Assembly: GCA_045627385.1 (NCBI GenBank)
Contig: JAZQNO010000025.1
Span: forward strand, 81,997-145,996
From: Bacteroidales bacterium
GTDB taxonomy: Bacteria > Bacteroidota > Bacteroidia > Bacteroidales > UBA1402
Length of the DNA: 64,000 nucleotides
Direction of reading: 5' to 3'
Made by a program: the position numbers and the translations under genes. How positions within the stretch are numbered: the first letter of the stretch is position 1; the number at the start of each line of letters is the position of its first letter. This document shows, one piece after another, positions 1 through 64,000 of the stretch. The notes under the pieces were generated by a model. That model was not told the DNA's origin and ran no database searches. It worked only from the letters and a program-made list of their open reading frames with translations.

Positions 1-145
1 TGACGTGTTCGGTGACAAAATTAAGTTTGTCATCTTTGAGCTCTTTGAACTTCTCTTTGGGTTGACGGCACTGGGGGCATCTTTCGGGAGCCTCGTCACC
101 TTCGTGTACATAGCCGCATACGCTGCAGATCCATTTTTTTGCCAT
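1..145 (-). CDS. rubrerythrin-family protein, N-terminal rubredoxin-like domain (5' part only; the gene runs off the window start)
   Basis: The reverse complement of 1-145 reads MAKKWICSVCGYVHEGDEAPERCPQCRQPKEKFKELKDDKLNFVTEHV. It has two CxxC pairs at the N terminus, as in 'reverse' rubrerythrins. The ATG is at 143-145. It is absent from the ORF track because there is no stop inside the window. Confidence 0.75.
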   Translation of the reverse strand, partial: MAKKWICSVCGYVHEGDEAPERCPQCRQPKEKFKELKDDKLNFVTEHV

Positions 146-177
146 AGTTGTAATTTTTAAAGGGTTATAATAGAATA

Positions 178-630
178 TCAAACTTGTCGGCAGTTCTTGC
201 ACAAACCGTAAAAACTGACCTCGGAGTGGTCGGATTCTTCCGGACAGGACGCTTTCAGACTCTGAGAGAGTTTCTCGTCCAGCCAGATGTCTTCAATGCT
301 GTGGCACTCGTTGCAGATGAAATGACCATGGAAACTCGTGTCGGCATCGAAATGCACATTTTCGCTTTCCAGATGAAGGCTCTGAATCAGCCCGTGGTCT
401 TCCAGGGTTTTCAGCGTGTTGTAGACCGTCGTTTTGGACAGGGTGGGCATCTCTGGAGATAGCGCGGCGTAGATGGCGTCTGCCGTAGGATGCACAGGGT
501 GTGTCGAAAGCCATTCCAACACGGCTGTCCGTTGGGGAGAGGGTCTGACTCCCGCTTCTTCCAACTGTCTGCGTATCGTCTGGGAATCGCAGGCATGCGG
601 GCCGGCTTCGTTTTGATAAGTTGTAATCAT
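178..630 (-). CDS. Fur-family metalloregulator, PerR-like by context
   Basis: The ORF track gives 178..681. The product has a winged-helix segment (TVYNTLKTLEDHGLI) and two CxxC pairs (CNECH, CKNC) typical of Fur/PerR. I prefer the internal ATG at 628-630 (MITTYQ...) because an 18-bp perfect palindrome sits just upstream of it. The gene lies directly upstream of rubrerythrin on the same strand. Confidence 0.8.
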   Translation of the reverse strand: MITTYQNEAGPHACDSQTIRRQLEEAGVRPSPQRTAVLEWLSTHPVHPTADAIYAALSPEMPTLSKTTVYNTLKTLEDHGLIQSLHLESENVHFDADTSFHGHFICNECHSIEDIWLDEKLSQSLKASCPEESDHSEVSFYGLCKNCRQV

Positions 631-640
631 TTTAAATTTG

Positions 641-658
641 TAATCGTTGCAACGATTA
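641..658. promoter_or_regulatory. 18-bp perfect palindrome TAATCGTTGCAACGATTA, candidate Fur/PerR operator
   Basis: The sequence is its own reverse complement. It lies 11-28 nt upstream of the preferred perR-like ATG and downstream of a -7-like box at 692-699. Confidence 0.45.
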
Positions 659-691
659 ATCTGATTTTCCGGATTTGTCAAGTCCTTTTTG

Positions 692-699
692 CAAATTTA
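692..699 (-). promoter_or_regulatory. Bacteroidetes-type -7 box (TAAATTTG on the minus strand) for the perR-like/rubrerythrin operon
   Basis: The plus strand reads CAAATTTA, whose reverse complement matches TAnnTTTG. Confidence 0.4.
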
Positions 700-798
700 T
701 TTGTTTCTGTGGCGGCGAATGACTATCTTCGAAGTGCCAATGAAGGCTGAAAAACCGCCTTCGACAATGACTGAACAAATTTCAATCAGAACAAGAAT

Positions 799-2280
799 AT
801 GACAATCAACGATCTGCAGCCAAAGAACGTTTTCGCCAACTTCTATGGCATGACGCGTCAGCCGCGTCCTTCCAAACACGAGGAAAAAATCAGGGCCTAT
901 CTCTTGGATTGGGCCAAGCAGCGGGGCATCGAATGCTTTGCCGACGAAACCGGCAACGTTATCATGCGCAAACCGGCCACTCCGGGCTATGAGAACCGCA
1001 AAGGGGTGATCATGCAGGGCCACATGGATATGGTCCCTCAGAAAAATGCCGATGTGAAGCATGATTTCGAGAAAGATCCCATTGAAACCTATGTGGACGG
1101 AGACTGGCTCAAAGCAAAGGGAACCACGCTTGGCGCCGACAACGGTTTGGGCGTGGCCTTGGCGCTTTCCGTGTTGGAATCGGACAGTTTGGAGCACGGT
1201 CCGCTCGAACTGCTGGTCACTTATGACGAAGAAACTGGCATGACAGGCGCGCAGGCGCTCAAGCCAGGTGTGCTTCAGGGAGAGATTCTGCTCAATCTCG
1301 ATTCCGAAACCGAAGGCGAAATCTATGTCGGATGTGCCGGCGGTCTGGATGCGACCGCTTCAGGCACCTATCCTCGTCTGGAAGAACCGGCCGGATGGCT
1401 CTGCTACTCGGCCAATGTGCTGGGATGTCAGGGAGGTCACTCGGGCATGGATATCATTCTCTGCCGTGCCAATGCCAACAAGGTCGCGGCTCGTCTGCTC
1501 TATGCCTTGCTGACCGAAGCCGATGTCAAGTTGCTGGATATGGAAGGCGGAACGCTTCGCAACGCCATTCCCCGCGAGTGTTTTTCGACTGTCTATGTGG
1601 CTCCCGACAAACTGTCCAAGGCACAAGAAGTGGCAGCGCGTGTCGCCGCCGAAGTCAAGGCCGAATATGCGGCCACCGACCCGAATATGAAAATCGTGTT
1701 TGAGCCCTACGCCTGCGCTGAAGGCGAAGTCTGCGACCCGGACGAATGCCTGTATGCCGCCGATGCCGCCGCCTTGAACATGCTGCGTGCCATCATCGCC
1801 TGCCCCGACGGAGTGGAGCGTATGAGCGACCAGATGCCCGGTTTGGTGGAAACCTCCAACAATATGGCGATGGTTCGTATTTTCAAAGGGGAATTCTTTG
1901 TGAAAAGCCTGCTGCGCAGTTCGGTCGATTCGGCTAAAGAACAACTGGCCGGCAAAATGTCATGCGTTTTCGCACTGGCCGGCTACGAGGTGGCCTTCAC
2001 GGGCGGCTATTCGGGATGGGCGCCCAATGCGGCTTCTCCCATCCTTCGCATCATGAAGGACGTCTATCTGAAAATGTTCGGCAAGGAGCCGCTGGTGATG
2101 GCCATTCACGCCGGTTTGGAATGCGGCATTCTCAGCGGGGCCTATCCTCATTGGGATATGGTTTCGTTCGGTCCTACGCTGATGAGCCCCCATTCGCCCG
2201 ACGAACGCGCCTTCATTCCCTCCGTTCAGAAGGTTTGGGACTATCTGCTTGAAGTGCTGAAAGCTGTCCCTGTCAAGTGA
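799..2280 (+). CDS. pepD: aminoacyl-histidine dipeptidase (M20 family, PepD-like)
   Basis: 493-aa ORF with M20 metal-ligand blocks QGHMDMVPQKN, LGADNGLGVALAL and TYDEETGMTGA. Confidence 0.85.
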   Translation: MTINDLQPKNVFANFYGMTRQPRPSKHEEKIRAYLLDWAKQRGIECFADETGNVIMRKPATPGYENRKGVIMQGHMDMVPQKNADVKHDFEKDPIETYVDGDWLKAKGTTLGADNGLGVALALSVLESDSLEHGPLELLVTYDEETGMTGAQALKPGVLQGEILLNLDSETEGEIYVGCAGGLDATASGTYPRLEEPAGWLCYSANVLGCQGGHSGMDIILCRANANKVAARLLYALLTEADVKLLDMEGGTLRNAIPRECFSTVYVAPDKLSKAQEVAARVAAEVKAEYAATDPNMKIVFEPYACAEGEVCDPDECLYAADAAALNMLRAIIACPDGVERMSDQMPGLVETSNNMAMVRIFKGEFFVKSLLRSSVDSAKEQLAGKMSCVFALAGYEVAFTGGYSGWAPNAASPILRIMKDVYLKMFGKEPLVMAIHAGLECGILSGAYPHWDMVSFGPTLMSPHSPDERAFIPSVQKVWDYLLEVLKAVPVK

Positions 2281-2324
2281 GCCGGTCGTTCGGGCGCCCC
2301 GCCGTTCAGGCAGACAAAACGAAA

Positions 2325-2351
2325 GCGTCCGGGCCCCCGGGGACCGGGCGC
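2325..2351. terminator. GC-rich hairpin between convergent pepD and gdhA (bidirectional terminator candidate)
   Basis: GCGTCCGG...CCGGGCGC forms a stem of about 8 bp. It is flanked by AAAACGAAA upstream and TTCTTT downstream. Confidence 0.55.
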
Positions 2352-2381
2352 TTCTTTATGCATAAGCCCTGAGGCTCGGAA

Positions 2382-3719
2382 TTACATGACACCCTGAGCC
2401 ATCATGGCTTTGGCGACCTTCATGAAGCCGGCCACGTTGGCACCCTTCACATAGTTCACATAGTCGCCGTCGGCACCGTACTTCACGCAGGAATCGTGAA
2501 TGTCGCGCATGATGTTCTGCAGTTTCTGGTCGACTTCTTCGGCGCTCCAGCTGTAACGCATGGAGTTCTGGCTCATTTCCAAACCGCTGACCGATACGCC
2601 GCCGGCGTTGGAAGCCTTGCCCGGAGAATAGAGGATCTTGGCGTTGAGGAATTCGGCGATGGCTTCGGGGGTCGAAGGCATGTTGGCACCTTCGGCGACG
2701 GCGATGACACCGTTCTTCAGCAGCGTGCGGGCAGCTTCACCGTCCAGTTCGTTCTGAGTGGCGGACGGCATGGCGATGGTGCACTTTTCGCCCCAAGGAC
2801 GGGCACCGGCCACATACTTGCAACCGTATTTCTCGGCGTATTCGCGGATACGTCCGCGTTCGACCATCTTCAGATTGTAGATGTAATCGAGTTTCTCGCG
2901 GTCGATGCCGTCAGGATCGTAGATGTAACCGTCAGAGTCGGACATGGTGATGACCTTGCCGCCCAACTGCAGCACCTTTTCAGCCGTGTAGTAGGCGACG
3001 TTTCCGGCACCGGAGATGGCGACCACCTGACCCTTGAGGTCGGTGTAGCCGTATTTGCGTTTGAGCATGTTCATCAGGAAGTAGCAGTTGCCGTAACCGG
3101 TGGCCTGCGGGCGTACCAGAGAACCGCCGAATTCGAGACCCTTGCCTGTGAAGGTGCCGGTGAATTCGTTGCGCAGTTTCTTGTACATTCCGAACATGTA
3201 GCCGACTTCGCGTCCGCCTACGCCGATGTCACCGGCGGGAACGTCCGTGTCGGGACCGATATGTTTGTTCAGTTCAAGCATGAAAGCCTGGCAGAAACGC
3301 ATGATTTCAGCATTCGACTTGCCGCGGGGTGAGAAATCCGAACCGCCTTTACCGCCGCCCATGGGGAGAGTGGTGAGCGAATTCTTGAAAGTCTGCTCGA
3401 AAGCGAGGAACTTCAGGATGCCCAAGTTGACGGAGGAGTGGAAACGGATACCGCCCTTGTACGGACCGATGGCATTGTTGTGTTGTACACGGTAGCCCAT
3501 ATTGGTCTGCCAGTTGCCCTTGTCGTCCATCCATGTGACACGGAAAGAGAATACGCGATCGGGAATGCAAAGGCGTTCGATAAGATTAACGCGGTCGAAT
3601 TCGGGATGTTTGTTGTACTCTTCCTCGATCGTATTCAACACTTCAGTAACAGCCTGGATATATTCCGGTTCGTTCGGAAATCTGCGCTCCAGATTGGCAA
3701 TAACGTCTTTAGTTTTCAT
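2382..3719 (-). CDS. gdhA: NAD(P)-specific glutamate dehydrogenase
   Basis: 445-aa ORF with the GDH signatures GPYKGGIRFH and LPMGGGKGGSDF and the dinucleotide fold ISGAGNVA. Confidence 0.95.
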   Translation of the reverse strand: MKTKDVIANLERRFPNEPEYIQAVTEVLNTIEEEYNKHPEFDRVNLIERLCIPDRVFSFRVTWMDDKGNWQTNMGYRVQHNNAIGPYKGGIRFHSSVNLGILKFLAFEQTFKNSLTTLPMGGGKGGSDFSPRGKSNAEIMRFCQAFMLELNKHIGPDTDVPAGDIGVGGREVGYMFGMYKKLRNEFTGTFTGKGLEFGGSLVRPQATGYGNCYFLMNMLKRKYGYTDLKGQVVAISGAGNVAYYTAEKVLQLGGKVITMSDSDGYIYDPDGIDREKLDYIYNLKMVERGRIREYAEKYGCKYVAGARPWGEKCTIAMPSATQNELDGEAARTLLKNGVIAVAEGANMPSTPEAIAEFLNAKILYSPGKASNAGGVSVSGLEMSQNSMRYSWSAEEVDQKLQNIMRDIHDSCVKYGADGDYVNYVKGANVAGFMKVAKAMMAQGVM

Positions 3720-3752
3720 TTACGTATGATAAATTGGTTTTGAATTGTGACG

Positions 3753-3760
3753 CAAAGATA
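3753..3760 (-). promoter_or_regulatory. -7 box (TATCTTTG on the minus strand) for gdhA
   Basis: The plus strand reads CAAAGATA, about 34 nt upstream of the gdhA ATG. Confidence 0.4.
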
Positions 3761-3927
3761 ATGCAAATGGAAATAGGTTGTACAATTTTTTTGAATATTA
3801 GTAAAAGAAAATTGTAAAATATAGAAATACAGCGTGTTGTAAAATGTATAATTCTGCATAAATACATAATTTTAGGGGTTTTGAGCAGATAAGTCTTAAA
3901 AAAATTTTCTCTTTGGATGGAATGATG

Positions 3928-3935
3928 TACTTTTG
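3928..3935 (+). promoter_or_regulatory. -7 box TACTTTTG for the 4014-14195 operon
   Basis: It matches TAnnTTTG and lies about 79 nt upstream of the ATG at 4014, inside an AT-rich 290-bp divergent intergenic region. Confidence 0.4.
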
Positions 3936-4013
3936 CCCCTGCACTCCGATGTCATTTCAGCGGAAAAGTCTCGATGTGCACGTTAAGAGGAAATTTTTCA
4001 ATACCTAATTATT

Positions 4014-5276
4014 ATGAAGGATATTTTTGAAAGAATTGCAGCCACACCGGGTCCACTCGGTCAGTACAAAGGAAATGCCGACGGCTATTTCATGTTCCCC
4101 AAACTCGAAGGTGAAATCGGACCGCACATGCGTTTCAACGGTAAGGACGTTCTTGTCTGGAGTCTCAACAACTATCTGGGTCTGGCCAACCGGCCCGAGG
4201 TCCGTGAAGCTGATGCACAAGGTGCCATTAAATATGGTATGGCTTCTCCCATGGGTGCCCGAATGATGTCGGGCGACACGGTCTACCACAAGAAACTCGA
4301 ACAGGATCTGGCCGATTTCGTAGGCAAGGAAGCCGGTTATCTGGTCAATTTCGGCTACCAGGCCATGATTTCCATCATCGACTGTCTGGTCAGCCGTCAC
4401 GACGTCATCGTATACGATTCCGAATCTCACGCCTGCATCATGGACGGCCTTCGCGTCGTGCTGGCCAAGCGTTTCATGTATATGCACAACGATATGGACA
4501 GCCTGCGCAAGCAGTTGCAGTCAGCTGCAGCTTTGGCTGAAAAGCAGGGCGGCGGTATCTTGGTCATCACCGAAGGTGTGTTCGGCATGGCCGGCGACTT
4601 GGGAAAACTCGATGAAATCGTAGCTCTTAAGAAGGAAGTACCCTTCCGCCTGCTCATCGACGACGCACACGGTTTCGGCACTATGGGCAAGACAGGTGCC
4701 GGTACTGGTGAACATTTCGGCGTGCAGGACGGTGTCGATGTCTATTTCGCCACTTTCGCCAAGAGTATGGCCGGTATCGGCGGTTTCGTCGCATCGCACC
4801 GCTATGTCATCGACAACCTCCGCTTCAACATGCGTTCCCAGATCTTCGCTAAATCACTACCTATGCCAATGGTGCTGGGCGCCCAGAAACGTCTCGACCT
4901 CATCAAGGCACAGCCCGAAATCCGCGAGCATCTTTGGGCAATCGTCAAAAAGCTTCAGAGCGGTCTCAAGGAACTCGGTTTCGACCTTGGCAACACCAAT
5001 TCGCCTGTCACTCCCGTCTATCTGAAGGGCGAGATGAACGTAGCCACCAACTTGGTCGTCGATCTCCGCGAAAACTACAACATCTTCTGTTCCATCACGG
5101 TCTATCCTGTGGTTCCGAAGGGCATCATTATGTTGCGCATCATTCCGACAGCCGCCCACAGCTTCGAAGATGTCGACTATACCCTCAAGACTTTCGCCAC
5201 CATCAAGAAAAAATACGACAATGGCGAATACGACAAGGAAATGCCCAATATGAACCTCATCAATAAGGAAGCCTGA
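4014..5276 (+). CDS. PLP-dependent alpha-oxoamine synthase, cysteate-C-fatty-acyltransferase-like (SulA/CapB type; could alternatively be a serine palmitoyltransferase)
   Basis: 420-aa ORF of the AONS/SPT/KBL family, with the PLP-lysine block ATFAKSMAGIGGF and DDAHGFG. Its stop overlaps the start of a cysteate-synthase-like gene (TGATG at 5274-5278). Confidence 0.75.
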   Translation: MKDIFERIAATPGPLGQYKGNADGYFMFPKLEGEIGPHMRFNGKDVLVWSLNNYLGLANRPEVREADAQGAIKYGMASPMGARMMSGDTVYHKKLEQDLADFVGKEAGYLVNFGYQAMISIIDCLVSRHDVIVYDSESHACIMDGLRVVLAKRFMYMHNDMDSLRKQLQSAAALAEKQGGGILVITEGVFGMAGDLGKLDEIVALKKEVPFRLLIDDAHGFGTMGKTGAGTGEHFGVQDGVDVYFATFAKSMAGIGGFVASHRYVIDNLRFNMRSQIFAKSLPMPMVLGAQKRLDLIKAQPEIREHLWAIVKKLQSGLKELGFDLGNTNSPVTPVYLKGEMNVATNLVVDLRENYNIFCSITVYPVVPKGIIMLRIIPTAAHSFEDVDYTLKTFATIKKKYDNGEYDKEMPNMNLINKEA

Positions 5277-6502
5277 TGAACTACGTGATCCGCTGTCCGA
5301 AATGCGGTCGGGCCATCGAGTCCTTCGCCGAGTGGTTTTCGCTCGGCCAGGCCTGTCCCGACTGCGGCTGCAAGCAGGGTGAAATCGAATATGCAGCCGA
5401 CTATTCCCGTCTGCCCGACTATTTCAAGGGCAATCCCGAGAGTTTCTGGCATTATTTCGAGTTCCTTCCTCTGCAGCATAAGGAAAACATCGTCAGTTTC
5501 GGTGAAGGTGCCATTCCCATTGAAGAATGGGATTTTCTGGAGCGTTTTGCTGAAGAAAAATACGGTGTCAGCTGCAAGGTCAATGTCTATCGCAACGATC
5601 TGAACGGCGGCACGCACACCTTCAAGGACATCGCCGCCTCGCTGGCCGCCTCGCTCTTCAAGGAAAACGGAATCAAGGAATTCTGTGTGGCCTCGACGGG
5701 CAACACGGCTACCGCCTACAGCAAGTATCTGGCCAAGGCGGGTGTCCATTTCACGGTATTTGTTCCGAACGATGTCTGCCCCGATTCTGTGGCCGAAATG
5801 CGTTCCTACGGACAGACTGTCGTCATCTCTAAGGGCAATTACGCCCAAGCCAAAAAGGAAGCCGCCGATTTCAGCTCCTCCAACAAGGTGCTGATTTCGG
5901 CCGGCAATATCGATCCCATCCGAGTGGAGGCCAAACGCACCATGGTGTTCGAGTATCTGCGACAGTTGGGAAAAATGCCGGACATGTATTTCCAGGCTGT
6001 TGCCGGCGGTACAGGCCCCATCGCCCTTTACAAAGGATATCGCGAACTCAGGAAAACCGATCCGTCGCTGAAATTGCCTCGTATGGTGCTGGTTCAGCAG
6101 GATTTGTGCGACCCCATGGTTCAGGGCTGGGAGCGTGCCGTACGGGAAGGCTTCCCCAATGGATACGAAAAGAATTATCCCGTTATCGAGGAACCCAAGA
6201 CAAAGATCTCGATTCTTTCGACGGGCAATCCGGGCATGTTCCCGATCATTGCGCCCATCGTCAGGGAAAGCGGCGGCACTTTCGTGCGCGTCGCCGAGTC
6301 TGAACTGGTCCGTCTGGGCCGTTGGGTGCTCGATGAAAAAGGCGTTCTGCTGGGTCCCGCTTCCATCGTCTGTCTGGCCGGTTTCTGCCAGGCATTGGAA
6401 GAAGGTCTGGTGGCCGACGGACAGACCGTTCTGCTCAATACGGGCGAGGGCTGCGGCCGCAACCGGGTATTCGGAGATGCAGTGAAGGCCTTCAAGGCTT
6501 GA
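5276..6502 (+). CDS. threonine-synthase-fold PLP enzyme, cysteate synthase-like (CapA type)
   Basis: 408-aa ORF with an N-terminal Cys4 ribbon (CPKCG...CPDCG), the PLP-lysine block GGTHTFKDIAAS and the STGNTATAY block. It is translationally coupled to the acyltransferase upstream. Confidence 0.7.
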   Translation: MNYVIRCPKCGRAIESFAEWFSLGQACPDCGCKQGEIEYAADYSRLPDYFKGNPESFWHYFEFLPLQHKENIVSFGEGAIPIEEWDFLERFAEEKYGVSCKVNVYRNDLNGGTHTFKDIAASLAASLFKENGIKEFCVASTGNTATAYSKYLAKAGVHFTVFVPNDVCPDSVAEMRSYGQTVVISKGNYAQAKKEAADFSSSNKVLISAGNIDPIRVEAKRTMVFEYLRQLGKMPDMYFQAVAGGTGPIALYKGYRELRKTDPSLKLPRMVLVQQDLCDPMVQGWERAVREGFPNGYEKNYPVIEEPKTKISILSTGNPGMFPIIAPIVRESGGTFVRVAESELVRLGRWVLDEKGVLLGPASIVCLAGFCQALEEGLVADGQTVLLNTGEGCGRNRVFGDAVKAFKA

Positions 6503-6505
6503 CAT

Positions 6506-7183
6506 ATGGGTAACCTGTACAATCTGATTGCTGAAGACGAACGTTTTGACGAATGTCTGAAAGCGTGCATGAACTGCGGCATGTGCACGGCCGTCTGTCC
6601 GGCGGCCGAGTTCTACCGTTACGATCCGAGACGCATTTGTGACATTGTCCAAAGACGCAACGAAGACGAAATCGAGAAGCTTCTCCGCAGCGATACCATC
6701 TGGTACTGCGGCCAGTGCATGTCGTGCAAGCCGCGTTGCCCGCGGGGCAACGCGCCGGGCGTGTTGATCTCCATTCTGCGCAAGGTCTCCCAGCACTTGG
6801 GTTATTTCGCTGAAAGCGAGAAGGGCAGACAGCAGTTTGCCCTGAAGGAAACGGTCGCCAAGAACATCCTCGACATCGGCTATTGTGTCCATCCCGACAG
6901 AGTGGATCCCGCGCTTCACCCCGAACAAGGTCCCATCTGGGAGTGGTATCTGGAGCACATCGAGGACGTGGCGCCTAAGATGGGCGCCAACTACCACGGC
7001 GACGGACCCGGTGCTTTGCGCAACATCCGAGAGGAAAACCTGCAGGAAGTGCGGCGTATCTTCGAAGCCACCGGCGGCAAGCGTCTGCTGGAGGAAATCG
7101 ACGCCTTCACGCGTAAGGAGACCGGCATATCGGACAGCGGAGAGCTGTTCCACAAGACTTTCACTGAAAATACCTCCGAATGA
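6506..7183 (+). CDS. HdrC-like 2x[4Fe-4S] ferredoxin subunit
   Basis: 225 aa with CMNCGMCTAVCP and CGQCMSCKPRCP. It starts 3 nt after the previous stop. Confidence 0.8.
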   Translation: MGNLYNLIAEDERFDECLKACMNCGMCTAVCPAAEFYRYDPRRICDIVQRRNEDEIEKLLRSDTIWYCGQCMSCKPRCPRGNAPGVLISILRKVSQHLGYFAESEKGRQQFALKETVAKNILDIGYCVHPDRVDPALHPEQGPIWEWYLEHIEDVAPKMGANYHGDGPGALRNIREENLQEVRRIFEATGGKRLLEEIDAFTRKETGISDSGELFHKTFTENTSE

Positions 7184-8232
7184 AAAGATACTGGAACGAA
7201 TATCAGAAAGAAATCGCTGACGACCATTATTTTTATGAGCGCAGCTGTATCCGCCAGACCTTCTTTCCCGGTTCGGAAGCCGCTTTTCTGCGCATTCTCA
7301 AGGATGAACTCGGCAAGGATGTCAAGGACGAGATGAACCAGCACACCTGTACGGGAATCGGTTATCATGCCGATGTGGTGCCTTTCGAGACGACGATGAC
7401 CGTTGTGGCGCGTCTCTTCTCGCTGATGACCGAGGACGGCTACGAAAATTATGTGCCTTCCTGCGTGACATCGTTCGGCATTTTCACCGAAATCGTGGAG
7501 ACTTGGAAGGAAAAGCCCGAACTGTTGGAGAAAGCGCGTCGGATTCTGCGTGAAACGACGGGGCGCGAATTCCAGATACCCAAAAACATCGCCCATCCTT
7601 CTGACATCATCTACAAATTCCGTTTCGAACTGAAATCCAAGATGAAATATCAGCTGGTAAACCGTTTCACGGGCAAGCCGCTGAAGGTGGTCGAGCACAT
7701 CGGATGCCACTATGCCAAGATTTTCCCCAAACATGGGGTGGGCAACGCCGAGTTCCCATACGTTCTGGCCGGAATGATTGAAGCTTGGGGCGGGGAAGTG
7801 GTCGATTATCCCGAACGCCGTCATTGCTGCGGCTTCGGTTTCCGCCAGTATCTGGTCCAGGCCAACCGCGGCTATTCGGTGGCCAACACCAAAAAGAAAT
7901 TCGAATCCATGCAGCCCTACGAGCCCGACTTCATTGTGGCCAACTGTCCCGGTTGCGCTCTGTTTCTCGACAAATGGCAGTATACCATCGCCGAGATGGA
8001 GAACAAAACCTACGACAAGGAAGGTTACGGCATTCCGGTGTTGACCTATGAGGAAATGGCTGGCCTGCTGCTGGGCTACGACCCTTGGGAACTGGGACTC
8101 CAGCTGCATCAGGTGCAGTCGGAGCGCTTGCTCGACAAAATCGGCATTCCCTACAACAAAAACGAGAAGTACAAAGGCGTTTCCGGTAAGGTTCTTCCAC
8201 TTCCAGACCGCCCTCAACACCTGAAGGTATGA
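7180..8232 (+). CDS. HdrB-like CCG-domain subunit
   Basis: 350 aa with Cys-rich CCG-type blocks (IGCHYAK, RRHCCGFGF, ANCPGCALF). It has an ATGA overlap with the hdrC-like gene. Confidence 0.8.
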   Translation: MKRYWNEYQKEIADDHYFYERSCIRQTFFPGSEAAFLRILKDELGKDVKDEMNQHTCTGIGYHADVVPFETTMTVVARLFSLMTEDGYENYVPSCVTSFGIFTEIVETWKEKPELLEKARRILRETTGREFQIPKNIAHPSDIIYKFRFELKSKMKYQLVNRFTGKPLKVVEHIGCHYAKIFPKHGVGNAEFPYVLAGMIEAWGGEVVDYPERRHCCGFGFRQYLVQANRGYSVANTKKKFESMQPYEPDFIVANCPGCALFLDKWQYTIAEMENKTYDKEGYGIPVLTYEEMAGLLLGYDPWELGLQLHQVQSERLLDKIGIPYNKNEKYKGVSGKVLPLPDRPQHLKV

Positions 8233-9335
8233 AACAAGAAGACAAGAAGGCATCCAAAAAGATTCGACTGATTCCCAAGGGACTCAGCCGCCGTTTTTCC
8301 CGGACCGAAACCCAAGAGGTGCCGGCCCAGGTGGCCATTGTCGGCGGTGGACCTGCCGGTATGGAGGCTGCCAGCGTGCTGGCCCGCGAAGGCTGTCAGG
8401 TGCTGCTTTTCGAAGCCCGGCATGACCTGGCCGAAAACATTTTGAACAAACATCGTCTGTTTCCCGATTTTTCCACTTCCAACGAATTGTCATACAGGCT
8501 GATATCCGGCCTTGACAATCCTTTGGTCAAAGTGTTGCCCGATACGGAAATCGTGCATGTGGCCAAGATGGATGTGGGCGATTGGTGCCTGACCGACAAC
8601 AAGGGTGAAAAATATCATGTGGCCGCTGTGCTGCTGGCTTCCGGTTATCAGGTCTTCGATGCCCGCCGCAAAGAGGAACTGGGTTACGGCATCTATCCCG
8701 GCGTGATGACCTCGCTGGAACTGGAGTCCTGCCTGAAGGAACACCGGCTGCTCACTCCGCTCCGTGAAGATCCGAAACGCATTGTATTTCTGCAATGTGT
8801 GGGCTCCCGCGATGAAAAAGTGGGCAACAACTACTGCTCGAAAGTATGCTGTGTGACGGCTGTCAAACAGGCCATAGAGGCCAAGAGACTGCTGCCCGAC
8901 GCCGAAGTGTACCTCTTTTACATGGACCTCCGCATGTGGGGCAAAGGTTTCGAAGAGCTCTACCGCAGCGCTCAGGAACAGTACAACATCCGTTTCGTGC
9001 GCGGCCGCATTTCCGAGGCATCCGGAACCTTCGACAACAAGATTCAGATAAAGGCCGAAGATACCTTGTTGGGACAGCCGCTCAAACTGATTGCCGATCT
9101 GCTGGTGCTGATGGTGGGCATGGAACCTTCCTGCGGCACGCGCAATCTGGCCCAGTGTTGCGGCATTTCGGGCGATTACGGCTTTGTCCGTACGGCCGGT
9201 CCCCATCTGGACGACAATCTGACCGGCGAGCAGGGCCTTTTCGTGGCCGGTACCTGCAAGCGCCCGATGACCATTCAGGACACCATTCACGATGCCCGTT
9301 CGGCCGCTTTGGAAATCATCAACTACCTGTCATAA
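8229..9335 (+). CDS. short HdrA-like FAD/Fe-S flavoprotein
   Basis: 368 aa with VAIVGGGPAGMEAAS (FAD fold) and the CSKVCCVTA motif typical of HdrA. It has an ATGA overlap with the hdrB-like gene. Confidence 0.8.
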   Translation: MKQEDKKASKKIRLIPKGLSRRFSRTETQEVPAQVAIVGGGPAGMEAASVLAREGCQVLLFEARHDLAENILNKHRLFPDFSTSNELSYRLISGLDNPLVKVLPDTEIVHVAKMDVGDWCLTDNKGEKYHVAAVLLASGYQVFDARRKEELGYGIYPGVMTSLELESCLKEHRLLTPLREDPKRIVFLQCVGSRDEKVGNNYCSKVCCVTAVKQAIEAKRLLPDAEVYLFYMDLRMWGKGFEELYRSAQEQYNIRFVRGRISEASGTFDNKIQIKAEDTLLGQPLKLIADLLVLMVGMEPSCGTRNLAQCCGISGDYGFVRTAGPHLDDNLTGEQGLFVAGTCKRPMTIQDTIHDARSAALEIINYLS

Positions 9336-9341
9336 GCGAGT

Positions 9342-9668
9342 ATGCCCGATTTCGGATTCAAAATATCGAAACCACGCAGCATCGAGGTCAGCGAACCTGA
9401 CATCCGCATGCGGCAGTTGGAGGAAATGGAGCCCAGTCTCCGCCGCTGCATGAACTGCGGTTCGTGTGCGGCCACCTGCTCGGCCGGACAGTTCGTCGAA
9501 TTCAACATCCGCCGCATCCAGAACCTCTACCGTTGGGGACAGTATGCCCAACTGGAGGAAGAACTTCAGAAATGCATGCTGTGCGGAAAGTGTACGCTTG
9601 TCTGCCCGAGAGGCGTCAACCTCAGACATCTCATCATCAGCATGCGTGCCGTTTTAGCAGACAAATGA
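9342..9668 (+). CDS. small HdrC-like 2x[4Fe-4S] ferredoxin
   Basis: 108 aa with CMNCGSCAATC and CMLCGKCTLVCP. Confidence 0.8.
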   Translation: MPDFGFKISKPRSIEVSEPDIRMRQLEEMEPSLRRCMNCGSCAATCSAGQFVEFNIRRIQNLYRWGQYAQLEEELQKCMLCGKCTLVCPRGVNLRHLIISMRAVLADK

Positions 9669-9669
9669 T

Positions 9670-11448
9670 ATGAACCCCACCTTATACCATCCTTTCGTCT
9701 GGCCTTTCTGCATCGGAGTGGTGCTTTTGCTCGCCATTCTGGTCATCAAGTACACCCGCTGGATCAAAAGTCTTGACCGCCGGCAGAAGATGTTGGTGAA
9801 CAAACACTTCTTGAAGGGACTGTTCTTCCCGGCCATCTACGAAATGTTCATGGAAGGCCTGCTCCACCGCAAGGTGACGCGATTCCGCCGTCCGCTGGGC
9901 TATATGCACCGCAGCATTGCGCTGGGTTGGTTCCTGCTCATCAGTGTGGGCCTGGTCGAGACGCTGGTCAATTTCTGGGGCGAGCCTCATCCTTTCTGGA
10001 TCGGCATTTTCTACCGCTACTTCGTCCATGCCGACCGCACGGCTCTTTCTCCGGTTTTCGCCCAGGTGATGGACCTGCTGCTGATATACGTGCTCAGCGG
10101 TGTGGGCATGGCAGTGATGAAATCCCTGCATGCCGGCATGGTGGGCATGCGCAAAACGACCAAACTCCGTTTCCGCGACCAGGTGCTCCGCTATTCGCTC
10201 TGGTCCATTTTCCCATTGAGACTCCTGTCGGAGAGTGCTACGGCATGTTTGTACCATAACGGCGGTTTTCTGACACAAACGCTTGGAAATCAGATGAGCG
10301 AGGCGGCTGCATCCTTCCTGGAACTGCCTTGCTGGACGCTCTATTCCTTGGCCTTGGGCATTTTCTTCGCTCTGATGCCTTTCTCGCGCTATATGCACAT
10401 CTTCACCGAGCTGGTGCTGATTTTCTTCCGCAAGTACGGCGTGACGGAGAGCGCGGTTCCGACAGGCTATACCAAAATGGAACTGTCGGCTTGCTCGCGT
10501 TGCGGCATCTGCATACAGAACTGTCCGATGGACAAGGTGCTGGGTATCGACAACATCCAGCCGGTCTACTATTTGGCCGGCATGCGCGAAGGCACGGTCA
10601 AGAGCCTGATCGCCGAAAACTGCCTGATGTGCAACCAGTGCGTGGTCGACTGTCCCGTAGGATTGGACATCCAGTCGCTCCGACGTCTTGGCCGCGACAA
10701 GCATCAGCTCGACACACAGGACAATTACCATTATACCGACAATATCCGTTCCTTCAATGCCATCGGCCGTGTCGCCTATTTCGGCGGCTGTATGTCGCAT
10801 CTGACGCCGGGCATCACCGAATCGATGAAGGCCATTTTCGAAGCGGCGGGACAGAAGTATTGGATGATGGACGAAGACAAGACCATCTGCTGCGGACGCC
10901 CGCTGATGCAGCAGGGATTTTTCAAGCAGGCGGCCGAACTTCGTCGCAAGAACACCAATCTCATCATCGATTCGCGTTCCAAGACGCTGGTGACTTCTTG
11001 CCCTATCTGCTATCAGTCTTTCAAAAAGGAATACAATCTGCCGGTGAAGGTGATGCACCACACCGAATACATCGCGTTGCTCATCAGTCTGGGCAAACTC
11101 AAACTCCAGACTTCCGACCTGAAGGTGGCCTACCACGATCCCTGCGAACTGGGCCGCGGCTGCGGCATCTACGAGGAGCCCCGACAGGTGCTTTCTTCGG
11201 TGGCTCAGATGGTCAGCGTGCGTAAGGAACGCAAGGACAGCATCTGCTGCGGTTACAATTTGGGCAACACGCGCCTGACGGTGGACCAGCAGATGCAGTT
11301 GCGCGACGCTTCCTGGAAAAATCTGACGGCCAACCATCCCGATGTGGTGGCCACCGCCTGTCCGATGTGCAAGAAGGCCTTTGTCCACGGCAATGACCAT
11401 CCGGTGAAGGATATCGCCGAAATTGTGGCCCAACAACTCATCAAGTGA
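9670..11448 (+). CDS. membrane-anchored Fe-S oxidoreductase (multi-TM N-terminal domain + 2x[4Fe-4S] + two CCG domains; HdrD/DsrK/GlpC-like)
   Basis: 592 aa. The N-terminal ~260 aa are hydrophobic with several predicted helices. Downstream are CSRCGICIQNCP, CLMCNQCVVDCP, CCGRP, SCPICY, CCGYN and ACPMC. Confidence 0.8.
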   Translation: MNPTLYHPFVWPFCIGVVLLLAILVIKYTRWIKSLDRRQKMLVNKHFLKGLFFPAIYEMFMEGLLHRKVTRFRRPLGYMHRSIALGWFLLISVGLVETLVNFWGEPHPFWIGIFYRYFVHADRTALSPVFAQVMDLLLIYVLSGVGMAVMKSLHAGMVGMRKTTKLRFRDQVLRYSLWSIFPLRLLSESATACLYHNGGFLTQTLGNQMSEAAASFLELPCWTLYSLALGIFFALMPFSRYMHIFTELVLIFFRKYGVTESAVPTGYTKMELSACSRCGICIQNCPMDKVLGIDNIQPVYYLAGMREGTVKSLIAENCLMCNQCVVDCPVGLDIQSLRRLGRDKHQLDTQDNYHYTDNIRSFNAIGRVAYFGGCMSHLTPGITESMKAIFEAAGQKYWMMDEDKTICCGRPLMQQGFFKQAAELRRKNTNLIIDSRSKTLVTSCPICYQSFKKEYNLPVKVMHHTEYIALLISLGKLKLQTSDLKVAYHDPCELGRGCGIYEEPRQVLSSVAQMVSVRKERKDSICCGYNLGNTRLTVDQQMQLRDASWKNLTANHPDVVATACPMCKKAFVHGNDHPVKDIAEIVAQQLIK

Positions 11449-11451
11449 GCT

Positions 11452-12249
11452 ATGAAACGGCTGGATGGAAAGAATGTCGTCATCACCGGCGCCTCGTCGG
11501 GCATCGGATTGGCATTGGCCAAAGCCTTTGCCGGGCGCGGGGCCAATGTCCTGCTGGCCGCCCGTCGCGAAGACAAGTTGCGGGAAGCCTGCGAAGCAAT
11601 TGCCCGGATGGGTGCCGGCGGTCTCGTGACATACGAAACGGTGGATCTGGCCTCGGAAGAATCTGTTCGGAATCTGTCCGAAAGGCTGCTGAAACGTTTC
11701 GAAGGTCAGCGTCTCGACTATTTGGTCTTGAATGCCGGCATGTCGCAGCGGGCCTTGGCTTTGGACACCTCTTACGAAGTGGACCGCGAACTGATGCAGG
11801 TCAATTTCCTGTCGCCCGTTCTGCTGACCAAGTGTCTCAAACCTTTGTTGCTGTCGGGCTGCCGGCTGGCTGTGACCAGTTCCATTTCCGGCTTGTTCGG
11901 CTTTCCTCTCCGTTCGTCTTATTGCGCTTCCAAATCGGCTCTTTTGGGCTTTTTCGAGGCGCTGGAACTCGAATATCCCCCCATCGGCGTCACCTTCCTC
12001 ATCCCCGGACGCATTCAGACCGACATCAGTCTCAGCGCCCGTCTGGCCGATGGAAAGGCCTACGGACAGATGGATCCCGGCCAGGCCAACGGCATGAAGG
12101 TGGACCGTTGCGCGAAAATTGCTCTGAGAGCCATCCTGAAAGGTCGTCACCGCCGTCTGATCGGTGGAAGCGAACTCTTGATGGTGTATATCCGAAAATA
12201 CATTCCTTGTCTGTTTTACCGTCTGGCACGGAAAGTGTCAGCCAAATGA
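11452..12249 (+). CDS. SDR-family oxidoreductase (candidate 3-keto-capnine/ketosphinganine-type reductase, by context only)
   Basis: 265 aa with TGASSGIG and the YCASK catalytic YxxxK. It starts 3 nt after the previous gene. Confidence 0.85.
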   Translation: MKRLDGKNVVITGASSGIGLALAKAFAGRGANVLLAARREDKLREACEAIARMGAGGLVTYETVDLASEESVRNLSERLLKRFEGQRLDYLVLNAGMSQRALALDTSYEVDRELMQVNFLSPVLLTKCLKPLLLSGCRLAVTSSISGLFGFPLRSSYCASKSALLGFFEALELEYPPIGVTFLIPGRIQTDISLSARLADGKAYGQMDPGQANGMKVDRCAKIALRAILKGRHRRLIGGSELLMVYIRKYIPCLFYRLARKVSAK

Positions 12250-12258
12250 CCAAATACG

Positions 12259-13320
12259 ATGAAAGAAAAGATTATCAGTGGAATACAACAGGTAGGCATC
12301 GGTGTGGCCGATGTGATGGAGGCCATGGCCTGGTACAACCGCATCTTCGGTTTCGACGTGAAAGTCTTCGATGACGAAGGCGTTGCCGAACGCATGTTGC
12401 CCTATACAGCAGGAAAACCTCAGCCACGTCGGGCCATGCTGATGTACAATCTGCGCGGAGGCGGCGGTTTTGAAATATGGCAGCCCAAAGAACGCGAACT
12501 CAACTGGCCGGCCCAGGAAATTTCAGTGGGCGATCTCGGCATTTATGCCTGCAAAATCAAGTCGCCTGACATCTGTGCTTCTTTCAGCCATCTGAAGGCT
12601 GCCGGAGTGTCCATTCTGAATGAACCAATCAGAAACATCGAAGGAAGAATGCATTTCTATATGCGCGATCCTTACGGCAATCTCTTCGATATCGAAGAAG
12701 ACGATTTCGTGGCCGTTCCCGAAAAGAAAGCCTTCGGAGGCGTGAACGGCGTGCTGGTCGGCGTGTCCGACATGGAGCGCTCCATTGCTTTCTATTCGTC
12801 TCTTCTGGCCTACGACAGGGTGGTGGCCGACCGCAGCGGCATCTTCGAAGACCTGAAGGAACTTCCCGGCGGTCTGGGCCGCATGCGCCGCGTCGTGCTG
12901 CGCCCTTCCAAGGCTCCAGAAGGTCCCTTCAGCCAGCTGATGGGGCCCTCCTGCATCGAACTGATTCAGAGTCTCGACACCCAAGCTTCAAAAATATTTG
13001 AAAATCGGCTTTGGGGTGACCCGGGATTTATCCATCTTTGCTTCGACATACGCAACATGGAGTGCATCCGTCAGGAAGCGGAGGCGCTGGGCCATCCTTT
13101 CGTCTGCGACGGTGGGGCGGATTTCGACATGGGCGATGCCAACGGCCATTTCACTTATGTGGAAGATCCCGACGGAATGCTCATCGAATTTGTGGAGACC
13201 TTCAAAGTGCCCATTCTGAAAAAGTGGGGCCTGTACATACGTCTGGCCAAGCGGGACGATCGCAAACCGCTTCCTTTCTGGCTCATTAAAGCACTCCGGT
13301 TCATGCGCGTAAAACTTTGA
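12259..13320 (+). CDS. VOC (glyoxalase/bleomycin-resistance/dioxygenase fold) family protein, two-module
   Basis: 353 aa with two similar modules beginning GIQQVGIGVADVMEAMAWYNRIFGF and GVNGVLVGVSDMERSIAFYSSLLAY. Confidence 0.65.
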   Translation: MKEKIISGIQQVGIGVADVMEAMAWYNRIFGFDVKVFDDEGVAERMLPYTAGKPQPRRAMLMYNLRGGGGFEIWQPKERELNWPAQEISVGDLGIYACKIKSPDICASFSHLKAAGVSILNEPIRNIEGRMHFYMRDPYGNLFDIEEDDFVAVPEKKAFGGVNGVLVGVSDMERSIAFYSSLLAYDRVVADRSGIFEDLKELPGGLGRMRRVVLRPSKAPEGPFSQLMGPSCIELIQSLDTQASKIFENRLWGDPGFIHLCFDIRNMECIRQEAEALGHPFVCDGGADFDMGDANGHFTYVEDPDGMLIEFVETFKVPILKKWGLYIRLAKRDDRKPLPFWLIKALRFMRVKL

Positions 13321-14195
13321 TGATGAGGCTATTCAAAAAGATTTGTCTTGGGGTGCCACTGCTCTGGTGCCTGATGTCCTGCCAGTGTGAGAAGGCGTCC
13401 TTTGTTCCGACCGACAGCTATGCCCAAGTGCTCGAATATGCACGGAACGACGGCCGTTCCGTCCTCTTGCTGTTGTATGACCGCCATACGTCCAAACTCT
13501 CTCAGATAGAAAACTTCGTTTGGGGAGACGAACTCTTGGCCGCTGAGATTCAGGCAGACTTTCTTTGCGTTTCCGGACAGATCCACAGTGAAGCCTGGCG
13601 TCCCTTCTGCCAGGAAAAAGGCATATACAAAGGTCAGGTGCTGCTGTTTCTAAGTCCTGACGGTCAGATTGTCAACGACTTGAAACTGGAAAACGAAGCG
13701 GGTCCGGATGAGTCCGGACTGTCGGCCAGCCGCAAGCGGCTGGCCCGCCAGTGCCGTTTGGCCCAGGCCTTTGCAGAACCCGATGATTCCCTCTTTTTCT
13801 CCTCCGACAATTGGAAAGACATCAACGCCTCTATGCTGCGCATTGACGGGCTGCTTTTCCATCGCATCGTCCAGGCCAAGGAAATGCTGAAAGCCCGTTA
13901 TCCCGAAACCTATCCCATCGTGTTCGACTATGCCATGGCCTGTGCGGCCGTCTCTTTGGTCAGCCACGAAGAAGGACAGTTGCCCTATCTGGATCCGGCT
14001 CTCGACAAAGCCTATTATTATGTGGTCGACAGTATGGACATTGATTTTCAAGGCCGCTACCGCCTGTATGGAGACGTCAACAAAGCTTTCGGCCTGGGGC
14101 AATACGAAAAGGCCCGCCGTGTCGCACAGCAGGCCTTTGACAAGGGAGATATTCAAGAAAACGAGTTCCGCCAGCTGATGGCGAAACTGGAATAG
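13320..14195 (+). CDS. lipoprotein with thioredoxin-like N-terminal region (no CxxC), function unknown
   Basis: It has a signal peptide with lipobox LMSC. The ATG overlaps the VOC stop (TGATG). The track start at 13317 is a TTG. Confidence 0.7.
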   Translation: MMRLFKKICLGVPLLWCLMSCQCEKASFVPTDSYAQVLEYARNDGRSVLLLLYDRHTSKLSQIENFVWGDELLAAEIQADFLCVSGQIHSEAWRPFCQEKGIYKGQVLLFLSPDGQIVNDLKLENEAGPDESGLSASRKRLARQCRLAQAFAEPDDSLFFSSDNWKDINASMLRIDGLLFHRIVQAKEMLKARYPETYPIVFDYAMACAAVSLVSHEEGQLPYLDPALDKAYYYVVDSMDIDFQGRYRLYGDVNKAFGLGQYEKARRVAQQAFDKGDIQENEFRQLMAKLE

Positions 14196-15038
14196 TCACT
14201 TTTTCTTGCTCAGGGGCGAATCCGGCTCCTTCAGCATCATTTTGTACTCTGTACGTCGGGTCAGTCCGGGCATAGCCACCCGGAAGAAATTGACCGTAAT
14301 CTTCCCCAACGGTGTCAGCACCATCTGATTGCGCTTCTGACGCAGTCCGCGCAACATCAGTTGCGCGCACCTTTCGGCGCTCATCATCTTGTCTTCTTCG
14401 CGGGGCGTCTTGCCTTGGGGCGAGCCGTCGGCCGTGAGAGCGGCCAAACGGACATTGGAGGCTGTGAAGTTGGGCGCGAATGTCATGACGTGCAGCCCGT
14501 CATAGAGATGTTCGGCACGCAGCGTTTCCAGAAAACCGTTCAGCGCGAATTTCGATGAAGAATAGCCGGTGCGGCAGGGCAGACCTACAAAACCGGCAAC
14601 GGATGTCACGCCCACAATGGAGCCCTTGCTTTTCAGCAGTTCCGGCAGCGCATACTTGCAGCAGTAGACGCAACCCCAGAAATTCACGTCCATCAGCCGA
14701 TGCAGCACTGAGAGATCCACATCGTCGAAAGCGGCCCGCATCGAAACACCGGCATTGCAGATGAGAATGTCGATTTTTCCGAAACGCGACACGCAGGCTT
14801 CCATCAGCTTTTGGCAGTCCTCTTCGACGGAAACGTCGGTGGGGACGGCCAGCACTTCCGTGCAGCCTTCCTCCGCCAATTCCTGTTTCAGGGCTTCCAA
14901 TTTGTCTGCAGAACGCGCGGCAACCACCAGTTTGGCTCCACATGATGCGAACACTTTGGCCGTTGCCCGACCGATGCCCGAAGAGGCACCGGTGACAATG
15001 ACCACTTTGTCTTTAGGAGAATCAGAGACCTTTGCCAT
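14196..15038 (-). CDS. SDR-family oxidoreductase
   Basis: [11 protein letters not shown] and YSSSK are present. I prefer the ATG at 15036-15038 ([20 protein letters not shown]) over the track start at 15107. Its stop abuts the stop of the convergent lipoprotein gene with no spacer. Confidence 0.85.
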
Positions 15039-18000
15039 GACAGTTTTTGAATTTTTTACCGCTGCCGCAAGGACAAGGATCGTTGCGGCCCACTTTCTGC
15101 TCCACACGGACAGGCTCGAGTTTCTGTGGCTCGCGTTGTGCCTGAGGCGCTCCCGGCTGCTGACGTCCGAATTCGTCTTTTCGGGTCCGCAGCTGGCTGT
15201 AGTCGTTCCGGCGCTGTTCGGCGGCCTGTCTCACATGGTCGGGCTCCTGCGTGTTGATCTGTCCGTGCATCAGCACAGAAATGCTCTTGCGGTTCATGGA
15301 GTCGACCATATTCTTGAACAGATTGTATGATTCCAGTTTGTAAATGAGCAAGGGATCCTTCTGTTCGTAGCTGGCGTTCTGGACCGAGGTGCGCAAATCG
15401 TCCAATTCGCGCAGGTTCTCTTTCCAAGCCTCGTCCAGCATATGCAGCAGGATGGCTTTTTCGAAACTCTTGACCACGTCTTTCGAATGGCTTTCGGCGG
15501 CATCCTTCAGGTTGCAGGGAATCTGGTAGATGCGCTTTCCGTCCGAAATGGGCACGACGATGTTCTGGTAGCGGGCGCCTTCGCGTTCGTAGACCTGCTG
15601 GATGACCGGATCGGCGATGGCCGACATCTTTTCGGTCTTGCGCTTGTAGTTTTCCAGAGCCTGAGAAGTCAGGATTTCGGCGTTGTCGTCGGTGCGGTTC
15701 TTGAAGAATTCCTCGTCGCTGAAAGGCACTTCCATGGCGAAATACTTCATCATGTTGAACTTCAGACCTTCAAAATCCTTGGTGTCCTCGGCTTCTTCCA
15801 CCAGGCCGTGGATGGTGTCGTAGGTGGTGTTGGCGATTTCCATGCCGATGCGTTCGCCCATCACGGCGTGACGGCGCTTGGTGTAGATGACTTCGCGCTG
15901 GTTGTTCATCACGTCGTCGTATTCCAACAGACGTTTGCGGATGCCGAAGTTGTTTTCTTCGACCTTCTTCTGGGCGCGCTCGATGGCCTTGGAAATCATG
16001 GAGTTCTCAATCATCTCACCTTCTTCCAGTCCCATGCGGTCCATGATGGATGTGATGCGTTCGCTGCCGAACAGACGCATCAGGTTGTCCTGTAGGGAAA
16101 CATAGAACACCGACGAACCCGGGTCGCCCTGACGTCCGCTTCGTCCGCGCAGCTGGCGGTCGACACGGCGGCTTTCGTGGCGTTCGGTACCGATGATGGC
16201 CAGACCGCCCAGTTCCTTCACTTCGGGCGTGAGTTTGATGTCGGTACCGCGGCCTGCCATGTTGGTGGCAATGGTTACGGTGCCCTTCTCGCCGGCGTGC
16301 GCGACGATTTCGGCTTCGCGCTGGTGCAACTTGGCGTTCAGCACGTTGTGCTTGATCTTGCGCTGGGTGAGCATGCGGCTCAACAGTTCGGATATCTCCA
16401 CCGAAGTGGTGCCGACCAGTACCGGACGCCCTTCGGCGTTGAGGCGTTCGATTTCCTCGATGATGGCTTTGTATTTCTCACGCTGTGTCTTGTAGAGACG
16501 GTCGTCCATGTCGACACGGGCGATGGGGCGGTTGGTGGGAATGACGACGACGTCGAGCTTGTAGATGTCCCAAAACTCGCCGGCTTCCGTTTCGGCCGTA
16601 CCGGTCATGCCCGACAGCTTGTGATACATGCGGAAGTAGTTCTGCAGCGTGATGGTGGCGAAGGTCTGGGTGGCCGCTTCCACTTTGACACGTTCCTTGG
16701 CTTCGATGGCCTGGTGCAGTCCGTCGCTGTAGCGGCGGCCTTCCATAATGCGGCCCGTCTGCTCGTCCACAATCTTCACCTGGTTGTCGATGACCACGTA
16801 TTCGTCGTCGCGGTCAAACAGACAGTAGGCTTTCAGCAGCTGGGTCACGGTGTGGATGCGGTCGCTCTTGATGGAGAAATTGTTGAGCAGCTCGTCCTTC
16901 TTGTTGAGCCTTTCCTCTTCGCTCAGCGGCTCGTTGTCGAGTTCGGCCAGCTGGGCCGCGATATCGGGAATGACGAAGAATTCGGGGTCTTCCGTATCGC
17001 CGGTGATGAAATCCACACCCTTGTCGGTGAGCTCGATGGTGCGGTTCTTCTCGTCGATGACGAAATACAGCGGATCGGTGACCACATGCATCTCCTGGTT
17101 GTTGTTCTGCATATAGAACTCTTCGGTCTTCTGCATGCTGGCCTTGATGCCCTGTTCGCTCAGGAATTTGATGAGCGCCTTGTTTTTGGGCATGGCCTTG
17201 TGGCTGCGGTAAAGCAGCAGGGAACCTTCCTGCTGTTCCTTGGGGTCCTCACTGGACATCTTCTTCTTGGCTTCCACCAGCAGTTTGGTGGCCATTTCGC
17301 GTTGCACGTTCACGACGCGTTCCACTTTGGGACGGTATTCTTCGAACAGCTGGTCTTCGCCTTTCGGCACGGGACCTGAAATAATCAGAGGCGTACGGGC
17401 GTCGTCGATGAGCACCGAGTCGACCTCGTCCACGATGGCGTAGTTGTGGCGGCGCTGCACCAGGTCGAGCGGGCTGCCGGCCATATTGTCACGCAGATAG
17501 TCGAAACCGAATTCGTTGTTGGTGCCGAAGGTGATGTCGGCCATATAGGCCTGACGGCGTTCTTCGCTGTTGGGGCGGTATTTGTCGATGCAGTCGACGC
17601 TCAGTCCGTGGAACATATAGAGCGGTCCCATCCACTCGGAGTCACGTTTCGACAGGTAATCGTTGACGGTCACCACATGGACGCCGTTGCCGGTGAGGGC
17701 GTTCAGGAAAACGGGCAGGGTAGCCACCAGCGTCTTTCCTTCACCGGTGGCCATTTCGGCGATTTTGCCCTGATGCAGGACGACGCCGCCGAAAAGCTGC
17801 ACATCGTAGTGGACCATATCCCATTTGATTTCGTTGCCGCCGGCAATCCAATGGTTCTGCCAGATGGCCTTGTCGCCTTCGATGCGCACGAAATCGTGTC
17901 GGGCGGCCAGGTCACGGTCAAACTGGGTGGCCGTCACTTCGACAAATTCGTTCTCGGCGAAACGGCGGGCTGTGTCTTTGACAATGGAGAAAACCTCCGG

Positions 18001-18321
18001 AAGTACGGCGTCAAGCTCTTTTTCGAGCCTTTCCAAAATCTGTTTGTCAATCTTGTCGATTTCGGAATAGACTTTTTCGCGCTTGTCCAGGTCCAGTTCT
18101 TCGATGCCCTGACGGAGCTGTTCCATTTTGGCGCGCTCCTCTTTGACCGAGTCGAGCACCTGCTGGTGGAGTTTGGACGAGAGGGCGCGAAGGCCGTCGT
18201 TGTCGAGGGCTGCGACAGCCGGATAGGCCGCCTTGATACGCTCGACGTAAGGATTGATTTCCTTCAGGTCGCGCTGAGACTTGTTGCCGAATATTTTGGT
18301 TAGAAATTCGTTGAAACCCAT
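15022..18321 (-). CDS. secA: preprotein translocase ATPase SecA
   Basis: 1099 aa with [29 protein letters not shown] and the C-terminal zinc motif [14 protein letters not shown]. Confidence 0.97.
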
Positions 18322-18367
18322 ATCTTCTGATGTTTGTTTGCGAATGGTTGTTATTTGATTCTATTGT

Positions 18368-19951
18368 TTAAAAGGCGTTTCCCATCTGTGGCAGAATGCT
18401 GCCCCGGCAAGCCGTCGGAGGCCGGATGTAGAGCAGACGGCAGAGCGATGGGGCCACATCGAAGACGGATATCTGCGAGTGGACATGCTCGGCCTTGATG
18501 CCGCTGCCGTAGAAGGCCAGGAAAGTGTAGGGCTGGGCATAGCGCCGCTGATGGTTCAGCGACGGCATTTTTTCCCAGAGAATGTTGCGTCCGGTTTCAA
18601 TCCGGATGATCAGGTCGCCGCTGCGGCCTTTGCAGAAACCGTTGCTGCAGACGGGGTCGTTGAGGCTTCCGTTGATGATGAAATCCTCTCCGATGAACAC
18701 CTGGCCGATGCCTTCCATCTGACTGAGCAGCTGGGCCGATTTGCGATAGAACTCGTCGGGGTCGATGTCCCGTTCTTCCATGAGGTCGGTGTTGAGATAA
18801 ACGCCGTCTTCAGTGGTCCCCAGCACCCAATGCCCATTGCCGTAGAGGGCGCTCAGATACAGGTTGAGCAGGGCGGTGCAACGTTCGGGATAGAAGTCGC
18901 CCGCGCTGATCCGGCTGTCGGCGGGGTAGCGGGTCTCGCCGGTTCCGACCAGATAGACCAAGGTCTTGTCCAATCCCACGCGGCGGTCAATCTCTTCCAG
19001 CAGACGGCCGATTTCCCGGTCCAGACGGAAATACATGTCCTGCATTTCCAGCGCGTCGCGGGCGTCCACGCCGCTGGCCATGCATCCCGCATTGAAATGG
19101 ATGTTCAGCAGGTCGGGATACCGGTCTTGCCCCAAACGTTCGCTGCCCAGCATCTGCACGGCCAGGTCGCAGAGATGTTCGTTGGCCATGGGCGTCTGCT
19201 TGAAGGCGCCGACCTTTTCGTTGGAAAGGTTGGCAAGCGTATATCGGAAAGCCAGCGAGGTTTTCTGATGGGGCATATAGGTGTAATGGCCGATCGGAAA
19301 CTCGGGCTTCCAGACCATTTTGTCCAAATCCTGGACGAAGAGGCTGTGGTCGTTGATGTTCTCAATCCAGCGCGGCATGTAGTCGTAGCAGGTGCTGCTG
19401 CACCAGTAGCCGCTGCGGTCGTCCATCCAGATGACGCCGTCGGGGTGGTGGCCGCCGCTGATGACGGGCCCTTCAGGATTGAGGCCGATGGAGAACACTT
19501 TAGAATAAGGGCTGGCGCTCTTCAACTCGTCGGCGATGACAGAAACCCTGATGCCGGCAGGCGAACAGGTGGCGTCGGTGTAATTGCCCGAAAAGCGGGC
19601 GTCGAATACGATGGAGAACTGGCGTTCCTGGCGCCGGTCGAAACAGCGGTCGGCAATGACGCCGTGGGCTGAGGGAGCGCTGGCGCTGACCAGGCTGGCC
19701 GTGACGGGAGCGGTTTCCAGGTTGGGAAAGGGACACAGCACCTGATCGTAGACCAAGCCTTTCTTGAGCAGTTCGCGGAAGCCTTTGTCGCCGAAGCCGT
19801 CCATGAACCAATGCAGATAGGTCTCCTGCAACTGGTCGATGTGGATGCCCACTACCAGTTGGGGACCGTCTTGGCCATTGCCTTTCTGGGCTTCCGTCTC
19901 GTGAAACGGAATACCTAAGGCCAACAGTAACAACAAGAGTTTGCGGTTCAT
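18368..19951 (-). CDS. secreted alkaline-phosphatase-superfamily (phosphodiesterase/nucleotide pyrophosphatase-like) protein
   Basis: 527 aa with a signal peptide and an FPN...SAPSAHGVIAD block resembling the AlkP/NPP core. The specific function is not assignable. Confidence 0.55.
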   Translation of the reverse strand: MNRKLLLLLLALGIPFHETEAQKGNGQDGPQLVVGIHIDQLQETYLHWFMDGFGDKGFRELLKKGLVYDQVLCPFPNLETAPVTASLVSASAPSAHGVIADRCFDRRQERQFSIVFDARFSGNYTDATCSPAGIRVSVIADELKSASPYSKVFSIGLNPEGPVISGGHHPDGVIWMDDRSGYWCSSTCYDYMPRWIENINDHSLFVQDLDKMVWKPEFPIGHYTYMPHQKTSLAFRYTLANLSNEKVGAFKQTPMANEHLCDLAVQMLGSERLGQDRYPDLLNIHFNAGCMASGVDARDALEMQDMYFRLDREIGRLLEEIDRRVGLDKTLVYLVGTGETRYPADSRISAGDFYPERCTALLNLYLSALYGNGHWVLGTTEDGVYLNTDLMEERDIDPDEFYRKSAQLLSQMEGIGQVFIGEDFIINGSLNDPVCSNGFCKGRSGDLIIRIETGRNILWEKMPSLNHQRRYAQPYTFLAFYGSGIKAEHVHSQISVFDVAPSLCRLLYIRPPTACRGSILPQMGNAF

Positions 19952-20002
19952 GAATTCTCTGCTTCTTGCAACTTACAAAGTAAGTTACAAAAATAGCATT
20001 TT

Positions 20003-20629
20003 TCAATAGGAATCGCAAATGTCTTTCAAAATGCAGTTCTCACATTGGGGTTTGCGGGCCAGACAGGTGTAGCGGCCGTGCAGAATGAGCCAGTGATGGG
20101 CCTTGAAGAGCAGTTCTTCGGGTATGTTCTGCAGCAGAATCCGTTCGGTTTCTTCGGGCGTCCGCGACTGACGGGTCAGTCCGATGCGGTTGGCGACGCG
20201 GAACACGTGGGTGTCGACGGGCATCGCGGGTTTGTCGAACGCGCAGATGAGCATCACGCTGGCGGTCTTGCGGCCGACGCCTGGCAGGCTGGTCAGCGCT
20301 TCCATCGTGTCGGGAACCCGACCTTCGAAATCGCGTGTCAGTTGGCGGGCCATTTCCACCAGATGGGCGGCTTTGGCATTGGGATAAGAAATGCTCCGGA
20401 TGTATCCGTAAACGGTTTCAGGAGTGGATGCGGCCATTGAAGCGGCGTCGGGAAAGGCTTTGAAGAGGGCCGGGGTGACCATGTTGACCCGTTTGTCGGT
20501 GCATTGGGCTGAGAGCATCACGGCCACCAGCAGCTCGAAAGGATTGCTGTAGTGGAGTTCGGTGTCCGCGTCGGGCATCGCCTCGGCAAAACGTTCCAGG
20601 ACAATCTGATATTTCTGAAAAGTGTCCAT
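20003..20629 (-). CDS. nth: endonuclease III
   Basis: 208 aa with the HhH motif LPGVGRKTA and a C-terminal Cx6Cx2Cx5C cluster (CLARKPQCENCILKDIC). Confidence 0.93.
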   Translation of the reverse strand: MDTFQKYQIVLERFAEAMPDADTELHYSNPFELLVAVMLSAQCTDKRVNMVTPALFKAFPDAASMAASTPETVYGYIRSISYPNAKAAHLVEMARQLTRDFEGRVPDTMEALTSLPGVGRKTASVMLICAFDKPAMPVDTHVFRVANRIGLTRQSRTPEETERILLQNIPEELLFKAHHWLILHGRYTCLARKPQCENCILKDICDSY

Positions 20630-20651
20630 AGTTGGAAGGGGGCGTTTCCAA

Positions 20652-21110
20652 TCAGTCGACTTTGAAGACGATGCGGAAGGAACCGCCGTCGTAACTGGTG
20701 CTGGTGATGCGGAAGGTGCCGATCTCGGCGGTGGATGCCACGTGGTTGCCTATGCAGGGGCATACGTCGTAATCGCCGATGCGCACCAGCCGGAGCGTTT
20801 CGGAAGCGTCTTCGGGAAGGCGGTCCAGATGAACTCCTTCGGGTATGTGGTCCCGGTCGACGAATTCGAAAGTGACGGGCAGGTCGTCTGCAATGAGCTG
20901 GCGCATCCGGGCCTCTATTTCGGCGATTTGTTCCGGAGTGGGGCAGGAGGGCAGTTCGTAGTTGATTTTCGACTTTTTCCGTTCGATGTGCATGTTGCGG
21001 GAGCGGCCGCAGCCGAACATACGGTCCATCGTCTGGTTGAGCAGATGCTCGGCCGTATGGGCAGGCGCGTGCTCGTCCTTGTTGTGCGCGTTCAGGATGG
21101 GTTCGTCCAT
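20652..21110 (-). CDS. AlaX-like tRNA editing domain protein (tRNA_SAD)
   Basis: 152 aa with the HTAEH (HxxxH) and CPCIGNH (CxxxH) zinc motifs. Confidence 0.7.
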   Translation of the reverse strand: MDEPILNAHNKDEHAPAHTAEHLLNQTMDRMFGCGRSRNMHIERKKSKINYELPSCPTPEQIAEIEARMRQLIADDLPVTFEFVDRDHIPEGVHLDRLPEDASETLRLVRIGDYDVCPCIGNHVASTAEIGTFRITSTSYDGGSFRIVFKVD

Positions 21111-21122
21111 GGCGGGCCTTTT

Positions 21123-22142
21123 TTAATAAGCCGACTGGAACTCGTCGAGGAAGCGGACATCGTTTTCAGAGAACATGCGCAGGTCCTTGACCTGATATTT
21201 CAGGTTGGTGATGCGTTCGATGCCCATGCCGAGAGCGAAACCGCTGTAGACTTTGCTGTCGATGCCGTTGGCTTCCAGCACGTTCGGGTCGACCATGCCG
21301 CAGCCGAGAATTTCCACCCAACCGGTGTTCTTGCAGAAGGGGCAGCCTTTGCCGCCGCAGATGTTGCAGGAAATGTCCAGTTCGGCTGACGGTTCGGTGA
21401 AGGGGAAGTACGACGGACGCAGACGGATCTTGGTCTGGCTGCCGAACATCTCTTTGGAGAAATATTCCAGCACCTGAAGGAGGTCCTTATAAGATACGTT
21501 CTTGTCTACATAGAGGGCTTCGACCTGATGGAAGAAACAATGGGCGCGATAGGAGATGGCTTCGTTGCGGTAGACGCGTCCCGGGCAGATGATGCGGATG
21601 GGCGGCTGCGTCTTTTCCATCGTACGGCTCTGCACGGAAGAAGTGTGCGTGCGGAGGATGACGTCGGGATGCGATTCGATGAAGAAGGTATCCTGCATGT
21701 CGCGTGCGGGATGCTCGGGCGGAAAGTTAAGCGCGGAAAAGACATGCCAGTCGTCCTCGATTTCGGGACCTTCGGCCAGTGTGAAGCCGATGTTTTCGAA
21801 AATGCGGATGATTTCGTTGCGGACAATCGACAGCGGATGGCGGGTTCCCAGTTGGGTAGGGTAGGCCGTGCGGCTGAAATCGAAATCCTGGGCTTGTGCC
21901 TGCTTGCTTTCCAGCGAGGCCTTGAGCTCGTTGAGACGGTCTTGGGCCGCGTTCTTGAGCTGATTGAGCTTCATGCCGACTTCTTTCTTCTGTTCGGCGG
22001 CGACATTGCGGAAATCGTTGAACAGTTCGCTGATTTCGCCTTTCTTGCTCAAGTATTTGATACGGAGTTCTTCCAACTCCTGGGCGTTGGCCGGTGACCA
22101 TTTGCCCACTTCTTCAAGCAGTTTTTGAATCTTGTCTAACAT
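21123..22142 (-). CDS. pheS: phenylalanine--tRNA ligase alpha subunit
   Basis: Class II aaRS blocks FPPEHPARDMQDTF, RTHTSSVQ and GMGIERI are present. The true start is MLDKIQKLLEE at 22140-22142 (339 aa). The track ORF extends a further 101 codons into the intergenic region. Confidence 0.93.
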   Translation of the reverse strand: MLDKIQKLLEEVGKWSPANAQELEELRIKYLSKKGEISELFNDFRNVAAEQKKEVGMKLNQLKNAAQDRLNELKASLESKQAQAQDFDFSRTAYPTQLGTRHPLSIVRNEIIRIFENIGFTLAEGPEIEDDWHVFSALNFPPEHPARDMQDTFFIESHPDVILRTHTSSVQSRTMEKTQPPIRIICPGRVYRNEAISYRAHCFFHQVEALYVDKNVSYKDLLQVLEYFSKEMFGSQTKIRLRPSYFPFTEPSAELDISCNICGGKGCPFCKNTGWVEILGCGMVDPNVLEANGIDSKVYSGFALGMGIERITNLKYQVKDLRMFSENDVRFLDEFQSAY

Positions 22143-22163
22143 CACCTTGTTTTTTAGGACGTG

Positions 22164-22171
22164 CAAAGTTA
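22164..22171 (-). promoter_or_regulatory. -7 box (TAACTTTG on the minus strand) for pheS
   Basis: The plus strand reads CAAAGTTA, about 22 nt upstream of the pheS ATG. Confidence 0.4.
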
Positions 22172-22307
22172 GTGCAAGGCGAGCGAAAAACAAAGCCGGA
22201 CGGCTTTGTTTTTCCGAGCCGCAGCCTAACTTCTGCGCCCGGAGGGCGTAAGGCGCGAGCGCAGCGGAGCGCCGCATCGCCCGAGGGCGCAGATGCTCAC
22301 CTTGCAC
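22172..22307. repeat. nested GC-rich inverted-repeat element in the pheS/tilS divergent spacer
   Basis: The outer arms are GTGCAAGGCGAGC (22172-22184) and GCTCACCTTGCAC (22295-22307). Inside are an 8-bp hairpin ACAAAGCC-GGAC-GGCTTTGT flanked by A5/T5 (22186-22213) and a long imperfect GC hairpin (arms 22233-22248 and 22278-22292). Confidence 0.5.
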
Positions 22308-22383
22308 TGATGTTTTTTCGGGAACGCTTGGAGGGCTGACGGAATATTGCGAACTTTGTCCGTCACCAAACAGACGCAAGTCC

Positions 22384-23721
22384 ATGCTGGTCAGAAAAGT
22401 CAGACAATACATCAGCGAACAGTCGCTGCTGGAGCCCGGCGGCAAAGTGCTGGCAGCCTTCAGCGGAGGCCCCGATTCCGTGGCCCTGCTCAGCGTGTTG
22501 CGTGAACTGGGCTACGACTGCCTGGCCGTCCATGTCAATTTCCATCTCCGCGGCGAAGAATCCGACCGTGACGAAGCCTTCGTGCGCGCTTTCTGCCAGG
22601 AGCGTAAGATCCCCCTCAGAGTAGAACATTGCCAGACTTCGTCCTACGCTGAAGAACATCATCTGTCCATCGAAATGGCGGCACGTGAACAGCGTTACCG
22701 TATTTTTGAGCAAATACTATTCGCGGAGCACCTCGACGTCATTGCCGTAGGCCATCATTCCGACGACAGCCTGGAAACTTTTTTCCTGAATCTGCTGCGG
22801 GGAAGCGGCATTGCCGGGCTGACGGGAATCCGTCCGAAAAACGCCCGCACCGTTCGCCCGCTGTTATGCGCAAACCGCTCTGAAATAGAAAATTATCTTT
22901 CCGAGAAAGGACTCCCTTACATCATCGACAGCACCAACTTGGAAACCGTCTGCAAGCGTAATGAAGTGCGCTTGCAAGTGCTGCCTCTGCTCGAAAACAT
23001 CGAACCATCTGCCCGTAAGACCATGGGCCGGAGCCTCTCGTTTCTGGGCGAGACGGCCGCTCTGCAGGCACGCGAAATTCAGGCCGCTCTCAAACGTCTG
23101 CGATTGCCTGTCGCCGGAAAGCTTCCTGTGGCCGATCTGGAACTCGAATCCATCCCTCAGAACATACTCTATGCCTGGCTTTCGCCCTTCGGATTCGGCA
23201 CTCACGCCGTAGAGGAAATCTGGAGGCAGCGCCATGCCCAGACCGGCCGGCAGTTCTTCTCGGAAACCCACCGCCTGCTGCTGAACCGCGGCCAGTGGCA
23301 GCTCGCTCCGCTCGCTGCCCCTTCCGACATCCCCACCTCGGGCTGCAGCCTGCTTCAGGCCGGCTGGCAAATCGAAACCATCCCGGTCGACAGCCCGCTC
23401 TCGTCATCCGAACTGAAAAAACTCATACCGGAAAACCCGCAGGAAGCCGTCCTCGACGCCGACAAACTCCGTATGCCTCTGACGGTAAGACATCCCCAGG
23501 CAGGAGACCGATTTATTCCATATGGTATGAAACAGAGCCGCCTCATCAGCGATTTTCTGACCGACCTGAAACTGTCCCGATGGGAAAAGGAACAGGTGAA
23601 ATTGGTGTCCGATGCCTCCGGAGCTGTCGTTTGGGTAATCGGCTACCGCGTGGCCGACCCCTGTGCGCTCACAAGTGCTACCCAAAGTGTGCTGAAGATT
23701 TCTAAATTGTCGGAATTCTGA
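22384..23721 (+). CDS. tilS: tRNA(Ile)-lysidine synthase
   Basis: 445 aa with the PP-loop SGGPDS near the N terminus. Confidence 0.9.
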   Translation: MLVRKVRQYISEQSLLEPGGKVLAAFSGGPDSVALLSVLRELGYDCLAVHVNFHLRGEESDRDEAFVRAFCQERKIPLRVEHCQTSSYAEEHHLSIEMAAREQRYRIFEQILFAEHLDVIAVGHHSDDSLETFFLNLLRGSGIAGLTGIRPKNARTVRPLLCANRSEIENYLSEKGLPYIIDSTNLETVCKRNEVRLQVLPLLENIEPSARKTMGRSLSFLGETAALQAREIQAALKRLRLPVAGKLPVADLELESIPQNILYAWLSPFGFGTHAVEEIWRQRHAQTGRQFFSETHRLLLNRGQWQLAPLAAPSDIPTSGCSLLQAGWQIETIPVDSPLSSSELKKLIPENPQEAVLDADKLRMPLTVRHPQAGDRFIPYGMKQSRLISDFLTDLKLSRWEKEQVKLVSDASGAVVWVIGYRVADPCALTSATQSVLKISKLSEF

Positions 23722-23801
23722 CAAGTTTTTCCTATCTTCGCGGCACTTAAACAGAGATATGTTCCCCAGTGGAGAACACATCCGCAACGATTATTCCGAT
23801 T

Positions 23802-25433
23802 ATGACGAACAAATTGCTTTTGCTGGGAGACGAAGCCATTGCGCAGGCAGCTCTTGATGCCGGTCTCTCAGGCGTTTATGCCTATCCGGGCACCCCATCG
23901 ACCGAAATCACCGAATATATCCAGAACCGTCAGAAAGTTCTGGCAAAGGAGGGAAAAACGACCATCCATTGCGCCTGGTCTGTCAATGAAAAGACGGCGA
24001 TGGAGGCCGCTATGGGTATGGCCTTCAGCGGCAAACGCGCGCTCGTGTGCATGAAACACGTCGGCGTGAACGTAGCCGCCGACCCCTTGATGAACTCGGC
24101 CATATCCGGCGTGGTCGGCGGTCTGGTCTTCGTGGCGGCCGACGACCCTTCGATGCACAGTTCCCAAAACGAACAGGATTCGCGCTATTACGGCCATTTC
24201 GCCATGCTGCCTGTGCTGGAGCCTTCCAACCAGCAGGAAGCCTACGACATGGTCTACGAGGGTTTCGAACTGTCCGAACGCTTCGGATTCCCGGTGATGC
24301 TGCGCATTACCACCCGTTTGGCCCATTCGCGCGCCGGCGTCGTGCGCAAGGCTGTGAAACCCCAGAATGACATCCGTTTCAGCGACGATCCCAAACAGTT
24401 CGTGCTGCTGCCCGTCAATGCCAAACAGCGTTACAAGGTGGCGCTGAAGACTCAGGAAGACATGCTGGCCAGTTCGGAGAACTCCTCGTTCAACAGCTAT
24501 GCCGACGGTCCCGACAAAAGCAAAGGCATCATCGCCAGCGGCATTGCCTACAACTACCTGATGGAAAACTATCCGCAGGGCTGTCCCTTCCCCCTCCTCA
24601 AAATCGGTCAGTATCCGCTTCCTGTGGCCGCCATCCGCCGCATGGCCGACGAATGCGAGACGCTGGTCGTTCTCGAAGAAGGCTATCCTTTCATTGAGGA
24701 ACAACTGCAGGGCCTCATTTACGACAATCAGAAAGTGCAAGGCCGTTTGAGCGGCCTGCTGCCCCGTGACGGCGAATTCAACCCCGATATCGTCGGAGCC
24801 GCTTTCGGCCTGAAATCGGAAGTGCCTTATGTCAAGCCTCAGGTGGTCATGCCCCGTCCGCCGGCTCTCTGCCAGGGATGTGGCCATCGCGACATGTACG
24901 ACGCCCTTAACGAAGTGGTCCGTCCGCTGGGCGCCGATGCCAAAGTCTTCGGCGACATCGGCTGCTACACGCTGGGTTATCTGCCGCCTTTCCGCGCGCT
25001 CAATTCCACGCTCGACATGGGTGCCTCCATCACGATGGCCAAAGGAGCCGCCGACGCCGGTGTGAAATACCCCGTCGCCGTCATCGGCGATTCCACCTTC
25101 ACCCATTCGGGCATGACTTCGCTTCTCGACGCGGTCAATGCCAATTCGCCCATCACCGTGATCATTTCCGACAACGAGACCACGGGCATGACCGGTGGAC
25201 AGGATTCGGCCGGCACCGGAAAAATCGAATCCATCTGTCTGGGCTTGGGAGTCGATCCCGCCCATCTGAAGGTGCTGGTTCCGCTTAAGAAGAACCACGA
25301 GGAAATGGTGGCTGTCATCCGTGAAGAAATCGCTTATCCGGGTCTCTCGGTCATCATTCCCCGACGCGAGTGCATCCAGACGGCCGCCCGTCACGCCAAA
25401 GAACGCGCCTTGGCGGCTAAAAAGGCAGAATAA
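23802..25433 (+). CDS. iorA: indolepyruvate:ferredoxin oxidoreductase alpha subunit
   Basis: It has TPP-enzyme blocks (GDIGCYTLG, GDSTFTHSG). The ATG at 23802 (MTNKLLLLGDEA) is preferred over the GTG at 23769. It is followed by iorB. Confidence 0.88.
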   Translation: MTNKLLLLGDEAIAQAALDAGLSGVYAYPGTPSTEITEYIQNRQKVLAKEGKTTIHCAWSVNEKTAMEAAMGMAFSGKRALVCMKHVGVNVAADPLMNSAISGVVGGLVFVAADDPSMHSSQNEQDSRYYGHFAMLPVLEPSNQQEAYDMVYEGFELSERFGFPVMLRITTRLAHSRAGVVRKAVKPQNDIRFSDDPKQFVLLPVNAKQRYKVALKTQEDMLASSENSSFNSYADGPDKSKGIIASGIAYNYLMENYPQGCPFPLLKIGQYPLPVAAIRRMADECETLVVLEEGYPFIEEQLQGLIYDNQKVQGRLSGLLPRDGEFNPDIVGAAFGLKSEVPYVKPQVVMPRPPALCQGCGHRDMYDALNEVVRPLGADAKVFGDIGCYTLGYLPPFRALNSTLDMGASITMAKGAADAGVKYPVAVIGDSTFTHSGMTSLLDAVNANSPITVIISDNETTGMTGGQDSAGTGKIESICLGLGVDPAHLKVLVPLKKNHEEMVAVIREEIAYPGLSVIIPRRECIQTAARHAKERALAAKKAE

Positions 25434-25456
25434 CCGTATATCAAGACTTTACGACA

Positions 25457-26035
25457 ATGAAAATAGATATCATTCTTTCGGGTGTGGGCGGACAAGGCAT
25501 TCTGTCCATCGCCACCATTATCGGAGAAGCCGTCGTCAGCGAAGGCCTCTATATGAAACAGTCGGAAGTGCACGGCATGAGCCAGCGCGGCGGTGATGTC
25601 CAGTCCAACCTGCGCATCAGCGACCGGCCCATCCATTCCGACCTTATCGGATTGGGTCAGGCCGATCTGATCCTTTCGTTGGAACCTATGGAAGCCCTCC
25701 GCTATCTGCCCTTCCTCAACAAGGACGGCTGGGTGGTGACTTCTTCGGTGCCCTTTGTCAACATCCCCAATTATCCCGAAACGGAGACCTTGAACCAGGC
25801 GCTCGACGCTGTTCCCAACAAGGTGGTCCTCGATGTGGAAAGCATTGCCAAAGACTGCGGTTCGGCCCGCAGCGCCAATGTGGTGCTGCTCGGTGCCGCC
25901 ACGCCTTTCTTGCCGCTGCCCTACGAAAGCATCGTTCAGGGTATCCGCGCCATTTTCGGCCGTAAGGGCAACGAAGTGGTGGAAAAGAATCTGGCTGCTC
26001 TGGCAGCCGGAAAAGCCGTGGCCGACCAGCGCTGA
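25457..26035 (+). CDS. iorB: indolepyruvate:ferredoxin oxidoreductase beta subunit
   Basis: 192 aa with a gamma-domain-like block (GVGGQGILS). Confidence 0.88.
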   Translation: MKIDIILSGVGGQGILSIATIIGEAVVSEGLYMKQSEVHGMSQRGGDVQSNLRISDRPIHSDLIGLGQADLILSLEPMEALRYLPFLNKDGWVVTSSVPFVNIPNYPETETLNQALDAVPNKVVLDVESIAKDCGSARSANVVLLGAATPFLPLPYESIVQGIRAIFGRKGNEVVEKNLAALAAGKAVADQR

Positions 26036-26053
26036 CCTTAATTCAATCTCCTG

Positions 26054-27589
26054 ATGTCGACGAAGAAGATCCTTCTGTTTATCCTTGCCTGCCTTCTTTT
26101 GTTGGGTGGACTGGCGTACTTTTTCCCTTCGGACGGCATCAGCGTAGGTAAGTTTCATCTGAGTTTTCCATCTCTCAAGGAGGTCCTGACTCCTTCTTCG
26201 GGCGAAAAGGACCTGGCCATCGTCACTCCAGACGACCATCTCCAGCGGATGGAGGAGGCCTTTTATTGGAAGAACCTTTCCGATCTGGCCGATTCTTTGG
26301 ACTATTACGGGAACTTTTTCAAGGAAAGCGACGTCAGGATAGAATTTCCCGACAACGACCCTTCTTTGTTCGATTCGCTTTTCATCCGGCTCGAAAGAGC
26401 GTCGGAAGGGAAGGGAACCGTACATGTGGTGCACTATGGAGATTCGCAGATCGAACAGGACCGTCTGACCGCCACTTTCCGCCGTTCCTGGCAAGACTTG
26501 TTCGGAGGTTCCGGTCCGGGCCTCGTGCCTGCCATCCAACCCATTCCCACACCGACCATATCGCAGTCGTACAGCGGCAACTGGCAGCGATCGCTCGTAT
26601 ACGGCCCCGCTTCAGGAAGAGCTTCTCATCGGCGCTACGGGCCATTGGGCGCGGTCTGCACCTTGGCCGATACCGGGCAGATTGTCGTGGGGCCGCGCTA
26701 CCCCAATCAGCCCGATCCCGTCAAGCGCTTTTCGCATGTCCGTCTGCTGATAGGGCAGCAGAGCGCCGATTTTCAGGCTCAGCTGACGGCCGGCCATTTC
26801 CGTCAGACGCGTCACACCCAAGGGCAGAACAGCCGTTTGGAAGTGCTGGAATGGCAACTTCCGACCGCCCAGCAGCGGGTTCAGCTCCGCATGAGCGGCT
26901 CGGCCGAAATCTACGGCCTCATTCTGGAAGATTCCACGGGCGTGTCGGTCGACAACGTGCCGATGCGCGGCTGCTCGGGCACGGTGTTCACCCGCATCGA
27001 CAAGGCTTTGTTGAAAGCCGTTTACGAAGAGATGGACGTGGCGCTGTTCATCCTGCAGTTCGGCGGCAACCGGGTGCCGATCATCCATTCGGAAAAAGAC
27101 ATCGCCTCTTATGTGGCCAATTTGGAAAAACAGATTCTGATGTTTCAGGAACTGCTTCCCGACGCCGCCATTCTTTTCATAGGACCGGCCGACATGTCGG
27201 TCAGCATCGATGGACAGAAACAGACCTATCCGATGCTGGAGCCGACTATCGAGGCCATCCGCCGGCTTTGTCTGGACAACGGAGTGGCGTTCTGGGACAT
27301 GTACCACGTGATGGGCGGTCACAATTCGATGTTGCAGTGGGTCAAGGCCCAACCGCAGCTGGCCGCCTCCGACTACACGCATTTCACCGTGAAGGGCGCG
27401 CGCCGCATGGCATCGTTGCTGGACGAGAGCCTTTCGGTCTGCTACGACCGTTTCCGTCTTTGCTCTCAGATTGACACGCTGATGTGGCAAGACATCGGCC
27501 ATCTCGACCGCGAACACGACTATCGTGCCGATTATGAGCGGGAAAAAGAATACGCCATCCAGGTGATGGAAGCCACAGACCGGCCATGA
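26054..27589 (+). CDS. membrane-anchored SGNH/GDSL-like hydrolase/acyltransferase (AlgJ/PatB-like partner of the MBOAT)
   Basis: 511 aa with a single N-terminal TM helix and the GDS block VHYGDSQIE. It has a 4-nt overlap with the MBOAT gene. Confidence 0.7.
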   Translation: MSTKKILLFILACLLLLGGLAYFFPSDGISVGKFHLSFPSLKEVLTPSSGEKDLAIVTPDDHLQRMEEAFYWKNLSDLADSLDYYGNFFKESDVRIEFPDNDPSLFDSLFIRLERASEGKGTVHVVHYGDSQIEQDRLTATFRRSWQDLFGGSGPGLVPAIQPIPTPTISQSYSGNWQRSLVYGPASGRASHRRYGPLGAVCTLADTGQIVVGPRYPNQPDPVKRFSHVRLLIGQQSADFQAQLTAGHFRQTRHTQGQNSRLEVLEWQLPTAQQRVQLRMSGSAEIYGLILEDSTGVSVDNVPMRGCSGTVFTRIDKALLKAVYEEMDVALFILQFGGNRVPIIHSEKDIASYVANLEKQILMFQELLPDAAILFIGPADMSVSIDGQKQTYPMLEPTIEAIRRLCLDNGVAFWDMYHVMGGHNSMLQWVKAQPQLAASDYTHFTVKGARRMASLLDESLSVCYDRFRLCSQIDTLMWQDIGHLDREHDYRADYEREKEYAIQVMEATDRP

Positions 27590-29490
27590 CGGAACTGCAC
27601 GACATATTCGGTATGCTGGGACCGTTTCTGAAATCGGTTTTCGCCTTCGACCCCGAATCGCCCCTGCTGTTCACACAGTTCTATTTCTGGGCCTTTTTCG
27701 CCTTGGTTTTCGCTTTGTTCAGTCTGTTGCACAATCGATTGATATTGAGGAACCTGTTTCTGTTTGTCTCGAGCGTGTTCTTCTACTACAAAACCAGCGG
27801 GCTGTGCGTGTTCATCCTGCTTTTCTGCGTGATGTCCGATTTTCTGCTGGCCAAACGGATACACCGTTCTGTAAAAGAGGGTGCCAGACGCTTTTGGCTG
27901 ATTGTCAGTCTGAGCATCAACCTGCTGTTGCTGTGCTATTTCAAATATTCGTATTTCTTCGCCGATCTGCTCCACCAGATGACCGGCATCGAGAGCCGGG
28001 TGTTCAATGTCTTCGCCTGGACGGCCAATCAGACGGTGCATGGCCCGGTCTTCAGCGTGGACCGGATTGTCTTGCCGGTGGGCATCAGTTTCTACCTGTT
28101 CCAGACCATCAGCTATACGGTCGATGTCTACCGGCGGCGTATCGAGCCGGTCGACAATGTCCTCGATTACGGATTTTTCGTCAGTTTCTTTCCTCAGCTG
28201 GTGGCCGGCCCCATTGTCAGGGCATCGGTCTTCCTGCCGCAGATGTACCAGAAGTTCTCCTTGTCGCGCCGGCAGTTCGGACTGGCTGTCTTCTGGATAC
28301 TGAACGGATTGGTCAAGAAACTGGTTCTGAGCGATTTCCTGGCAGTAAACTATATTGACCGCATCTTCGACAGCCCGGTGATGTATACTGGGTTCGAGAA
28401 CCTGATGGCCCTGTTCCTGTATTCGCTTCAGGTATATGCCGATTTCTCCGGATACACCGACATCGCCACCGGCGTGGCCCGTCTGATGGGTTTCCGCCTG
28501 CCTCAGAACTTCAATTCGCCCTATAAAGCCACCAATCCGGGCAATTTCTGGAAACGCTGGCACATCTCCCTGTCGAAATGGCTTCAAGACTATCTCTACA
28601 TTCCGCTCGGAGGCAATCGGAAAGCGACTTTCGGTACCTATTTCTGGCTCATCGCCATGGCCGGTGTCGCCGTCGCCCTCAGTCATAGCTGGGTCTTGGC
28701 CGCCGTGCTCGGAATCATCCTCGCACTTGCCCTTCTGCTGACCCGCCGCAAGGCCGACAGCCGTCGCCGGGTGACCACCGACATGAACTCCCTCACCACG
28801 ATGCTGCTGGGCGGACTCTGGCACGGTGCCAGTCTGAACTTCGTCATCTGGGGCGGCCTGAACGGCGTGGGCACCATCGTCTACAAAATCTGGAAGCGCC
28901 AGACGATGGGGCAGCGGGCATTGGTCATCACTTCGCTGTTTGCAGTGGTGTATGTGCTCGGCACATACGTCTGTCCGGGGCCTTTGCTCAATATAGGACG
29001 TATCTGGCTGGGCGTGATGGCCTTGGGTACCCTCGTCCGTTTCGTGTGGGGTCAGGTCGAAACGCTGTGGCCAGCCCGAAAACCCTGCTTCTTCACTTCG
29101 GCTGACGGTCTTGGAAAAGTCTGGGGCATCACGCAGACCTTTGTCTTCATCACATTCACCCGTCTGTTCTTTCGCAGCGGTTCCAATCTGAATCCGGCCG
29201 AAGCCAATCGACAGGCATGGGAAACAGCCACACAAATGATCGGCCAGATCGGCGGTCAATGGAATACGAGTCTGATACCGCCTGCCATCGTGCAGAATTG
29301 GGAAGTGTTCGCCCTGTTTGTCTTCGGCATGCTCGTTCACTGGCTTCCCGACCGATTCAAGCGCCGTTACCGAGCCCGCTTCGCCACCTTGCCGCTGCCG
29401 CTGATGGCGCTGGCTGTGGTCGCAGTGGTCTTTGTCGTGCGTCAGTTCATCACTTCGGATCTGAAGGCATTTATCTATTTCCAGTTCTGA
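27586..29490 (+). CDS. MBOAT-family O-acyltransferase (AlgI/PatA/DltB-like)
   Basis: 634 aa, polytopic, with the MBOAT blocks WHISLSKWLQDYLYIPLGGNR and GGLWHGASLNFVIWG. Confidence 0.88.
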   Translation: MTELHDIFGMLGPFLKSVFAFDPESPLLFTQFYFWAFFALVFALFSLLHNRLILRNLFLFVSSVFFYYKTSGLCVFILLFCVMSDFLLAKRIHRSVKEGARRFWLIVSLSINLLLLCYFKYSYFFADLLHQMTGIESRVFNVFAWTANQTVHGPVFSVDRIVLPVGISFYLFQTISYTVDVYRRRIEPVDNVLDYGFFVSFFPQLVAGPIVRASVFLPQMYQKFSLSRRQFGLAVFWILNGLVKKLVLSDFLAVNYIDRIFDSPVMYTGFENLMALFLYSLQVYADFSGYTDIATGVARLMGFRLPQNFNSPYKATNPGNFWKRWHISLSKWLQDYLYIPLGGNRKATFGTYFWLIAMAGVAVALSHSWVLAAVLGIILALALLLTRRKADSRRRVTTDMNSLTTMLLGGLWHGASLNFVIWGGLNGVGTIVYKIWKRQTMGQRALVITSLFAVVYVLGTYVCPGPLLNIGRIWLGVMALGTLVRFVWGQVETLWPARKPCFFTSADGLGKVWGITQTFVFITFTRLFFRSGSNLNPAEANRQAWETATQMIGQIGGQWNTSLIPPAIVQNWEVFALFVFGMLVHWLPDRFKRRYRARFATLPLPLMALAVVAVVFVVRQFITSDLKAFIYFQF

Positions 29491-29529
29491 TTTGCAATAA
29501 AAACCGTATTTTTGCGTTTGTCATCTCAG

Positions 29530-30786
29530 ATGAAACGCAAAATGTCCATATCGCATCCTGCCGTCCGTCGGATCTACACATCGATTCTGGCGCTTCTGAT
29601 GACGGCCTTCTGCGCCGCCGCCGAACTGAGGACCGTGCAGGTGCATCCGGCCGGTCATTGGGACAAATCGCCCGTCATAGCTTTGGGCGGTGAGGAACAG
29701 GTGGAAATCTCCTTCGACGAAATGTCGCATGACTATCATCGTTTCGCCTACCGTCTGATTCATTGCGATGCCGACTGGAAACGCTCGCGGATGAACGAAC
29801 TCGAATATATGGAGGGATTCTCCGAAAACGATGTCCCAGATGGAGAAAATTCACAGGGAACGCTTGTCGAATACACTCATTATCAATTGATATTACCAAA
29901 TGAGGATGTGTCGCTGAAACTGTCCGGCAACTACCGGGTGGAAATATTCGACAGAGATGCCGACGATGACAAGGCCATCGTCGAGGCTCGTTTCTCGGTG
30001 CTCGACCGCCAGTTCGGTGTGGAGGCATCGGCCTCGCCCGTCACGGCGCAGGGCTACAGCCAGACGAGCCATCAGGTGGAAGTGGAGGTGAAGACGCCTC
30101 AGGGACAGGTGAAGAGAGCCGACACCGAACTCAAGGTGACGGTCCGTCAGAACCGCCGCACCGATACGCAGGTGACGGCTTCGAAGCCGCAGATGCAGGG
30201 GCCCTCTTCCATCCGCTATCATTTCTGTCCGGAACTGGTCTTCAAGGCCGGCAACGAGTATCGCCGCTGCGAATTCTCCAGCTACAAGATCGGAGGAATG
30301 GGGGTGGACCGCATCCGTTTCGAGCGTCCTTATTACCATATCTGGCTCTACGAAGACGCTCCCCGGCTGAGCGGCTACACCTACGACGAAGATCAGGACG
30401 GCCGTTTCTACATCCGTTCGCAGCAAGCGTCTGACAATACGTTGGAGGCCGATTATTTTCAGGTACATTTCCGTCTGTCCATGCCGGCGGCTTTGCCGGG
30501 CGAAGTCTATTTGGGCGGCGATCTGACCGCCGGTCGTTTCGACGAATCCAGCCGTATGGCGTGGAGTCCGGAAGAAAAAGCCTACGTAGGCACCTTTCTG
30601 CTTAAACAGGGAGCCTACAACTATCAGTACTTTTACAGTGAAAACGGACAATCGCCCTCCGCTTCGCGCTTTGAAGGCGATTACTGGGCCACCGAAGACG
30701 AATACGAAGTCTTTGTCTATTTCCGTCCCATGGGCGGCCAGTACGACCAACTGGTCGGCTACAGCGATTTCAAATCAAAACCCTGA
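29530..30786 (+). CDS. DUF5103 / T9SS-plug-like domain protein
   Basis: It has a signal peptide. The family call is from memory of the N-terminal region (ISFDEMSHDYHRFAYRLIHCDADW). The ATG at 29530 is preferred, and a TATTTTTG box lies at 29507-29514. Confidence 0.55.
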   Translation: MKRKMSISHPAVRRIYTSILALLMTAFCAAAELRTVQVHPAGHWDKSPVIALGGEEQVEISFDEMSHDYHRFAYRLIHCDADWKRSRMNELEYMEGFSENDVPDGENSQGTLVEYTHYQLILPNEDVSLKLSGNYRVEIFDRDADDDKAIVEARFSVLDRQFGVEASASPVTAQGYSQTSHQVEVEVKTPQGQVKRADTELKVTVRQNRRTDTQVTASKPQMQGPSSIRYHFCPELVFKAGNEYRRCEFSSYKIGGMGVDRIRFERPYYHIWLYEDAPRLSGYTYDEDQDGRFYIRSQQASDNTLEADYFQVHFRLSMPAALPGEVYLGGDLTAGRFDESSRMAWSPEEKAYVGTFLLKQGAYNYQYFYSENGQSPSASRFEGDYWATEDEYEVFVYFRPMGGQYDQLVGYSDFKSKP

Positions 30787-30815
30787 CGGACGAATCCGTC
30801 AGGGCTTCTTCTTTT
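30781..30815 (+). terminator. rho-independent terminator
   Basis: A perfect 10-bp stem CCCTGACGGA-cgaa-TCCGTCAGGG is followed by a T-rich tract. The stem includes the stop codon. Confidence 0.7.
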
Positions 30816-30834
30816 ATTGGAAAATGGCTGCCGC

Positions 30835-32103
30835 TCAAGCAAAATTGGCGAGCAGATATTTTTCGGCTTCCAGGTTCCACAAACCCATGTGGGCCTTGCA
30901 GAGGCGGTCGAGTTCGGCGAAACGCGGGTCGTTCTTTCCGAGTTCTTCAAATTGGGCGATGGGCGTCAGCGGCATGTCGATGTGCGTGTAGATCAACTTC
31001 TTGCCACCGGGAATTTCGGGAAGATGGAGTGTGGTGTCGATGACGGCGTTCAGACCGCCGACATGGGTGACCAGTCCGGCGGGATCCATACCCAGACCCA
31101 TCAGATGGAGCGCCTCCTTCATGTCGTCGGTGTTGCCGCCGCTGGTGCCCACCACGTGCGTGTAAGCATAATGGACATTGTAGAAATTGAACATGGCGCT
31201 GAAGTCGGGCTTGCCCGGGCCGGCGAAGAAGTTCAGACAGCCGTCGAAACCCAGAATGGCGTCGGCCTGTTCGGCGACGGCGCGAACGGGAGCGAAACAG
31301 AAGACATCGTCATAGCCCTTGCCTCCGTTGATGGCTTTCAGCTCTTCGGCGGGATTCTCCATCTTGCCGGTGTTGACATAGCGCAGGTCGATGCCTCTCG
31401 AAGCGGCGAATTCAACCGTGTAAAGCGAAGCGGCGCGGTCCAGACGTGCCTGGTCCATGTCGGTGACCACCAGCAGGGAAGGATGACGGTCTTCGCGGTG
31501 CAGCACATAGTTGATGGCGGCCAGTCCCATAGGACCTACGCCGGCCAGAATGGCCATCTTGCCGTTCTCCTTGATTTCCATGTTGTGCACGTAGCAGCCC
31601 GGAGTGATGTGGTAGCAGGCGTGCATGGCGCCAATGACACAGCTCAGAGGCTCGGACAGGGAAGCAGGGTAGTAGCCTTCGCCCTTGAAAGGCAGCAGGC
31701 AGCCCAGTTCCATGACTTCGCGGGGAATGATGACATATGTGGCGTCACCGCCGATGTAGCGGTAGGAATATCCGGGAGCGCTGAGAACGCCCACGGGACC
31801 GTCTTCGTAGTTGAGGGCCGGCTGGATGGAGAACTTGTCGCCGACCTTGAACTTGTCGGCCCAGAACTTGCCGACTTCGACCAGTTCGCCGGCGAATTCG
31901 TGGCCGATGATGACCGGGTTTTCGGCCACGTTGTCGGGGACGCGCTTGTGGTCGGCACCCTGGTTGGAGGCTTTATAAGATGACATGCAGATGCTGTCAC
32001 AGATGACTTTGGCCAGTATCTCGTCGTCTTTGATGGCGGGAAGTTCGTAGCTCTCCAGACGGAGATCCTGTTTGCCGTAAAGGCGTACTGCTTTTGCTTT
32101 CAT
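30835..32103 (-). CDS. zinc-dependent medium-chain dehydrogenase/reductase (sugar/polyol-phosphate dehydrogenase-like)
   Basis: 422 aa with the GHEFAGELVEVG zinc block and the LAGVGPMG nucleotide fold. Confidence 0.75.
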   Translation of the reverse strand: MKAKAVRLYGKQDLRLESYELPAIKDDEILAKVICDSICMSSYKASNQGADHKRVPDNVAENPVIIGHEFAGELVEVGKFWADKFKVGDKFSIQPALNYEDGPVGVLSAPGYSYRYIGGDATYVIIPREVMELGCLLPFKGEGYYPASLSEPLSCVIGAMHACYHITPGCYVHNMEIKENGKMAILAGVGPMGLAAINYVLHREDRHPSLLVVTDMDQARLDRAASLYTVEFAASRGIDLRYVNTGKMENPAEELKAINGGKGYDDVFCFAPVRAVAEQADAILGFDGCLNFFAGPGKPDFSAMFNFYNVHYAYTHVVGTSGGNTDDMKEALHLMGLGMDPAGLVTHVGGLNAVIDTTLHLPEIPGGKKLIYTHIDMPLTPIAQFEELGKNDPRFAELDRLCKAHMGLWNLEAEKYLLANFA

Positions 32104-32177
32104 ATCGGGTCAGATTTTTTTATTGGTTTCGTGCTGCGAAGATACATCAAAATAGATGTGGAAACAAATAATTTGTT

Positions 32178-32185
32178 TATCTTTG
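32178..32185 (+). promoter_or_regulatory. -7 box TATCTTTG for purH-mre operon
   Basis: It matches TAnnTTTG and lies about 59 nt upstream of the purH ATG. Confidence 0.4.
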
Positions 32186-32243
32186 CAGCATTAAGAAAAA
32201 GAGTGGTTTTCCCCATTTGACATAATTGCATAACTACACTTAT

Positions 32244-33767
32244 ATGGCTGAATTGAAAAAAATTAGAAAAGCTCTGATCTCTGTCTTCTATAAAGACGGT
32301 CTGGATGAGATTCTCAAGAAATTGAACGAGGAAGGCGTGGCCTTCATCTCGACAGGTGGTACACAGCAGTTCATCGAGTCTCTCGGTTATCCCTGCGAAA
32401 AGGTCGAAGACCTGACCGGATATCCTTCGATTCTCGGCGGCCGCGTCAAGACCCTTCACCCCAAAGTGTTCGGCGGCATCCTTACCCGCCGCGAGGAAGA
32501 AGGCGACTGCCGCCAGTGCGCCCAATATGAAATTCCCGAAATCGACCTGGTCATCGTAGACCTGTATCCTTTCGAGGCGACCGTGGCTTCGGGAGCCTGC
32601 GCCGAAGACATCATCGAAAAGATCGACATCGGCGGCATCTCGCTCATCCGTGCGGCCGCCAAAAACTTCAAGGATGTCGTCATCGTGGCTTCCAAGAACC
32701 AGTACGGCGCCCTGCTCGACGTGCTCAACAAAAACGGCGCCGAAACCTCCATCGAAGAACGCAAGTGGTTCGCCAAAGAAGCCTTCAAAGTGTCTTCCGG
32801 CTACGACACCCACATCTTCAACTGGTTCGACAACAACGACGCATCTGCCTTCCGCATGGCCGTCGACAGTTCGCGTCCGTTGCGCTACGGCGAGAACCCT
32901 CATCAGAAGGCTGCCTTCTACGGCGATTTCGAAGAAATGTTCGAACAGCTGCAGGGTAAGGAAATCTCCTACAACAATCTGCTCGACATCGATGCCGCCG
33001 TTTCTCTGGTGAACGAATTCGACGACACCACCTTCGTCATCATCAAGCACAACAACGCCTGCGGCGTGGCCACCCGTCCGACCCTGCTCGAGGCTTGGAA
33101 CGCCGCTCTGGCAGGCGACCCCGTCTCTGCCTTCGGCGGCATCTTCGCCTGCAACCGTCCCGTCGACAAGGAGACCGCCGAGGAAATCAACAAACTCTTC
33201 TTCGAGGCCATCATCGCTCCCGACTATGACGCGGAGGCGCTGGCTGTCCTTTCCCAGAAGAAGAACCGCATCATCCTGGTGCAGAAAGAACTGCCCGCCA
33301 TCCGCAAACAGTTCCGCAGCATCTTCAACGGCGTGCTGGTGCAGGACATCGACACCCATACCGAGCAGCCGGGCGAACTGCAGCCCACCACCATCGTCGA
33401 ACCCACCGAAAAACAGGTGGCCGACCTGCTCTTCGCCAACATCATTGTCAAGCATAACAAATCCAACGCCATCGTTCTGGCCAAAGACGGCCAGCTCTGC
33501 GCTTCGGGCGTAGGCCAGACATCCCGCGTGGATGCCCTCCGTCAGGCCATCGACAAGGCCCGCTCCTTCGGTTTCGACCTTCAGGGCGCCGTGATGGCTT
33601 CCGATGCCTTCTTCCCCTTCCCCGATTGTGTGGAAATCGCTCACGACGCCGGTATCGAAGCTGTCATCCATCCGGGCGGCTCCATCAACGACCAGAAGTC
33701 GATCGATTACTGCAACGAGCATCAGATGGCTATGGTCACCACCGGTTTCAGACATTTCAAACACTGA
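32244..33767 (+). CDS. purH: bifunctional AICAR transformylase / IMP cyclohydrolase
   Basis: The ATG is at 32244 (MAELKKIRKALISVFYKDGL). The product has an MGS-like domain followed by an AICARFT domain. Confidence 0.93.
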   Translation: MAELKKIRKALISVFYKDGLDEILKKLNEEGVAFISTGGTQQFIESLGYPCEKVEDLTGYPSILGGRVKTLHPKVFGGILTRREEEGDCRQCAQYEIPEIDLVIVDLYPFEATVASGACAEDIIEKIDIGGISLIRAAAKNFKDVVIVASKNQYGALLDVLNKNGAETSIEERKWFAKEAFKVSSGYDTHIFNWFDNNDASAFRMAVDSSRPLRYGENPHQKAAFYGDFEEMFEQLQGKEISYNNLLDIDAAVSLVNEFDDTTFVIIKHNNACGVATRPTLLEAWNAALAGDPVSAFGGIFACNRPVDKETAEEINKLFFEAIIAPDYDAEALAVLSQKKNRIILVQKELPAIRKQFRSIFNGVLVQDIDTHTEQPGELQPTTIVEPTEKQVADLLFANIIVKHNKSNAIVLAKDGQLCASGVGQTSRVDALRQAIDKARSFGFDLQGAVMASDAFFPFPDCVEIAHDAGIEAVIHPGGSINDQKSIDYCNEHQMAMVTTGFRHFKH

Positions 33768-33773
33768 TCAGAT

Positions 33774-34793
33774 ATGGGTCTTCTTTCATTCTCCCAAAAA
33801 ATTGCGATGGACCTCGGTACGGCCAACACCGTCATTTTCTGCAATGACAAGGTGGTGATCGACGAACCGAGCGTAGTCGCCATGGACAACAAGACGGGCC
33901 GCACCATCGCCGTAGGCGAAAAAGCCCGCCTCATGTACGAGAAAGGTCATGAGAACATCAAGACCGTACGTCCCCTGCGCGACGGCGTCATCGCCGATTT
34001 CAACGCAGCCGAGCAGATGATCCGCGGATTCATCAAAATGGTCAATCCCCGCAGTGGCGGTCTGTTCTCCTCGCTCCGCATGGTGGTCTGCATCCCTTCG
34101 GGTTCGACCGAAGTGGAACTGCGTGCCGTGCGCGACTCTGCCGAACACGTCGGCGGCCGCGAGGTCTATATGATCTACGAACCCATGGCCGCAGCCATCG
34201 GCATCGGCATCGATGTGGAAGCTCCCGAAGGCAACATGATTGTCGACATCGGCGGCGGTACCACCGAAATCGCCGTCATTTCGCTGGGCGGTCTGGTGGC
34301 CAACAAGTCTATCCGCATCGCCGGTGACGATTTCACGGCCGACATCCAGGAATACATGCGCCGCCAGCACAATCTGCGCATCGGCGAACGCACAGCCGAA
34401 CAGATCAAGATCCATGTGGGTTCGGCCATGACCGAACTGGACAATCCGCCGGAGGATTTCATCGTCCGCGGTGCCAACCAGATGACGGCTCTGCCTATGG
34501 AAGTGCCCGTTTCGTATGTGGAAATCTCCCATTGTCTCGAAAAATCCGTTTCTAAAGTGGAGACGGCCGTCTTGAGCGCTCTGGAGCAGACTCCCGCCGA
34601 ACTGTACACCGACATTGTCCGCAACGGCATCTACCTGACCGGCGGCGGCGCTTTGCTCCGCGGCCTGGCCCAGCGTCTGACCAACAAGATCAACATTCCG
34701 TTCATCGTGCCTGAAGATCCGCTCCATGCCGTCGCACGCGGCACCAGCGTGGCCCTCAAACACATCGGAAATTACAACTTCCTGATCCGCTGA
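33774..34793 (+). CDS. mreB: rod shape-determining protein MreB
   Basis: 339 aa with the actin-fold blocks DLGTANT and DIGGGTTE. Confidence 0.95.
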   Translation: MGLLSFSQKIAMDLGTANTVIFCNDKVVIDEPSVVAMDNKTGRTIAVGEKARLMYEKGHENIKTVRPLRDGVIADFNAAEQMIRGFIKMVNPRSGGLFSSLRMVVCIPSGSTEVELRAVRDSAEHVGGREVYMIYEPMAAAIGIGIDVEAPEGNMIVDIGGGTTEIAVISLGGLVANKSIRIAGDDFTADIQEYMRRQHNLRIGERTAEQIKIHVGSAMTELDNPPEDFIVRGANQMTALPMEVPVSYVEISHCLEKSVSKVETAVLSALEQTPAELYTDIVRNGIYLTGGGALLRGLAQRLTNKINIPFIVPEDPLHAVARGTSVALKHIGNYNFLIR

Positions 34794-35614
34794 TGCATTC
34801 TCTGCTGCAGTTCATCTCCAGATACGGCCGTACGCTGCTGTTTCTTGTGCTCGAAGCTGCGGCTTTGGTGATGCTTTTCGCCTTCAACGACTTCCATCAG
34901 AGCGTGGCCTTCACTTCGGCCAGCCGTTTCAACGGAAACATCTACGAATGGCGTCACCGGGCAAGCGACTACTTCCAGCTCCGCGAGAAGAACCGTCAGC
35001 TCTGGCAGGAGAATGCCCGATTGGAAAAGCGCATTGCGCAATTGGAAGCCAACCTGCAAGGAATCGAAATCCGGGATTTGAAAGAATCCTTGGATTTCGA
35101 TTTCATTTTCAGCCGTGTCATCAAGAACGACGTCACCCACAACGCCAACTACCTGACCATCGACGCGGGCAGTTCCGAGGGCGTGAAAAAGGGCATGGGC
35201 GTGATGAGTCCCGAGGGCATCGTCGGAATGGTGGTCTCCTGCTCCGACCATTATGCGCTGGTGGCTTCGGTCCTGAATGTGCGCAACCGTTTCAGCTGCA
35301 TGACGAAAAACAGCCACGTAGTGGGCTCTCTCAGTTGGGACGGATTGGACAGCCGTTATGCCTGGATGGAGGAAATGCCCGGCTACCTGATGTGGAACGA
35401 AGGCGACACGGTGGTCACCAGCGGTTTTTCCAATTCTTTCCCTGAAGGTATACCCGTGGGGGTGATCGAATCGGTAGAAAAGAAGAACAACGACAATTTT
35501 TACCGTTCCAAAGTCCGCCTGTTCACCCGCTTCGAGACTTTGTCGGACGTACGCATCTTTTACCGTCTGCTCGATGACGAGCAACAACTGTTGGAAAAGG
35601 AGGCCAGACTATGA
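34793..35614 (+). CDS. mreC: rod shape-determining protein MreC
   Basis: 273 aa with an N-terminal TM helix and a coiled coil. Its position between mreB and mreD supports the call. Confidence 0.85.
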   Translation: MHSLLQFISRYGRTLLFLVLEAAALVMLFAFNDFHQSVAFTSASRFNGNIYEWRHRASDYFQLREKNRQLWQENARLEKRIAQLEANLQGIEIRDLKESLDFDFIFSRVIKNDVTHNANYLTIDAGSSEGVKKGMGVMSPEGIVGMVVSCSDHYALVASVLNVRNRFSCMTKNSHVVGSLSWDGLDSRYAWMEEMPGYLMWNEGDTVVTSGFSNSFPEGIPVGVIESVEKKNNDNFYRSKVRLFTRFETLSDVRIFYRLLDDEQQLLEKEARL

Positions 35615-36102
35615 ACGCGCGAAGTCTCAAGCACATAGCCATTGCGCTGCTGCTGGTCCTGATCCAGTGTTTCGTGCTGCAGTCGACCAGTTTCCTGTCG
35701 GCTGTGCCGCTTCTCTATGTGTATGCCCTCATCATCTGGCCCAGCGACATGCCTGTCGGCCGTTCACTGCTGGCCGCCTTTGCCATCGGTCTCCTGGTGG
35801 ACATCCTGTCCGACACGCCCGGCATGCACACGTCGGCCTCGGTCCTTGCGGCCTTTATCCGCCAGCCTTTGCTCAGCAGCTCCGGCCGCATCGACAACGA
35901 CGATATCGAACCCGGTGAAAAATCCATGGGATTCATCGACTTCTGGAAATATGCACTCGTGATGGTCCTGTGCCATCATTTCACTCTTTATCTGGTCGAG
36001 TCTTTCTCCTTCTTCAATCTGGTGCATCTGCTGCTGAAGACTCTCCTCAGTTCGGCCATGACACTGGTGCTGGTCTTTCTCCTGGAACGTTTCCGCAAAT
36101 AA
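35611..36102 (+). CDS. mreD: rod shape-determining protein MreD
   Basis: 163 aa, polytopic and hydrophobic, with a 4-nt overlap with mreC. Confidence 0.8.
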   Translation: MNARSLKHIAIALLLVLIQCFVLQSTSFLSAVPLLYVYALIIWPSDMPVGRSLLAAFAIGLLVDILSDTPGMHTSASVLAAFIRQPLLSSSGRIDNDDIEPGEKSMGFIDFWKYALVMVLCHHFTLYLVESFSFFNLVHLLLKTLLSSAMTLVLVFLLERFRK

Positions 36103-36114
36103 GGGCTCCTTACG

Positions 36115-37977
36115 ATGGAACGCGAGAACAATCACGAAGGTCGCAGCACGGTCATCATCGGCATCATCATCGGTGTCGCACTCATCTATCTGCTCCGTCT
36201 GGCCCTGCTCCAGCTCGTGGGCGGCCAGTATGCTGAATATGCCGACAGCAATGCCCAGTACCGCAAGACCATCTACCCCGAACGGGGCATCCTGTACGAC
36301 CGCAACGGCAAGGTGATGGTCTACAACAGCCCGTTCTACGATCTGATGGTGACCGTCCGCGAGATGAAGGAACTCGATACGCTGGCATTCTGCCGAACGC
36401 TCGACATCACTCCCGACTTTTTCGAAAAGCGGATGGGCGAGCTCAAGAACCGTCGTCTCAACCCGGGCTATTCGTCCTACACGCCCCAATGTTTCCTTTC
36501 GCAGCTGACGGTAGAACAGTACGGACCGCTGCAGGAAGCCATCTACGATTTTCCCGGTTTTTCCATTCAGAAAAGGTCTCTGCGGGCCTATACCCGTCCG
36601 ATTGCCGCCCATGCCTTGGGCTATGTCGGCGAGGTCAGCCGCAAGGACATCGAGGACGACGGCTATTATACGGCCGGTGACTACAGCGGCCGTTCGGGCA
36701 TCGAAAAGATGTACGAAAAAGACCTCCGCGGTGAAAAAGGCTACGAAGTGTATCTGCGCGACGTCCACGGCCGTATCAAAGGATCCTACAACGAAGGCCA
36801 CAAGGATCTGGCTCCGCTGTCGGGCCGTGATCTGACACTTTCCATCGACATGGACCTTCAGGAATATGCCGAACAGCTGATGGTGAACAAACGCGGCGCT
36901 GTCGTAGCCATAGAGCCGGCCACCGGCGAAATCCTGACATTCGTTTCGGCCCCGACCTACGATCCCAAGCTGCTGGTCGGTCACGAAAGTTCATCCAACT
37001 ACCGGATGCTCGAGTCGTCTCCCCACAAGATATTCTTGAACCGACCCATTCAGTCGTTCTATCCACCGGGATCCACATTCAAGCCGATGCAGGCGCTGAT
37101 TCTGCTGCAGGAAGGCATCATCACCCCTCAGTCGGAATTTCCCTGTCACGAAGGATACGTTTTCGCTCCCGGCATGAAACTGGGCTGTCACAGCCACCGC
37201 TCGCCTCTGGACCTGCAGGATGCGCTTTCGGCTTCGTGCAACGGCTACTTCGCCGCAGCCTACCGTCAGATGGTGGACAGCCGCAAATACGCCAATGTGC
37301 AGGAATCGATGGATGTCTGGCGGGCACACGTCAGCTCTTTCGGCTATGGAGCGCGTTTGGGAGTGGACATGGCCTACGAACAGCCGGGAATGATTCCCAC
37401 TTCCGCCTTTTACGACAGAATCTACGGCAAGACCGGTTGGAAAGGCTCCACCATCATTTCCAACTCCATCGGTCAGGGCGAAATCCTGGCCACCCCTCTT
37501 CAGATAGCCAATTTTTGTGCCACCATCTGCAACCGCGGATGGTACTGCACACCCCATATCGTCAAGCAGGTCGAAGGAAAGCCTCTTGATGAAAAATACA
37601 CGCAGCGCCACTATGTCACCGTCGATTCGACTTATTTCGATGCCATCGTTAAGGGTATGCGCGGCGCGGTGACTTCACCCATCGGCACTTCTCGGGGAGT
37701 GGCGATACCGGGCATTGAGGTTTGTGGCAAGACCGGCACGGCCGAAAATGCCGGAGTGGACCATTCCATCTTCATGTGTTTCGCTCCCATGGAACAGCCG
37801 AAAATCTGTCTGCTGGTCTTTATCGAAAACGGCGGCTTCGGCGCCACTTGGGCTGTGCCCATGGCCAGTCTCCTTTTGGAGAAATATCTCAAAGGCGACA
37901 TTGCCGCCAACCGCAAATGGATGGAAACCCGATTGTTGAACGCAGATCTGATGAATGTCGAACCTGTCGAGAAATAG
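36115..37977 (+). CDS. mrdA: penicillin-binding protein 2 (elongasome transpeptidase)
   Basis: 620 aa with STFKP (SxxK) and KTGTAE (KTG). Confidence 0.92.
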   Translation: MERENNHEGRSTVIIGIIIGVALIYLLRLALLQLVGGQYAEYADSNAQYRKTIYPERGILYDRNGKVMVYNSPFYDLMVTVREMKELDTLAFCRTLDITPDFFEKRMGELKNRRLNPGYSSYTPQCFLSQLTVEQYGPLQEAIYDFPGFSIQKRSLRAYTRPIAAHALGYVGEVSRKDIEDDGYYTAGDYSGRSGIEKMYEKDLRGEKGYEVYLRDVHGRIKGSYNEGHKDLAPLSGRDLTLSIDMDLQEYAEQLMVNKRGAVVAIEPATGEILTFVSAPTYDPKLLVGHESSSNYRMLESSPHKIFLNRPIQSFYPPGSTFKPMQALILLQEGIITPQSEFPCHEGYVFAPGMKLGCHSHRSPLDLQDALSASCNGYFAAAYRQMVDSRKYANVQESMDVWRAHVSSFGYGARLGVDMAYEQPGMIPTSAFYDRIYGKTGWKGSTIISNSIGQGEILATPLQIANFCATICNRGWYCTPHIVKQVEGKPLDEKYTQRHYVTVDSTYFDAIVKGMRGAVTSPIGTSRGVAIPGIEVCGKTGTAENAGVDHSIFMCFAPMEQPKICLLVFIENGGFGATWAVPMASLLLEKYLKGDIAANRKWMETRLLNADLMNVEPVEK

Positions 37978-39418
37978 TACCAACATCCTCAAGACCCTCG
38001 ATTATCAGGTCTTGCTGATCTATCTGGTCCTGGTCTTCTGGGGCTGGCTGACCATTTACAGCGCCAGTTACAACTACGACAGCGCTCAGATTTTCAGCCA
38101 GTCGCTCGTTTCAGGCAAGCAGTTCGTTTGGATTGCCATCAGCCTGCTGGCCGGTTTCGTGCTGCTGATTGTCGACTCGCGCTGGTATTTCGATATAGCT
38201 GGTTTTCTTTACGTCTTGGTCATGTTCGTGCTGTTGGTGACGGCTTTGGTCGCACCCGACATCAAAGGCTCGCGCAGTTGGCTGGTACTCGGACCGATAC
38301 GCATACAACCGGCCGAGTTCGCCAAGTTCGCAACGGCGCTGGCGCTGGCCAAATGCATCAGCAAGCGCGGTTTCAGCGGGAAAAGTCTGCGTCAGGATTT
38401 CCTGTCGTTCCTGATCATCCTCCTGCCGATGGCCCTCATCGTCATGGAGAAGGAAACCGGCTCGGCATTGGTCTATGTGGCCCTGTTGCTGGTCCTCTAC
38501 CGCGAAGGCATGCCGGGCGGCATCCTGTTGGCCGGTGTGTGCGCAGTCGCCTATTTCATCGTGGGCATCCGATTCGGCAGCCAGGCCATTTTAGGCCAGA
38601 CCAGTCTGGGCCTCTTCATCTGTCTGCTTTTGGTCGAAATACTCACACTGGCCATTTTCGCCTGGTTCAACGCCAAAGAACGCCCGACCATGAAGTGGCT
38701 CGCCCTGTCGTTTCTGGGGGCCCTTCTGTTGGCGGCTCTGGTCTGCCAGTTGATACGTCCTTTCGACCTGTGCTATGTGCTTCTGGCCGAACTGGCGGTC
38801 GTTTTCGCCTACATTTTCATGGGGACCTTCAAACGCCCGCTCCAGAAAGCATGGATCTGTCTGCTGTTTCTCGTGGGTTCGGTCGGCTTCATCTATGCGA
38901 CCGATTACGTGTTCGACCACCTGGCGCCCCATCAGCAGGCGCGCATTCAGGTGCTGCTGGGCGTCATCGACGATCCGAGCGGTGTGGGCTACAATGTCAA
39001 TCAGGCCAAAATATCCATCGGTTCGGGCGGTTTTCACGGAAAAGGCTATCTGAACGGCACTCAGACCAAACTCAAATATGTGCCCGAGCAGAATACCGAC
39101 TTCATCTTCTGCACCATCGGCGAGGAGCTCGGCTTTGCGGGCGCGCTGGTGCTCATCTTCCTGTATGTGTATCTGCAGTGCCGCATCATCCTTATGGCCG
39201 AACGTCAGCGCAACCGCTTCGTCCGCGTCTACGGCTATTGCGTCTCCAGCATATTCTTCTTCCATTTTCTCATCAATCTGGGAATGGTGCTTGGTATTAT
39301 GCCGGTCATTGGCATACCTTTGCCTTTCTTCAGCTACGGAGGTTCGTCCTTGCTCGGATTCACCATACTGCTGTTCATCTTCCTGAGAATGGATGCCGAC
39401 CGTTTCCGATACAATTAA
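37955..39418 (+). CDS. rodA: SEDS-family peptidoglycan polymerase RodA
   Basis: 487 aa, polytopic, with FtsW/RodA/SpoVE blocks (PEQNTDFIFCTIGEELGF, PFFSYGGSS). Confidence 0.9.
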   Translation: MSNLSRNSTNILKTLDYQVLLIYLVLVFWGWLTIYSASYNYDSAQIFSQSLVSGKQFVWIAISLLAGFVLLIVDSRWYFDIAGFLYVLVMFVLLVTALVAPDIKGSRSWLVLGPIRIQPAEFAKFATALALAKCISKRGFSGKSLRQDFLSFLIILLPMALIVMEKETGSALVYVALLLVLYREGMPGGILLAGVCAVAYFIVGIRFGSQAILGQTSLGLFICLLLVEILTLAIFAWFNAKERPTMKWLALSFLGALLLAALVCQLIRPFDLCYVLLAELAVVFAYIFMGTFKRPLQKAWICLLFLVGSVGFIYATDYVFDHLAPHQQARIQVLLGVIDDPSGVGYNVNQAKISIGSGGFHGKGYLNGTQTKLKYVPEQNTDFIFCTIGEELGFAGALVLIFLYVYLQCRIILMAERQRNRFVRVYGYCVSSIFFFHFLINLGMVLGIMPVIGIPLPFFSYGGSSLLGFTILLFIFLRMDADRFRYN

Positions 39419-39431
39419 AAATGTCCTAGAT

Positions 39432-41096
39432 ATGAAGTGCAAATTCTTGACCCTGAGCCTGCTGGCTGCTTTGTGCCTGTCGTTCACACCCGCCAAGGAA
39501 CCCGAAAAAATCACGATTTTCACCATAGGCGATTCCACTATGGCCAACAAACCCCTCGAAAAGAATTCCCTGGAACGCGGATGGGGCCAGGCATTGGGCG
39601 CGTATTTCGACAGCCGCTATGTGACGGTCGACAATCATGCCAAAAACGGCCGCAGCAGCCGCAGTTTCAATCTCGAAGGCCTTTGGAAACCCGTTTACGA
39701 AAAAATCAGACCGGGCGATTATGTCTTCATCCAGTTCGGCCACAACGACGAGAAAGCCGGTGAAGACCGCCACACCGATCCTGGCACGACCTACAACGAA
39801 CAGTTGCGCTTCTATGTGCGGCAGACTCGCGAAAAAGGCGGCATCCCAGTCATCTTCACACCGGTGGTCCGCCGCAAATTCGGAGAAGACGGCAAACTGA
39901 ACGAGACGCACGGACTGTATCCGCAGGCCGCACGCGACCTGGCAGCCGAAGAAGGCGTTGTGCTGATCGACATGAATGAGTCCTCCAAGCAGTTGGTGGA
40001 GAGTATGGGCCCTGAAGATTCGAAGAAACTCTTCATGTGGGTGGAGAAGAACACCAATCTGGCCCTTCCCGACGGCCGTGAAGACGATACGCATTTCCGC
40101 GCCCTGGGTGCCCGCAAGATGGCCAATCTGGCGCTGGACGAAATCGAACAGAAGATTCCGGCCTTGAAACCCTATGTCCGCCGTTACGATCTGGTGGTGG
40201 CTCAGGACGGATCGGGCGATTTCATGACGGTGCAGGAGGCGATCGACGCCGTGCCCGACTACCGAAAATCCGGCCGCACGACCATCTATATCCGCAAGGG
40301 TGTCTATCACGAAAAGTTGAATGTGTCCGCCAGCAAGCAGGCAGTGACCTTCATCGGTGAAGATATGGAGCAGACCGTTCTCTGCTACGACGACTACGCG
40401 CCCAAACGCAATGCCTTCGGGGAAAAAATCGGCACTTCGGGCTCTTCGTCCATCTTCATTTACGGCTCCGATTTCCACGCGGAGAATCTGACTTTCCAAA
40501 ATTCCGCCGGTCCGGTGGGGCAGGCCGTCGCCGCCCATATTTCCAGTGACCGCGCCGTCTTCCGCCATTGCCGTTTCCTGGGATTCCAGGATACCTTATA
40601 TACTTTCGGCACAGATTCCAAGCAGTACTACGAAGATTGCTACATAGAGGGAACCGTCGACTTCATTTTCGGATCGTCGACCGCCTATTTCTTCAAATGT
40701 GAAATCCACAGTCTTGGAAAAGGTTGTCTGACAGCCGCTTCCACTCCTCAGGGGAACCATTTCGGCTATGTCTTCGACCAATGCCGGCTGACGGCTGAAA
40801 AGGATGTGTCGGGCGTCGGTTTGGGCCGTCCCTGGCGTCCATACGCTCAGACGGTCTTCATCAACTGCCTGATGGGCGAACACATTTCCAAGACGGCTTG
40901 GGACAATTGGGGCAATCCCGCCAACGAGCAGACGGCTTTCTACGGCGAAGTGGGCACCCGTACTTTGGAAAACAGGAAAATGTCCATCTCAGGCCGCGCT
41001 TCCTGGTCGCACAAGGTGGATGCCAAAAAATACACAATCGAGCAAGTGCTGGCCGATTCGTCCGCTCCCGACTGGTACAAATCCGAACAGTTCTGA
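39432..41096 (+). CDS. fusion protein: SGNH esterase (rhamnogalacturonan acetylesterase-like, CE12) + pectin methylesterase (CE8)
   Basis: It has a signal peptide. The N-terminal half carries FTIGDSTMAN (the GDS block). The C-terminal half carries the pectinesterase blocks GSGDFMTVQEAIDAVP, QAVAAHISSDR, GFQDTLY, DFIFG and LGRPW. Confidence 0.85.
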   Translation: MKCKFLTLSLLAALCLSFTPAKEPEKITIFTIGDSTMANKPLEKNSLERGWGQALGAYFDSRYVTVDNHAKNGRSSRSFNLEGLWKPVYEKIRPGDYVFIQFGHNDEKAGEDRHTDPGTTYNEQLRFYVRQTREKGGIPVIFTPVVRRKFGEDGKLNETHGLYPQAARDLAAEEGVVLIDMNESSKQLVESMGPEDSKKLFMWVEKNTNLALPDGREDDTHFRALGARKMANLALDEIEQKIPALKPYVRRYDLVVAQDGSGDFMTVQEAIDAVPDYRKSGRTTIYIRKGVYHEKLNVSASKQAVTFIGEDMEQTVLCYDDYAPKRNAFGEKIGTSGSSSIFIYGSDFHAENLTFQNSAGPVGQAVAAHISSDRAVFRHCRFLGFQDTLYTFGTDSKQYYEDCYIEGTVDFIFGSSTAYFFKCEIHSLGKGCLTAASTPQGNHFGYVFDQCRLTAEKDVSGVGLGRPWRPYAQTVFINCLMGEHISKTAWDNWGNPANEQTAFYGEVGTRTLENRKMSISGRASWSHKVDAKKYTIEQVLADSSAPDWYKSEQF

Positions 41097-41675
41097 TCAG
41101 TCGTGGGGAAGCCACAGCCGCAGACCGACAGATTCGATTCCGCTCAAGCGGCTGTCGCTCATCCTTTGGATGATGTTGAATGAAATGGGGAGACTTCCAT
41201 TGGACAAGGATGCCTGCAGGCAACTGTCGGCCAGCATGGCCTGAAAGTCAATCGGAAGAGTGAAAGTCTCCGTTTCGAGGCAGGTGAGCGATCCCCAGCC
41301 TTTTCCCGACCAACGGCCATTGTCGCCGGCGGCCATCACGGCAAAATCTTTAGAAAAAGCGTATTGGGATGTGCCTACCCAAGCCTCCAAGCTGAAATGG
41401 AGGTCGCGGTAGGGATAACGGTCGTCATGTCTGATTTTGAGACTGGCTTCCATTTGCTTGAGCCCTTCTTCGAGTCCGCCCGAAAACAGGTCGGCATAGA
41501 GTCTCAGGCTGTCTGAAAATCGGACGGTATCGCTCTTCTGCCACACGGATTCGGGCAACTGACGGTAGCGGTGGTAGCAGGAGCCGTCATAGGAACAAGC
41601 TCCCAATCCGGTGAGGAGAAGGAGAAGACTGGCAATGAAGCCGCATCTGAAACTCTTGGCGGAAGGCAAGCTCAT
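41097..41675 (-). CDS. GldH-like lipoprotein
   Basis: 192 aa starting from the ATG at 41673-41675, 10 nt after the PSP1 stop. It has lipobox LGAC and a DDRYPYRDLHF block resembling GldH. The track ORF (to 42077) is an artefactual 5' extension. Confidence 0.6.
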   Translation of the reverse strand: MSLPSAKSFRCGFIASLLLLLTGLGACSYDGSCYHRYRQLPESVWQKSDTVRFSDSLRLYADLFSGGLEEGLKQMEASLKIRHDDRYPYRDLHFSLEAWVGTSQYAFSKDFAVMAAGDNGRWSGKGWGSLTCLETETFTLPIDFQAMLADSCLQASLSNGSLPISFNIIQRMSDSRLSGIESVGLRLWLPHD

Positions 41676-41685
41676 AGTGGCGGGC

Positions 41686-43092
41686 TTAAGACTCGGACTG
41701 CTCGGAACGGTTCTGTTGCTGGGGATGGCTCTGCTGCTGGGGACGTTCTTTCCGTTCCGGACGGTTCTGCTGCGGCTGCTGTTGCTGCTGCGGACGGTTC
41801 GGCCGTTGCGGGCGGTCTTTCTGGTTGGGCCGGTTCTGCCCCTGCTGGTTTTGCTGCCTCTGCTGATTTTGCTGTCCCTGCTGGTTGGGGCGCTCATTGC
41901 GGGGTTTGCGGTCGTTCCGGTCGTTGCGAGGGTTGCGGTCTCCCTGAGGCTGATTGCCCTGTTGCTGACCCTGTCGTCCCTGCTGTTCGCGAGGACGGTC
42001 GCGCCTGTCGCCGTGATGCTTGTTTCGACGGTTCTTCTGACGGTCGAAACGCGTATAGTCATCGCCCAGAATGTCACCGAAAGCGCTCTGCTCCTTGACG
42101 GTGACCGTACCGGTGAGCAAATCGGGCTTTTCGCCCCGCTGATTCATCTTGATGATCTGCCAGACCCGCTCCAAAGAAATGCTTTGCAGGTTGGCCATCG
42201 TATCCTTCGAGGTCGAATAGGTGATCGTTTTCTTGAAGAGATCGTTCTTGACCGGGAACCAGGTGCCCTCCATCGTCTCCAGGCAGATGTCTTTCGACGG
42301 GAAATTCTTTTGGGCCTCCACATACATGTCGGTCTCGAAGTTCATGCAGCACTTCAGCTTGGCGCATTGGCCGGCCAGTTTCTGAGGATTCAGGCTGAGG
42401 TCCTGATATCGGGCGGCCGAAGTGGAAACCGATACGAAATTGGTCATCCAGGAGGAGCAGCACATCTCCCGTCCGCAAGGACCGATGCCGCCGATGCGGC
42501 CGGCTTCCTGCCGGGCGCCGATCTGCTTCATTTCTATGCGGATGTGGAAAACATCGGCCAGCACCTTGATGAGCTCGCGGAAATCCACGCGCCCGTCGGC
42601 GATATAGTAGAAAATGGCCTTGTTGCCATCGCCCTGATATTCGACGTCACCAATCTTCATATCCAGACCCAGATCCTTGGCAATCTGGCGACTGCGTATC
42701 ATCGTCTCATGCTCCTTGGCCTTGGATTCCTCATATTTTTCCAAATCGACCGGACGCGCTTTCCGGTAGACGCGTTTCACTTCCTGACCGAAACGGTAGC
42801 GCGTCTTCTTCATCTGCTTCAGCACCAGTTGCCCCGTCAGAGTGACCATGCCGATATCGTGGCCGGGAGAGGCTTCCACAGCCACCATGTCGCCCTTCTG
42901 CAACTGCAGTTTGTTGCTGTTCAGATAGTAGCCCTTCCGCGTGTTCTTGAACTGAACCTCCACGAAATCGGTGGCGCTTTGGGCCTCCGGCAGGTCACAG
43001 AGCCAGTCGAAGGTGTTGAGTTTCTTGATGGTCAGACCGCTGCTTCCCTTGATGTTCATCAGAAAGCCGGTCGGGTTGAGCTTATATTTCAT
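41686..43092 (-). CDS. PSP1 (RicT-like) domain protein with long Q/N/R/P-rich C-terminal tail
   Basis: 468 aa with a PSP1 core (GPCGREMCCSSW...CAKLKCC). The last ~118 aa are low complexity. Confidence 0.85.
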   Translation of the reverse strand: MKYKLNPTGFLMNIKGSSGLTIKKLNTFDWLCDLPEAQSATDFVEVQFKNTRKGYYLNSNKLQLQKGDMVAVEASPGHDIGMVTLTGQLVLKQMKKTRYRFGQEVKRVYRKARPVDLEKYEESKAKEHETMIRSRQIAKDLGLDMKIGDVEYQGDGNKAIFYYIADGRVDFRELIKVLADVFHIRIEMKQIGARQEAGRIGGIGPCGREMCCSSWMTNFVSVSTSAARYQDLSLNPQKLAGQCAKLKCCMNFETDMYVEAQKNFPSKDICLETMEGTWFPVKNDLFKKTITYSTSKDTMANLQSISLERVWQIIKMNQRGEKPDLLTGTVTVKEQSAFGDILGDDYTRFDRQKNRRNKHHGDRRDRPREQQGRQGQQQGNQPQGDRNPRNDRNDRKPRNERPNQQGQQNQQRQQNQQGQNRPNQKDRPQRPNRPQQQQQPQQNRPERKERPQQQSHPQQQNRSEQSES

Positions 43093-43133
43093 TGGAATGA
43101 GTCCTTAGGAGAGAATTTGAATGGCAAAGGTAA

Positions 43134-44297
43134 TTATTTTTTGAATAGCAGAATGGCTTTCAGAGCCAAATCGAAGAACACCATTCTGGCGTTGACATTC
43201 TGCTCGATATGCTGTTCGGCCAGTTGGAATTCGTCCAAAAAAGCCTCGACGTTGTTCTGGTTGATGAACGGGAAGAATCGCGAGGAAAACGCCAGCTCTT
43301 CCTGCGTCAGATAGTTGAGTTGCGGCTGACGGGCGTTCATGATGAAATTTTCGCGGATGAGCCGCTGGCTGTAGCCGAAGAACAGTTTCTGCCGTTCGCG
43401 GCCGATTTTGGCCATCTCTTCCGACCAGGCCTTCAAGTCAATCAGACTGTTCTGCTTTTCAACTCTCCGGTTGGGGCCGAAATTGGCGATGGTGTAGGCG
43501 CCTCTCATGCAGCGCACGAACTGGTCGAGGAAAAACCGCTTGTCTTCGTTCGATTCGACGTCCTGAACGGCTTTCAGCCAATTGCCTTCTGACAGACGCG
43601 CAAAGGACGCCGCCTCGCTTGGCGACAACTGAGGATAGCGCCTGCGAAGCTCCACCTGAAGCGAAACTTCGTCGATACCTCTGATTTTCAAGCGCTGGGT
43701 GCGCGAGAGTATGGTGCCGATAATCTGCAGGCTGTTTTCGCTGACCAGAAAGAAGAAAGTGTTCTCCGGCGGCTCCTCCACAATCTTCAGCAACCGGTTG
43801 GCCGCCGTCGGATTCATCTTTTCGGGCAGCCAGACAATCATCACTTTATAGGGCGATTCGTAGCTTTTCAGCCCCAACTGACGGATGATCTCGTTGCCCT
43901 CCTCGGCATAAATTGTCCCTTGGGCATTGGCATTGTCCACCTTGCCCATCCAGTCGTTGAAACTGAAGTAGGGATCGGCCGACAGCATCTGGCGCCAAAG
44001 AGGAAGAAAATCGCTGCAGAGCGACTTCTTGCCCGATTTGCGGTAAATGGGATAGGCGAAATGGACGTCGGGGTGGGAGAAACGGTTGAACTGCTGGCAG
44101 GCCGGACACTGGCCGCAGGCATCGCCGTCGTGCCTGTCCGTGCACATCAGGTAGCGTGCAGCCGCCATGGCCAGCGGCAGTTCGCCTGCGCCGCCCTGTC
44201 CGTCAAACAGCAGTGCGTGAGGTAACTGCCCCGCGTCGATCATTTGGCGCAGGTGGCTCTTGACCTCTTCTTGTCCTATGATGTCCCTGAAATACAT
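43134..44297 (-). CDS. holB: DNA polymerase III subunit delta'
   Basis: 387 aa with an AAA+ clamp-loader N terminus (HALLFDGQGGAG) and the zinc module CGQCPACQQF. Confidence 0.85.
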   Translation of the reverse strand: MYFRDIIGQEEVKSHLRQMIDAGQLPHALLFDGQGGAGELPLAMAAARYLMCTDRHDGDACGQCPACQQFNRFSHPDVHFAYPIYRKSGKKSLCSDFLPLWRQMLSADPYFSFNDWMGKVDNANAQGTIYAEEGNEIIRQLGLKSYESPYKVMIVWLPEKMNPTAANRLLKIVEEPPENTFFFLVSENSLQIIGTILSRTQRLKIRGIDEVSLQVELRRRYPQLSPSEAASFARLSEGNWLKAVQDVESNEDKRFFLDQFVRCMRGAYTIANFGPNRRVEKQNSLIDLKAWSEEMAKIGRERQKLFFGYSQRLIRENFIMNARQPQLNYLTQEELAFSSRFFPFINQNNVEAFLDEFQLAEQHIEQNVNARMVFFDLALKAILLFKK

Positions 44298-44298
44298 A

Positions 44299-45549
44299 TC
44301 AGTTCTGAATGGGGGTTTCCAGCAGCTTTAGGGTCTGCTCTCTGACCAGATTGAAACTGTCTCTATAGGCTTCCTTCAGCGGTACGGCGGCAGGCGATTC
44401 CATCGTGAGCGGATCGATGGGCTGCCCGTTCTTGTAGACGCGGAAATCCAGGTGCGGACCGGTGGAAAGGCCGGTCGAACCCACATAGCCGATCACTTCG
44501 CCCTGCGACACCTGCTTGCCGACGGCCAGCCCCTTGGCAAAGCCGTTCAAATGCATATAGGTGGTGGTATAGGTGCCGTTGTGCTTGATGGTCACATAGT
44601 TGCCGCCTCCGTTCTTCTGGTAGTCCTTCTTGATGACGGTGCCGCTGCCGATGCTCATCACAGGGGTCCCTGTGGGAGCCGCATAGTCGACCCCGTAATG
44701 GGGACGCCTGATGCGCAGCACCGGATGCATGCGGCCCGAACTGAAGCGGGAACTGATGCGGCTGTAGTGCAGCGGCGCCTTCAGGAAGGCCCGGCGCAGA
44801 TTGACGCCGTTTTCGTCGAAATATTCGCGGTAACCGTCCTGGACGAAAGGAATGGCATAATAGTTTTTCCCGTTGTGCCGGAACAGGGCCGCGTGGATTT
44901 CGCCCAGCCCCACGATGACGCTGTCATCCACCAGATATTCGTCGTAAACGACCTGGAAGCTGTCGCCCTTCTGGATGGCGAAAAAGTCGATCTGCCAGGC
45001 ATAGATGTCGGAAAGCGCCCCGGTGAGGCCGATGTTGTCGCCGTTGTCATGCAACGTGGCCCACAAAGAGGATTCGATGGTGCCGTGCGCTTCGGAACGG
45101 ACCGTATCCACTTCTTTCTGAGCTCGATACACCTGCAGACTGTCGCCCAGGTCGAAGATGACGAAATCGGTCAGACTCTCACTGTAGAGAAAATAGCGCA
45201 ACTGGGGGAGACTGTCTTGGGTAAGCAAGGCATAGTACGGACGGTTCACCTTGATGCGACGCACGTCGAACACTGGTTTGGCGATGCGCGCCAGATTGTT
45301 GGAAGTGAGCGTCGGCACACCGTAGCGGCCCAGGACCACCGACAGGCTCCATCCTTCCCGGATGCGGCCTTCGTCCATCTGAAGCGTGTCGGTGCGGATG
45401 CCCAGAAAATATTCTTCCTGAATCTCTTCTGCCGGTTCTTCCGCCGTCTGGCCGTCCTGCGCGTGGCGCAGCCAAGGCAGCAGCAGGGCAAGTCCCGCCG
45501 CCAGCAGCAGACAAACGGCTGGTACATATACTTTTGCAGGTATTTTCAT
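44299..45549 (-). CDS. M23-family metallopeptidase
   Basis: HYGVDYAAPTGTPV and GSTGLSTGPHLDFRV are present. The real start is MKIPAKVY at 45547-45549 with a signal-anchor. The track ORF extends to 45975. Confidence 0.88.
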   Translation of the reverse strand: MKIPAKVYVPAVCLLLAAGLALLLPWLRHAQDGQTAEEPAEEIQEEYFLGIRTDTLQMDEGRIREGWSLSVVLGRYGVPTLTSNNLARIAKPVFDVRRIKVNRPYYALLTQDSLPQLRYFLYSESLTDFVIFDLGDSLQVYRAQKEVDTVRSEAHGTIESSLWATLHDNGDNIGLTGALSDIYAWQIDFFAIQKGDSFQVVYDEYLVDDSVIVGLGEIHAALFRHNGKNYYAIPFVQDGYREYFDENGVNLRRAFLKAPLHYSRISSRFSSGRMHPVLRIRRPHYGVDYAAPTGTPVMSIGSGTVIKKDYQKNGGGNYVTIKHNGTYTTTYMHLNGFAKGLAVGKQVSQGEVIGYVGSTGLSTGPHLDFRVYKNGQPIDPLTMESPAAVPLKEAYRDSFNLVREQTLKLLETPIQN

Positions 45550-45585
45550 CTGATTTTTCTTTGTTAGCAAAAGTAGTAAAATTAT

Positions 45586-45593
45586 TATCTTTG
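45586..45593 (+). promoter_or_regulatory. -7 box TATCTTTG upstream of the 29-codon ORF
   Basis: It matches TAnnTTTG and lies 24 nt upstream of the ATG at 45617. Confidence 0.4.
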
Positions 45594-45616
45594 CACAAGA
45601 ATCAAGTTGAACTGAA

Positions 45617-45706
45617 ATGAGAAAGAAACAAATTGTGCGTCTGCTCTGGCTCCTGGCCGTCGCTCTTGTCGCCGTCGCCTGCGCCACTCCCTGCAATTGC
45701 GGTTGA
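45617..45706 (+). CDS. 29-codon mini-lipoprotein candidate (MRKKQIVRLLWLLAVALVAVACATPCNCG)
   Basis: Hand translation gives a basic N terminus, a hydrophobic core and a lipobox-like AVAC. The predicted mature part is only CATPCNCG. It has its own -7 box and is below the ORF-track length cutoff. Confidence 0.4.
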   Translation: MRKKQIVRLLWLLAVALVAVACATPCNCG

Positions 45707-45793
45707 GAACTTCCTAAATGCATAATAATCAGATAGATTTTGCGTTTATGCAAAAAATGCGTTTGGGAGGGTGCTTTTTTTATAAAAAAGAAG

Positions 45794-45801
45794 TACTTTT
45801 G
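45794..45801 (+). promoter_or_regulatory. -7 box TACTTTTG for gap
   Basis: It matches TAnnTTTG and lies about 74 nt upstream of the gap ATG. Confidence 0.4.
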
Positions 45802-45859
45802 CCGCGTGAAAAAAAGAAAGTCATTAACCACTGGCCGGAGTTTTTGCGAAGGCCTATAA

Positions 45860-46873
<1,014 letters not shown>

Positions 46874-46895
46874 GTCAATCCCTTCTGACAGCATA

Positions 46896-46938
46896 GAAAA
46901 AAGGATGGTCCCCCTTTGGGAGGCCATCCTTTTGTTTT
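46896..46938. terminator. bidirectional terminator between convergent gap and the GH43 gene
   Basis: The hairpin AAGGATGG...CCATCCTT is preceded by A6 and followed by TTTGTTTT. Confidence 0.65.
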
Positions 46939-46968
46939 ATCCGTTCATCCCGGAAACCGGCGATCGTC

Positions 46969-48447
46969 TTACTCCAGTATCCGGTATTGGAAATTCCTGA
47001 AGGTGGCGTAGCCGTCTCCGCTCACGAAGATGGCAGGCAGCACGCTCTGGAACTGGTACAGCGTGTTGTGGGTGTATCCGGACACGTCCATTCCCCAGGT
47101 TTCGCGCTGCCAGTTGACGCCGTCGAGGCTGTAGTAGCCGGTGGTGATGTGGCGGTCGTTGCGCAGCCTGAGCCAGAGGTGTTCGGCTCCGCTTCGTCCG
47201 CAGCGCGAAGCCGTTCCCTTGCGGTAACGGTAACGGCTGAAACGGTCGAATCCGGTGCCCTGGAAGAAAGTGCTGTCATAGTAGCACAGCAGACCGGCCC
47301 GCACATTGCCGTGGAGCTCGATTTCGGCTTCGAATTCGTAGGCCTTCTCTCCCTGGACGAAGAGCAGGGGATAAGAATCGGAAGCGTCGTGTCCGCGGCC
47401 CTGCATCGTTAGCGCACCGTCTTGGAACTCAAGACGTTCCGGTTCGAAACGACGGTAGAATTTCCATTCCAATCCCACTCTGAACTGCGACAGCAGCGCA
47501 TTGTCCACCAAGTGGTGACCAAGTTCGTACCGACGGCTGGAAACGGGCTCGAACCATCCGTCCTTGTTGAGCCTTACCTCTTCAATCAATGTCTGCCGGC
47601 CCAGGTCGGTGTAGCTGTTTTCGTAGGAATGATAGATGCAGTACCATTTGCCGTCAGGACCGTCAATGAGTGAGCCATGCCCCTTCGACCACCAGCGGTC
47701 GGAATCGTAATACGTGTGGATCAGTGGATTGATGGGAGAGTTTTCCCAAGGTCCGTCCAGACTTTTCGAACGCGCCACCACCACCATGTGGCTGGTCGGC
47801 GGTCCTGCGGTACCGCCTTCGGCATTCAGATAATAGTAGTATTCGCCGATTTTGCGCAGCTTGGGACCTTCCAGACACATGCCTTCGGTAATCCAGTCTT
47901 CGGGGATGGGCCATCCGTCATAGATGTGCTCCATCGTGCCGGGGACGACAGACAGGCCGTCGGGCGCCAGCTTCACGCGGTTGCCGCCGCTCATGTACAG
48001 CCAGCGGGTCCCGTCTTCACCCACCACATGACAGGGGTCGATGTTGCCGACGTGGAGGTCGATGGGGTCGCTCCACGGACCGTAGGGCGAGTCGGCCCAG
48101 ACCACGCAGTTGGTGCGTCCGCGGGTGGCCACTGTGAAATAGATGTAGTACTTGTCACCGTAGCGGCAGATGTCGGGCGCCCAGATGCTGCCCAGATAGG
48201 TTTTCAAACCGTAACTGATCGGTTCCCAGTTCTTGAGGTCCGTCGAATGCCAGACGGTCAGGCCGGGCTGGTAGTCGAAGGCCGAATGGGTCATGTAGTA
48301 GTCGTCCCCGTCGCGCATGACGGTAGGGTCGGGGTAGTCGCCGCCCAGCAGCGCTTCCTGACGCTCATTCCCCCGCGGAGGATTTTGCGGGGTGGAACAG
48401 GCACACAGCAGACAGCAGGCGCCCAAAAGAAAATGGAAATGTCTCAT
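46969..48447 (-). CDS. glycoside hydrolase family 43 (beta-xylosidase/arabinofuranosidase-like) with C-terminal lectin-like domain
   Basis: It has the lipoprotein signal LLCAC and GH43 blocks (GGDYPDPTV, WAPDICRYGDKYYIYF). The start is at 48445-48447 (MRHFHF). Confidence 0.82.
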   Translation of the reverse strand: MRHFHFLLGACCLLCACSTPQNPPRGNERQEALLGGDYPDPTVMRDGDDYYMTHSAFDYQPGLTVWHSTDLKNWEPISYGLKTYLGSIWAPDICRYGDKYYIYFTVATRGRTNCVVWADSPYGPWSDPIDLHVGNIDPCHVVGEDGTRWLYMSGGNRVKLAPDGLSVVPGTMEHIYDGWPIPEDWITEGMCLEGPKLRKIGEYYYYLNAEGGTAGPPTSHMVVVARSKSLDGPWENSPINPLIHTYYDSDRWWSKGHGSLIDGPDGKWYCIYHSYENSYTDLGRQTLIEEVRLNKDGWFEPVSSRRYELGHHLVDNALLSQFRVGLEWKFYRRFEPERLEFQDGALTMQGRGHDASDSYPLLFVQGEKAYEFEAEIELHGNVRAGLLCYYDSTFFQGTGFDRFSRYRYRKGTASRCGRSGAEHLWLRLRNDRHITTGYYSLDGVNWQRETWGMDVSGYTHNTLYQFQSVLPAIFVSGDGYATFRNFQYRILE

Positions 48448-48552
48448 AAGTGAAGGATATTCAGACAAGGACAAAATTAATAAGTATGGCGGAAAAACAA
48501 ATCTCGGGTGCCGATAAATAGTTTTGTCGAGGGAATTGAGTATTTTTGTTGC

Positions 48553-49545
48553 ATGATGATTCCGAACATTCCGACCGACTGCAATCTGCTTGTCGTGCTG
48601 GGGCCGACTGCCTGCGGCAAGACCCGCTATGCCGTCGCGTTGTCGAAGGCCCTCGATGAGGCTTGGCGGGCCGGCGAGTTGCCCGTCCCGTCAGGCGTTT
48701 CCGACCCTTCGGCCTGGAAAGCCGAAGAAATGCCGGTGGAAATCATCAGCGCCGATTCCCGTCAGGTCTATAAAGGCATGGATATCGGCACCGGAAAAGA
48801 CCTCTCGGAGTATTTCCTGCCCGAAGGGCGCCAGGTGCCCTGTCATCTGGTGGACATCTGCCAGGCCGGCACCAAATACAATGTCTACGAATACCAGCGT
48901 GACTTTGTGCGCGTTTTCCGGGAAATCCGTTCCAGAGGCCATTTCCCCATCCTGTGCGGCGGCACCGGCCTCTATATCGAAGCCGTTCTCAAAGCCTATC
49001 CCCTGGTGAGCGTGCCCGAGAACCCCGAATTGCGCCAATCCCTGCAGGACAAGACATTGCCCGAGCTGGAAGCCATCTTGGCGGATTACAAGCACCGCCA
49101 TCAGGATGAATTGCATAACCATACAGATACCGACACGCTCAAGCGCGCCCTTCGCGCCATCGAAATAGAAGCGTATTACGAAGACCATGCCGGTGAACTT
49201 CAGCTCGCCGTCGACACCTATCCCGATCTGCATCCCTGCATTCTCGGCCTGGAGGTCGAGCGTGAGCTTCGCCGCGAGCGCATCAGCCGCCGCCTGCGCG
49301 CCCGTCTCGATGAAGGGATGGTCGACGAAGTGCGTGCCCTGCTCGAAGGGGGCATCCCGGCCGAAGACCTTATTTATTACGGCCTCGAATACAAATATCT
49401 GACGCTCTATCTGACCCATGCCCTCACCTATGAAGAAATGGTGAGTCAGTTGGAAACCGCCATCCACCAGTTCGCCAAACGGCAGATGACCTGGTTCCGA
49501 GGCATGGAGCGCCGTGGCACGGTCATACATTGGCTGAAACCTTGA
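48553..49545 (+). CDS. miaA: tRNA dimethylallyltransferase
   Basis: It has the P-loop GPTACGKT and SADSRQVYKGMDIGTGK. The ATG at 48553 is preferred. Confidence 0.9.
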   Translation: MMIPNIPTDCNLLVVLGPTACGKTRYAVALSKALDEAWRAGELPVPSGVSDPSAWKAEEMPVEIISADSRQVYKGMDIGTGKDLSEYFLPEGRQVPCHLVDICQAGTKYNVYEYQRDFVRVFREIRSRGHFPILCGGTGLYIEAVLKAYPLVSVPENPELRQSLQDKTLPELEAILADYKHRHQDELHNHTDTDTLKRALRAIEIEAYYEDHAGELQLAVDTYPDLHPCILGLEVERELRRERISRRLRARLDEGMVDEVRALLEGGIPAEDLIYYGLEYKYLTLYLTHALTYEEMVSQLETAIHQFAKRQMTWFRGMERRGTVIHWLKP

Positions 49546-49553
49546 GAATTCCT

Positions 49554-50027
49554 ATGAAAGTGATACTCCTTCAGGTGGGAAAGACCACCGACGACTACGC
49601 CCTCAAAGCCATTCAGACCTATGCGGAACGGCTGAAGCATTACGTCAGTTTCCAAATCGAGACCCTTCCCGACCTGAAGGCGACCAAAAACCTTAGCGAA
49701 GCGCAGATCAAGGCCCGCGAAGCCGAGGCCATCCTGCCCTGGGTGAAACCCGACAGCCAGGTGGTGCTGCTCGACGAGCGCGGTCTGGAGCAGACTTCCG
49801 AGCAGTTCGCTTCGTGGATGCAGAAGAAAATGTCGTCGGGCTGCCGCCAACTGGTCTTTGTCATCGGTGGCCCTTACGGATTCGACAAAAGCGTTTACGA
49901 TGCAGTAAACGAGCGTATTTCTCTCTCGAAAATGACCTTTTCGCATCAGATGGTCCGCGTATTCTTCGTGGAACAGCTCTACCGGGCCATGACCATACTC
50001 AACCACGAGCCCTACCATCATTCCTGA
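49554..50027 (+). CDS. rlmH: 23S rRNA (pseudouridine1915-N3)-methyltransferase
   Basis: 157 aa from the ATG at 49554, SPOUT/RlmH-like (FVIGGPYGF). Confidence 0.88.
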   Translation: MKVILLQVGKTTDDYALKAIQTYAERLKHYVSFQIETLPDLKATKNLSEAQIKAREAEAILPWVKPDSQVVLLDERGLEQTSEQFASWMQKKMSSGCRQLVFVIGGPYGFDKSVYDAVNERISLSKMTFSHQMVRVFFVEQLYRAMTILNHEPYHHS

Positions 50028-50076
50028 GAAAAAAATATATCGAGGAATACTTTTTGCATATTCTGCATTTATTACT

Positions 50077-50084
50077 TACCTTTG
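50077..50084 (+). promoter_or_regulatory. -7 box TACCTTTG (with TTTG -33-like element at 50053-50056) for the ilv leader
   Basis: It matches TAnnTTTG, with a 20-nt spacer to the upstream TTTG. It lies 24 nt upstream of the leader ATG. Confidence 0.5.
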
Positions 50085-50107
50085 TCGCCGTCAATAAAAA
50101 CAGACAA

Positions 50108-50173
50108 ATGAATTTCTTCAAGTATCAGGTGAATGTCGTGGTGTCTCTGCCTGTCGTCGTGACAGCGAGATAG
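50108..50173 (+). CDS. ilv leader peptide MNFFKYQVNVVVSLPVVVTAR (7 Val in 21 residues)
   Basis: Hand translation gives Val runs VNVVV and VVV. The stop codon sits at the foot of an antiterminator-type hairpin. Confidence 0.7.
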   Translation: MNFFKYQVNVVVSLPVVVTAR

Positions 50174-50206
50174 GAAAGACGTTTGCCCATACCGGAAGTT
50201 TCGGAC

Positions 50207-50242
50207 GCCTTTCCTGCATCATGGTGGGGAAGGCTTTTTTTT
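50207..50242 (+). terminator. attenuator terminator upstream of ilvD
   Basis: GCCTTTCC (50207-50214) pairs with GGGAAGGC (within 50226-50234) and is followed by T8. The 5' arm can alternatively pair with AGGAAAGACG at 50172-50181. Confidence 0.7.
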
Positions 50243-50266
50243 AATGATTCAATTCGGAATAAGGAT

Positions 50267-52099
50267 ATGAAAATCGCATTGAGAAGCTCGGTTTGTACGG
50301 AAGGTCGCCGTATGGCTGCCGCGAGAGCCCTTTGGGCTGCCAATGGTATGAAGAAAGAACAGGTGGGCAAACCCATCATTGCTGTGGTCAATTCGTTCAC
50401 CCAGTTTGTTCCCGGTCACGTGCACCTGCACGAAATCGGTCAGGAAGTGAAGGCCGAGATCGAACGCCTGGGCTGCTTCGCCGCCGAGTTCGACACCATC
50501 GCCATCGACGACGGCATCGCCATGGGCCACGACGGCATGCTCTATTCGCTGCCCAGCCGCGACATCATCGCCGACAGCGTCGAATATATGGTCAATGCCC
50601 ACAAGGCCGATGCCATGGTGTGCATCAGCAACTGCGACAAAATCACCCCAGGCATGCTGATGGCCGCCATGAGACTCAACATCCCCACCATATTCGTCAG
50701 CGGAGGCCCGATGGAGGCCGGCGAGCTGGACGGAGGCCATCTGGACCTCATCGACGCGATGATCCAGTCGGCCGACCAAAGCGTTTCCGACGCTCAGATG
50801 GCCCGTGTGGAGGCCAGCGCTTGTCCGGGCTGCGGCTGCTGCTCGGGCATGTTCACCGCCAATTCCATGAACTGCCTCAACGAGGCGTTGGGTATGGCTC
50901 TTCCCGGCAACGGCACCATCCTGGCCGACCATGTCAACCGCCGGAAACTTTTCCTCAAGGCGGCCCGTCAGATTGTGAAGAATACCTTCGCCTATTACGA
51001 AGACGGTGACGAGTCGGTTCTGCCGCGTTCCATCGCCACCCGCGAAGCCTTCCTCAACGCCATGACGCTCGACATCGCCATGGGCGGTTCCACCAACACC
51101 GTGCTGCATCTGCTGGCCATCGCCCACGAGGCTGGAGTGGATTTCAGCATGGACGACATCGACATGCTTTCACGTCGGGTGCCCTGCCTGTGCAAGGTGG
51201 CTCCCAATACCAAACTGTTCCACGTGCAGGACGTCAACCGCGCCGGAGGCATCCATTCCATCCTGGGCGAACTGGCCAAGGCCGGACTCATTGAAACCGG
51301 AGTGAAACGGGTCGACGGTCAGACACTGGCCAAAGATCTGGAAGACTATTCCCTGTCGTCGCCGAAGGTGCTGGAGGAAGCCAAAGACTTCTATCTGAGC
51401 GCTCCTTCCCACCGGTTCAATATGAGTTTAGGCTCGCAGGATTCCCGTTTCGACAGTCTGGACACCGACCGCGCAAAGGGCTGCATCCGCGACATGGACC
51501 ACGCCTACACCAAGGACGGCGGTCTGGCCGTGCTCAAGGGCAACATCGCCCTCAACGGCTGTGTGGTCAAGACCGCGGGTGTGGACGAGTCCATCTGGAA
51601 ATTCAGCGGTCCCGCCAAAGTGTTCCATTCACAGGAAGACGCCTGCGAGGGCATCCTCGACGGCAGCGTCCGCTCGGGCGATGTGGTGCTGGTCATTTTC
51701 GAAGGCCCGAAAGGCGGTCCCGGCATGCAGGAAATGCTGTATCCCACCTCATACATCAAGTCGCGCCATCTGGGCAAAGAGTGCGCCCTCATCACCGACG
51801 GCCGCTTTTCAGGCGGCACCTCGGGCCTGTCCATCGGCCACGTTTCTCCCGAAGCCGCTTCAGGCGGAGCCATCGGACTGGTCCGCAACGGAGACATCAT
51901 CGACATCGACATCCCGGCCCGCAGCATCAGCGTGCGCCTGAGCGACGAAGCGCTGGCCCGTCGCCGCCGCGAGGAAGAGGCCAAAGGCCGTCTGGCCTTC
52001 AAGCCCGTCCGCGACCGTCAGGTCTCCCAATCATTGAAAGCCTACGCACAGGCCGTTTCGTCGGCCGATCTGGGTGCAGTCAGAATCATCGAAGACTAA
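50267..52099 (+). CDS. ilvD: dihydroxy-acid dehydratase
   Basis: 610 aa from the ATG at 50267 (MKIALRSS), with the Fe-S ligand block CDKITPGM. The track ORF start at 50183 runs through the attenuator. Confidence 0.95.
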
Positions 52100-52111
52100 T
52101 CAACTACCGAC

Positions 52112-53815
52112 ATGTCAGAAAGAATCAACGGAGCGGAAGCCTTGATGCGCTCCTTCAAGGAAGAGAATGTCAGAACCATCTTCGGATACCCGGGCGGATT
52201 CATCATCCCCGTATTCGATGCCTTATACTCCTATCAGAAAGAATTCGACTGCATTCTGAGCCGTCACGAGCAGGGTGCCGTCCATGCCGCCCAGGGCTAT
52301 GCCCGCGTGACGGGCGAACCGGGCGTGGTCATCGTCACTTCCGGACCGGCCGCCACCAACATCGTCACCGGCGCCGCCGACGCCATGCTCGACAGCACGC
52401 CTCTGGTCATCATCACCGGACAGTCCATCGTGGCCCAACTGGGTACCGACAGCTTCCAGGAAACCGACGTCATCGGCATCACCCAGCCGGTCACCAAATG
52501 GAGCTACCAGATACGCCGTGCGGAAGACCTGCCATGGGCGGTCGCCCGCGCCTTCTACATCGCCCGTGAAGGCCGTCCCGGACCGGTGGTGCTCGACCTG
52601 ACCAAGGATGCCCAGACACAGCTGCTCGACTTCGAATACAAGAAATGCCGCTTCATTCGCAGCTACCAGCCCTATCCGGCTCTCAACCGGACCGAAGTGG
52701 CCGAGGCCGCCCGCCTCATCAACGAATCGGAGAAGCCTTTGGCCGTAGTGGGGCAGGGCGTCATGCTGGGCCACGCCGAACAGGAACTCTATGCCTTTTT
52801 GGAAAAAGCCGGCATCCCGGCTGCTTCCACCCTCATGGGCCTCTCCATCATGTCCGACGATTATCCGCTCAACATGGGCATGGTGGGCATGCACGGCAAT
52901 GTGGCTCCCAACCGCATGACCAACCGGTGCGACGTGCTCATCGCCATCGGCATGCGCTTCTCCGACCGCGTGACCGGCGACATCCGCTCCTACGCTCCCC
53001 AGGCGAAAATCATCCATTTCGACATAGATCCCTCCGAACTCAACAAGAATGTCAAAGTCGACCAGACGGTGCTGGGCGACGTGAAGGCTTCGCTGCCGGC
53101 CGTGACCGCATTGCTGAAGCCGGCCAGACACACCGACTGGATAGAAAGTTTCAAACCTTTCCGCCAGCAGGAAGACCGCGAAGTCATCCAGCCCGAACTC
53201 CATCCTTCGGCTCAGCCGATAACGATGGCCGAGGCGGTGAAATGCGTGTCGGACCAGTCCGGTTCCAAGACCGTTCTCGTGGCCGATGTGGGACAGAACG
53301 AAATGATATCGGCCCGCTATTTCAGCGCGGGCCCCGGACGCCAGTTCATCGCCTCTGGCGGTCTGGGTACCATGGGCTTCTGCCTGCCTGCCGCCGTAGG
53401 TGCCGCATTGGGCGCTCCCGATGCCGAAATCTATGCCGTCTGCGGTGACGGCGGTTTCCAGATGACGGTTCAGGAACTGGGCACCATCATGCAGTATCAG
53501 CTGCCGGTGAAGATGCTCGTGCTCAACAACAGCTATCTGGGCATGGTACGCCAGTGGCAGGAACTTTTCTGGGACGAACGCTATTCGTCCACCCGCATGC
53601 AGAATCCCGATTTTGTCCGCCTGGCCTCGGCCTACGGCATAACCGGCCGTTCGGTAAGCCGCAGAGAAGAACTTTCCGAGGCTGTCGGCGAGATGATTGC
53701 CCACAAGGGCCCCTATCTGCTCGAAGTCAAGGTCGAGCAAAAGGGGTTGGTCTATCCGATGATTCCGGCCGGAAAACCCATCACCGACATCATCATGGGC
53801 AAAGAAACCAAGTAA
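52112..53815 (+). CDS. ilvB: acetolactate synthase large subunit (biosynthetic)
   Basis: 567 aa, a TPP enzyme with the GDGGFQM block. Confidence 0.93.
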   Translation: MSERINGAEALMRSFKEENVRTIFGYPGGFIIPVFDALYSYQKEFDCILSRHEQGAVHAAQGYARVTGEPGVVIVTSGPAATNIVTGAADAMLDSTPLVIITGQSIVAQLGTDSFQETDVIGITQPVTKWSYQIRRAEDLPWAVARAFYIAREGRPGPVVLDLTKDAQTQLLDFEYKKCRFIRSYQPYPALNRTEVAEAARLINESEKPLAVVGQGVMLGHAEQELYAFLEKAGIPAASTLMGLSIMSDDYPLNMGMVGMHGNVAPNRMTNRCDVLIAIGMRFSDRVTGDIRSYAPQAKIIHFDIDPSELNKNVKVDQTVLGDVKASLPAVTALLKPARHTDWIESFKPFRQQEDREVIQPELHPSAQPITMAEAVKCVSDQSGSKTVLVADVGQNEMISARYFSAGPGRQFIASGGLGTMGFCLPAAVGAALGAPDAEIYAVCGDGGFQMTVQELGTIMQYQLPVKMLVLNNSYLGMVRQWQELFWDERYSSTRMQNPDFVRLASAYGITGRSVSRREELSEAVGEMIAHKGPYLLEVKVEQKGLVYPMIPAGKPITDIIMGKETK

Positions 53816-53834
53816 CAGCAAACGATTCAAGGAT

Positions 53835-54389
53835 ATGGAAAAGCAATTGTATACCATCAACGTGTATTCCGAAAATACGGTCGGTATCCTCAATCAGGTG
53901 ACCAATGTCTTCACGCGCCGTCAGGTCAACATCGAGAGCCTGACCGTGTCGCGCTCGTCGATTCCCGGAGTGCATAAATACACCATTACCGCCGAGACCG
54001 ACGAGGAGACCATTTCCAAGATGGTGCACCAGATCGAGCGCCGCATCGATGTGCTGAAGGCGTTCTATTACGTCGACGATGAAATCATTTTCCAGGAAAT
54101 CGCCCTGTACAAGATTTCCACCGACGTGGTGCTCGAACACGGGGCGCTGGAGGAAATCGTGCGCCGCTACAATGCGCGCATTCTCGAGCTGAACCGCACC
54201 TACACGGTCATCGAGCAGACGGGTCATGTGGAGGAAATCGAGCGTCTCTATCAGGAACTGCAACCGCTTGGCATCCTGCAGTTTGTGCGCTCCGGACGCA
54301 TCTCTATCACCAAATCGCCCATCGAGCGCCTGAACGAATTCCTCGAAGAAATGGAGTCCAAGCGCCAGGTCTGCGAACAACAGCCGTAA
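53835..54389 (+). CDS. ilvN: acetolactate synthase small (regulatory) subunit
   Basis: 184 aa with the N-terminal ACT domain YTINVYSENTVGILNQVTNVFTRR. Confidence 0.9.
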   Translation: MEKQLYTINVYSENTVGILNQVTNVFTRRQVNIESLTVSRSSIPGVHKYTITAETDEETISKMVHQIERRIDVLKAFYYVDDEIIFQEIALYKISTDVVLEHGALEEIVRRYNARILELNRTYTVIEQTGHVEEIERLYQELQPLGILQFVRSGRISITKSPIERLNEFLEEMESKRQVCEQQP

Positions 54390-54504
54390 CGGCATAGGTG
54401 AGTTGGGCTGTAAAAGGTTTGTTTGCTGACTTCTTAGCTGAAATGTCTGTCCTGTAATAATGGCGCATTATTTGTATGTTTTGATTACCGGTAGTGAATT
54501 ATAA

Positions 54505-54693
54505 GATTCGATTGGTAATGATTGTGTTACTGCATCGATGTCTGAATTAATAATACCACCAGGCAGAAAAGCAAAATTGAAAATCAATATTTCACCAAAT
54601 GCTGAAGGCGATTTTACGTGGTGTGTAGACATTAAAGGTCTTGATGATGTATCTCTTCAAATTTTTATATCGGCGACAGTGGTTGGTTTATGA
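54505..54693 (+). pseudogene. possible 3' remnant of a DUF1573-like gene
   Basis: The open frame reads DSIGNDCVTASMSELIIPPGRKAKLKINISPNAEGDFTWCVDIKGLDDVSLQIFISATVVGL*. It is bounded upstream by an in-frame TAA. The pattern resembles the C-terminal half of DUF1573 domains, judged from memory. Confidence 0.3.
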
Positions 54694-54721
54694 TATAAGT
54701 TATACTTCATAAAATTAGCAT

Positions 54722-55060
54722 ATGAAAAGACTCCTATTTTCAATTCTATGTACAACAGTGATTATGGCTTTTTTATTCCTGATTCTATGTGTTGTGAGGA
54801 ATAGAACTATTTCTCCAATCGTAATGGTCAATGTCGAGGCATTGGGAGATTACGAATATCCTCACCAGAATAATCGTGGTACTTATGGTGGTATAGATGA
54901 TGATATGTGGCTGATATCAGAATGCTCTTTGCCCAGAGGCGAAGCCGAAAGTTGGTTTATTCTTCATGGGGGAGATTATAGCTGTTCGGGTTGGTGTTGT
55001 GACAGTTGTCATGAAACCTGGTATTGCGGCAATGGTGATATTGTTACTAATTGCAATTAA
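54722..55060 (+). CDS. signal-anchored Cys-rich peptide with NVEAL(G) motif (NVEALA-family-like), copy 1
   Basis: 112 aa with an N-terminal TM segment, NVEALG at residues 37-42 and a C-terminal region with 7 Cys ending GWCCDSCHETWYCGNGDIVTNCN. Confidence 0.85.
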   Translation: MKRLLFSILCTTVIMAFLFLILCVVRNRTISPIVMVNVEALGDYEYPHQNNRGTYGGIDDDMWLISECSLPRGEAESWFILHGGDYSCSGWCCDSCHETWYCGNGDIVTNCN

Positions 55061-55068
55061 TTCAATGA
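55014..55068. repeat. 55-nt block 100% identical to 56609-56663 (peptide 3' end + junction + lipoprotein ATG)
   Basis: By direct comparison, both copies read AAACCTGGTATTGCGGCAATGGTGATATTGTTACTAATTGCAATTAATTCAATGA. Confidence 0.9.
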
Positions 55069-56252
55069 GAAACACGTCCTATTTATTCTTGTTGACTGGC
55101 GTGGTTTTGTCATTGTCGTCCTGTCGGCACCGGGAGGTAGATGACAAAGTGTATATGGCAGACTCGACTGGAATCGTATTCGACTATGATCTGGAAAAGG
55201 CTGCTGCAAATGATTCGATGATCTCTATAAGTCAGATTGTCGATTCTGTCGTTTACATTCCTTTGGAATTTGACATTCTTGCCTCCTTGAGACCCGACTA
55301 CCTGATGACTGTCGAGACTGACGAGGGCTTTGTCGTTTCTTCCAATTCCACGCAGGGTTTCAATGGTGTTTTTCAGTTCGACAAGAACGGCAGATACCAA
55401 AAGACACTTGTCGGAAAAGGCCATGGCCACAACGAATTGGTCCCGTATTTCTACAATTGGTCATACAATGAGACTGAAAAACTGATTGTTTTGAGTGGAA
55501 GGGGTTATTACTGCGAACTCAATGCAGAAACCGGAGAAGTGAGCATGCTGAAAAAGTCAGAATATGCCTATCAGACCATGATTCTTGTTGAAAACAAGCG
55601 GTTTCTGGCTCTTCCTGTGGAGGATGATCCCCAGATTCCATTTCTTGTGCTGACTGACTCGGACGGGAGCACTGTCGCGAAATATTTCACTAAACATAAG
55701 AAAAACGCCTACGCCGAAACTCCGCAATCTGGTTGGAGTCCGACCGAACATCGTATATTGGATCAGGACAAGCAAGGCCGACCGTTGTTCAAGGATATGT
55801 ACAATGATACCGTCTATGCATGGTCGGACAAAGGTCTTCAGCCGGCTTTCTGCCTGAATGCCGGAGACCTGAATCCCAAAGTGAAAGATGCTGGAAAGAG
55901 CGTAAGAAAAGGACAACAGGTGTTTGTCTATCATGTGGCCACAGTTGGAAAGTATCTTCTATGCTTTTATCATTACAACGGCAATCGGGCGGAAAGCGTT
56001 TTCGATATGGAAACTGGAAAACTCGTTGCCAATGAGCGATTGCCCATCCATGCAAGGGGTGTTGATTTGTGGAAGACAAGGTCGCCCCATTTTGTGTCTT
56101 TGGATACTCCGACGGGAAAACGTATCCTGGTCGGTGTCACATGGGCTTCAGGTGATTGCCTGTATGGAGTGGTGAACCCGTCGGACGTTTCGGATTTTCT
56201 TGAAGTGGATGCCGATTCCAACCCGGTCCTGGTGAAAATGTATCTGAACTGA
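55065..56252 (+). CDS. beta-propeller-type lipoprotein (6-bladed propeller / BF3164-like family, from memory), copy 1
   Basis: 395 aa from the ATG at 55065. It has the lipoprotein signal LSLSSC and a GKGHGHNEL block. It starts 4 nt after the peptide stop. Confidence 0.85.
   Translation: MRNTSYLFLLTGVVLSLSSCRHREVDDKVYMADSTGIVFDYDLEKAAANDSMISISQIVDSVVYIPLEFDILASLRPDYLMTVETDEGFVVSSNSTQGFNGVFQFDKNGRYQKTLVGKGHGHNELVPYFYNWSYNETEKLIVLSGRGYYCELNAETGEVSMLKKSEYAYQTMILVENKRFLALPVEDDPQIPFLVLTDSDGSTVAKYFTKHKKNAYAETPQSGWSPTEHRILDQDKQGRPLFKDMYNDTVYAWSDKGLQPAFCLNAGDLNPKVKDAGKSVRKGQQVFVYHVATVGKYLLCFYHYNGNRAESVFDMETGKLVANERLPIHARGVDLWKTRSPHFVSLDTPTGKRILVGVTWASGDCLYGVVNPSDVSDFLEVDADSNPVLVKMYLN
56159..56248. 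repeat. 90-nt block identical except 1 nt to 57779-57868 (3' ends of the two lipoprotein genes)
   Basis: It encodes LYGVVNPSDVSDFLEVDADSNPVLVKMYL in both copies. The single difference is G/A in AACCC[G/A]GTCC. Confidence 0.9.
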
Positions 56253-56310
56253 GATTACTCTGCTAAAATTCTTGAGCGGACAAAACTACAATTTCTAAAA
56301 ATTAAATGTT

Positions 56311-56655
56311 ATGAAAAATAAACTTATTTCTATTATTTGCGCAACAATGATTGTGTCCTGTTTGTTTCTCATCATATGTATTGTGAGAAATAAAATGATA
56401 TCACCAATGGTAATTGCCAACGTCGAGGCATTGGGAGATTACGAATATCCTCATCAAAACAATCAAGGAACTTGTGGTTATGGTGGCATCGATTATGATA
56501 TGTGGTTGATTTCAGAGTGTTCTTTGCCCCAAAGTGTAGCAATTGAGTGGTATAATAATAACCGCGGCAAGCACGGATGTATGGGTTGGTGTTGTGAGAG
56601 TTGCTCTCAAACCTGGTATTGCGGCAATGGTGATATTGTTACTAATTGCAATTAA
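56311..56655 (+). CDS. signal-anchored Cys-rich peptide with NVEAL(G) motif, copy 2
   Basis: 114 aa with the same architecture as copy 1. It has 8 Cys after the NVEALG motif and the identical tail TWYCGNGDIVTNCN. Confidence 0.85.
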   Translation: MKNKLISIICATMIVSCLFLIICIVRNKMISPMVIANVEALGDYEYPHQNNQGTCGYGGIDYDMWLISECSLPQSVAIEWYNNNRGKHGCMGWCCESCSQTWYCGNGDIVTNCN

Positions 56656-56663
56656 TTCAATGA
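56609..56663. repeat. partner of the 55-nt identical block at 55014-55068
   Basis: Established by direct comparison of the two sequences. Confidence 0.9.
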
Positions 56664-57862
56664 AAAAGACTTTCTGTTTGCCCCTGATGATTGGTGCAGT
56701 GCTGTCATTGCCGTCCTGTCGGCACCGGGAGGCTGACAAAGCGGTGTCTGGTGCAGCTGTTGGGCAGTCCGTTGCCGGCATCTGCTCTTTTGACTTGTCG
56801 TCCGCCGTCGTGAAAGACACATCCGTTTTAATCAACGGCATTGTCGATTCCTTTGAATACATACCCTTGGAATTTAATTTGGACGCCTCTTTGCAACTGG
56901 AATATCTGATGACCGCAGAAACGGAAAACGGACTGCTGGTTTCCAACAATTGTGCCAGGTGGTTCAGAGGCGTTTTTCTGTTTGGCAAATCTGGAGATTT
57001 TAAATCAACGCTCATCGGATTGGGCCATGGGCACAACGAATTGTCACCAGACTTCTACGGGTGGGCATACGACAGGTACAAAGGAGAATTGCTGATGCTT
57101 GGCCGAGGCATTTGTTATGTCTTCAACTGCAGGTCGAATGAAGGCAGGCTTCTCAAAGCGGATGACGCTTTTATGGATATCGTCCCGACTGACGGAGACG
57201 TGTATCTGGTCAGGCCGGCAAGCGCCTCAAAGGAAGGAAACCCCTTCCTGAAACTGGTCAGCGGTAAGGGAACCGCAGTCAAGGAATTCCGGTATGAAAA
57301 CAAGATGTCTGTCTACTACGAGGTGCCCACGGCGGATTTCGGTCCGAACGAGCATCGTCTGTTGAAACAAGGAGGAAGTGGAGAAGCCTTGTTCAAAGAC
57401 ATGTTCAACGACACAATCTATGTGCTCGAACACGATGTCCTTCATCCGCGTTATTGTCTGGAAACGGGAAGTAAGCGTCCGAATGTCAAGGATGTGTTGA
57501 ATAAGAAAAAGAAAGCCGGGCAAATTTACCTCTCCGATATCGCGACAGCTGGCGATTATCTGCTATGTCAGTACGAATACGCAGGAGAACCTTTCAATCA
57601 ACTGGTTTTTGAAATCTCCACCGGAAAGGTGGTGGCCGCATCCCATTTCGGGCTGGACATGCGTGGGGCCGGAACGGTTCACGCCTTCAGAAACAGGTTC
57701 CCTTTCCAGTTGCAGACTCCCACCGGACATGTCATCTGGATGGGTATGACAGCTGTCGGAGAAAGCATCCTGTATGGAGTGGTGAACCCGTCGGACGTTT
57801 CGGATTTTCTTGAAGTGGATGCCGATTCCAACCCAGTCCTGGTGAAAATGTATCTGAAATAA
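56660..57862 (+). CDS. beta-propeller-type lipoprotein, copy 2
   Basis: 400 aa from the ATG at 56660. It has the lipoprotein signal LSLPSC and a GLGHGHNEL block. It starts 4 nt after the peptide stop. Confidence 0.85.
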   Translation: MKKTFCLPLMIGAVLSLPSCRHREADKAVSGAAVGQSVAGICSFDLSSAVVKDTSVLINGIVDSFEYIPLEFNLDASLQLEYLMTAETENGLLVSNNCARWFRGVFLFGKSGDFKSTLIGLGHGHNELSPDFYGWAYDRYKGELLMLGRGICYVFNCRSNEGRLLKADDAFMDIVPTDGDVYLVRPASASKEGNPFLKLVSGKGTAVKEFRYENKMSVYYEVPTADFGPNEHRLLKQGGSGEALFKDMFNDTIYVLEHDVLHPRYCLETGSKRPNVKDVLNKKKKAGQIYLSDIATAGDYLLCQYEYAGEPFNQLVFEISTGKVVAASHFGLDMRGAGTVHAFRNRFPFQLQTPTGHVIWMGMTAVGESILYGVVNPSDVSDFLEVDADSNPVLVKMYLK

Positions 57863-57868
57863 TTATTT
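57779..57868. repeat. partner of the 90-nt block at 56159-56248
   Basis: Established by direct comparison of the two sequences. Confidence 0.9.
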
Positions 57869-57889
57869 GGCGTTGTCGGAGACATGTTG

Positions 57890-57897
57890 TATCTTTG
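57890..57897 (+). promoter_or_regulatory. -7 box TATCTTTG upstream of ilvC
   Basis: It matches TAnnTTTG and lies 52 nt upstream of the ilvC ATG. Confidence 0.45.
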
Positions 57898-57948
57898 CAT
57901 AAAATTTGAATATTTAGCGTAAGAATCGCATATAAATTAAATTTTATC

Positions 57949-58992
57949 ATGGCAAAAATGAATTTTGGCGGTGTCATTGAAAATGTTGTGACCCGCGAAG
58001 AGTTTACACTGGCTAAGGCCCGCGAAATTTTGAAAGACGAAACCATTGCAGTCATCGGTTACGGTGTGCAGGGTCCCGGTCAGTCTCAGAACCTGCGTGA
58101 CAACGGTTTTCGCGTGATTGTCGGTCAGCGTCCCGGCAAGACCTACGACAAGGCTGTCGCCGACGGTTGGAAACCCGGCGAAACGCTGTTCGGCATTGAA
58201 GAAGCCTGCCAGAAGGGCAGCATCATCATGTGTCTGCTTTCCGACGCGGCCGTCATGTCGGTATGGCCCACCATCAAACCTTATCTGACCGCCGGAAAGG
58301 CACTTTATTTCTCCCACGGTTTCGCCATCACTTGGAACGACCGCACCGGTTGCGTTCCTCCCGCAGATATCGACGTCATCATGGTGGCCCCCAAGGGATC
58401 GGGCACCTCGCTTCGCACGATGTTCCTCGAAGGCCGTGGCCTGAATTCCTCCTATGCCGTCTATCAGGATGTGACCGGCAAGGCTATGGACCGCACCCTG
58501 GCACTGGGTATCGGCATCGGCTCGGGTTATATGTTCGAGACCACATTCCAGCGCGAGGCCACTTCCGACCTTACCGGCGAACGCGGTTCTCTGATGGGTG
58601 CCATCCAGGGACTGCTGCTGGCCCAGTACGAAGTGCTCCGCGAGAACGGACACACTCCCTCGGAAGCTTTCAACGAGACCGTCGAAGAACTCACCCAGAG
58701 CCTTGGACCGCTCTTCGCCCAGAAAGGCATGGACTGGATGTACGCCAACTGCTCGACCACTGCCCAGCGCGGCGCTCTCGACTGGATGGGTCCCTTCCAC
58801 GACGCCATCAAGCCGGTTGTCGAAAAACTCTATGCCAGCGTCAAGTGCGGCAATGAAGCACAGATATCCATCGACAGCAATTCCAAGCCCGATTATCGTG
58901 TCGGCCTTGAGAAGGAACTGCAGGCTCTCCGCGAAAGCGAGATGTGGCAGGCCGGCGCTGTCGTCCGCAAACTCCGTCCCGAAAACAACTGA
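57949..58992 (+). CDS. ilvC: ketol-acid reductoisomerase (class I)
   Basis: 347 aa with the GYGVQGPGQSQNLRDNG nucleotide fold. Confidence 0.95.
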   Translation: MAKMNFGGVIENVVTREEFTLAKAREILKDETIAVIGYGVQGPGQSQNLRDNGFRVIVGQRPGKTYDKAVADGWKPGETLFGIEEACQKGSIIMCLLSDAAVMSVWPTIKPYLTAGKALYFSHGFAITWNDRTGCVPPADIDVIMVAPKGSGTSLRTMFLEGRGLNSSYAVYQDVTGKAMDRTLALGIGIGSGYMFETTFQREATSDLTGERGSLMGAIQGLLLAQYEVLRENGHTPSEAFNETVEELTQSLGPLFAQKGMDWMYANCSTTAQRGALDWMGPFHDAIKPVVEKLYASVKCGNEAQISIDSNSKPDYRVGLEKELQALRESEMWQAGAVVRKLRPENN

Positions 58993-59006
58993 TTTAACGA
59001 ATTTTG

Positions 59007-59051
59007 CAGCCGGTACAGCTTTTTTATGGGTTGTACCGGCTGTTTTGTTTT
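59007..59051 (+). terminator. rho-independent terminator after ilvC
   Basis: A perfect 11-bp stem CAGCCGGTACA...TGTACCGGCTG is followed by TTTTGTTTT. Confidence 0.8.
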
Positions 59052-59099
59052 CAAATAGCCGTATTTTTGAGAACTGATTACAGATAAATTCTGCTGAAA

Positions 59100-59867
59100 A
59101 TGAAACGGATTGTTCTGCCTTTGCTGTTGGGCCTGTACTGCCTGTCCCTGACGGCTGCCGATTTCGAGCCCGAGTATCGGATGGGCTTCAAGGCCAGCCT
59201 GCGTGAATCGGTCAACAACTCTTTCTACCAATATTTCGAATATCCCGAAATCAGGGAAGACCTGGTCGTGAAAAAACGTTCGCGCCGTCAGATCGTGCAG
59301 TACGACTACGGAGAAGAAGCGCGCCAGGGCAGGGTGACAGTCCTTTTCAGCGTCTATCGAGGCGGCCGTATCACACGCATACAGGTGGTCAAAGGGCTCT
59401 GCCCCGAAATAGACCGCGAAGTGCGCCGTGCCATGAAGTCGGTCGCCTACGACCTCAGACTGGACGACCGTTTCAACGATGCGGAATACATCCAGAGCTT
59501 CTACATCAGTCCCGACGGCCGGAAGCGTACGGAAGTGCTGCGTGAGGAAAAAGTCTACATCAAAGCCGAAGAGCCGGCTGTTCCTCAGGGCGGTCGGGAA
59601 GGTCTGTCGCAGTTTGTCCGCGATCATCTGGAGTATCCCCAGCGGGCATTGGAAAACAATCAGAGCGGAGTGGTCGAAACCAATTTTCTGATTGACGAAG
59701 AAGGAAATGTGGCTGCCGGGTTTGTCTATTGCAGCGGCAACTCCGATCTGGACCGCGCAGCTTTAAGGCTGGTGGCCGAAATGCCGCAGATGACGCCTGC
59801 CCGTCAAAACGGACAATCGGTCAAATCCTGGTGGACCTGGCCGATTGTGTTCAATGTTCGTCGGTAA
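59100..59867 (+). CDS. TonB C-terminal-domain protein
   Basis: 255 aa with a signal peptide and a C-terminal TonB_C-like region (PQGGREGLSQFVRDHLEYPQRALENNQSGVVETNFLIDEEGNV). Confidence 0.7.
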   Translation: MKRIVLPLLLGLYCLSLTAADFEPEYRMGFKASLRESVNNSFYQYFEYPEIREDLVVKKRSRRQIVQYDYGEEARQGRVTVLFSVYRGGRITRIQVVKGLCPEIDREVRRAMKSVAYDLRLDDRFNDAEYIQSFYISPDGRKRTEVLREEKVYIKAEEPAVPQGGREGLSQFVRDHLEYPQRALENNQSGVVETNFLIDEEGNVAAGFVYCSGNSDLDRAALRLVAEMPQMTPARQNGQSVKSWWTWPIVFNVRR

Positions 59868-59872
59868 ATCGC

Positions 59873-61096
59873 TTATTTCAACAAGGCCAAAGCCGCGCTG
59901 ATGCGTCTGACGGCCTCGACGATGTTCTCATCGCTGGTGGCATACGACAGACGGAAGCAATCGGGTGCGCCGAAGGCGGCTCCGCCGACGGTGGCCACAT
60001 GGCCCACTTCCAACAGATACATGGCCAGATCCAGCGCATTGCCGATGGTGCGGGCAGGCAGTTCATTGCCGTCGACCGTTCCGCCGGCAAACTTTTTTCC
60101 AAAATAAGAACTGCATTTGGGGAACACATAGAAAGCACCCTGCGGCTCGCGTACCTCCAGCCCGGGGATTTCGCGCATCAGCCTGACAATCAGATTGCGG
60201 CGGCGTTCAAAGGCCACACGCATGTCTTCCACGCACTGCTGGCTTCCGCTGTAGGCCATGCGGGCGGCTTCCTGAGCCACCGAGTTGGGGCCCGAGGTAT
60301 ATTGGCCCTGCAGCTTGCTGCAAGCCTTGGCAATCCAGAGGGGAGCGGCCAGCCAGCCGATGCGCCAACCGGTCATGGCGTAGGCTTTCGACACGCCGTT
60401 GATGATGATGACACGGTCGCGGATGCTCTCGAACTGGGCGATGCTTTCGTGATGACCTATATAGTTGATGTGTTCGTAGATTTCGTCGGAGATGATGAAG
60501 ACCTGGGGATGTCGCTCCAGCACCTCGGCCAGCGCCTTGAGCTCCTCACGGCTGTACACGCTGCCGGTCGGGTTCGAAGGCGAGCAGAGGATGAGAGCCT
60601 TGGTCTTGTCGGTGATGGCAGCTTCCAGTTGGGCGGCGCTCATCTTGAAGTCCTGCTCGATGCCGGCTTCGACGATGACGTTCTTGCCTTCGGCCAGTTT
60701 GACCATTTCCACATAGCTCACCCAGTAGGGGGCCGGAACGATGACTTCGTCGCCGGGATCGACCAGAGCCAGGATGGCGTTGCAGACACACTGCTTGGCA
60801 CCGTTGGCACACACGATCTGTGCCGGATCGAATTCCAGTCCGTTCTCGTTCTTCAGTTTCTTGCAGATGGCTTTGCGCAGGGCAGGGTAGCCGGGAACGG
60901 GAGAATAGAAGGAAAAGTTGCGGTCGATGGCCTCCTTGGCAGCCTGTTTGATGGCGTCAGGAGTGAAGAAATCCGGTTCGCCGACGCTCATGTTGATGAC
61001 ATCGATGCCTTGAGCTTTCAGTTCGCTGCTCTTTTGGGACATGGCCAGCGTCTCGGAAACGGCAAGACTGGCCAAACGCTTGGAAATAGGGTTCAT
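59873..61096 (-). CDS. class I PLP aminotransferase (aspartate aminotransferase-like)
   Basis: It has the PLP-lysine block SKAYAMTGWRIG. The start could be 61096 (MNPISKRL) or 61105. Confidence 0.88.
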   Translation of the reverse strand: MNPISKRLASLAVSETLAMSQKSSELKAQGIDVINMSVGEPDFFTPDAIKQAAKEAIDRNFSFYSPVPGYPALRKAICKKLKNENGLEFDPAQIVCANGAKQCVCNAILALVDPGDEVIVPAPYWVSYVEMVKLAEGKNVIVEAGIEQDFKMSAAQLEAAITDKTKALILCSPSNPTGSVYSREELKALAEVLERHPQVFIISDEIYEHINYIGHHESIAQFESIRDRVIIINGVSKAYAMTGWRIGWLAAPLWIAKACSKLQGQYTSGPNSVAQEAARMAYSGSQQCVEDMRVAFERRRNLIVRLMREIPGLEVREPQGAFYVFPKCSSYFGKKFAGGTVDGNELPARTIGNALDLAMYLLEVGHVATVGGAAFGAPDCFRLSYATSDENIVEAVRRISAALALLK

Positions 61097-61155
61097 AGCT
61101 TGCATTCTATAAAAAAATGGTCACATGCCCTGAGGCAAATAACCATTCCGTTTTG

Positions 61156-61229
61156 TAGCGAGGCTCGGGATTGAACCGAGGACCTCATGATTATGAATCA
61201 TGCGCTCTAACCAGCTGAGCTATCTCGCC
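61156..61229 (-). tRNA. tRNA with CAU anticodon (Met elongator, or Ile2 if lysidine-modified)
   Basis: The hand-folded cloverleaf has D stem GCTC/GAGC, anticodon stem CATGA/TCATG with loop TTCATAA, T arm CTCGG-TTCAATC-CCGAG and a 5-nt variable loop. The acceptor stem has G1-U72 and an A7/C66 mismatch. No CCA is encoded. Confidence 0.8.
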
Positions 61230-61258
61230 ATCATTGTTATGCTTTCTCAAAAGCGGTG

Positions 61259-61266
61259 CAAAGGTA
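61259..61266 (-). promoter_or_regulatory. -7 box (TACCTTTG on the minus strand) for the tRNA
   Basis: The plus strand reads CAAAGGTA, 30 nt upstream of the tRNA 5' end. Confidence 0.45.
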
Positions 61267-61395
61267 TGTGCTTTTATTGGATTAGGCAATAGCCTGAGCC
61301 TATTTTTTTTTAAACGCAAGCGGCACTTTTGGGACAATCCGTTTGCATGGAAAGGAAATAATGCCTATCTTGGGCAATAAAACATTACCGCTCCT

Positions 61396-61773
61396 ATGAA
61401 ACAGAAATTCACCGTCGAATACGGGCTCAAGAAGGGCTCGGTCCGCGTGCTTTGGACGCTCATCAGCACGGCTCACGGCCTGTCGGAATGGATGGCCGAC
61501 CGCGTCGAGTCACAAGACTCCATCTTCACGTTCACCTGGGGAAAAGGCCAGGAAAAGGCCGAGCTCATCGGCATGGAAGAAGAAAAGCGCGTCCGTTTCC
61601 GCTGGCTGCGCGAACCCAGGGAATCCTATTTCGAGATTGCGCTGGAAATGTCGGAACTCACTCATGAGATGTCGATCATCATTACCGATTTCGCCGAAGA
61701 AGACGAAAAGGACGACCTGATTCTCCTCTGGGATTCCGAAATCGAAAAACTGACCCGGAGAATGGGACTCTAG
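61396..61773 (+). CDS. START/SRPBCC-like small protein
   Basis: 125-aa ORF. The fold assignment is from memory of similar Bacteroidetes proteins. Confidence 0.55.
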   Translation: MKQKFTVEYGLKKGSVRVLWTLISTAHGLSEWMADRVESQDSIFTFTWGKGQEKAELIGMEEEKRVRFRWLREPRESYFEIALEMSELTHEMSIIITDFAEEDEKDDLILLWDSEIEKLTRRMGL

Positions 61774-61817
61774 CATTTTTTCATTAACTTCGCGGCCTTA
61801 AACGTGCAGGTCGGTCC

Positions 61818-63329
61818 ATGTTCCGTGTCAAGAGATTAAATACATTCGTACTGCAGAATTTCCTGCCCATCTTCGTGATGACCTTCTTCATCTGCAACTT
61901 CATCCTGGTGATGCAGTTGATATGGAGGGTGGCCGAACAGATCATGGGTAAAGGACTCTCCCTGACCGTATACCTCGAATTCCTCTATTACGCGTCGGCC
62001 CAGCTGCTGCCGACCACCCTGCCGCTGGCGGTGCTGCTGGCGGCACTGATGACCTTCGGCAACTTCGGCGAACGCTTCGAACTGCTGGCCATGAAAGCCG
62101 CCGGCGTGTCGCTCTACAAAATCATGCGTCCGCTCATCGTTTTCGTGGCCTTCATCTCGGTGGGCTCTTATTTCTTTCAAGACAAATATCTTCCCAAGGT
62201 CCAGGTGAAACTGCTGTCGCTGACGGCCTCCATGCAGCAGAAATCGCCCACTTTGTCCATTCCCGAAGGAGCCTTCTACTCCGAAATCGAGAACATGACC
62301 ATCTACGTCAAAGGCAAGGACCTCAAGCGCAAGTTGCTGAAGGACGTGATGATATACGATTTCTCCGAAGGCTTCGACAAAGTGTCCGTCACACTGGCCG
62401 ATTCGGCCCGCCTGCAGATGACCGAAGACAAGCTGAATCTGGTGCTGACCCTGTATCAGGGCGAGGCATTCAGCAATTTCGACAAACAGCAGGCCGGTAC
62501 CAAAAACATCCCTTACCGTCGCGAGATGTTCGCCTCCAAGACGGTTGTCATTCCCTTCGACGCCAATTTCAACCGCATGGACGAGTCGTACTACGGTTCC
62601 TCGCACATGAGCAAGAACACGCATCAGCTCCGTGTGGCCATCGACTCCATCGGCCATATCATCGACAGCGTGCAGACGCTGAAGAAGAACCAATATGTGG
62701 AGAAAGTCTACATGGGACGCGAAACCACTCCCAACCGCGTGCTCACCACGCGCGACTCCATCGAGACAGCTTCGACGGCCGTGGTCTTCACCCCCAACAC
62801 CGACAGCCTGTTCCTGTCGCTCTCCTACGACAAGGCCCGTTCGGTGGTGGCTTCAGCCGTCAAACGCGTGCAGTCGGCACGCTCAGAGTTCGAGTATCAG
62901 GAATCCACCCTGCAGCGCGACTATTTCAAGTTCCGCCGCAGCGGCATCGAATACTACAAGAAATTCTCGCTTTCCATCGCCTGCCTCATCTTCTTCTTCA
63001 TCGGGGCACCCCTGGGAGCCATCATCCGCAAGGGCGGCATCGGTATGCCGGCCGTGGTGTCCGTGGTGCTGTTCATCGCCTATTATCTCATCGATACGGC
63101 CGGTCAGAAACTCATCAAGAGCGGTGCCTGGTCGGCCCTGGCCGGCATGTCGCTGTCTTCGGCCGTGCTTTTGCCGCTGGGCATTTTCCTCACCTACAAG
63201 GCCGTCAACGACTCCGCCATCTTCAATCTGGATTCCTACATCAACTTCTTCAAAAAAATATTCAAACCGAAACTGATATACCGTTATCTGCGCCGGTGTT
63301 TCTATCATAAACTCCATCATGTCCAATAA
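61818..63329 (+). CDS. LptF/LptG-family permease (YjgP/YjgQ)
   Basis: 503 aa with TM clusters at the N and C termini and a large periplasmic middle domain. Confidence 0.8.
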
Positions 63330-64000
63330 CGAAGATTTGCATCTCGACACCGTCGAGGAGGCAGTTGCTGCCATAGCCAAGGGAGAAATCGTCATCGTCG
63401 TCGATGACGAAGACCGCGAGAATGAAGGCGATTTCATCACAGCCGCCCAACTGATCACCCCCGAAAAGGTCAATTTCATGGTAACCGAAGGCCGTGGCGT
63501 GCTCTGTGTGCCCATCACTGAAGAGCGCTGCCGGCAGCTGGAACTGGACAACCAGGTAAGCAACAACACTTCCCTGCTGGGCACACCCTTCACCATCACC
63601 GTCGACAAGATCGCAGGCTGCACCACAGGCGTTTCGGCCCACGACCGCGCCGAAACCATCCGCGCCTTGGCCGATCCCGACACCCGTCCCGAAGACCTGG
63701 CCCGCCCGGGCCACATCAATCCCTTGCATTCCAAGAGCAAGGGCGTGCTTCGCCGCGCCGGCCACACCGAGGCCGCCGTCGACCTCTGCCGTATGGCCGG
63801 ACTCCATCCGGCGGGCGTGCTCATCGAAGTGATGAACGAAGACGGCACGATGGCCCGACTGCCCCAACTGTGTGAGATAGCCCGCCGCTACGGTCTCAAA
63901 CTCATCACCATCAAAGACCTCATCGCCTATCGTCTCAAGGAAGAGTCCCTCGTGGAAATGGGTCCCAGCGTGCATCTCCCCACCAAATACGGCGATTTCC
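63319..64000 (+). CDS. ribBA: bifunctional DHBP synthase / GTP cyclohydrolase II (5' part; runs off the window end)
   Basis: Hand translation reads [43 protein letters not shown]..., ending in PTKYGDF. DHBP synthase blocks are present. It overlaps the lptF/G-like gene by 11 nt. Confidence 0.88.

Follow-up and report, generated by a model that had tools for sequence, protein, structure and literature searches.

We found that a set of Hdr-like genes is embedded in a sulfonolipid gene cluster of an uncultured gut Bacteroidales bacterium and that this pairing recurs in dozens of related species. The best explanation, still short of proof, is that the set supplies the sulfonolipid pathway with sulfite without the use of oxygen. 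The reading we favor, at a little under an even chance, is that the Hdr-like proteins form a menaquinone-linked, LbpA-independent sHdr variant that would produce sulfite for cysteate synthase. No paper in the literature searched connects Hdr to sulfonolipids, in agreement with the first-pass annotation of this DNA, which knew of no described link.

The window, by which we mean the whole 64-kb stretch of DNA analyzed here, carries ten tightly packed genes on one strand (4014-14195, +; Table 1) in the order SulA/CFAT, Cys, HdrC1, HdrB1, short HdrA, HdrC2, HdrMD, SDR, Glx, and a lipoprotein-like ORF (P292). HdrMD and Glx are names given here to a 592-aa protein combining a membrane domain with two [4Fe-4S] motifs and two CCG domains and to a two-domain VOC protein, respectively. 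SulA and Cys overlap by 1 nt, the HdrC1/HdrB1 and HdrB1/HdrA junctions are ATGA overlaps, and Glx and P292 overlap by 4 nt; the remaining gaps are 3 nt (Cys to HdrC1), 6 nt (HdrA to HdrC2), 1 nt (HdrC2 to HdrMD), 3 nt (HdrMD to SDR), and 9 nt (SDR to Glx). The first-pass annotation had described five Hdr-like genes packed as in an operon: their coordinates and junctions are exactly as it gave them, the gene content was borne out, and the tight packing extends to both sides of the Hdr genes, which thus lie between cys and SDR with gaps of at most 9 nt, a position that speaks for sulfite supply. It had also held that a terminator or separate promoter in the short Cys-HdrC1 gap would count against its reading; no terminator signal above shuffled expectation occurs inside the operon.

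Table 1. Features of the sulfonolipid-Hdr gene cluster, by position in the window
Feature	Position	Strand	Basis
−7 promoter motif, Bacteroidetes-type TAnnTTTG (TACTTTTG)	3928..3935	+	Pattern search, motif match only
SulA/CFAT, cysteate acyl-ACP (fatty acyl) transferase	4014..5276	+	PDB 7u7h match, AKSLPMP motif
Cysteate-synthase-like PLP enzyme (Cys)	5276..6502	+	PF00291; TIGR03844 below cut-off; 9k3c
HdrC1-like di-[4Fe-4S] ferredoxin	6506..7183	+	Two CxxCxxCxxxCP motifs, NCBIfam HdrC
HdrB1, sHdrB1-type	7180..8232	+	HdrB models (E = 6.9e-43), derived motifs, NJ tree
Short HdrA-like flavoprotein, FAD + one [4Fe-4S]	8229..9335	+	368 aa, CSKVCC, 6tjr
HdrC2-like small di-[4Fe-4S] ferredoxin	9342..9668	+	108 aa, eight invariant Cys
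HdrMD, 592 aa, membrane + HdrC-like 2x[4Fe-4S] + 10-Cys non-cubane (CCG)	9670..11448	+	PDB 9ojn
SDR, candidate 3-ketocapnine reductase	11452..12249	+	PF00106
Glx, two-domain VOC/glyoxalase-fold protein	12259..13320	+	Domain match; one invariant cysteine (C261)
P292, lipoprotein-like ORF	13317..14195	+	No family match

A putative promoter element, TACTTTTG, lies 79 nt upstream of sulA. No sulfate-assimilation or other sulfur-metabolism genes were found elsewhere in the 64-kb window, which is also in favor of sulfite supply from within the operon. Chance ORFs were excluded because of the family-model E-values and because the same gene set is kept in 80 other genomes. P292 has no match in Pfam or NCBIfam and a homologue in only one of the related loci (L005); its membership in the system is doubtful.

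Cysteate-making enzymes shown in Bacteroidota use phosphoserine and sulfite as substrates. L-Phosphoserine is converted into sulfobacin B (PMC11211663). SulA matches A. finegoldii SulA (PDB 7u7h) with an E value of 2.9e-190 and 68% identity, and it combines this AOS-family match with the SulA-specific lysine, here K280 within the AKSLPMP motif; the diagnostic residue was described as Lys281, which replaces an alanine of Spt in the AOS-family fold (PMC9304779). Judged by sequence, the window SulA is clearly orthologous to the enzyme whose specificity for cysteate has been established biochemically (PMC9304779), and therefore the pathway would need cysteate; this orthology is in favor of the sulfite-supply reading. 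Cys combines a threonine-synthase-type fold with a 4-Cys ribbon at its N terminus. The cysteate synthase model TIGR03844 matches the entire protein, but at 114.6 bits, under the cut-off of 324.9 bits, and its match to cysteate synthase 9k3c (E = 2.3e-12) is weaker than those to threonine synthases (E = 4e-29); both points count against sulfite supply. The FKDRG motif of threonine synthases is replaced in Cys, as it is in 9k3c, and in all loci in which the two genes were detected Cys adjoins SulA. SDR accompanies SulA-Cys in most arrangements; the KCR genes of A. finegoldii do not cluster with cfat or Cys (PMC11211663). A solitary sulA, with neither Cys nor Hdr within 10 kb, is seen in three Alistipes/Rikenellaceae loci, which likewise counts against sulfite supply by Hdr; the module therefore is no general requirement of gut sulfonolipid producers, a result that weakens the first-pass interpretation.

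Among the soluble Hdr subunits, HdrC1 has HdrC models as its best NCBIfam matches (E = 1.9e-22), is 33% identical to Hyphomicrobium-type sHdrC1 (E = 2.5e-29), and keeps eight invariant cluster cysteines across 49 sequences. HdrA has the sHdr form: it is short, with FAD and a single [4Fe-4S] cluster, and lacks ferredoxin domains. Its alignment to the short sHdrA structure 6tjr spans the whole protein (E = 1.8e-52; 31% identity to sHdrA), and its only invariant cysteines are C190, C203, C207, and C208, the last three within the CSKVCC motif (residues 203-208). At 368 aa, it matches only the core of 643- to 671-aa HdrA chains; this core is 43% identical to methanogen HdrA versus 34% to sHdrA, which is evidence against the sulfite-supply reading. 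With a short HdrA (versus about 650 aa and additional Fe-S domains) and an incomplete N-terminal CCG domain in HdrB1 (versus two complete 5-Cys CCG sites), the set does not correspond to methanogen-type HdrABC.

No protein of the cluster is better conserved than HdrB1 (77-87% identity across loci), which also has an sHdrB1-type signature; both points are in favor of sulfite supply. Its C-terminal CCG domain is complete, and its N-terminal CCG domain is degenerate, with three cysteines rather than five in 66 of 66 sequences. The derived motifs (xCT..YH in place of CC and CxTSFG in place of CxxC in the N-terminal domain; CCGFGFR in the C-terminal domain) are common to HdrB1 and canonical sHdrB1 and absent from methanogen HdrB, sHdrB2, and HdrMD. 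An NJ tree without bootstrap places HdrB1 as sister to the sHdrB1 clade, although identity to sHdrB1 is only 27%. In a system that oxidizes sulfane sulfur to sulfite, sHdrB1 has been proposed to be the catalytic subunit (bioRxiv 10.1101/2023.12.18.572138). The sHdr affinity proposed for this module thus divides between subunits: HdrB1 groups with sHdrB1 by motifs and tree, but the HdrA core is nearer methanogen HdrA.

HdrMD appears to have an EMO/HdrDE-like architecture. Residues 1 to 260 contain at least four strongly hydrophobic segments, about five helices, with invariant H66, H80, and H243; a family search with this membrane part gave no significant match, and the structure model was of low confidence (pLDDT of 39.5). 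The soluble part has two 4-Cys motifs and two complete CCG domains (8 + 10 invariant cysteines). The best PDB match is 9ojn, M. smegmatis EMO/EtfD (E = 2.4e-17), a likeness that is in favor of sulfite supply; among NCBIfam models, HdrMD matches DsrK (E = 3.8e-15) and TfrB (E = 3.8e-30). A quinone-linked membrane subunit, as first proposed for this protein, is consistent with this architecture (bioRxiv 10.64898/2026.08.18.745454).

The same protein raises the possibility, which we regard as unlikely, that the module works reductively, in the manner of HdrDE or DsrMK: menaquinol electrons passing through HdrMD would split the S-S bond of an oxidized sulfur compound (thiosulfate, tetrathionate, or an S-sulfonate, for instance S-sulfocysteine), freeing sulfite for cysteate synthase. 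HdrMD keeps all ten catalytic-type HdrB/HdrD cysteines, part of which EMO has lost (bioRxiv 10.64898/2026.08.18.745454), its layout matches that of quinol- or methanophenazine-dependent disulfide or trisulfide reducers (NCBIfam DsrK and TfrB), and co-localization with Cys is explained equally well. A simple quinol:disulfide reductase, however, would need no HdrA, HdrB1, or two extra ferredoxins; HdrB1 is of the sulfur-oxidizer sHdrB1 type, and no linked rhodanese or thiosulfate-handling genes were found in the window or the related loci.

The comparison took in 81 distinct loci with an HdrA of this clade, each from an uncultured Bacteroidales bacterium of the rumen or herbivore gut. SulA/Cys lie 0 to 7.3 kb from the Hdr genes in 27 of the 81, which speaks for sulfite supply, and co-occurrence with cysteate synthase, put forward as a check in the first-pass annotation, is positive also for complete modules flanked on either side by 9 kb or more (17 of 31 linked). 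The SulA-Cys(-SDR)/Hdr linkage takes about ten arrangements, on the same or the opposite strand and upstream or downstream; its retention across many rearrangements argues for selection. The order C1-B1-A-C2, which had suggested sHdr, holds for the window and six loci, but most relatives have C1-C2-MD-B1-A. Two observations go against sulfite supply: 14 of the 31 modules with full flanks lack SulA/Cys within 10 kb, and another 14 loci have HdrA, or HdrB1-HdrA, separate from the other subunits.

These unlinked modules, about half of the complete ones, and the scattering of subunits in some genomes would fit a general sulfide/persulfide or thiol/disulfide:menaquinone oxidoreductase serving energy conservation, sulfide detoxification, or redox balance, beside which sulfonolipid genes lie for regulatory or historical reasons; we consider this unlikely. 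To our knowledge, all described sHdr systems are dissimilatory, which counts for such a general role, and Glx, found beside or close to Hdr genes in 40 of the 50 complete modules, is linked to them more often than SulA/Cys (24 of 50). That role is less easily reconciled with SulA-Cys linkage re-created or retained in some ten arrangements, or with Hdr genes inserted between cys and SDR with overlapping stop and start codons; no other gene families, metabolic or otherwise, were found conserved beside the module in the related loci, and SulA may sit more than 10 kb off in unlinked loci, since distances up to 7.3 kb were already seen. The related genomes are all MAGs, a point for the view that the synteny is an assembly artifact or a coincidence without functional meaning, but we judge this highly improbable: the linkage recurs in assemblies made independently in many studies and from many hosts, with contigs of up to 1.39 Mb, operon GC equals that of the window (0.547 versus 0.550), and the invariance of every cofactor-binding residue places the genes under purifying selection.

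Another reading is that the Hdr-like complex, possibly together with Glx, carries out a different redox step of the same pathway, such as direct oxidation of an organic thiol to the sulfonate (cysteine, say, or an intermediate derived from it, to cysteate) or some other modification of the head group or lipid. In its favor, the proposed sHdr chemistry turns bound sulfur into an oxidized S-O species, the PLP enzyme is only a putative sulfite-using cysteate synthase, and Glx, in which one cysteine is invariant but His ligands are not conserved, is no standard metal VOC enzyme. We nevertheless hold such a step to be very unlikely: we know of no Hdr-type enzyme that oxidizes a thiol to a sulfonate, the PLP enzyme can be aligned from end to end with cysteate synthase models and lacks FKDRG like the solved cysteate synthase, and Glx is missing from some SulA-Hdr clusters (L004, L005, L029, and L077).

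Under the favored sulfite-supply reading, a membrane-anchored sHdr relative would have been taken over to supply the synthesis of the sulfonolipid head group. For its substrate, direction of electron flow, and product, we infer that sulfide-derived sulfane sulfur or a small persulfide would be oxidized to sulfite by HdrB1, at its sHdrB1-type iron-sulfur site, with electrons leaving through HdrC1, the FAD and [4Fe-4S] cluster of HdrA, HdrC2, and the cubane and non-cubane clusters of HdrMD to menaquinone via the haem-b-type membrane domain of HdrMD. Menaquinol would be reoxidized by anaerobic respiration, e.g., fumarate reduction. Oxidation of sulfane sulfur to sulfite with menaquinone is about thermoneutral to slightly uphill, as estimated from textbook potentials, and would need the pull of product removal, which counts against this reading. 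The adjacent cysteate-synthase-like enzyme would combine sulfite with phosphoserine to give cysteate, SulA would join cysteate and acyl-ACP into 3-ketocapnine, and SDR would reduce this to capnine.

In comparison with known systems, SulA, the ThrC-fold enzyme, and SDR correspond to the three described steps (Cys, CFAT/SulA, and KCR) of the capnine/sulfobacin pathway (PMC11211663), to which an Hdr-like partner is an addition not reported in the literature searched. Type I sHdr (shdrC1B1AHC2B2 plus lbpA, e.g., in Hyphomicrobium denitrificans) resembles the window system in its short HdrA, HdrC1, HdrC2, and HdrB1 ligand pattern and in the order C1-B1-A-C2, after which comes a protein bearing two classical CCG domains. 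The type I core shdrC1-B1-A-H-C2-B2 is incomplete here: C1, B1, A, and C2 are present, and the B2 position is taken by the 592-aa protein, which joins the B2 equivalent to a ferredoxin domain and a membrane anchor. Sequence identities do not exceed 27-33%, and the context is biosynthetic, in a strictly anaerobic gut Bacteroidales. LbpA is essential in Hyphomicrobium. It has been described as "inevitably associated" with sHdr (PMC6067878), and LbpA and sulfurtransferases have been called invariable sHdr companions (PMC6067878; bioRxiv 10.1101/2023.12.18.572138). Our searches for such companions covered neighborhoods, namely the window and about 1.4 Mb of related loci. LbpA was found in neither the 64-kb window nor any locus (blastp and phmmer with a Hyphomicrobium-type query), sHdrH had no homologue in the window or in 83 loci, TusA and DsrE3 had none in the window or loci, and no window gene has a sulfurtransferase Pfam domain (TusA, DsrE3, or rhodanese); a lipoate-maturation gene and SoxT are likewise absent nearby. 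The missing sHdrH, LbpA, and TusA/DsrE count against sulfite supply. With these companions absent and an HdrA core nearer methanogen HdrA, the window system, as far as its genes indicate, is not a canonical sHdr; of the resemblance first proposed, the HdrB1 part stands. The main text of the sHdr study (bioRxiv 10.1101/2023.12.18.572138) does not mention this phylum.

Type II sHdr (shdrC1B1AHB3-etfAB-emo) shares with the window a fused ferredoxin-CCG protein and a membrane-bound EMO, proposed to carry electrons from sulfur oxidation to menaquinone (bioRxiv 10.1101/2023.12.18.572138). Here HdrMD alone unites B3-like and EMO-like parts and has two complete non-cubane sites; sHdrH and EtfAB are lacking from the operon, with no ETF domain in its ten genes. 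EMO/EtfD, the ETF:(methyl)menaquinone oxidoreductase (9OJN), is like HdrMD in having about five helices up to about residue 260, an HdrC-like domain, a non-cubane domain, and three conserved histidines in the membrane part (bioRxiv 10.64898/2026.08.18.745454). HdrMD differs in retaining all ten CCG cysteines, in its H66, which is off the EMO pattern, and in its partners, an Hdr-type flavoprotein/ferredoxin set rather than ETF. Methanosarcina HdrDE and DsrMK of sulfate reducers likewise combine a membrane part, a b-type cytochrome linked to the quinone or phenazine pool, with an HdrD/DsrK-type subunit bearing two cubane clusters and catalytic non-cubane clusters. The known enzymes act reductively, on CoM-S-S-CoB or the DsrC trisulfide; in HdrMD, a single polypeptide holds the corresponding parts, and its companions are HdrA, HdrB1, and two HdrC-like proteins.

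Ten successive open reading frames (ORFs) lie on the + strand of the window, at 4014-14195; neighboring ORFs overlap by up to 4 nt (ATGA) or are separated by up to 9 nt (see the table). The first-pass annotation had described five hdr-like genes (C1, B1, A, C2, and MD, here called the module), and our gene calls recovered them at identical positions. A Bacteroidetes-type -7 motif lies, by pattern match, 79 nt 5' of the first gene, sulA; a sigma-70 promoter scan gave background level only, and a terminator scan found no excess of terminator-like hairpins within the cluster over the shuffled expectation. The only match type in the Rfam scan was a tRNA. For the unusually long N terminus of HdrA, we favor the long start because of its ATGA overlap with hdrB1, the alternative being a downstream start.

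Table. Positions of the genes and regions discussed, in window coordinates or in those of the related locus named
Feature	Sequence	Position	Strand	Description
SulA	window	4014-5276	+	putative cysteate acyl-ACP transferase (CFAT)
Cys	window	5276-6502	+	cysteate-synthase-like PLP enzyme
HdrC1	window	6506-7183	+	two CxxCxxCxxxCP motifs; HdrC models, E 1.9e-22
HdrB1	window	7180-8232	+	HdrB model, E 6.9e-43; one complete CCG domain
HdrA	window	8229-9335	+	368 aa; CSKVCC at residues 203-208; aligns end to end with sHdrA structure 6tjr, E 1.8e-52
HdrA N terminus	window	8229-8330	+	~33 residues longer than most homologues (335 aa)
HdrC2	window	9342-9668	+	di-cluster ferredoxin, 108 aa
HdrMD	window	9670-11448	+	hydrophobic helices in residues 1-260; two cubane-cluster motifs; two complete CCG domains
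SDR	window		+	3' of the hdr genes
Glx	window	12259-13320	+	two-domain VOC protein, after SDR
P292	window	13317-14195	+	lipoprotein-like ORF, 292 aa, after Glx
Second SDR	window	14196-15107	-	adh_short, E 4e-53; convergent on operon end
GDSL/MBOAT	window	26054-29490		GDSL-hydrolase and MBOAT acyltransferase pair
Pectinesterase/GDSL	window	39393-41096		fusion
GH43	window	46969-48447		GH43 enzyme
189-aa ORF	L001	5481-6050		between Glx and HdrC1
P0379	L087	1213-3424		HdrB1 relative after an HdrC1-like gene and a small Nitro_FeMo-Co family gene
Spacer	L021, L034, L055, L061, L032, L043, L056	about 1-4.9 kb		3-4 kb between Cys-SDR and Glx-Hdr

By sequence, the first gene is the orthologue of Alistipes finegoldii SulA (PDB 7u7h; E 2.9e-190, 68% identity), and it retains the lysine that sets this biochemically and structurally characterized enzyme apart from serine palmitoyltransferases (PMC9304779). 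The Cys gene overlaps sulA by 1 base and encodes a threonine-synthase-fold PLP enzyme with a four-cysteine ribbon at its N terminus. Its match to the cysteate-synthase model is full length with a score under the curated cutoff, and threonine synthases score higher than the one solved cysteate synthase, so its role as a cysteate synthase rests mainly on context. The SDR is a candidate 3-ketocapnine reductase; the published pathway comprises Cys, CFAT/SulA, and KCR only, and A. finegoldii has its KCR genes away from cfat and Cys (PMC11211663). The second, convergent SDR could be a further ketoreductase of the pathway, or unrelated. P292 has no family match, and among the related loci a homologue was found in L005 only; Pfam likewise gave nothing for the HdrMD membrane domain or for the 189-aa ORF of L001. 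The remainder of the 64-kb window holds plant-fiber-degrading and housekeeping genes, with no sulfur carrier, lipoate, or sulfate-assimilation genes; the GDSL/MBOAT, pectinesterase/GDSL, and GH43 genes fit a plant-fiber-degrading gut Bacteroidales host.

As reference for the Hdr-like system of sulfur oxidizers (sHdr), we used the canonical Hyphomicrobium-type locus DsrE3-C1-B1-A-H-C2-B2-hyp-LbpA, which also has genes for TusA, SoxT, and lipoate maturation in its vicinity. Identities of the window proteins to its products are 33% (C1), 27% (B1), and 31% (A). Overall scores do not discriminate for HdrB1 (112 bits for sHdrB1 versus 112-115 bits for methanogen HdrB), but the protein can be separated as sHdrB1-type because its cluster-ligand pattern differs: window HdrB1 and sHdrB1 share xCT..YH and CxTSFG in the N-terminal domain and CCGFGFR in the C-terminal domain, while the N-terminal domain of methanogen HdrB, sHdrB2, and HdrMD carries CC(G/P) and CxxC. 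A search of 1.84 billion representative proteins returned full-length HdrB1 relatives, and the higher scorers nearly all have CxTS[FY]G (P0401 and P0416 are exceptions); classical HdrB proteins of the CNGC type appeared only at lower scores. A neighbor-joining (NJ) tree, computed without bootstrap, places the group with canonical sHdrB1 as sister to that of the Bacteroidales HdrB1 proteins. Conservation within the cluster is highest for HdrB1 (77-87% identity across loci, versus 53-65% for HdrA), as expected for a catalytic subunit. HdrA resembles sHdrA in its short length but aligns with the 643- to 671-aa methanogen HdrA chains through its core only, and this core is 43% identical to methanogen HdrA versus 34% to sHdrA. 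The complex thus looks like a mosaic, its HdrB1 grouping with sHdrB1 and its HdrA core being more methanogen-like. The nearest HdrB1 relatives outside the clade (P0376, P0379, P0403, and P0409) lie on contigs of only 1.5-3.7 kb, whose neighborhoods are uninformative; P0379 (48% identical, on a 3.7-kb metagenome contig) shows the same HdrB1 type in another context.

HdrMD has no specific resemblance to sHdrB2. Among solved structures, its best match is the mycobacterial ETF:menaquinone oxidoreductase EMO/EtfD (9OJN), and it appears to share the layout published for EMO/HdrDE, which combines an HdrC-like domain and a non-cubane cluster domain with five membrane helices that extend to about residue 260 (bioRxiv 10.64898/2026.08.18.745454). 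Across 53 HdrMD sequences, there is no variation in the membrane histidines H66, H80, and H243, in the eight cubane cysteines, or in any of the ten non-cubane cysteines; a single-sequence AlphaFold2 model was unusable (pLDDT 39.5). That the HdrD-like site is fully intact speaks for a reductive role, with quinol driving the liberation of sulfite from thiosulfate or an S-sulfonate; we consider this role distinctly unlikely. In Glx, C261 of the WGDPGFxxC.D motif is the sole invariant cysteine among 41 homologues in the loci, which have no conserved histidine ligands. The module might instead carry out another redox step of the pathway, such as direct oxidation of a thiol to a sulfonate, perhaps with Glx and its C261; we regard this as very unlikely.

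With an HdrA-clade alignment as query and one genome per species, we found 557 related stretches. The best 80 of these, whose six-frame ORFs were searched with the ten window proteins, all come from uncultured Bacteroidales/Bacteroidia metagenome-assembled genomes (MAGs), mostly from rumen, hindgut, and digesters, and their HdrA is 53-65% identical to that of the window; all clade relatives are MAGs, and our counts cover the neighborhoods of these loci. Fifty loci contain the complete five-gene module, 40 of them with Glx as well. Of 81 distinct loci, 27 have SulA and/or Cys at a distance of 0-7.3 kb from the hdr genes; of the 31 complete modules flanked on each side by 9 kb or more, 17 do. 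The arrangements vary: SulA-Cys-C1-B1-A-C2-MD(-SDR-Glx), as in the window; SulA-Cys-SDR-Glx-C1-C2-MD-B1-A; Glx-C1-C2-MD-B1-A followed at variable distance by SDR-Cys-SulA on the other strand; Cys-SDR, a 3-4 kb insertion, and Glx-C1...A; and Glx-C1...A-SulA-Cys. Linkage kept through such rearrangement is good evidence of a functional tie, and meaningless synteny appears extremely improbable. The first-pass annotation had proposed neighborhood co-occurrence with cysteate synthase as a check; the association is real in these loci but not absolute, since 14 of the 31 full-flank modules have no SulA or Cys inside 10 kb. It is with these unlinked modules that the remaining alternative, a general sulfur/thiol:menaquinone module that is co-located only, has to be weighed, and we think it unlikely. 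Fourteen further loci have HdrA, or HdrB1-HdrA, separated from the remaining subunits. In the commonest arrangement Glx stands immediately 5' of HdrC1, so its linkage to the hdr genes is tighter than that of SulA. Clustering of all neighboring ORFs revealed no additional conserved partner of the module: apart from antisense shadow ORFs, the clusters were housekeeping genes only, for TatC/TatA, YidC, KdsC, and an oxaloacetate-decarboxylase-like protein. The recurrent spacer of the L021 type, which carries TatC/TatA-like genes and a gene resembling oxaloacetate decarboxylase alpha, probably represents an insertion of housekeeping genes.

With A. finegoldii SulA as query, we examined three Alistipes/Rikenellaceae loci (L084, L085, and L092, one labelled A. 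ihumii) whose SulA is 84-90% identical to the query. Each of these sulA genes is solitary: Cys, Hdr, and Glx are all missing within 10 kb. Among the best 120 HdrA homologues, none is named as Alistipes, and none shows the very large membership that Alistipes proteins of the human gut typically have, a result that is no more than suggestive.

The most economical reading, to which we give not quite an even chance, is that a sulfite-consuming enzyme sits beside a relative of a sulfite-forming complex, feeding capnine synthesis. Sulfane sulfur would be oxidized to sulfite at HdrB1; the ferredoxin-like subunits and HdrA would relay the electrons to HdrMD, which would pass them to menaquinone. From phosphoserine, sulfite, and acyl-ACP, the enzymes Cys, SulA, and SDR would finally make capnine. 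One weakness of this reading is that the machinery of lipoate protein and sulfur relay is missing; the details of the chemistry therefore have to depart from those in current sHdr models. It is possible, albeit appreciably short of an even chance, that the module is an LbpA-independent, directly menaquinone-coupled sHdr-type enzyme making sulfite from reduced sulfur without oxygen, for a biosynthetic purpose. The sulfite-supply reading is further weakened by the incomplete SulA/Cys linkage, by the Alistipes sulA genes without an adjacent module, by the unproven cysteate-synthase assignment, and by the energetics: sulfur oxidation with menaquinone is roughly thermoneutral by our own estimate from standard potentials.

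To our knowledge, the origin of the sulfonate sulfur in the sulfonolipids of strict anaerobes has had no explanation so far. If the module makes sulfite from reduced sulfur, this gap in the pathway would be closed, and the sulfite source for sulfonate lipids in sulfide-dwelling strict anaerobes would be answered; for coenzyme M synthesis, where the question is likewise open, the answer would offer a template. It would be the first assimilatory use of sHdr chemistry, extending it beyond dissimilatory sulfur oxidation by aerobes and microaerobes to a biosynthetic role in fermentative gut anaerobes, and would show it to be workable without the lipoate-binding protein now held essential. Even if the sulfite idea is wrong, a tightly conserved complex widespread in rumen and hindgut Bacteroidales (557 related stretches) and tied to lipid head-group genes is a well-defined experimental target. 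The sulfonolipids of gut Bacteroidota have immunological activity, with an action on TLR4 and a correlation with IBD (PMC11525784). The absence of a described link between Hdr-like complexes and sulfonolipids was borne out by full-text literature search, which found no paper pairing sulfonolipid, capnine, or sulfobacin with heterodisulfide reductase or HdrA; Bacteroidota go unmentioned in the main text of the sHdr literature consulted (bioRxiv 10.1101/2023.12.18.572138). What is new here is an sHdr-related complex with a fused EMO/HdrDE-like anchor, without LbpA, in a biosynthetic lipid operon of strict anaerobes.

Two other identities were rejected. The module is not a LutABC/GlcDEF-type 2-hydroxyacid (e.g., sulfolactate) dehydrogenase, because its flavoprotein is HdrA-type rather than a substrate-oxidizing FAD/FMN dehydrogenase, and its HdrB1 has the sHdrB1 signature; nor is it a Qmo-like complex, as AprAB and a second HdrA-like subunit are absent. 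Published definitions give a syntenic C1B1AHC2B2 core for type I sHdr and C1B1AHB3-etfAB for type II, with LbpA and sulfurtransferases as constant companions (bioRxiv 10.1101/2023.12.18.572138; PMC6067878). Neither the window nor any locus has a homologue of sHdrH, the 156-aa hypothetical protein, LbpA, DsrE3, or TusA, and membership as a canonical sHdr system therefore fails. The sHdr resemblance noted in the first-pass annotation thus stands for the HdrB1 ligand pattern and the NJ sister group but not for these companions, nor for the HdrA core. With canonical sHdr the window system has its catalytic subunit type, sHdrB1, in common; with type II it shares the idea of an EMO-like exit to menaquinone. 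If the sulfite-supply reading is true, the module would represent a third sHdr architecture, with a single membrane protein uniting the functions of B2/B3 and EMO.

Follow-up and report, generated by a model that had tools for sequence, protein, structure and literature searches.

A low-GC gene island between ilvN and ilvC of an uncultured rumen Bacteroidales, probably occupying an old recombining hotspot

Chromosomal hotspots of horizontal gene transfer (HGT) are flanked by conserved core genes and are filled by homologous recombination without an integrase of their own. The ilvN-ilvC junction that we examined in an uncultured rumen Bacteroidales genome is like such hotspots in its core-gene flanks, in the varied low-GC cargo found there in sister lineages, in the empty site of the outgroups, in the lack of an integrase, tRNA, or att repeats, and in the occurrence of a hipBA toxin-antitoxin in some variants. 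However, unlike other HGT hotspots, this site separates two cistrons of a biosynthetic operon, and therefore the downstream cistron would have acquired or kept its own promoter. Cargo at such a site can borrow an attenuator-controlled promoter. An extra gene also occupies the junction in other Bacteroidales (L010, L011, and L022), but that lone gene, of ~0.75 kb, codes for an acyl-ACP thioesterase and is unrelated to the cargo described here. Leader-peptide attenuation of ilv operons is classical in Proteobacteria and Corynebacterium (e.g., PMC11857589). The operon in our window, the whole 64-kb stretch of DNA that was analyzed, shares with the classical cases a short ORF with a run of Val codons, alternative hairpins, and a U-run terminator just 5' of the first structural gene. 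In contrast to them, it belongs to Bacteroidales, has a sigma-ABfr-type promoter, and may also govern foreign cargo.

The cargo itself resembles the paralogous gene pairs of Bacteroidales for NVEALA (PF14055) proteins and six-bladed beta-propeller lipoproteins (PF17170 DUF5128 or PF15869 TolB_like), in which the gene for a small signal-anchored protein carrying an N-x-EAL-A/G/S/T motif precedes, on the same strand, that for a propeller lipoprotein of 350 to 420 amino acids (aa). These pairs often form tandem arrays, and DUF1573 and Peptidase_S26 genes accompany some of them; we found no literature on the function of NVEALA or DUF5128 proteins. Unlike the small proteins of other pairs, those of the window are longer (112 to 114 aa), carry a rare six-Cys domain, and score below the Pfam NVEALA threshold. 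Bacteroidetocins are class II disulfide-bonded peptide toxins of Bacteroidetes with double-glycine (GG) leaders (PMC6671954). Relatives of the window's Cys-rich domain likewise have GG leaders of 15 to 25 aa, and one of them (P0067) is encoded on a conjugative element in a gene context that resembles bacteroidetocin loci, with a C39-peptidase ABC transporter, a C39-like/VKOR protein, a thioredoxin-like protein, and an OEP. In contrast, the NVE proteins of the window have no GG leader, their predicted mature part is ~70 aa versus 42 to 48 aa in bacteroidetocins, and the ilvN-ilvC locus contains no transporter, thiol oxidoreductase, or S26 peptidase.

Using Pfam, we assigned four ilv genes on the forward strand: ilvD (dihydroxy-acid dehydratase, 50267 to 52099), ilvB (acetolactate synthase large subunit, 52112 to 53815), ilvN (acetolactate synthase small subunit, 53835 to 54389), and ilvC (ketol-acid reductoisomerase, 57949 to 58992). 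As an earlier note on this DNA had reported, the spacers within ilvDBN are short (12 nt between ilvD and ilvB and 19 nt between ilvB and ilvN), and ilvC follows only after 3,559 nt (54390 to 57948). The GC content of this gap is 44.1%, versus 54 to 60% for the ilv genes, making it the GC minimum among 3,559-nt stretches of the window (other windows: mean, 55.6%; sd, 1.3; minimum, 51.5%). GC3 is 0.32 to 0.58 in the cargo genes versus 0.69 to 0.76 in the ilv genes. The dip that the earlier note had counted by hand is thus real in both GC and GC3, but its 28 to 40% for the first cassette was somewhat low; by computation, cassette 1 has 44.7% GC (NVE1, 38.9%; BP1, 46.4%), cassette 2 has 47.0%, and the leading spacer has 34.9%. 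Domain, tRNA, and repeat searches detected no integrase or transposase domain and no tRNA in the gap, as had been claimed, and no repeats flanking it. The sole tRNA of the window lies outside the gap (61155 to 61229), no plasmid or phage DNA matched the island, and PADLOC gave no match.

The four complete genes and one gene fragment that had been proposed for the gap are all present, each on the forward strand. At the left edge is an unassigned AT-rich spacer (54390 to 54504), and an independent Logan contig (L001) has the same first 37 nt. Next comes the 3' remnant of a DUF1573-like gene (54505 to 54693; ~62 codons), which lacks its 5' part and promoter, has in-frame stop codons upstream, and aligns with the C-terminus of the DUF1573 gene preceding the homologous module in contig L024 (E = 1.5e-9). 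NVE1 (54722 to 55060; 112 aa) has an N-terminal membrane helix, an NVEALG motif, and a Cys-rich C-terminal domain (WCCDSC...TWYCG), and BP1 (55065 to 56252) is a 395-aa lipoprotein with an LSSC lipobox and a DUF5128 six-bladed beta-propeller (PF17170; 35.5 bits, cut-off 22.9). The second cassette consists of NVE2 (56311 to 56655; 114 aa), a paralogue 68% identical to NVE1, and BP2 (56660 to 57862), a 400-aa lipoprotein with an LPSC lipobox and a DUF5128 beta-propeller (PF17170; 27.2 bits) that is 44% identical to BP1. NVE2 matched PF14055 with 20.4 bits, below the cut-off of 27. In its AF2 model, two helices (residues 2 to 28 and 32 to 42) are joined through a disordered linker to a compact alpha/beta domain (residues 55 to 95); no structural match for the NVE Cys-rich domain was found. 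The top fold match of BP2, from a poor model (pLDDT 53), was 4RAA, the Bacteroides fragilis BF0058 propeller. Both cassettes represent a gene pair that recurs in Bacteroidales, and they are paralogous modules that have diverged from each other.

Two tracts of gene conversion connect these modules. The first (54983 to 55137) covers the NVE 3' end and the BP signal peptide and is 85% identical to 56578 to 56732, with a synonymous-site identity of 0.7 to 0.9, versus 0.3 to 0.6 in the BP core. The second (56159 to 56248) comprises the last 30 codons of BP1, where 89 of 90 nt are identical to 57769 to 57858 in BP2. The BP cores share only 44% protein identity, and their synonymous sites are near saturation.

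In all five independent contexts, an NVE-type gene was directly followed by a DUF5128, TolB_like, or DUF4933 propeller gene of 390 to 420 aa, with DUF1573 upstream in three and Peptidase_S26 nearby in two. The six-Cys C-terminal domain of the NVE proteins is rare, with 23 clusters (50% identity) among 1.84 billion proteins. In P0039, P0061, P0067, P0069, and P0071, its core (GTCG...C...WCCDSC..TWYCG) is fused to double-glycine leaders. Because relatives of the domain have such leaders in bacteriocin-type export loci, the analogy suggests that the NVE Cys-rich domain is a secreted disulfide-bonded peptide. A signal-anchored NVE pre-protein would be cut after NVEAL[G/A], a putative A-x-A/G signal-peptidase site, and this cleavage would free a disulfide-rich peptide of ~70 aa. 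The BP lipoprotein would then be the partner of the peptide, as its receptor, chaperone, or immunity factor.

The full Bacteroidetes promoter pattern, as defined in PMC7366714, occurs 6 times in the 64-kb window versus 0.39 expected. The full-pattern search placed the ilv operon promoter, TTTG-N20-TACCTTTG, at 50053 to 50084 on the forward strand, where the other elements of the operon and the island also lie. It is followed by a leader peptide ORF, MNFFKYQVNVVVSLPVVVTAR (50108 to 50173), in which 7 of 21 residues are Val and which has homologous Val/Ile/Leu-rich leader ORFs at the same position in four relatives (L005, L007, L008, and L009). An attenuator terminator with an 11-bp hairpin and T8 (50207 to 50242) ends ~25 nt 5' of the ilvD ATG; the folding z score of the leader region is -3.25. 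A candidate antiterminator, AGGAAAG at ~50172 to 50178, could base-pair with the 5' terminator arm. The conserved Val-rich leader peptide and the terminator 5' of ilvD bear out the attenuator claimed previously at this operon; the sister clade has apparently lost this attenuator.

Comparison of the junction in relatives revealed short ilvN-ilvC spacers of 41 to 150 nt in L005 to L009, L012, L013, and L017, a count that is a lower bound; empty sites thus exist in at least eight lineages of several families. These relatives keep miaA-rlmH-ilvDBNC-tonB synteny, and tblastn found no NVE, BP, or DUF1573 remnants in the outgroup short spacers. The block is therefore inserted DNA that the ancestral operon lacked. 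No empty-site allele was found within the window's own species. By Ilv protein identities, the window is sister to the L002-type clade (L002, L003, L004, L025, and L029), which carries different low-GC cargo at exactly the same junction: four membrane-protein genes, to which hipBA and one or two propeller genes may be added. L002 has four unrelated membrane-protein genes between ilvN and ilvC; L004 and L025 have, in addition, hipBA and a BP2-like gene (60% identical) directly upstream of ilvC; and in L029 a propeller gene of the L024 type with an internal deletion is followed by a BP1-like gene (61% identical) and then by ilvC. In the sister clade, the ilvN stop codon either adjoins the first cargo gene or is overlapped by it (ATGA in L004). 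Similarity between the window and this clade breaks off at the stop codon of ilvN and returns at TTATTTGGCG just past the BP2 stop. Low GC is common to all island genes in both clades, and the GC3 of the BP genes is 0.52 to 0.58 in the window versus 0.41 to 0.44 in the sister clade.

We consider it likely that the junction is an old, recombining hotspot for accessory genes, common to a genus-level clade of uncultured rumen Bacteroidales, and that its cargo here is an exported-peptide module probably read through from the ilv promoter. The starting state would have been a contiguous, attenuator-controlled ilvD-ilvB-ilvN-ilvC, which low-GC foreign DNA would have entered between ilvN and ilvC before the split from the sister clade. 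Given the lack of an integrase, a tRNA, or an att-like repeat, entry via homologous recombination on the conserved flanking genes seems most likely. Later remodelling by replacement, deletion, tandem duplication, and gene conversion would have left the 5'-truncated DUF1573-like gene and the two diverged tandem modules in this genome. Since the Ilv enzymes are 82 to 93% identical between the window and the sister clade but the BP genes only 60 to 61%, independent uptake of the BP genes from a common gene pool and vertical inheritance with rapid divergence appear equally possible. A single recent transfer that is private to this genome and came from a low-GC donor would explain the strong GC and GC3 dip, the truncated gene at the left edge, a left cargo unrelated to that of the sister clade, and the closest NVE homologue being on a 40% GC contig (L024). 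We find such a lone event, which had been the earlier picture, unlikely, as the sister clade carries other low-GC cargo at the site together with related propellers that adjoin ilvC with the same right border, and the GC3 of the window's BP genes is already above that of their sister-clade counterparts. Furthermore, BP1 and BP2 are only 44% identical and therefore split before or outside this genome, and because the BP remnant in L029 is L024-like, L024 may itself derive from such an island and not from a donor genome. That accessory genes always stood at ilvN-ilvC in the family and were lost repeatedly in relatives is very unlikely: the thioesterase gene implies that the junction is not inviolate within the order, but it is unrelated to the window's cargo, at least eight lineages have 41- to 150-nt spacers without remnants, and the cargo differs between sister lineages, where the earlier note had pointed to the same genes in all relatives as the sign of an ancestral arrangement, and is compositionally foreign in every one. 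Least probable of all is an assembly or binning artefact that joined a foreign low-GC fragment into the operon. The source is probably a metagenome-assembled genome, and L001 stops 37 nt past ilvN; however, L001 is exact over those 37 nt of the gap, propeller-ilvC junctions with the same border occur in five independent sister-strain assemblies, and both junctions fall exactly at gene ends.

Under the hotspot reading, the four cargo genes would be transcribed through read-through from the Val-attenuated ilv promoter. On the forward strand of 54390 to 57948 there is no TAnnTTTG apart from the ilvC box, and no box with up to one mismatch that precedes NVE1 or NVE2 is accompanied by a -33 TTTG. 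A terminator scan passed no site between ilvN and NVE1, in agreement with what had been claimed, or in the other island spacers, and the 5' truncation would have removed the module's own upstream region. Because this region is lost and there is neither a sigma-ABfr motif nor a convincing terminator from ilvN to BP2, read-through is most likely, and the cargo genes of the sister clade that abut or overlap the ilvN stop argue for co-transcription with ilvDBN at this site. It is possible, if somewhat doubtful, that the cargo is instead transcribed from a promoter of its own within the 332-nt spacer, of a non-consensus or ECF-sigma type, and is insulated from ilv regulation. The spacer is AT rich, a weak hairpin (54380 to 54411) that could reduce read-through past ilvN overlaps its stop codon, and a sister-clade propeller gene has its own TAACTTTG box. 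Against such a promoter stand the missing TAnnTTTG 5' of NVE1 and NVE2, even with 1 mismatch and a -33 TTTG, the truncation of the native upstream gene, and the absence of a T-run adjoining the hairpin. With read-through of the cargo, ilvC would stay expressible from its own promoter in the conserved right border of the island (86 nt; 57863 to 57948). The TATCTTTG box that had been noted at 57890 to 57897 is present and is part of a complete TTTG-N20-TATCTTTG (57866 to 57897), and this TTTG-N20-TAnnTTTG pattern is kept at the identical aligned position in three lineages. Among the window, L002, L025, and L027, neither the -33 TTTG nor the TTTG half of the -7 box varies, and L029 has the same letters there. 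Downstream of ilvC, the operon ends in a strong terminator with a 16-bp stem and a T-rich tail (59006 to 59053; z = -7.3).

The genes ilvD (50267-52099), ilvB (52112-53815), ilvN (53835-54389) and ilvC (57949-58992), all on the plus strand and assigned from the ORF listing and Pfam, are closely spaced only as far as ilvN: ilvB starts 12 nt past ilvD and ilvN 19 nt past ilvB, and ilvC follows after a gap of 3,559 nt (54390-57948). An earlier note, written from the sequence alone, had reported these spacings (12 to 19 nt, then about 3.56 kb) and a drop in GC content, and both were recovered by computation. The gap has 44.1% GC versus 54 to 60% across the four ilv genes and is the GC minimum of all 3,559-nt windows in the 64 kb; outside it, the mean is 55.6% (standard deviation, 1.3) and no value is below 51.5%. 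Thus, the insert departs in composition from the surrounding sequence. Third-position GC runs in the same direction, at 0.32 to 0.37 for the two NVE genes (small Cys-rich NVEALA-like proteins), 0.52 to 0.58 for the two BP genes (DUF5128 beta-propeller lipoproteins), and 0.69 to 0.76 for the ilv genes, and the values for the cargo are the lowest among the credible genes of the window. The note's hand count for the first cassette (28 to 40% GC) was too low, the computed value being 44.7%, while its figure for the second (about 45 to 50%) holds at 47.0%. Another low-GC patch, at about 3.0 to 4.7 kb, was considered as a possible island and rejected, as it is made up of intergenic sequence together with the 5' end of a glutamate-dehydrogenase-like gene on one side and the start of the next gene on the other.

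Searches for the machinery of mobility agreed with the note, which had seen no integrase, transposase, or tRNA in the gap. Pfam searches with all five ORFs gave just DUF5128 and NVEALA and no integrase, recombinase, or transposase domain, no direct or inverted repeat brackets 54390-57948, and no tRNA lies inside the gap, the nearest being at 61155. The genes flanking the island are housekeeping genes in conserved synteny. With no integrase, att or target-site repeats, or adjacent tRNA, the block does not qualify as an integrase-mediated genomic island or integrative mobile element. The insert had no blastn match in plasmid and phage collections, PADLOC models did not hit its cargo or that of a related locus (L002), and an Rfam scan of 49000-60000 at an E value of ≤1 returned only a chance snoRNA hit. 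No further copies of the cargo genes were found across the window.

The gap opens with an AT-rich spacer (54390-54504), followed by the 3'-terminal ~62 codons of a DUF1573-like gene (54505-54693). This remnant matches the C terminus of the DUF1573 gene that precedes a homologous module on L024, a contig of 40% GC (E = 1.5e-9; PF07610 on the L024 protein). In-frame stop codons lie upstream, so the gene has lost its 5' part, and the note was correct in calling a gene fragment here. Two modules follow, each an NVE gene and a BP gene 4 nt apart: NVE1 (54722-55060, 112 amino acids) with BP1 (55065-56252, 395 amino acids), and, after a 58-nt spacer, NVE2 (56311-56655, 114 amino acids) with BP2 (56660-57862, 400 amino acids). 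BP1 and BP2 begin with lipoprotein signals (…LSLSSC and …LSLPSC) and pass the 22.9-bit gathering cutoff of DUF5128 (PF17170, a six-bladed beta-propeller) at 35.5 and 27.2 bits. An AF2 model of BP2, built on a four-sequence alignment with a pLDDT of only 53 and used solely to confirm a propeller-like fold, is all-beta, with the Bacteroides fragilis exported propeller 4RAA as the top fold hit.

The NVE proteins consist of an N-terminal membrane helix (residues 2 to 28), an NVEALG motif (residues 36 to 41 in NVE1 and 37 to 42 in NVE2), a disordered linker, and a compact domain with six conserved cysteines (GTCG…C…WCC[D/E]SC..TWYCG). The 27-bit cutoff of NVEALA (PF14055) was missed by NVE2 (20.4 bits) and by P0001 (22.6 bits), and NVE1 gave no hit at E = 0.01; the profile-linked relatives P0043, P0044, P0046, P0048, P0056 to P0058, and P0063 carry precomputed PF14055 hits, and the NVE genes fit the NVEALA layout of a hydrophobic N terminus, an NVEALA-like motif, and an adjoining propeller lipoprotein gene. 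The AF2 model of NVE2 is a small alpha/beta domain of moderate confidence, and its Cys-rich domain had no fold match in the PDB; a PDB sequence search with the BP and NVE profiles likewise gave nothing significant. Assignment of NVE2 to the CCGSCS motif proteins (TIGR04101, NCBIfam) fell below threshold (21 versus 28 bits) and was not relied upon.

NVE1 and NVE2 share 68% identity, and BP1 and BP2 share 44%; they are therefore old paralogues and not a fresh duplication. Near-identical DNA is nevertheless shared between the modules in two tracts, one covering the NVE 3' end and BP signal peptide (85%) and one covering the last 90 nt of BP (89/90). Synonymous-site identity is 0.7 to 0.96 within these tracts versus 0.3 to 0.6 in the BP core, a pattern that is the signature of gene conversion at the module borders. 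The 17 nt upstream of the NVE2 start (56296-56312, TAAAAATTAAATGTTAT) are also 88% identical to those upstream of the ilvC start (57931-57947, TATAAATTAAATTTTAT), which may reflect either a common context for translation initiation or a remnant of recombination.

We compared the ilvN-ilvC junction in related genomes, using an IlvN scan with one genome per species that gave 22 loci, mapped by tblastn. The junction is empty, with spacers of 41 to 150 nt, in eight Bacteroidales lineages (L005, L006, L007, L008, L009, L012, L013, and L017), and those with enough flanking sequence have the order miaA-rlmH-ilvD-ilvB-ilvN-ilvC-tonB-like. The spacer of L021, whose taxonomic label is doubtful, is also short (138 nt). 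Because empty sites exist in relatives, the block is an insertion relative to the ancestral operon, as the note had proposed and as the comparison that it suggested now bears out. Three other lineages (L010, L011, and L022) have a single acyl-ACP thioesterase gene at this junction.

The closest relatives of the window are L002, L003, L004, and metagenome contigs L025 to L029, all from rumen or gut metagenome-assembled genomes. Within this clade, IlvB is 95 to 99% and IlvC 99.6 to 100% identical; the window is its sister, with identities of 82% (IlvB), 84 to 91% (IlvN), and 92 to 93% (IlvC). The sister-clade junction is also occupied, by different cargo that is all low in GC next to high-GC3 ilv genes. 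L002 has four membrane-protein genes (275, 268, 293, and 318 amino acids). L004 and L025 have these four, then convergent hipBA and a DUF5128 gene 60% identical to BP2 directly before ilvC. In L029, the four genes and hipBA are followed by a propeller gene of the L024 type with an internal deletion and by a gene 61% identical to BP1, after which comes ilvC. At the DNA level, the window and the sister clade stop resembling each other exactly at the ilvN stop codon, and similarity restarts at TTATTTGGCG, directly past the BP stop codon.

Several details of the sister-clade islands were recorded along the way. The first cargo gene (L002:10553-11380; L004:10532-11359) encodes the 275-amino-acid protein, with a membrane helix, a coiled coil, and a weak C-terminal HTH. 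The hipBA pair lies on the minus strand, convergent with the operon (L025:3110-4678; also in L004, L026, and L029), and encodes HipA (HipA_C, 419 amino acids) and an HTH antitoxin (100 amino acids). The deletion in the L029 propeller gene (4560-4848) is internal and in frame, and its signal peptide and last ~52 codons closely match the L024 propeller, which suggests that L024 comes from the same island type and not from a separate donor genome. In L025, ilvC (6283-7326) has an in-frame TGA (GCAGTGACCTGG) where L002 encodes Gln-Gly-Pro-Gly, and the gene call begins downstream, at 6421; the TGA reflects either an error in sequencing or a pseudogene.

These comparisons bear on how the junction came to be filled. 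A low-GC block joined into the operon by misassembly is unlikely, given that the propeller-to-ilvC junction is present in five independent assemblies and that L001, an independent 1.7-kb contig and the one same-species contig found by exact IlvN protein lookup, repeats the first 37 nt of the gap before it ends. A single recent transfer private to the window's genome is argued against by the age of the BP genes: because genes of both types adjoin ilvC in the sister clade, and BP1 and BP2 share only 44% identity, the two paralogues predate the window's genome. On the sequences compared, the junction has been either occupied since before the two clades split or hit repeatedly, and it has been reshuffled since; with a BP identity of 60 to 61%, repeated exchange from a shared gene pool may also account for the pattern. 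Taken together, these data fit an old, recombining hotspot for accessory genes within the operon better than a single recent insertion. Such hotspots are common between core genes. However, it is unusual for one to lie between two cistrons of a biosynthetic operon under attenuator control, and whereas core-gene-flanked hotspots and the (uncharacterized) cargo families are already known, the site inside the operon appears to be new and the Cys-rich NVE subfamily undescribed.

The note had assumed that the ilv operon is regulated by attenuation, and this assumption appears well founded. A complete promoter of the Bacteroidetes type (TTTG-N20-TACCTTTG, 50053-50084) precedes a 21-codon, Val-rich leader-peptide ORF (50108-50173, MNFFKYQVNVVVSLPVVVTAR) and an attenuator terminator, an 11-bp hairpin with T8 (50207-50242), that ends ~25 nt before the ilvD start. 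Val/Ile/Leu-rich leader ORFs and hairpins of the form GCCTTTCC…GGAGAGGC with a T-run are also present in four outgroups (L005, L007, L008, and L009). The terminator between the leader and ilvD is clear, and the candidate antiterminator pairing was read from sequence only. In the sister clade, the rlmH-ilvD spacer is only ~80 nt (L002:6300-6395; L004:6304-6399) versus 50028-50266 in the window and has a TAATTTTG or TACTTTTG box with neither a Val-rich leader ORF nor a terminator. Attenuation seems to have been lost in the sister clade and kept in the window and these four outgroups.

Next to ilvC, where the note had seen a promoter box, we found the complete pattern (TTTG-N20-TATCTTTG, 57866-57897) of the sigma-ABfr promoter, defined as a −7 TAnnTTTG with a −33 TTTG ~20 nt upstream (PMC7366714). 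It is one of six full matches in the window, versus 0.39 expected. An alignment with L002, L025, and L027 shows no change in the −33 TTTG or in the TTTG half of the −7 box, and L029 is identical there. In L004, L025, and L029, convergent hipBA lies between ilvC and the ilv promoter, so that ilvC must own a promoter, which explains this conservation. The conserved promoter supports independent expression of ilvC, and an operon may tolerate invasion when the downstream gene retains such a promoter.

For the cargo, the picture is different. The ilvC box is the sole plus-strand TAnnTTTG in the gap, and no box with one mismatch and a −33 TTTG was found upstream of NVE1 or NVE2. As the note had observed between ilvN and the cassettes, no terminator in the spacers of the gap passed our scan; folding gave a weak hairpin over the ilvN stop codon with no adjacent T-run and nothing notable in the 58-nt and 86-nt spacers, and a strong terminator (z = −7.3) lies past ilvC. 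Since truncation of the DUF1573 gene would have removed the module's upstream promoter, read-through from ilvN would be the simplest route of expression for the four cargo genes. In the sister clade, the first cargo gene begins at or overlaps the ilvN stop codon (ATGA in L004), a translational-coupling layout that implies cotranscription with ilvDBN. Attenuator-driven expression of the cargo, proposed by the note as a possible regulatory hitchhike, is plausible and consistent with the locus, and foreign genes might in this way obtain nutrient-responsive expression for free.

We then examined the NVE-propeller module elsewhere. The long NVE form is rare, with 1 homologue in a word-indexed search of 5.8 billion proteins, 23 matches in an exhaustive profile search of 1.84 billion cluster representatives, and 43 in a profile search of the 5.8-billion-protein database; metagenome scans with NVE patterns found no relative, and those with the BP profile found only propellers 24 to 28% identical. 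In all five independent contexts with usable flanks (L039/40, L041/42, L043/44, L045/46, and L047), the NVE gene is followed immediately on the same strand by a propeller gene of 390 to 420 amino acids (DUF5128, TolB_like, or DUF4933). Because this pairing held in five of five contexts, the NVE-propeller pair is a conserved functional module. Extra small-gene/propeller pairs occur in two of the five, L039/40 being a multicopy array, and in L024, L039/40, and L043/44 the module is preceded by a DUF1573 gene. In L043/44 and L047, genes of the signal peptidase I family (Peptidase_S26) lie beside DUF1573-NVEALA-DUF5128 modules (L043:3856-4770, L044:4024-4770, and L047:5956-6783), an arrangement that would fit an NVEALA motif cut at its A-L-A by a dedicated enzyme. 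We found no literature on NVEALA or DUF5128. The cargo of this uncultured organism offers a first functional lead for the large group of uncharacterized NVEALA/beta-propeller lipoprotein pairs of gut and rumen Bacteroidales.

That lead points to secreted peptides, because the Cys-rich relatives share their core with double-glycine (GG)-leader peptides in bacteriocin-type export loci. The NVEAL-A/G motif ends in A-x-A/G, the classical signal-peptidase I site. GG leaders occur only in distant relatives; in several of these, such as P0039, P0061, P0067, P0069, and P0071, the same core lies right behind the leader (e.g., …NEMKNIKGG followed by SGTCG and …DQMSRVKGG followed by GTCG). P0067 has as neighbors a C39-peptidase ABC transporter, a C39-like/VKOR protein, a thioredoxin-like protein, and an outer-membrane efflux protein, and its locus sits on a conjugative element with relaxase and T4CP. 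The same set of genes has been described for bacteroidetocins, which are peptide toxins of Bacteroidetes with a GG leader and disulfide bonds (PMC6671954). The contig in question (L049:1-8670, with P0067 at 7001-7231) also has a MobC gene beside those for relaxase and T4CP, as well as two further 86-amino-acid genes, and resembles an export locus of the bacteroidetocin kind carried by a conjugative element.

Bacteroidetocins have a leader of 15 to 16 amino acids ending in GG, whereas NVE1 and NVE2 instead have a membrane helix and NVEALG, differ in size, and lack an adjacent C39-ABC transporter or thiol oxidoreductase; judged by these features, the NVE proteins of the window are not bacteroidetocins. 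Given the GG-leader kin in bacteriocin-type loci and the signal-peptidase-like motif, we infer that the C-terminal ~70 amino acids of NVE1 and NVE2 are exported as a disulfide-bonded peptide, with the propeller lipoprotein as its partner; the peptide may be a toxin, a signal, or a structural protein. A broader reading, which we regard as improbable, is that GTCG...WCCDSC...TWYCG marks a family of secreted, disulfide-rich Bacteroidales peptides, bacteriocin- or signal-like, that has yet to be described and that can leave the cell by either of two interchangeable routes. The first would use a GG leader, a C39-ABC transporter, and thiol oxidoreductases; the other would use an NVEALA signal anchor, signal-peptidase cleavage, and a dedicated beta-propeller lipoprotein. 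Under this reading, the two modules of the window, having lost their own promoter, would have had their production wired to branched-chain amino acid starvation through the ilv attenuator.

A second case of the module adjoining a housekeeping operon was seen in L041 (136-3087) and L042 (56-3007), where a long-form NVE gene and two DUF5128 genes lie directly upstream of the F-type ATP synthase beta and epsilon genes.

Follow-up and report, generated by a model that had tools for sequence, protein, structure and literature searches.

Among the described systems closest to the present locus are the bacteroidetocins (class IIf; PMC6671954, PMC8546649), small ribosomal, Cys-bearing peptides of Bacteroidota which combine a cleavable 15-aa double-glycine leader with a 42-aa mature peptide containing four Cys, and whose loci encode a C39 ABC exporter and a TM protein with no immunity gene. 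Because Bacteroides lack general disulfide machinery, bacteroidetocin loci carry their own dedicated thiol oxidoreductases (PMC6671954). In another arrangement, that of the BSAPs with a resistant-receptor orthologue and of the lipoprotein immunity factors BcdI/BcpI, the antagonist gene adjoins a gene for a polymorphic surface protein or lipoprotein, and Bacteroidales non-producers can keep the protective gene alone (PMC11901371).

In this work, we analyzed a 64,000-nucleotide stretch of DNA from a Bacteroidales bacterium (referred to as the window), in which two peptides with a conserved leader-like part and a Cys framework had been noticed. Like the bacteroidetocins, they are small ribosomal Cys-bearing peptides with a leader that is predicted here to be cleavable, and the dedicated thiol oxidoreductases are paralleled in relatives of the window peptides only. 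A Sec-type NVEALA leader, a larger anionic core with six to eight Cys and a propeller partner set them apart from bacteroidetocins, by description rather than by alignment. The peptide gene adjoins a lipoprotein gene, as in the BSAP and BcdI/BcpI systems; BSAPs, however, are large MACPF proteins, and the window peptides are candidate antagonists. With the NVEALA proteins (PF14055) the window copies share a hydrophobic N-terminal segment followed by L.(A/E)N(I/V)EAL(A/T)..E, and six-bladed propeller lipoprotein genes adjoin in both. In contrast to classical members, which typically have 60–86 aa, or more narrowly 72–86 aa, and a short, highly variable tail of 16–43 aa, the window copies have 112–114 aa and a tail of 70–72 aa with a conserved 55–70-aa domain of six to eight Cys. 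A literature search for NVEALA or for DUF5128, the propeller family described below, returned no paper that mentions either.

Results

Two intact peptide genes in a low-GC island

Both peptide genes reside in a low-GC island on the plus strand (54400–57930), which stands out in composition profiles with 33–50% GC versus approximately 56% in the flanks and is bordered, according to Pfam assignments, by ilvN (53835–54389) on one side and ilvC (57949–58992) on the other. The island contains two tandem cassettes, each made of a peptide gene and a propeller lipoprotein gene, with a gap of 4 nt between each peptide stop codon and the lipoprotein gene start. Copy 1 (54722–55060, plus strand, 112 aa) has its NVEALG motif at 54830–54847, the core at 54878–55030 and a type-B block at 54935–54988. 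Copy 2 (56311–56655, plus strand, 114 aa) comprises a TM helix (56317–56394), NVEALG (56419–56436) and an eight-Cys core (56467–56625) with a type-A block (56530–56583). The two ORFs are intact, match the originally quoted translations exactly and are 68% identical to each other (BLASTP E = 9e-59). They have in common the segment NVEALGDYEYPHQNN, the stretch DMWLISECSLP and the identical tail TWYCGNGDIVTNCN, all as initially described, and the proposed TM/signal-anchor is seen in both as an N-terminal hydrophobic helix (residues 3–28 by AF2). The seven positionally conserved Cys reported before correspond to seven post-leader Cys common to both copies, and copy 2 has an eighth, in GTCG. In copy 1, this Cys-Gly was lost by an in-frame 6-nt deletion, leaving an odd number of Cys (seven) after the leader. 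Since that Cys is kept in every other family member, copy 1 may be impaired. The dN/dS ratio is 0.24 between the two copies and 0.15 between copy 2 and the homologue P0001, and residues 46–71 show a pS of 0.77 and a pN of 0.04. The peptide ORFs thus behave as real genes under purifying selection.

A rare six-Cys core family

The peptide family is rare: a set of 1.84 billion representatives contains about 20 of its clusters, and 185,579 species genomes contain 2 of its loci. The family alignment comprises 22 sequences, a subset of 10 of which was used for the locus scan. Its core follows the pattern GTCG…C…WCC(D/E)SC…YCG, and the expectation that homologues keep the Cys framework was borne out, as the six positions are invariant or nearly so across the 22 sequences. 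Copy 2 retains the full set and adds two further Cys, and copy 1 lacks the first. The AF2 model of the core is compact and confident (pLDDT 82–90). No Pfam or NCBIfam model covers the six-Cys core, a fold search with the modeled peptide found no relative in the PDB (best E = 1.5), the peptide sequences matched nothing significant among PDB chains, and no relatives were found in the viral contigs searched. Membership in the CCGSCS family TIGR04101 was also considered. The likeness is local, between WCCESCS in copy 2 and the CCGSCS motif, and we rejected the assignment as sub-threshold and confined to the motif: only copy 2 matched, with 21 bits against a cut-off of 28 over 24 residues.

The same core is carried behind two types of leader

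The N-terminus had been recognized as NVEALA-type. A homologous leader with NVEALG is indeed present in both copies, but neither reaches the Pfam cut-off of 27 bits (20.4 bits for copy 2 and 10.2 for copy 1). In the family as a whole, 16 of the 22 members match PF14055 at E ≤ 0.1 (best 1.4e-11), and a leader-only profile that includes the window copies retrieved 734 NVEALA clusters, most of them carrying PF14055. On these similarities, the window N-terminus is a divergent NVEALA module. Pairwise identity among 29 classical NVEALA proteins averages 55% over the leader versus 25% over the tail; the residue after NVEAL is always small, and the tail contains at least two Cys in 27 and an even number of Cys in 25.

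Six other peptides present the same core behind M-K-K...(E/Q)(M/L)..(V/I).GG leaders that have no hydrophobic segment. An HMM built from the NVEALA-type cores alone detected these six peptides with 46–65 bits (E ≤ 3e-7 at Z = 1.84e9), and 14–30 bits were still obtained once the WCC..YCG motif was left out. Such double-glycine-type relatives are P0023 (locus L002) and the peptides of loci L018–L023. Their notable NCBIfam matches are double-glycine leader models only (TIGR04149 and TIGR01847), all sub-threshold at 15.6–21.9 bits versus 25. Double-glycine-leader peptides of Bacteroidota share their leader type with these six relatives, with no adjacent radical SAM maturase, but not with the window copies, in which a TM-like helix takes the place of a GG leader. 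Because one core sits behind both leader types, the suggested logic of a conserved leader-like part plus a Cys framework is strongly supported.

These observations bear on whether the leader is removed. The peptides could instead be uncleaved type II signal-anchored inner-membrane proteins whose periplasmic Cys-rich domain forms, with the propeller, a structural or regulatory envelope module. The hydrophobic helix in the window copies, at about 21 residues, is signal-anchor-like with no small residues at its end, and the NVEALA motif lies 12–16 residues past it, which is far for an ordinary case and makes signal peptidase I cleavage less expected. The tight 4-nt coupling of the peptide and lipoprotein genes and the constant synteny fit such a module as well. 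However, this core is also found behind double-glycine leaders, which are non-hydrophobic and cleavable, and membrane anchoring is therefore unneeded for core function. In addition, classical NVEALA proteins have a short, signal-peptide-like hydrophobic region and a strictly conserved A-L-A motif, and the conserved system of relatives includes a dedicated S26 peptidase. We consider a permanent anchor quite unlikely.

Two old block types and gene conversion between the cassettes

The block between the conserved segments had been described as differing almost completely and as hypervariable. The strong difference between the copies is real (6/20 identical), but hypervariability finds no support, as two old block types are distributed across genomes: the block of copy 2 is identical to that of P0001 at 15/20 positions and the block of copy 1 to that of P0002 at 10/20. 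Within one type, pS is 0.89 and pN is 0.12, indicating purifying selection, and dN/dS is approximately 0.38 between types. With pN far below pS within a type and this ratio between types, positive selection on the block was rejected. Only two block types were seen, in place of many alleles under diversifying selection, and there is no evidence for the polymorphic-toxin logic that had been brought up.

Close inspection of the identity profile and of perfect-identity runs revealed a 55-nt identical tract on the plus strand at 55014–55068, with its counterpart at approximately 56609–56663, while the overall identity between the two units is 57%. It covers the peptide tail, the stop codon, the 4-nt spacer and the lipoprotein start codon, and pS between the copies is as low as 0.09 over codons 92–114. 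This is a gene-conversion tract, judging from the local identity, and likely a recombination substrate. Similarly, propeller gene 1 ends in 90 nt (56159–56248, plus strand) that are 99% identical to 57769–57858 in propeller gene 2. The conserved–variable–conserved appearance of the peptides thus arises in part because the flanks were homogenized by gene conversion.

The partner genes encode propeller lipoproteins

The first lipoprotein gene (55065–56252, plus strand) encodes a 395-aa protein with the lipobox LSLSSC, a Pfam DUF5128 match of 35.7 bits (cut-off 22.9) and a 100% match to P0024. The second (56660–57862, plus strand) encodes a 400-aa protein with the lipobox LSLPSC, a DUF5128 match of 27.6 bits against the same cut-off, and 43% identity to the first (BLASTP); it is probably P0026, a protein of equal length encoded on the contig of P0024. 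Reading of the N-termini, MRNTSYLFLLTGVVLSLSSC and MKKTFCLPLMIGAVLSLPSC, identified a lipobox with the invariant Cys in both. The AF2 model of propeller 1 is all-beta (pTM 0.66), and Foldseek placed 4raa first (E = 6.8e-12), followed by NHL domains. A single-sequence search of propeller 1 against PDB chains gave nothing significant; only a profile reached 4raa (E = 9.5e-10) and NHL domains (about 1e-4). As modeled, the partners are DUF5128/NHL-like six-bladed beta-propeller lipoproteins. 4raa is BF0058 from B. fragilis, itself uncharacterized, and in eukaryotes Brat and TRIM71 use their NHL domains to bind RNA or protein; therefore, no function is transferable to the propellers from either.

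The association with beta-propeller lipoproteins, noted at the outset for NVEALA proteins, proved real and recurrent: such a gene is located 3' of the peptide gene in 8/8 NVEALA-type members with enough downstream sequence. The idea that the propeller tracks the NVEALA leader rather than the core was weakened by L018, the one double-glycine-type locus in which a DUF5128 lipoprotein gene follows the peptide. Orphan propellers with no peptide gene occur in L014 and L024. L014 is a close relative whose alignment with the window starts at 56831 and runs through ilvC (73.6% nucleotide identity); it has lost the peptide gene altogether, and propeller 2 is the positional orthologue of its orphan propeller. 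These orphans resemble the retained immunity or resistant-receptor genes of Bacteroidales, that of L014 being comparable to a protective gene kept by a non-producer (PMC11901371). Since bacteroidetocin producers have no immunity proteins (PMC6671954), there is no direct precedent for propeller immunity among the peptide toxins of this phylum.

The propeller could also be a receptor. The exported, processed peptide would then be a signal or ligand (a pheromone or cue), or an extracellular binding or metal-chelating peptide, and no toxin. The predicted mature peptides are anionic (net charge −6 and −10) and aromatic-rich, propellers of the NHL type serve as scaffolds for binding, in L002 and L019 the double-glycine-type peptides are immediately preceded by a TonB-dependent-receptor-like gene, and in the tandem pairs the peptide and the propeller diversify together, all of which would suit a ligand with its receptor. 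Yet no locus examined has a linked sensor kinase or regulator, the dedicated thioredoxin and VKOR genes of relatives speak for structural disulfides and against free thiols that bind metal, and protection explains propellers that persist with no peptide gene better. We regard a signal or ligand role as unlikely.

Putative maturation and export genes are found in relatives

Two distant genomes, Bacteroides sp. 224 (L006) and Dysgonomonas mossii (L025), share an orthologous NVEALA system with 37–58% identity. In addition to propellers, its common genes encode an F5/8C protein, a CxxC-DUF1573 lipoprotein, an S26 peptidase that passes TIGR02227 with 97.5 bits (cut-off 47), a Wzy_C/TPR protein, an RND adaptor and an RND pump. 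Upstream in NVEALA-type loci is a gene for a lipoprotein that combines GCTSC and SCGCT motifs with a DUF1573 domain, a domain for which selenocysteine (UGC) forms exist. Double-glycine-type loci carry thioredoxin, redoxin and VKOR genes. A C39-peptidase ABC exporter was found neither in the window (tblastn and ORF survey) nor on the double-glycine-type contigs scanned; a 97-aa ORF upstream of P0023 in L002 was briefly considered as a C39-peptidase remnant and dropped, being a short fragment with no Pfam match.

A RiPP reading had been raised. In such a reading, the core would be modified enzymatically, for example by a radical SAM enzyme or through glycosylation by a Wzy_C-type protein, instead of by simple disulfides. 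Wzy_C is a domain of O-antigen ligases and O-oligosaccharyltransferases, and the conserved NVEALA system includes a Wzy_C/TPR protein. The leader-plus-core architecture, TIGR04149 (the leader of radical SAM-modified RiPPs) as the best, albeit sub-threshold, model for the double-glycine leaders, and a radical SAM gene on the L002 contig would agree with it. That radical SAM gene, however, is 8 kb off and past a transposase gene, no modifying enzyme occurs in the island or adjoining any NVEALA-type peptide, and a compact core domain with an even Cys count is typical of disulfides. RiPP logic was accordingly not upheld, and we view it as highly improbable.

None of the S26, Wzy_C/TPR, RND or other NVEALA maturation and export genes is located within the 64-kb window. 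The DUF1573-type gene, which in relatives is full length, 5' of the peptide gene and equipped with CxxC and CGC motifs, is represented by a truncated C-terminal remnant of 51 codons (54538–54693, plus strand). The remnant is 37% identical (E = 7e-11) to the C-terminus of the upstream gene in L001, a DUF1573 gene (53.9 bits), and is preceded by stop codons in its own frame. The missing maturation genes, the truncated DUF1573 gene and the odd Cys number of copy 1 weaken the disulfide and export model. Of 30 matches to the Bacteroidetes-type −7 motif in the window (15.9 expected), the sole one on the plus strand of the island, TATCTTTG (57890–57897), lies about 50 nt upstream of ilvC, so that neither peptide gene is preceded by a canonical promoter motif. 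Sigma-70 promoter and terminator matches in the island occur at chance level only, and an Rfam scan of 48–60 kb found no match.

The cassettes could accordingly be decaying satellite remnants that have lost expression or maturation. The truncated DUF1573 gene, 64 kb devoid of system genes, the loss from copy 1 of a Cys-Gly that all other members keep, the promoter scan and the peptide gene lost from L014 are all on the side of decay. However, both peptide ORFs and both propeller genes are intact, the dN/dS values of 0.15–0.24 were obtained with synonymous sites saturated, co-transcription with the same-strand ilv genes is possible, and the machinery could sit outside the window. Decay appears very unlikely to us.

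Discussion

We propose that each small gene encodes a peptide that is exported, freed of its leader and disulfide-bonded, and that has a propeller lipoprotein as its cognate partner; the peptide would most likely act as an antagonist and be matured by genes elsewhere in the genome. Taken as a whole, the chance that this proposal is right seems to us about even. What the sequences show is the gene structure, the conservation within the family, the coding constraint, the modularity of leader and core, the synteny and the conserved set of accessory genes, whereas export, the site of cleavage, the disulfides, the antagonistic activity and the propeller's role are inferred. Each gene would specify the precursor of a disulfide-rich peptide of approximately 55–70 residues. 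The N-terminal 45 residues would serve as a bipartite leader, a Sec-type signal/anchor helix followed by an amphipathic L.(A/E)N(I/V)EAL(A/T/G/S)..(E/D) segment, that carries the C-terminal domain through the inner membrane. Cleavage is predicted at the A-L-(small) motif or immediately past it; this motif obeys the −3/−1 rule of type I signal peptidase, and the dedicated S26 paralogue of complete systems is the likely enzyme. The core, with six Cys in general and eight in the window subgroup, would then be oxidized by dedicated thiol-disulfide proteins and so become a compact beta-beta-alpha-beta domain; in complete loci, the candidate for the oxidizing role is the CxxC/CGC DUF1573 lipoprotein. 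The window itself would hold two satellite cassettes only, and the maturation and export genes must then be located elsewhere in the genome.

The anionic, aromatic-rich product would be released and act outside the cell. It is possibly antagonistic, most likely as a receptor-targeting, bacteriocin-like peptide; the strongly anionic character of the mature peptides, unlike that of most membrane-active bacteriocins, counts against this. The adjacent, fast-diverging NHL-type propeller lipoprotein would be the cognate binding partner and may be a self-protection factor or a resistant target allele.

It is conceivable, although we hold this only tentatively, that NVEALA proteins in their entirety (at least 734 clusters across Bacteroidota) form an unrecognized class of Sec-dependent, leader-bearing precursors of small disulfide-rich secreted bacteriocins or signals, with a dedicated set of S26, CxxC/CGC-DUF1573, Wzy_C/TPR, discoidin and RND proteins for maturation and export and with DUF5128, TolB_like and DUF4221 propellers as cognate immunity or receptor partners. 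The window peptides would then provide the link that reveals this class, because their core is interchangeable between NVEALA leaders and double-glycine bacteriocin leaders. Annotation misses such genes: both window peptides are uncalled and are missing from a 15-billion-protein collection that does include the two propellers and ilvC from the same NCBI contig.

NVEALA proteins and the DUF5128, TolB_like and DUF4221 propellers form large families that have expanded in Bacteroidota of the gut and the environment, with no published function. The leader swap gives these families their first concrete functional handle. It speaks for an NVEALA N-terminus that serves as a leader in export and processing and for tails that are secreted as disulfide-bonded peptides, and it makes the NVEALA family testable. 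If true, Bacteroidota would have an additional, Sec-dependent route for bacteriocins or signals of peptide nature, with a new six-Cys fold, and a gene set (S26, CxxC-DUF1573, Wzy_C/TPR and RND) would be defined that is open to knockout in the culturable Dysgonomonas mossii and Bacteroides sp. 224.

Two peptide-propeller cassettes interrupt the ilv genes

Two peptide genes were found exactly where the original prediction placed them, on the + strand at 54722–55060 (copy 1, 112 aa) and 56311–56655 (copy 2, 114 aa), and their products are 68% identical (E = 9e-59). Each is followed on the same strand by a lipoprotein gene (55065–56252, lipobox LSLSSC; 56660–57862, lipobox LSLPSC), the ATG of which lies 4 nt past the TAA of the peptide gene. 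Both lipoproteins pass the Pfam model DUF5128, a six-bladed beta-propeller (35.7 and 27.6 bits; cut-off 22.9), and share just 43% identity. The cassettes form a 3.5-kb island of low GC content (33–50% versus approximately 56%) that separates ilvN from ilvC and breaks the ilvD-ilvB-ilvN-ilvC order (50183–58992); ilvD and ilvB lie upstream of it. Just upstream of the cassettes, 51 codons of a DUF1573-type gene remain (54538–54693). A Bacteroidetes -7 motif, TATCTTTG (57890–57897), precedes ilvC by approximately 50 nt, and a strong terminator-like hairpin (59006–59043) lies downstream of that gene; the TAnnTTTG motif is enriched across the window (30 matches, 15.9 expected).

Neither peptide sequence is present in a collection of 15 billion proteins. 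The same collection holds both propellers (one exactly, P0024) and the ilvC product (P0028) of the same 162,576-nt NCBI contig, so the small peptide genes seem to have been left uncalled in public records. Mechanical ORF calling yields longer versions of the propeller genes, 54966–56252 (428 aa) and 56543–57862 (439 aa), whose upstream extensions overlap the 3' ends of the peptide genes in a different frame. Propeller 1 truly starts at 55065, as confirmed by the exact P0024 match, and we infer 56660 for propeller 2 from the matching junction and from the 400-aa database protein P0026. Such upstream-extended ORFs could lead to mis-annotation that hides the peptide genes.

A rare family with a six-cysteine core

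The peptide family is real but rare. A word-indexed search returned a single homologue, P0001, and an exhaustive HMMER search of 1.84 billion representatives gave 23 matches, about 20 of them genuine (82–118 aa). Two loci were found in 185,579 species genomes and seven in metagenomes; a viral scan gave no peptide relatives. In the family alignment (copy 2 numbering), G53, T54, C70, W93, C94, C95, and C98 are invariant, and C55, G56, Y103, C104, N37, E39, A40, and L41 are at least 90% conserved, which defines a six-Cys core, GTCG...C...WCC(D/E)SC...YCG. The window copies and the relatives P0001 and P0002 carry two additional Cys. Copy 1 alone among the members lacks C55-G56, owing to an in-frame 6-nt deletion, and thus has seven Cys; it may be impaired.

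The core is not represented by any model in Pfam or NCBIfam. AlphaFold predicted a confident beta-beta-alpha-beta core (pLDDT 82–90), preceded by a TM helix and then a low-confidence NVEALA helix and linker, and a PDB fold search with this model found no relative. The genes evolve as coding sequence, with whole-gene dN/dS values of 0.24 (copy 1 versus copy 2) and 0.15 (copy 2 versus P0001), and with pS of 0.77 and pN of 0.04 over residues 46–71 between the window copies.

Two old block lineages in a recombining cassette

The block of about 18 residues that differs between the copies had been taken as hypervariable. It instead represents two old lineages and not a hypermutating segment: each type has its counterpart in a relative, with 15/20 identities between copy 2 and P0001 and 10/20 between copy 1 and P0002, compared with 6/20 between the window copies. 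The block is conserved within one type (pS 0.89, pN 0.12), dN/dS between types is approximately 0.38, and in the core tree copy 1 likewise groups with P0002, and copy 2 with P0001. The two window copies share the whole peptide tail (9/9), which matches P0001 and P0002 at only 1–2 of 9 positions; pS between the copies is 0.09 over codons 92–114. The tandem units, 57% identical overall, contain perfect-identity runs of 55 nt (from the peptide tail through the stop codon and spacer to the ATG of the lipoprotein gene), 32 nt (over NVEALGDYEYPHQ), and 66 and 23 nt (propeller 3' ends). The conserved flanks differ in origin from the block, owing their likeness to gene conversion between the tandem units.

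Comparison of two related loci shows that the peptide-propeller junction is a natural recombination point. L001 is arranged as DUF1573, peptide, and propeller, while its close relative L014 (3110–6163) has a HipA/HTH toxin-antitoxin-like pair in place of the peptide and DUF1573 genes. The two loci match at 99.2% identity from a point shortly ahead of the lipobox codons onward and are unrelated upstream, placing the breakpoint exactly at the propeller lipobox region. L014 also aligns with the window through ilvC and beyond at 73.6% nucleotide identity, comparable to the 77% between the copy 2 and P0001 genes. L014 thus shows the propeller-ilvC adjacency to be ancestral, and the cassette is an old resident and no recent import.

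The NVEALA leader and its multi-gene system

A profile built on the first 45 residues retrieved 734 NVEALA clusters, mostly 72–86 aa. In the 29 clusters compared, the conserved leader has a mean identity of 55% and virtually no Cys, whereas the tails are unrelated (25% identity); 27/29 tails have at least two Cys and 25/29 an even number. The motif ends in A-L-(A/T) in these clusters and in A, T, G, or S in the WCCDSC family, a small residue that satisfies the -3/-1 rule of type I signal peptidases. Some classical NVEALA proteins (P0030, P0068) read NVEALAGGE, and by eye the hydrophobic spacing of LSD.SLANVEALA.. resembles a double-glycine leader helix if cleavage falls two residues past ALA.

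The locus of the family member P0005 in Bacteroides sp. 224 (L006, 6410–18555) and that of a classical NVEALA gene in Dysgonomonas mossii (L025, 17–16243) share an orthologous gene set at 37–58% amino acid identity. It comprises a discoidin-domain (F5/8C) protein, a DUF1573 lipoprotein with GCTSC and SCGCT motifs (CxxC/CGC), a Peptidase_S26 paralogue (TIGR02227, 97.5 bits), a Wzy_C/TPR membrane protein, an RND adaptor, an RND pump, and OEP, and the peptide gene followed by one or more propeller lipoprotein genes from three Pfam families (DUF5128, TolB_like, and DUF4221). The existence of selenocysteine (UGC) forms of DUF1573 is consistent with a redox role, and S26 paralogues dedicated to single substrates are known (SipW, TraF, and SodX). 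This machinery (S26, Wzy_C/TPR, RND, and the rest) is absent from the window, where the cassettes are satellites.

The same core behind double-glycine leaders

The key result is a leader swap. The same core occurs in P0023 and five further metagenome peptides (L018–L023) behind other N-termini, such as MKFSELKNSSNILSSNEMKNIKGG, MKKSFNELRVRNILSSQQMMLVKGG, and MKKKRINLSVIKEIMSVKDLKNTLGG, all of which lack a hydrophobic segment. An HMM built from NVEALA-type cores only detected these peptides at 46–65 bits (E ≤ 3e-7, search space 1.84 billion), and after removal of the WCC..YCG motif, by which they had been found, they still scored 14–30 bits. The only models that their N-termini match are those for double-glycine leaders (TIGR04149, TIGR01847, leader_Chryseo, and others), with every score slightly below the cut-off, so the assignment is pattern-based. 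Their loci contain thioredoxin, redoxin, and VKOR genes, which characteristically mark loci for disulfide-bonded peptides in a phylum without general disulfide machinery (PMC6671954). Together with the leader swap, these redox genes suggest that the core is a module that works as an exported, oxidised peptide.

The Prevotellaceae MAG contig encoding P0023 (L002; 303–1499, 5008–6516, 8986–9279) also carries radical SAM and DDE transposase genes. A 97-aa ORF there, starting FPLYTQLDAMDCWPT, resembles a C39 peptidase N-terminus, a likeness without Pfam support. In two independent loci (L002, 6683–8962; L019, 2468–5089), the gene immediately upstream of the double-glycine-type peptides encodes a CarboxypepD_reg/Plug, TonB-dependent-receptor-like outer membrane protein.

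The propeller as a candidate partner

In all NVEALA-type members whose downstream sequence extends far enough (both window copies, P0001, P0002, P0005, P0010, P0011, and P0022), the gene after the peptide gene encodes a propeller. A link between the propeller and the type of leader was weakened by L018, where a double-glycine-type peptide precedes a DUF5128 lipoprotein; the propeller can therefore accompany the core itself. L014 has an orphan propeller, and L024 has tandem propellers with no peptide gene between them. The propeller fold is NHL-like, with the uncharacterised 4raa/BF0058 as the best match. Toxin genes of Bacteroidales have as their neighbour a gene for either a resistant surface orthologue or a lipoprotein immunity factor, and this protective gene can persist in strains that make no toxin (PMC11901371). 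By analogy, we favour a reading in which the propeller would serve as the cognate binding and protection partner.

Predicted activity

The proposed logic of a leader and a Cys core is supported beyond what could be known from the sequence alone, the same core being found behind double-glycine leaders, whereas neither the RiPP nor the polymorphic-toxin reading gained support. The window peptides are putative leader-bearing, disulfide-rich secreted peptides of Bacteroidota. Most likely, they would be exported in a Sec-dependent manner through the bipartite NVEALA leader, lose the leader, acquire disulfides in a dedicated step, and be released as anionic, receptor-targeting peptides paired with the propeller lipoprotein. 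The large NVEALA and propeller families would thereby gain a testable function.
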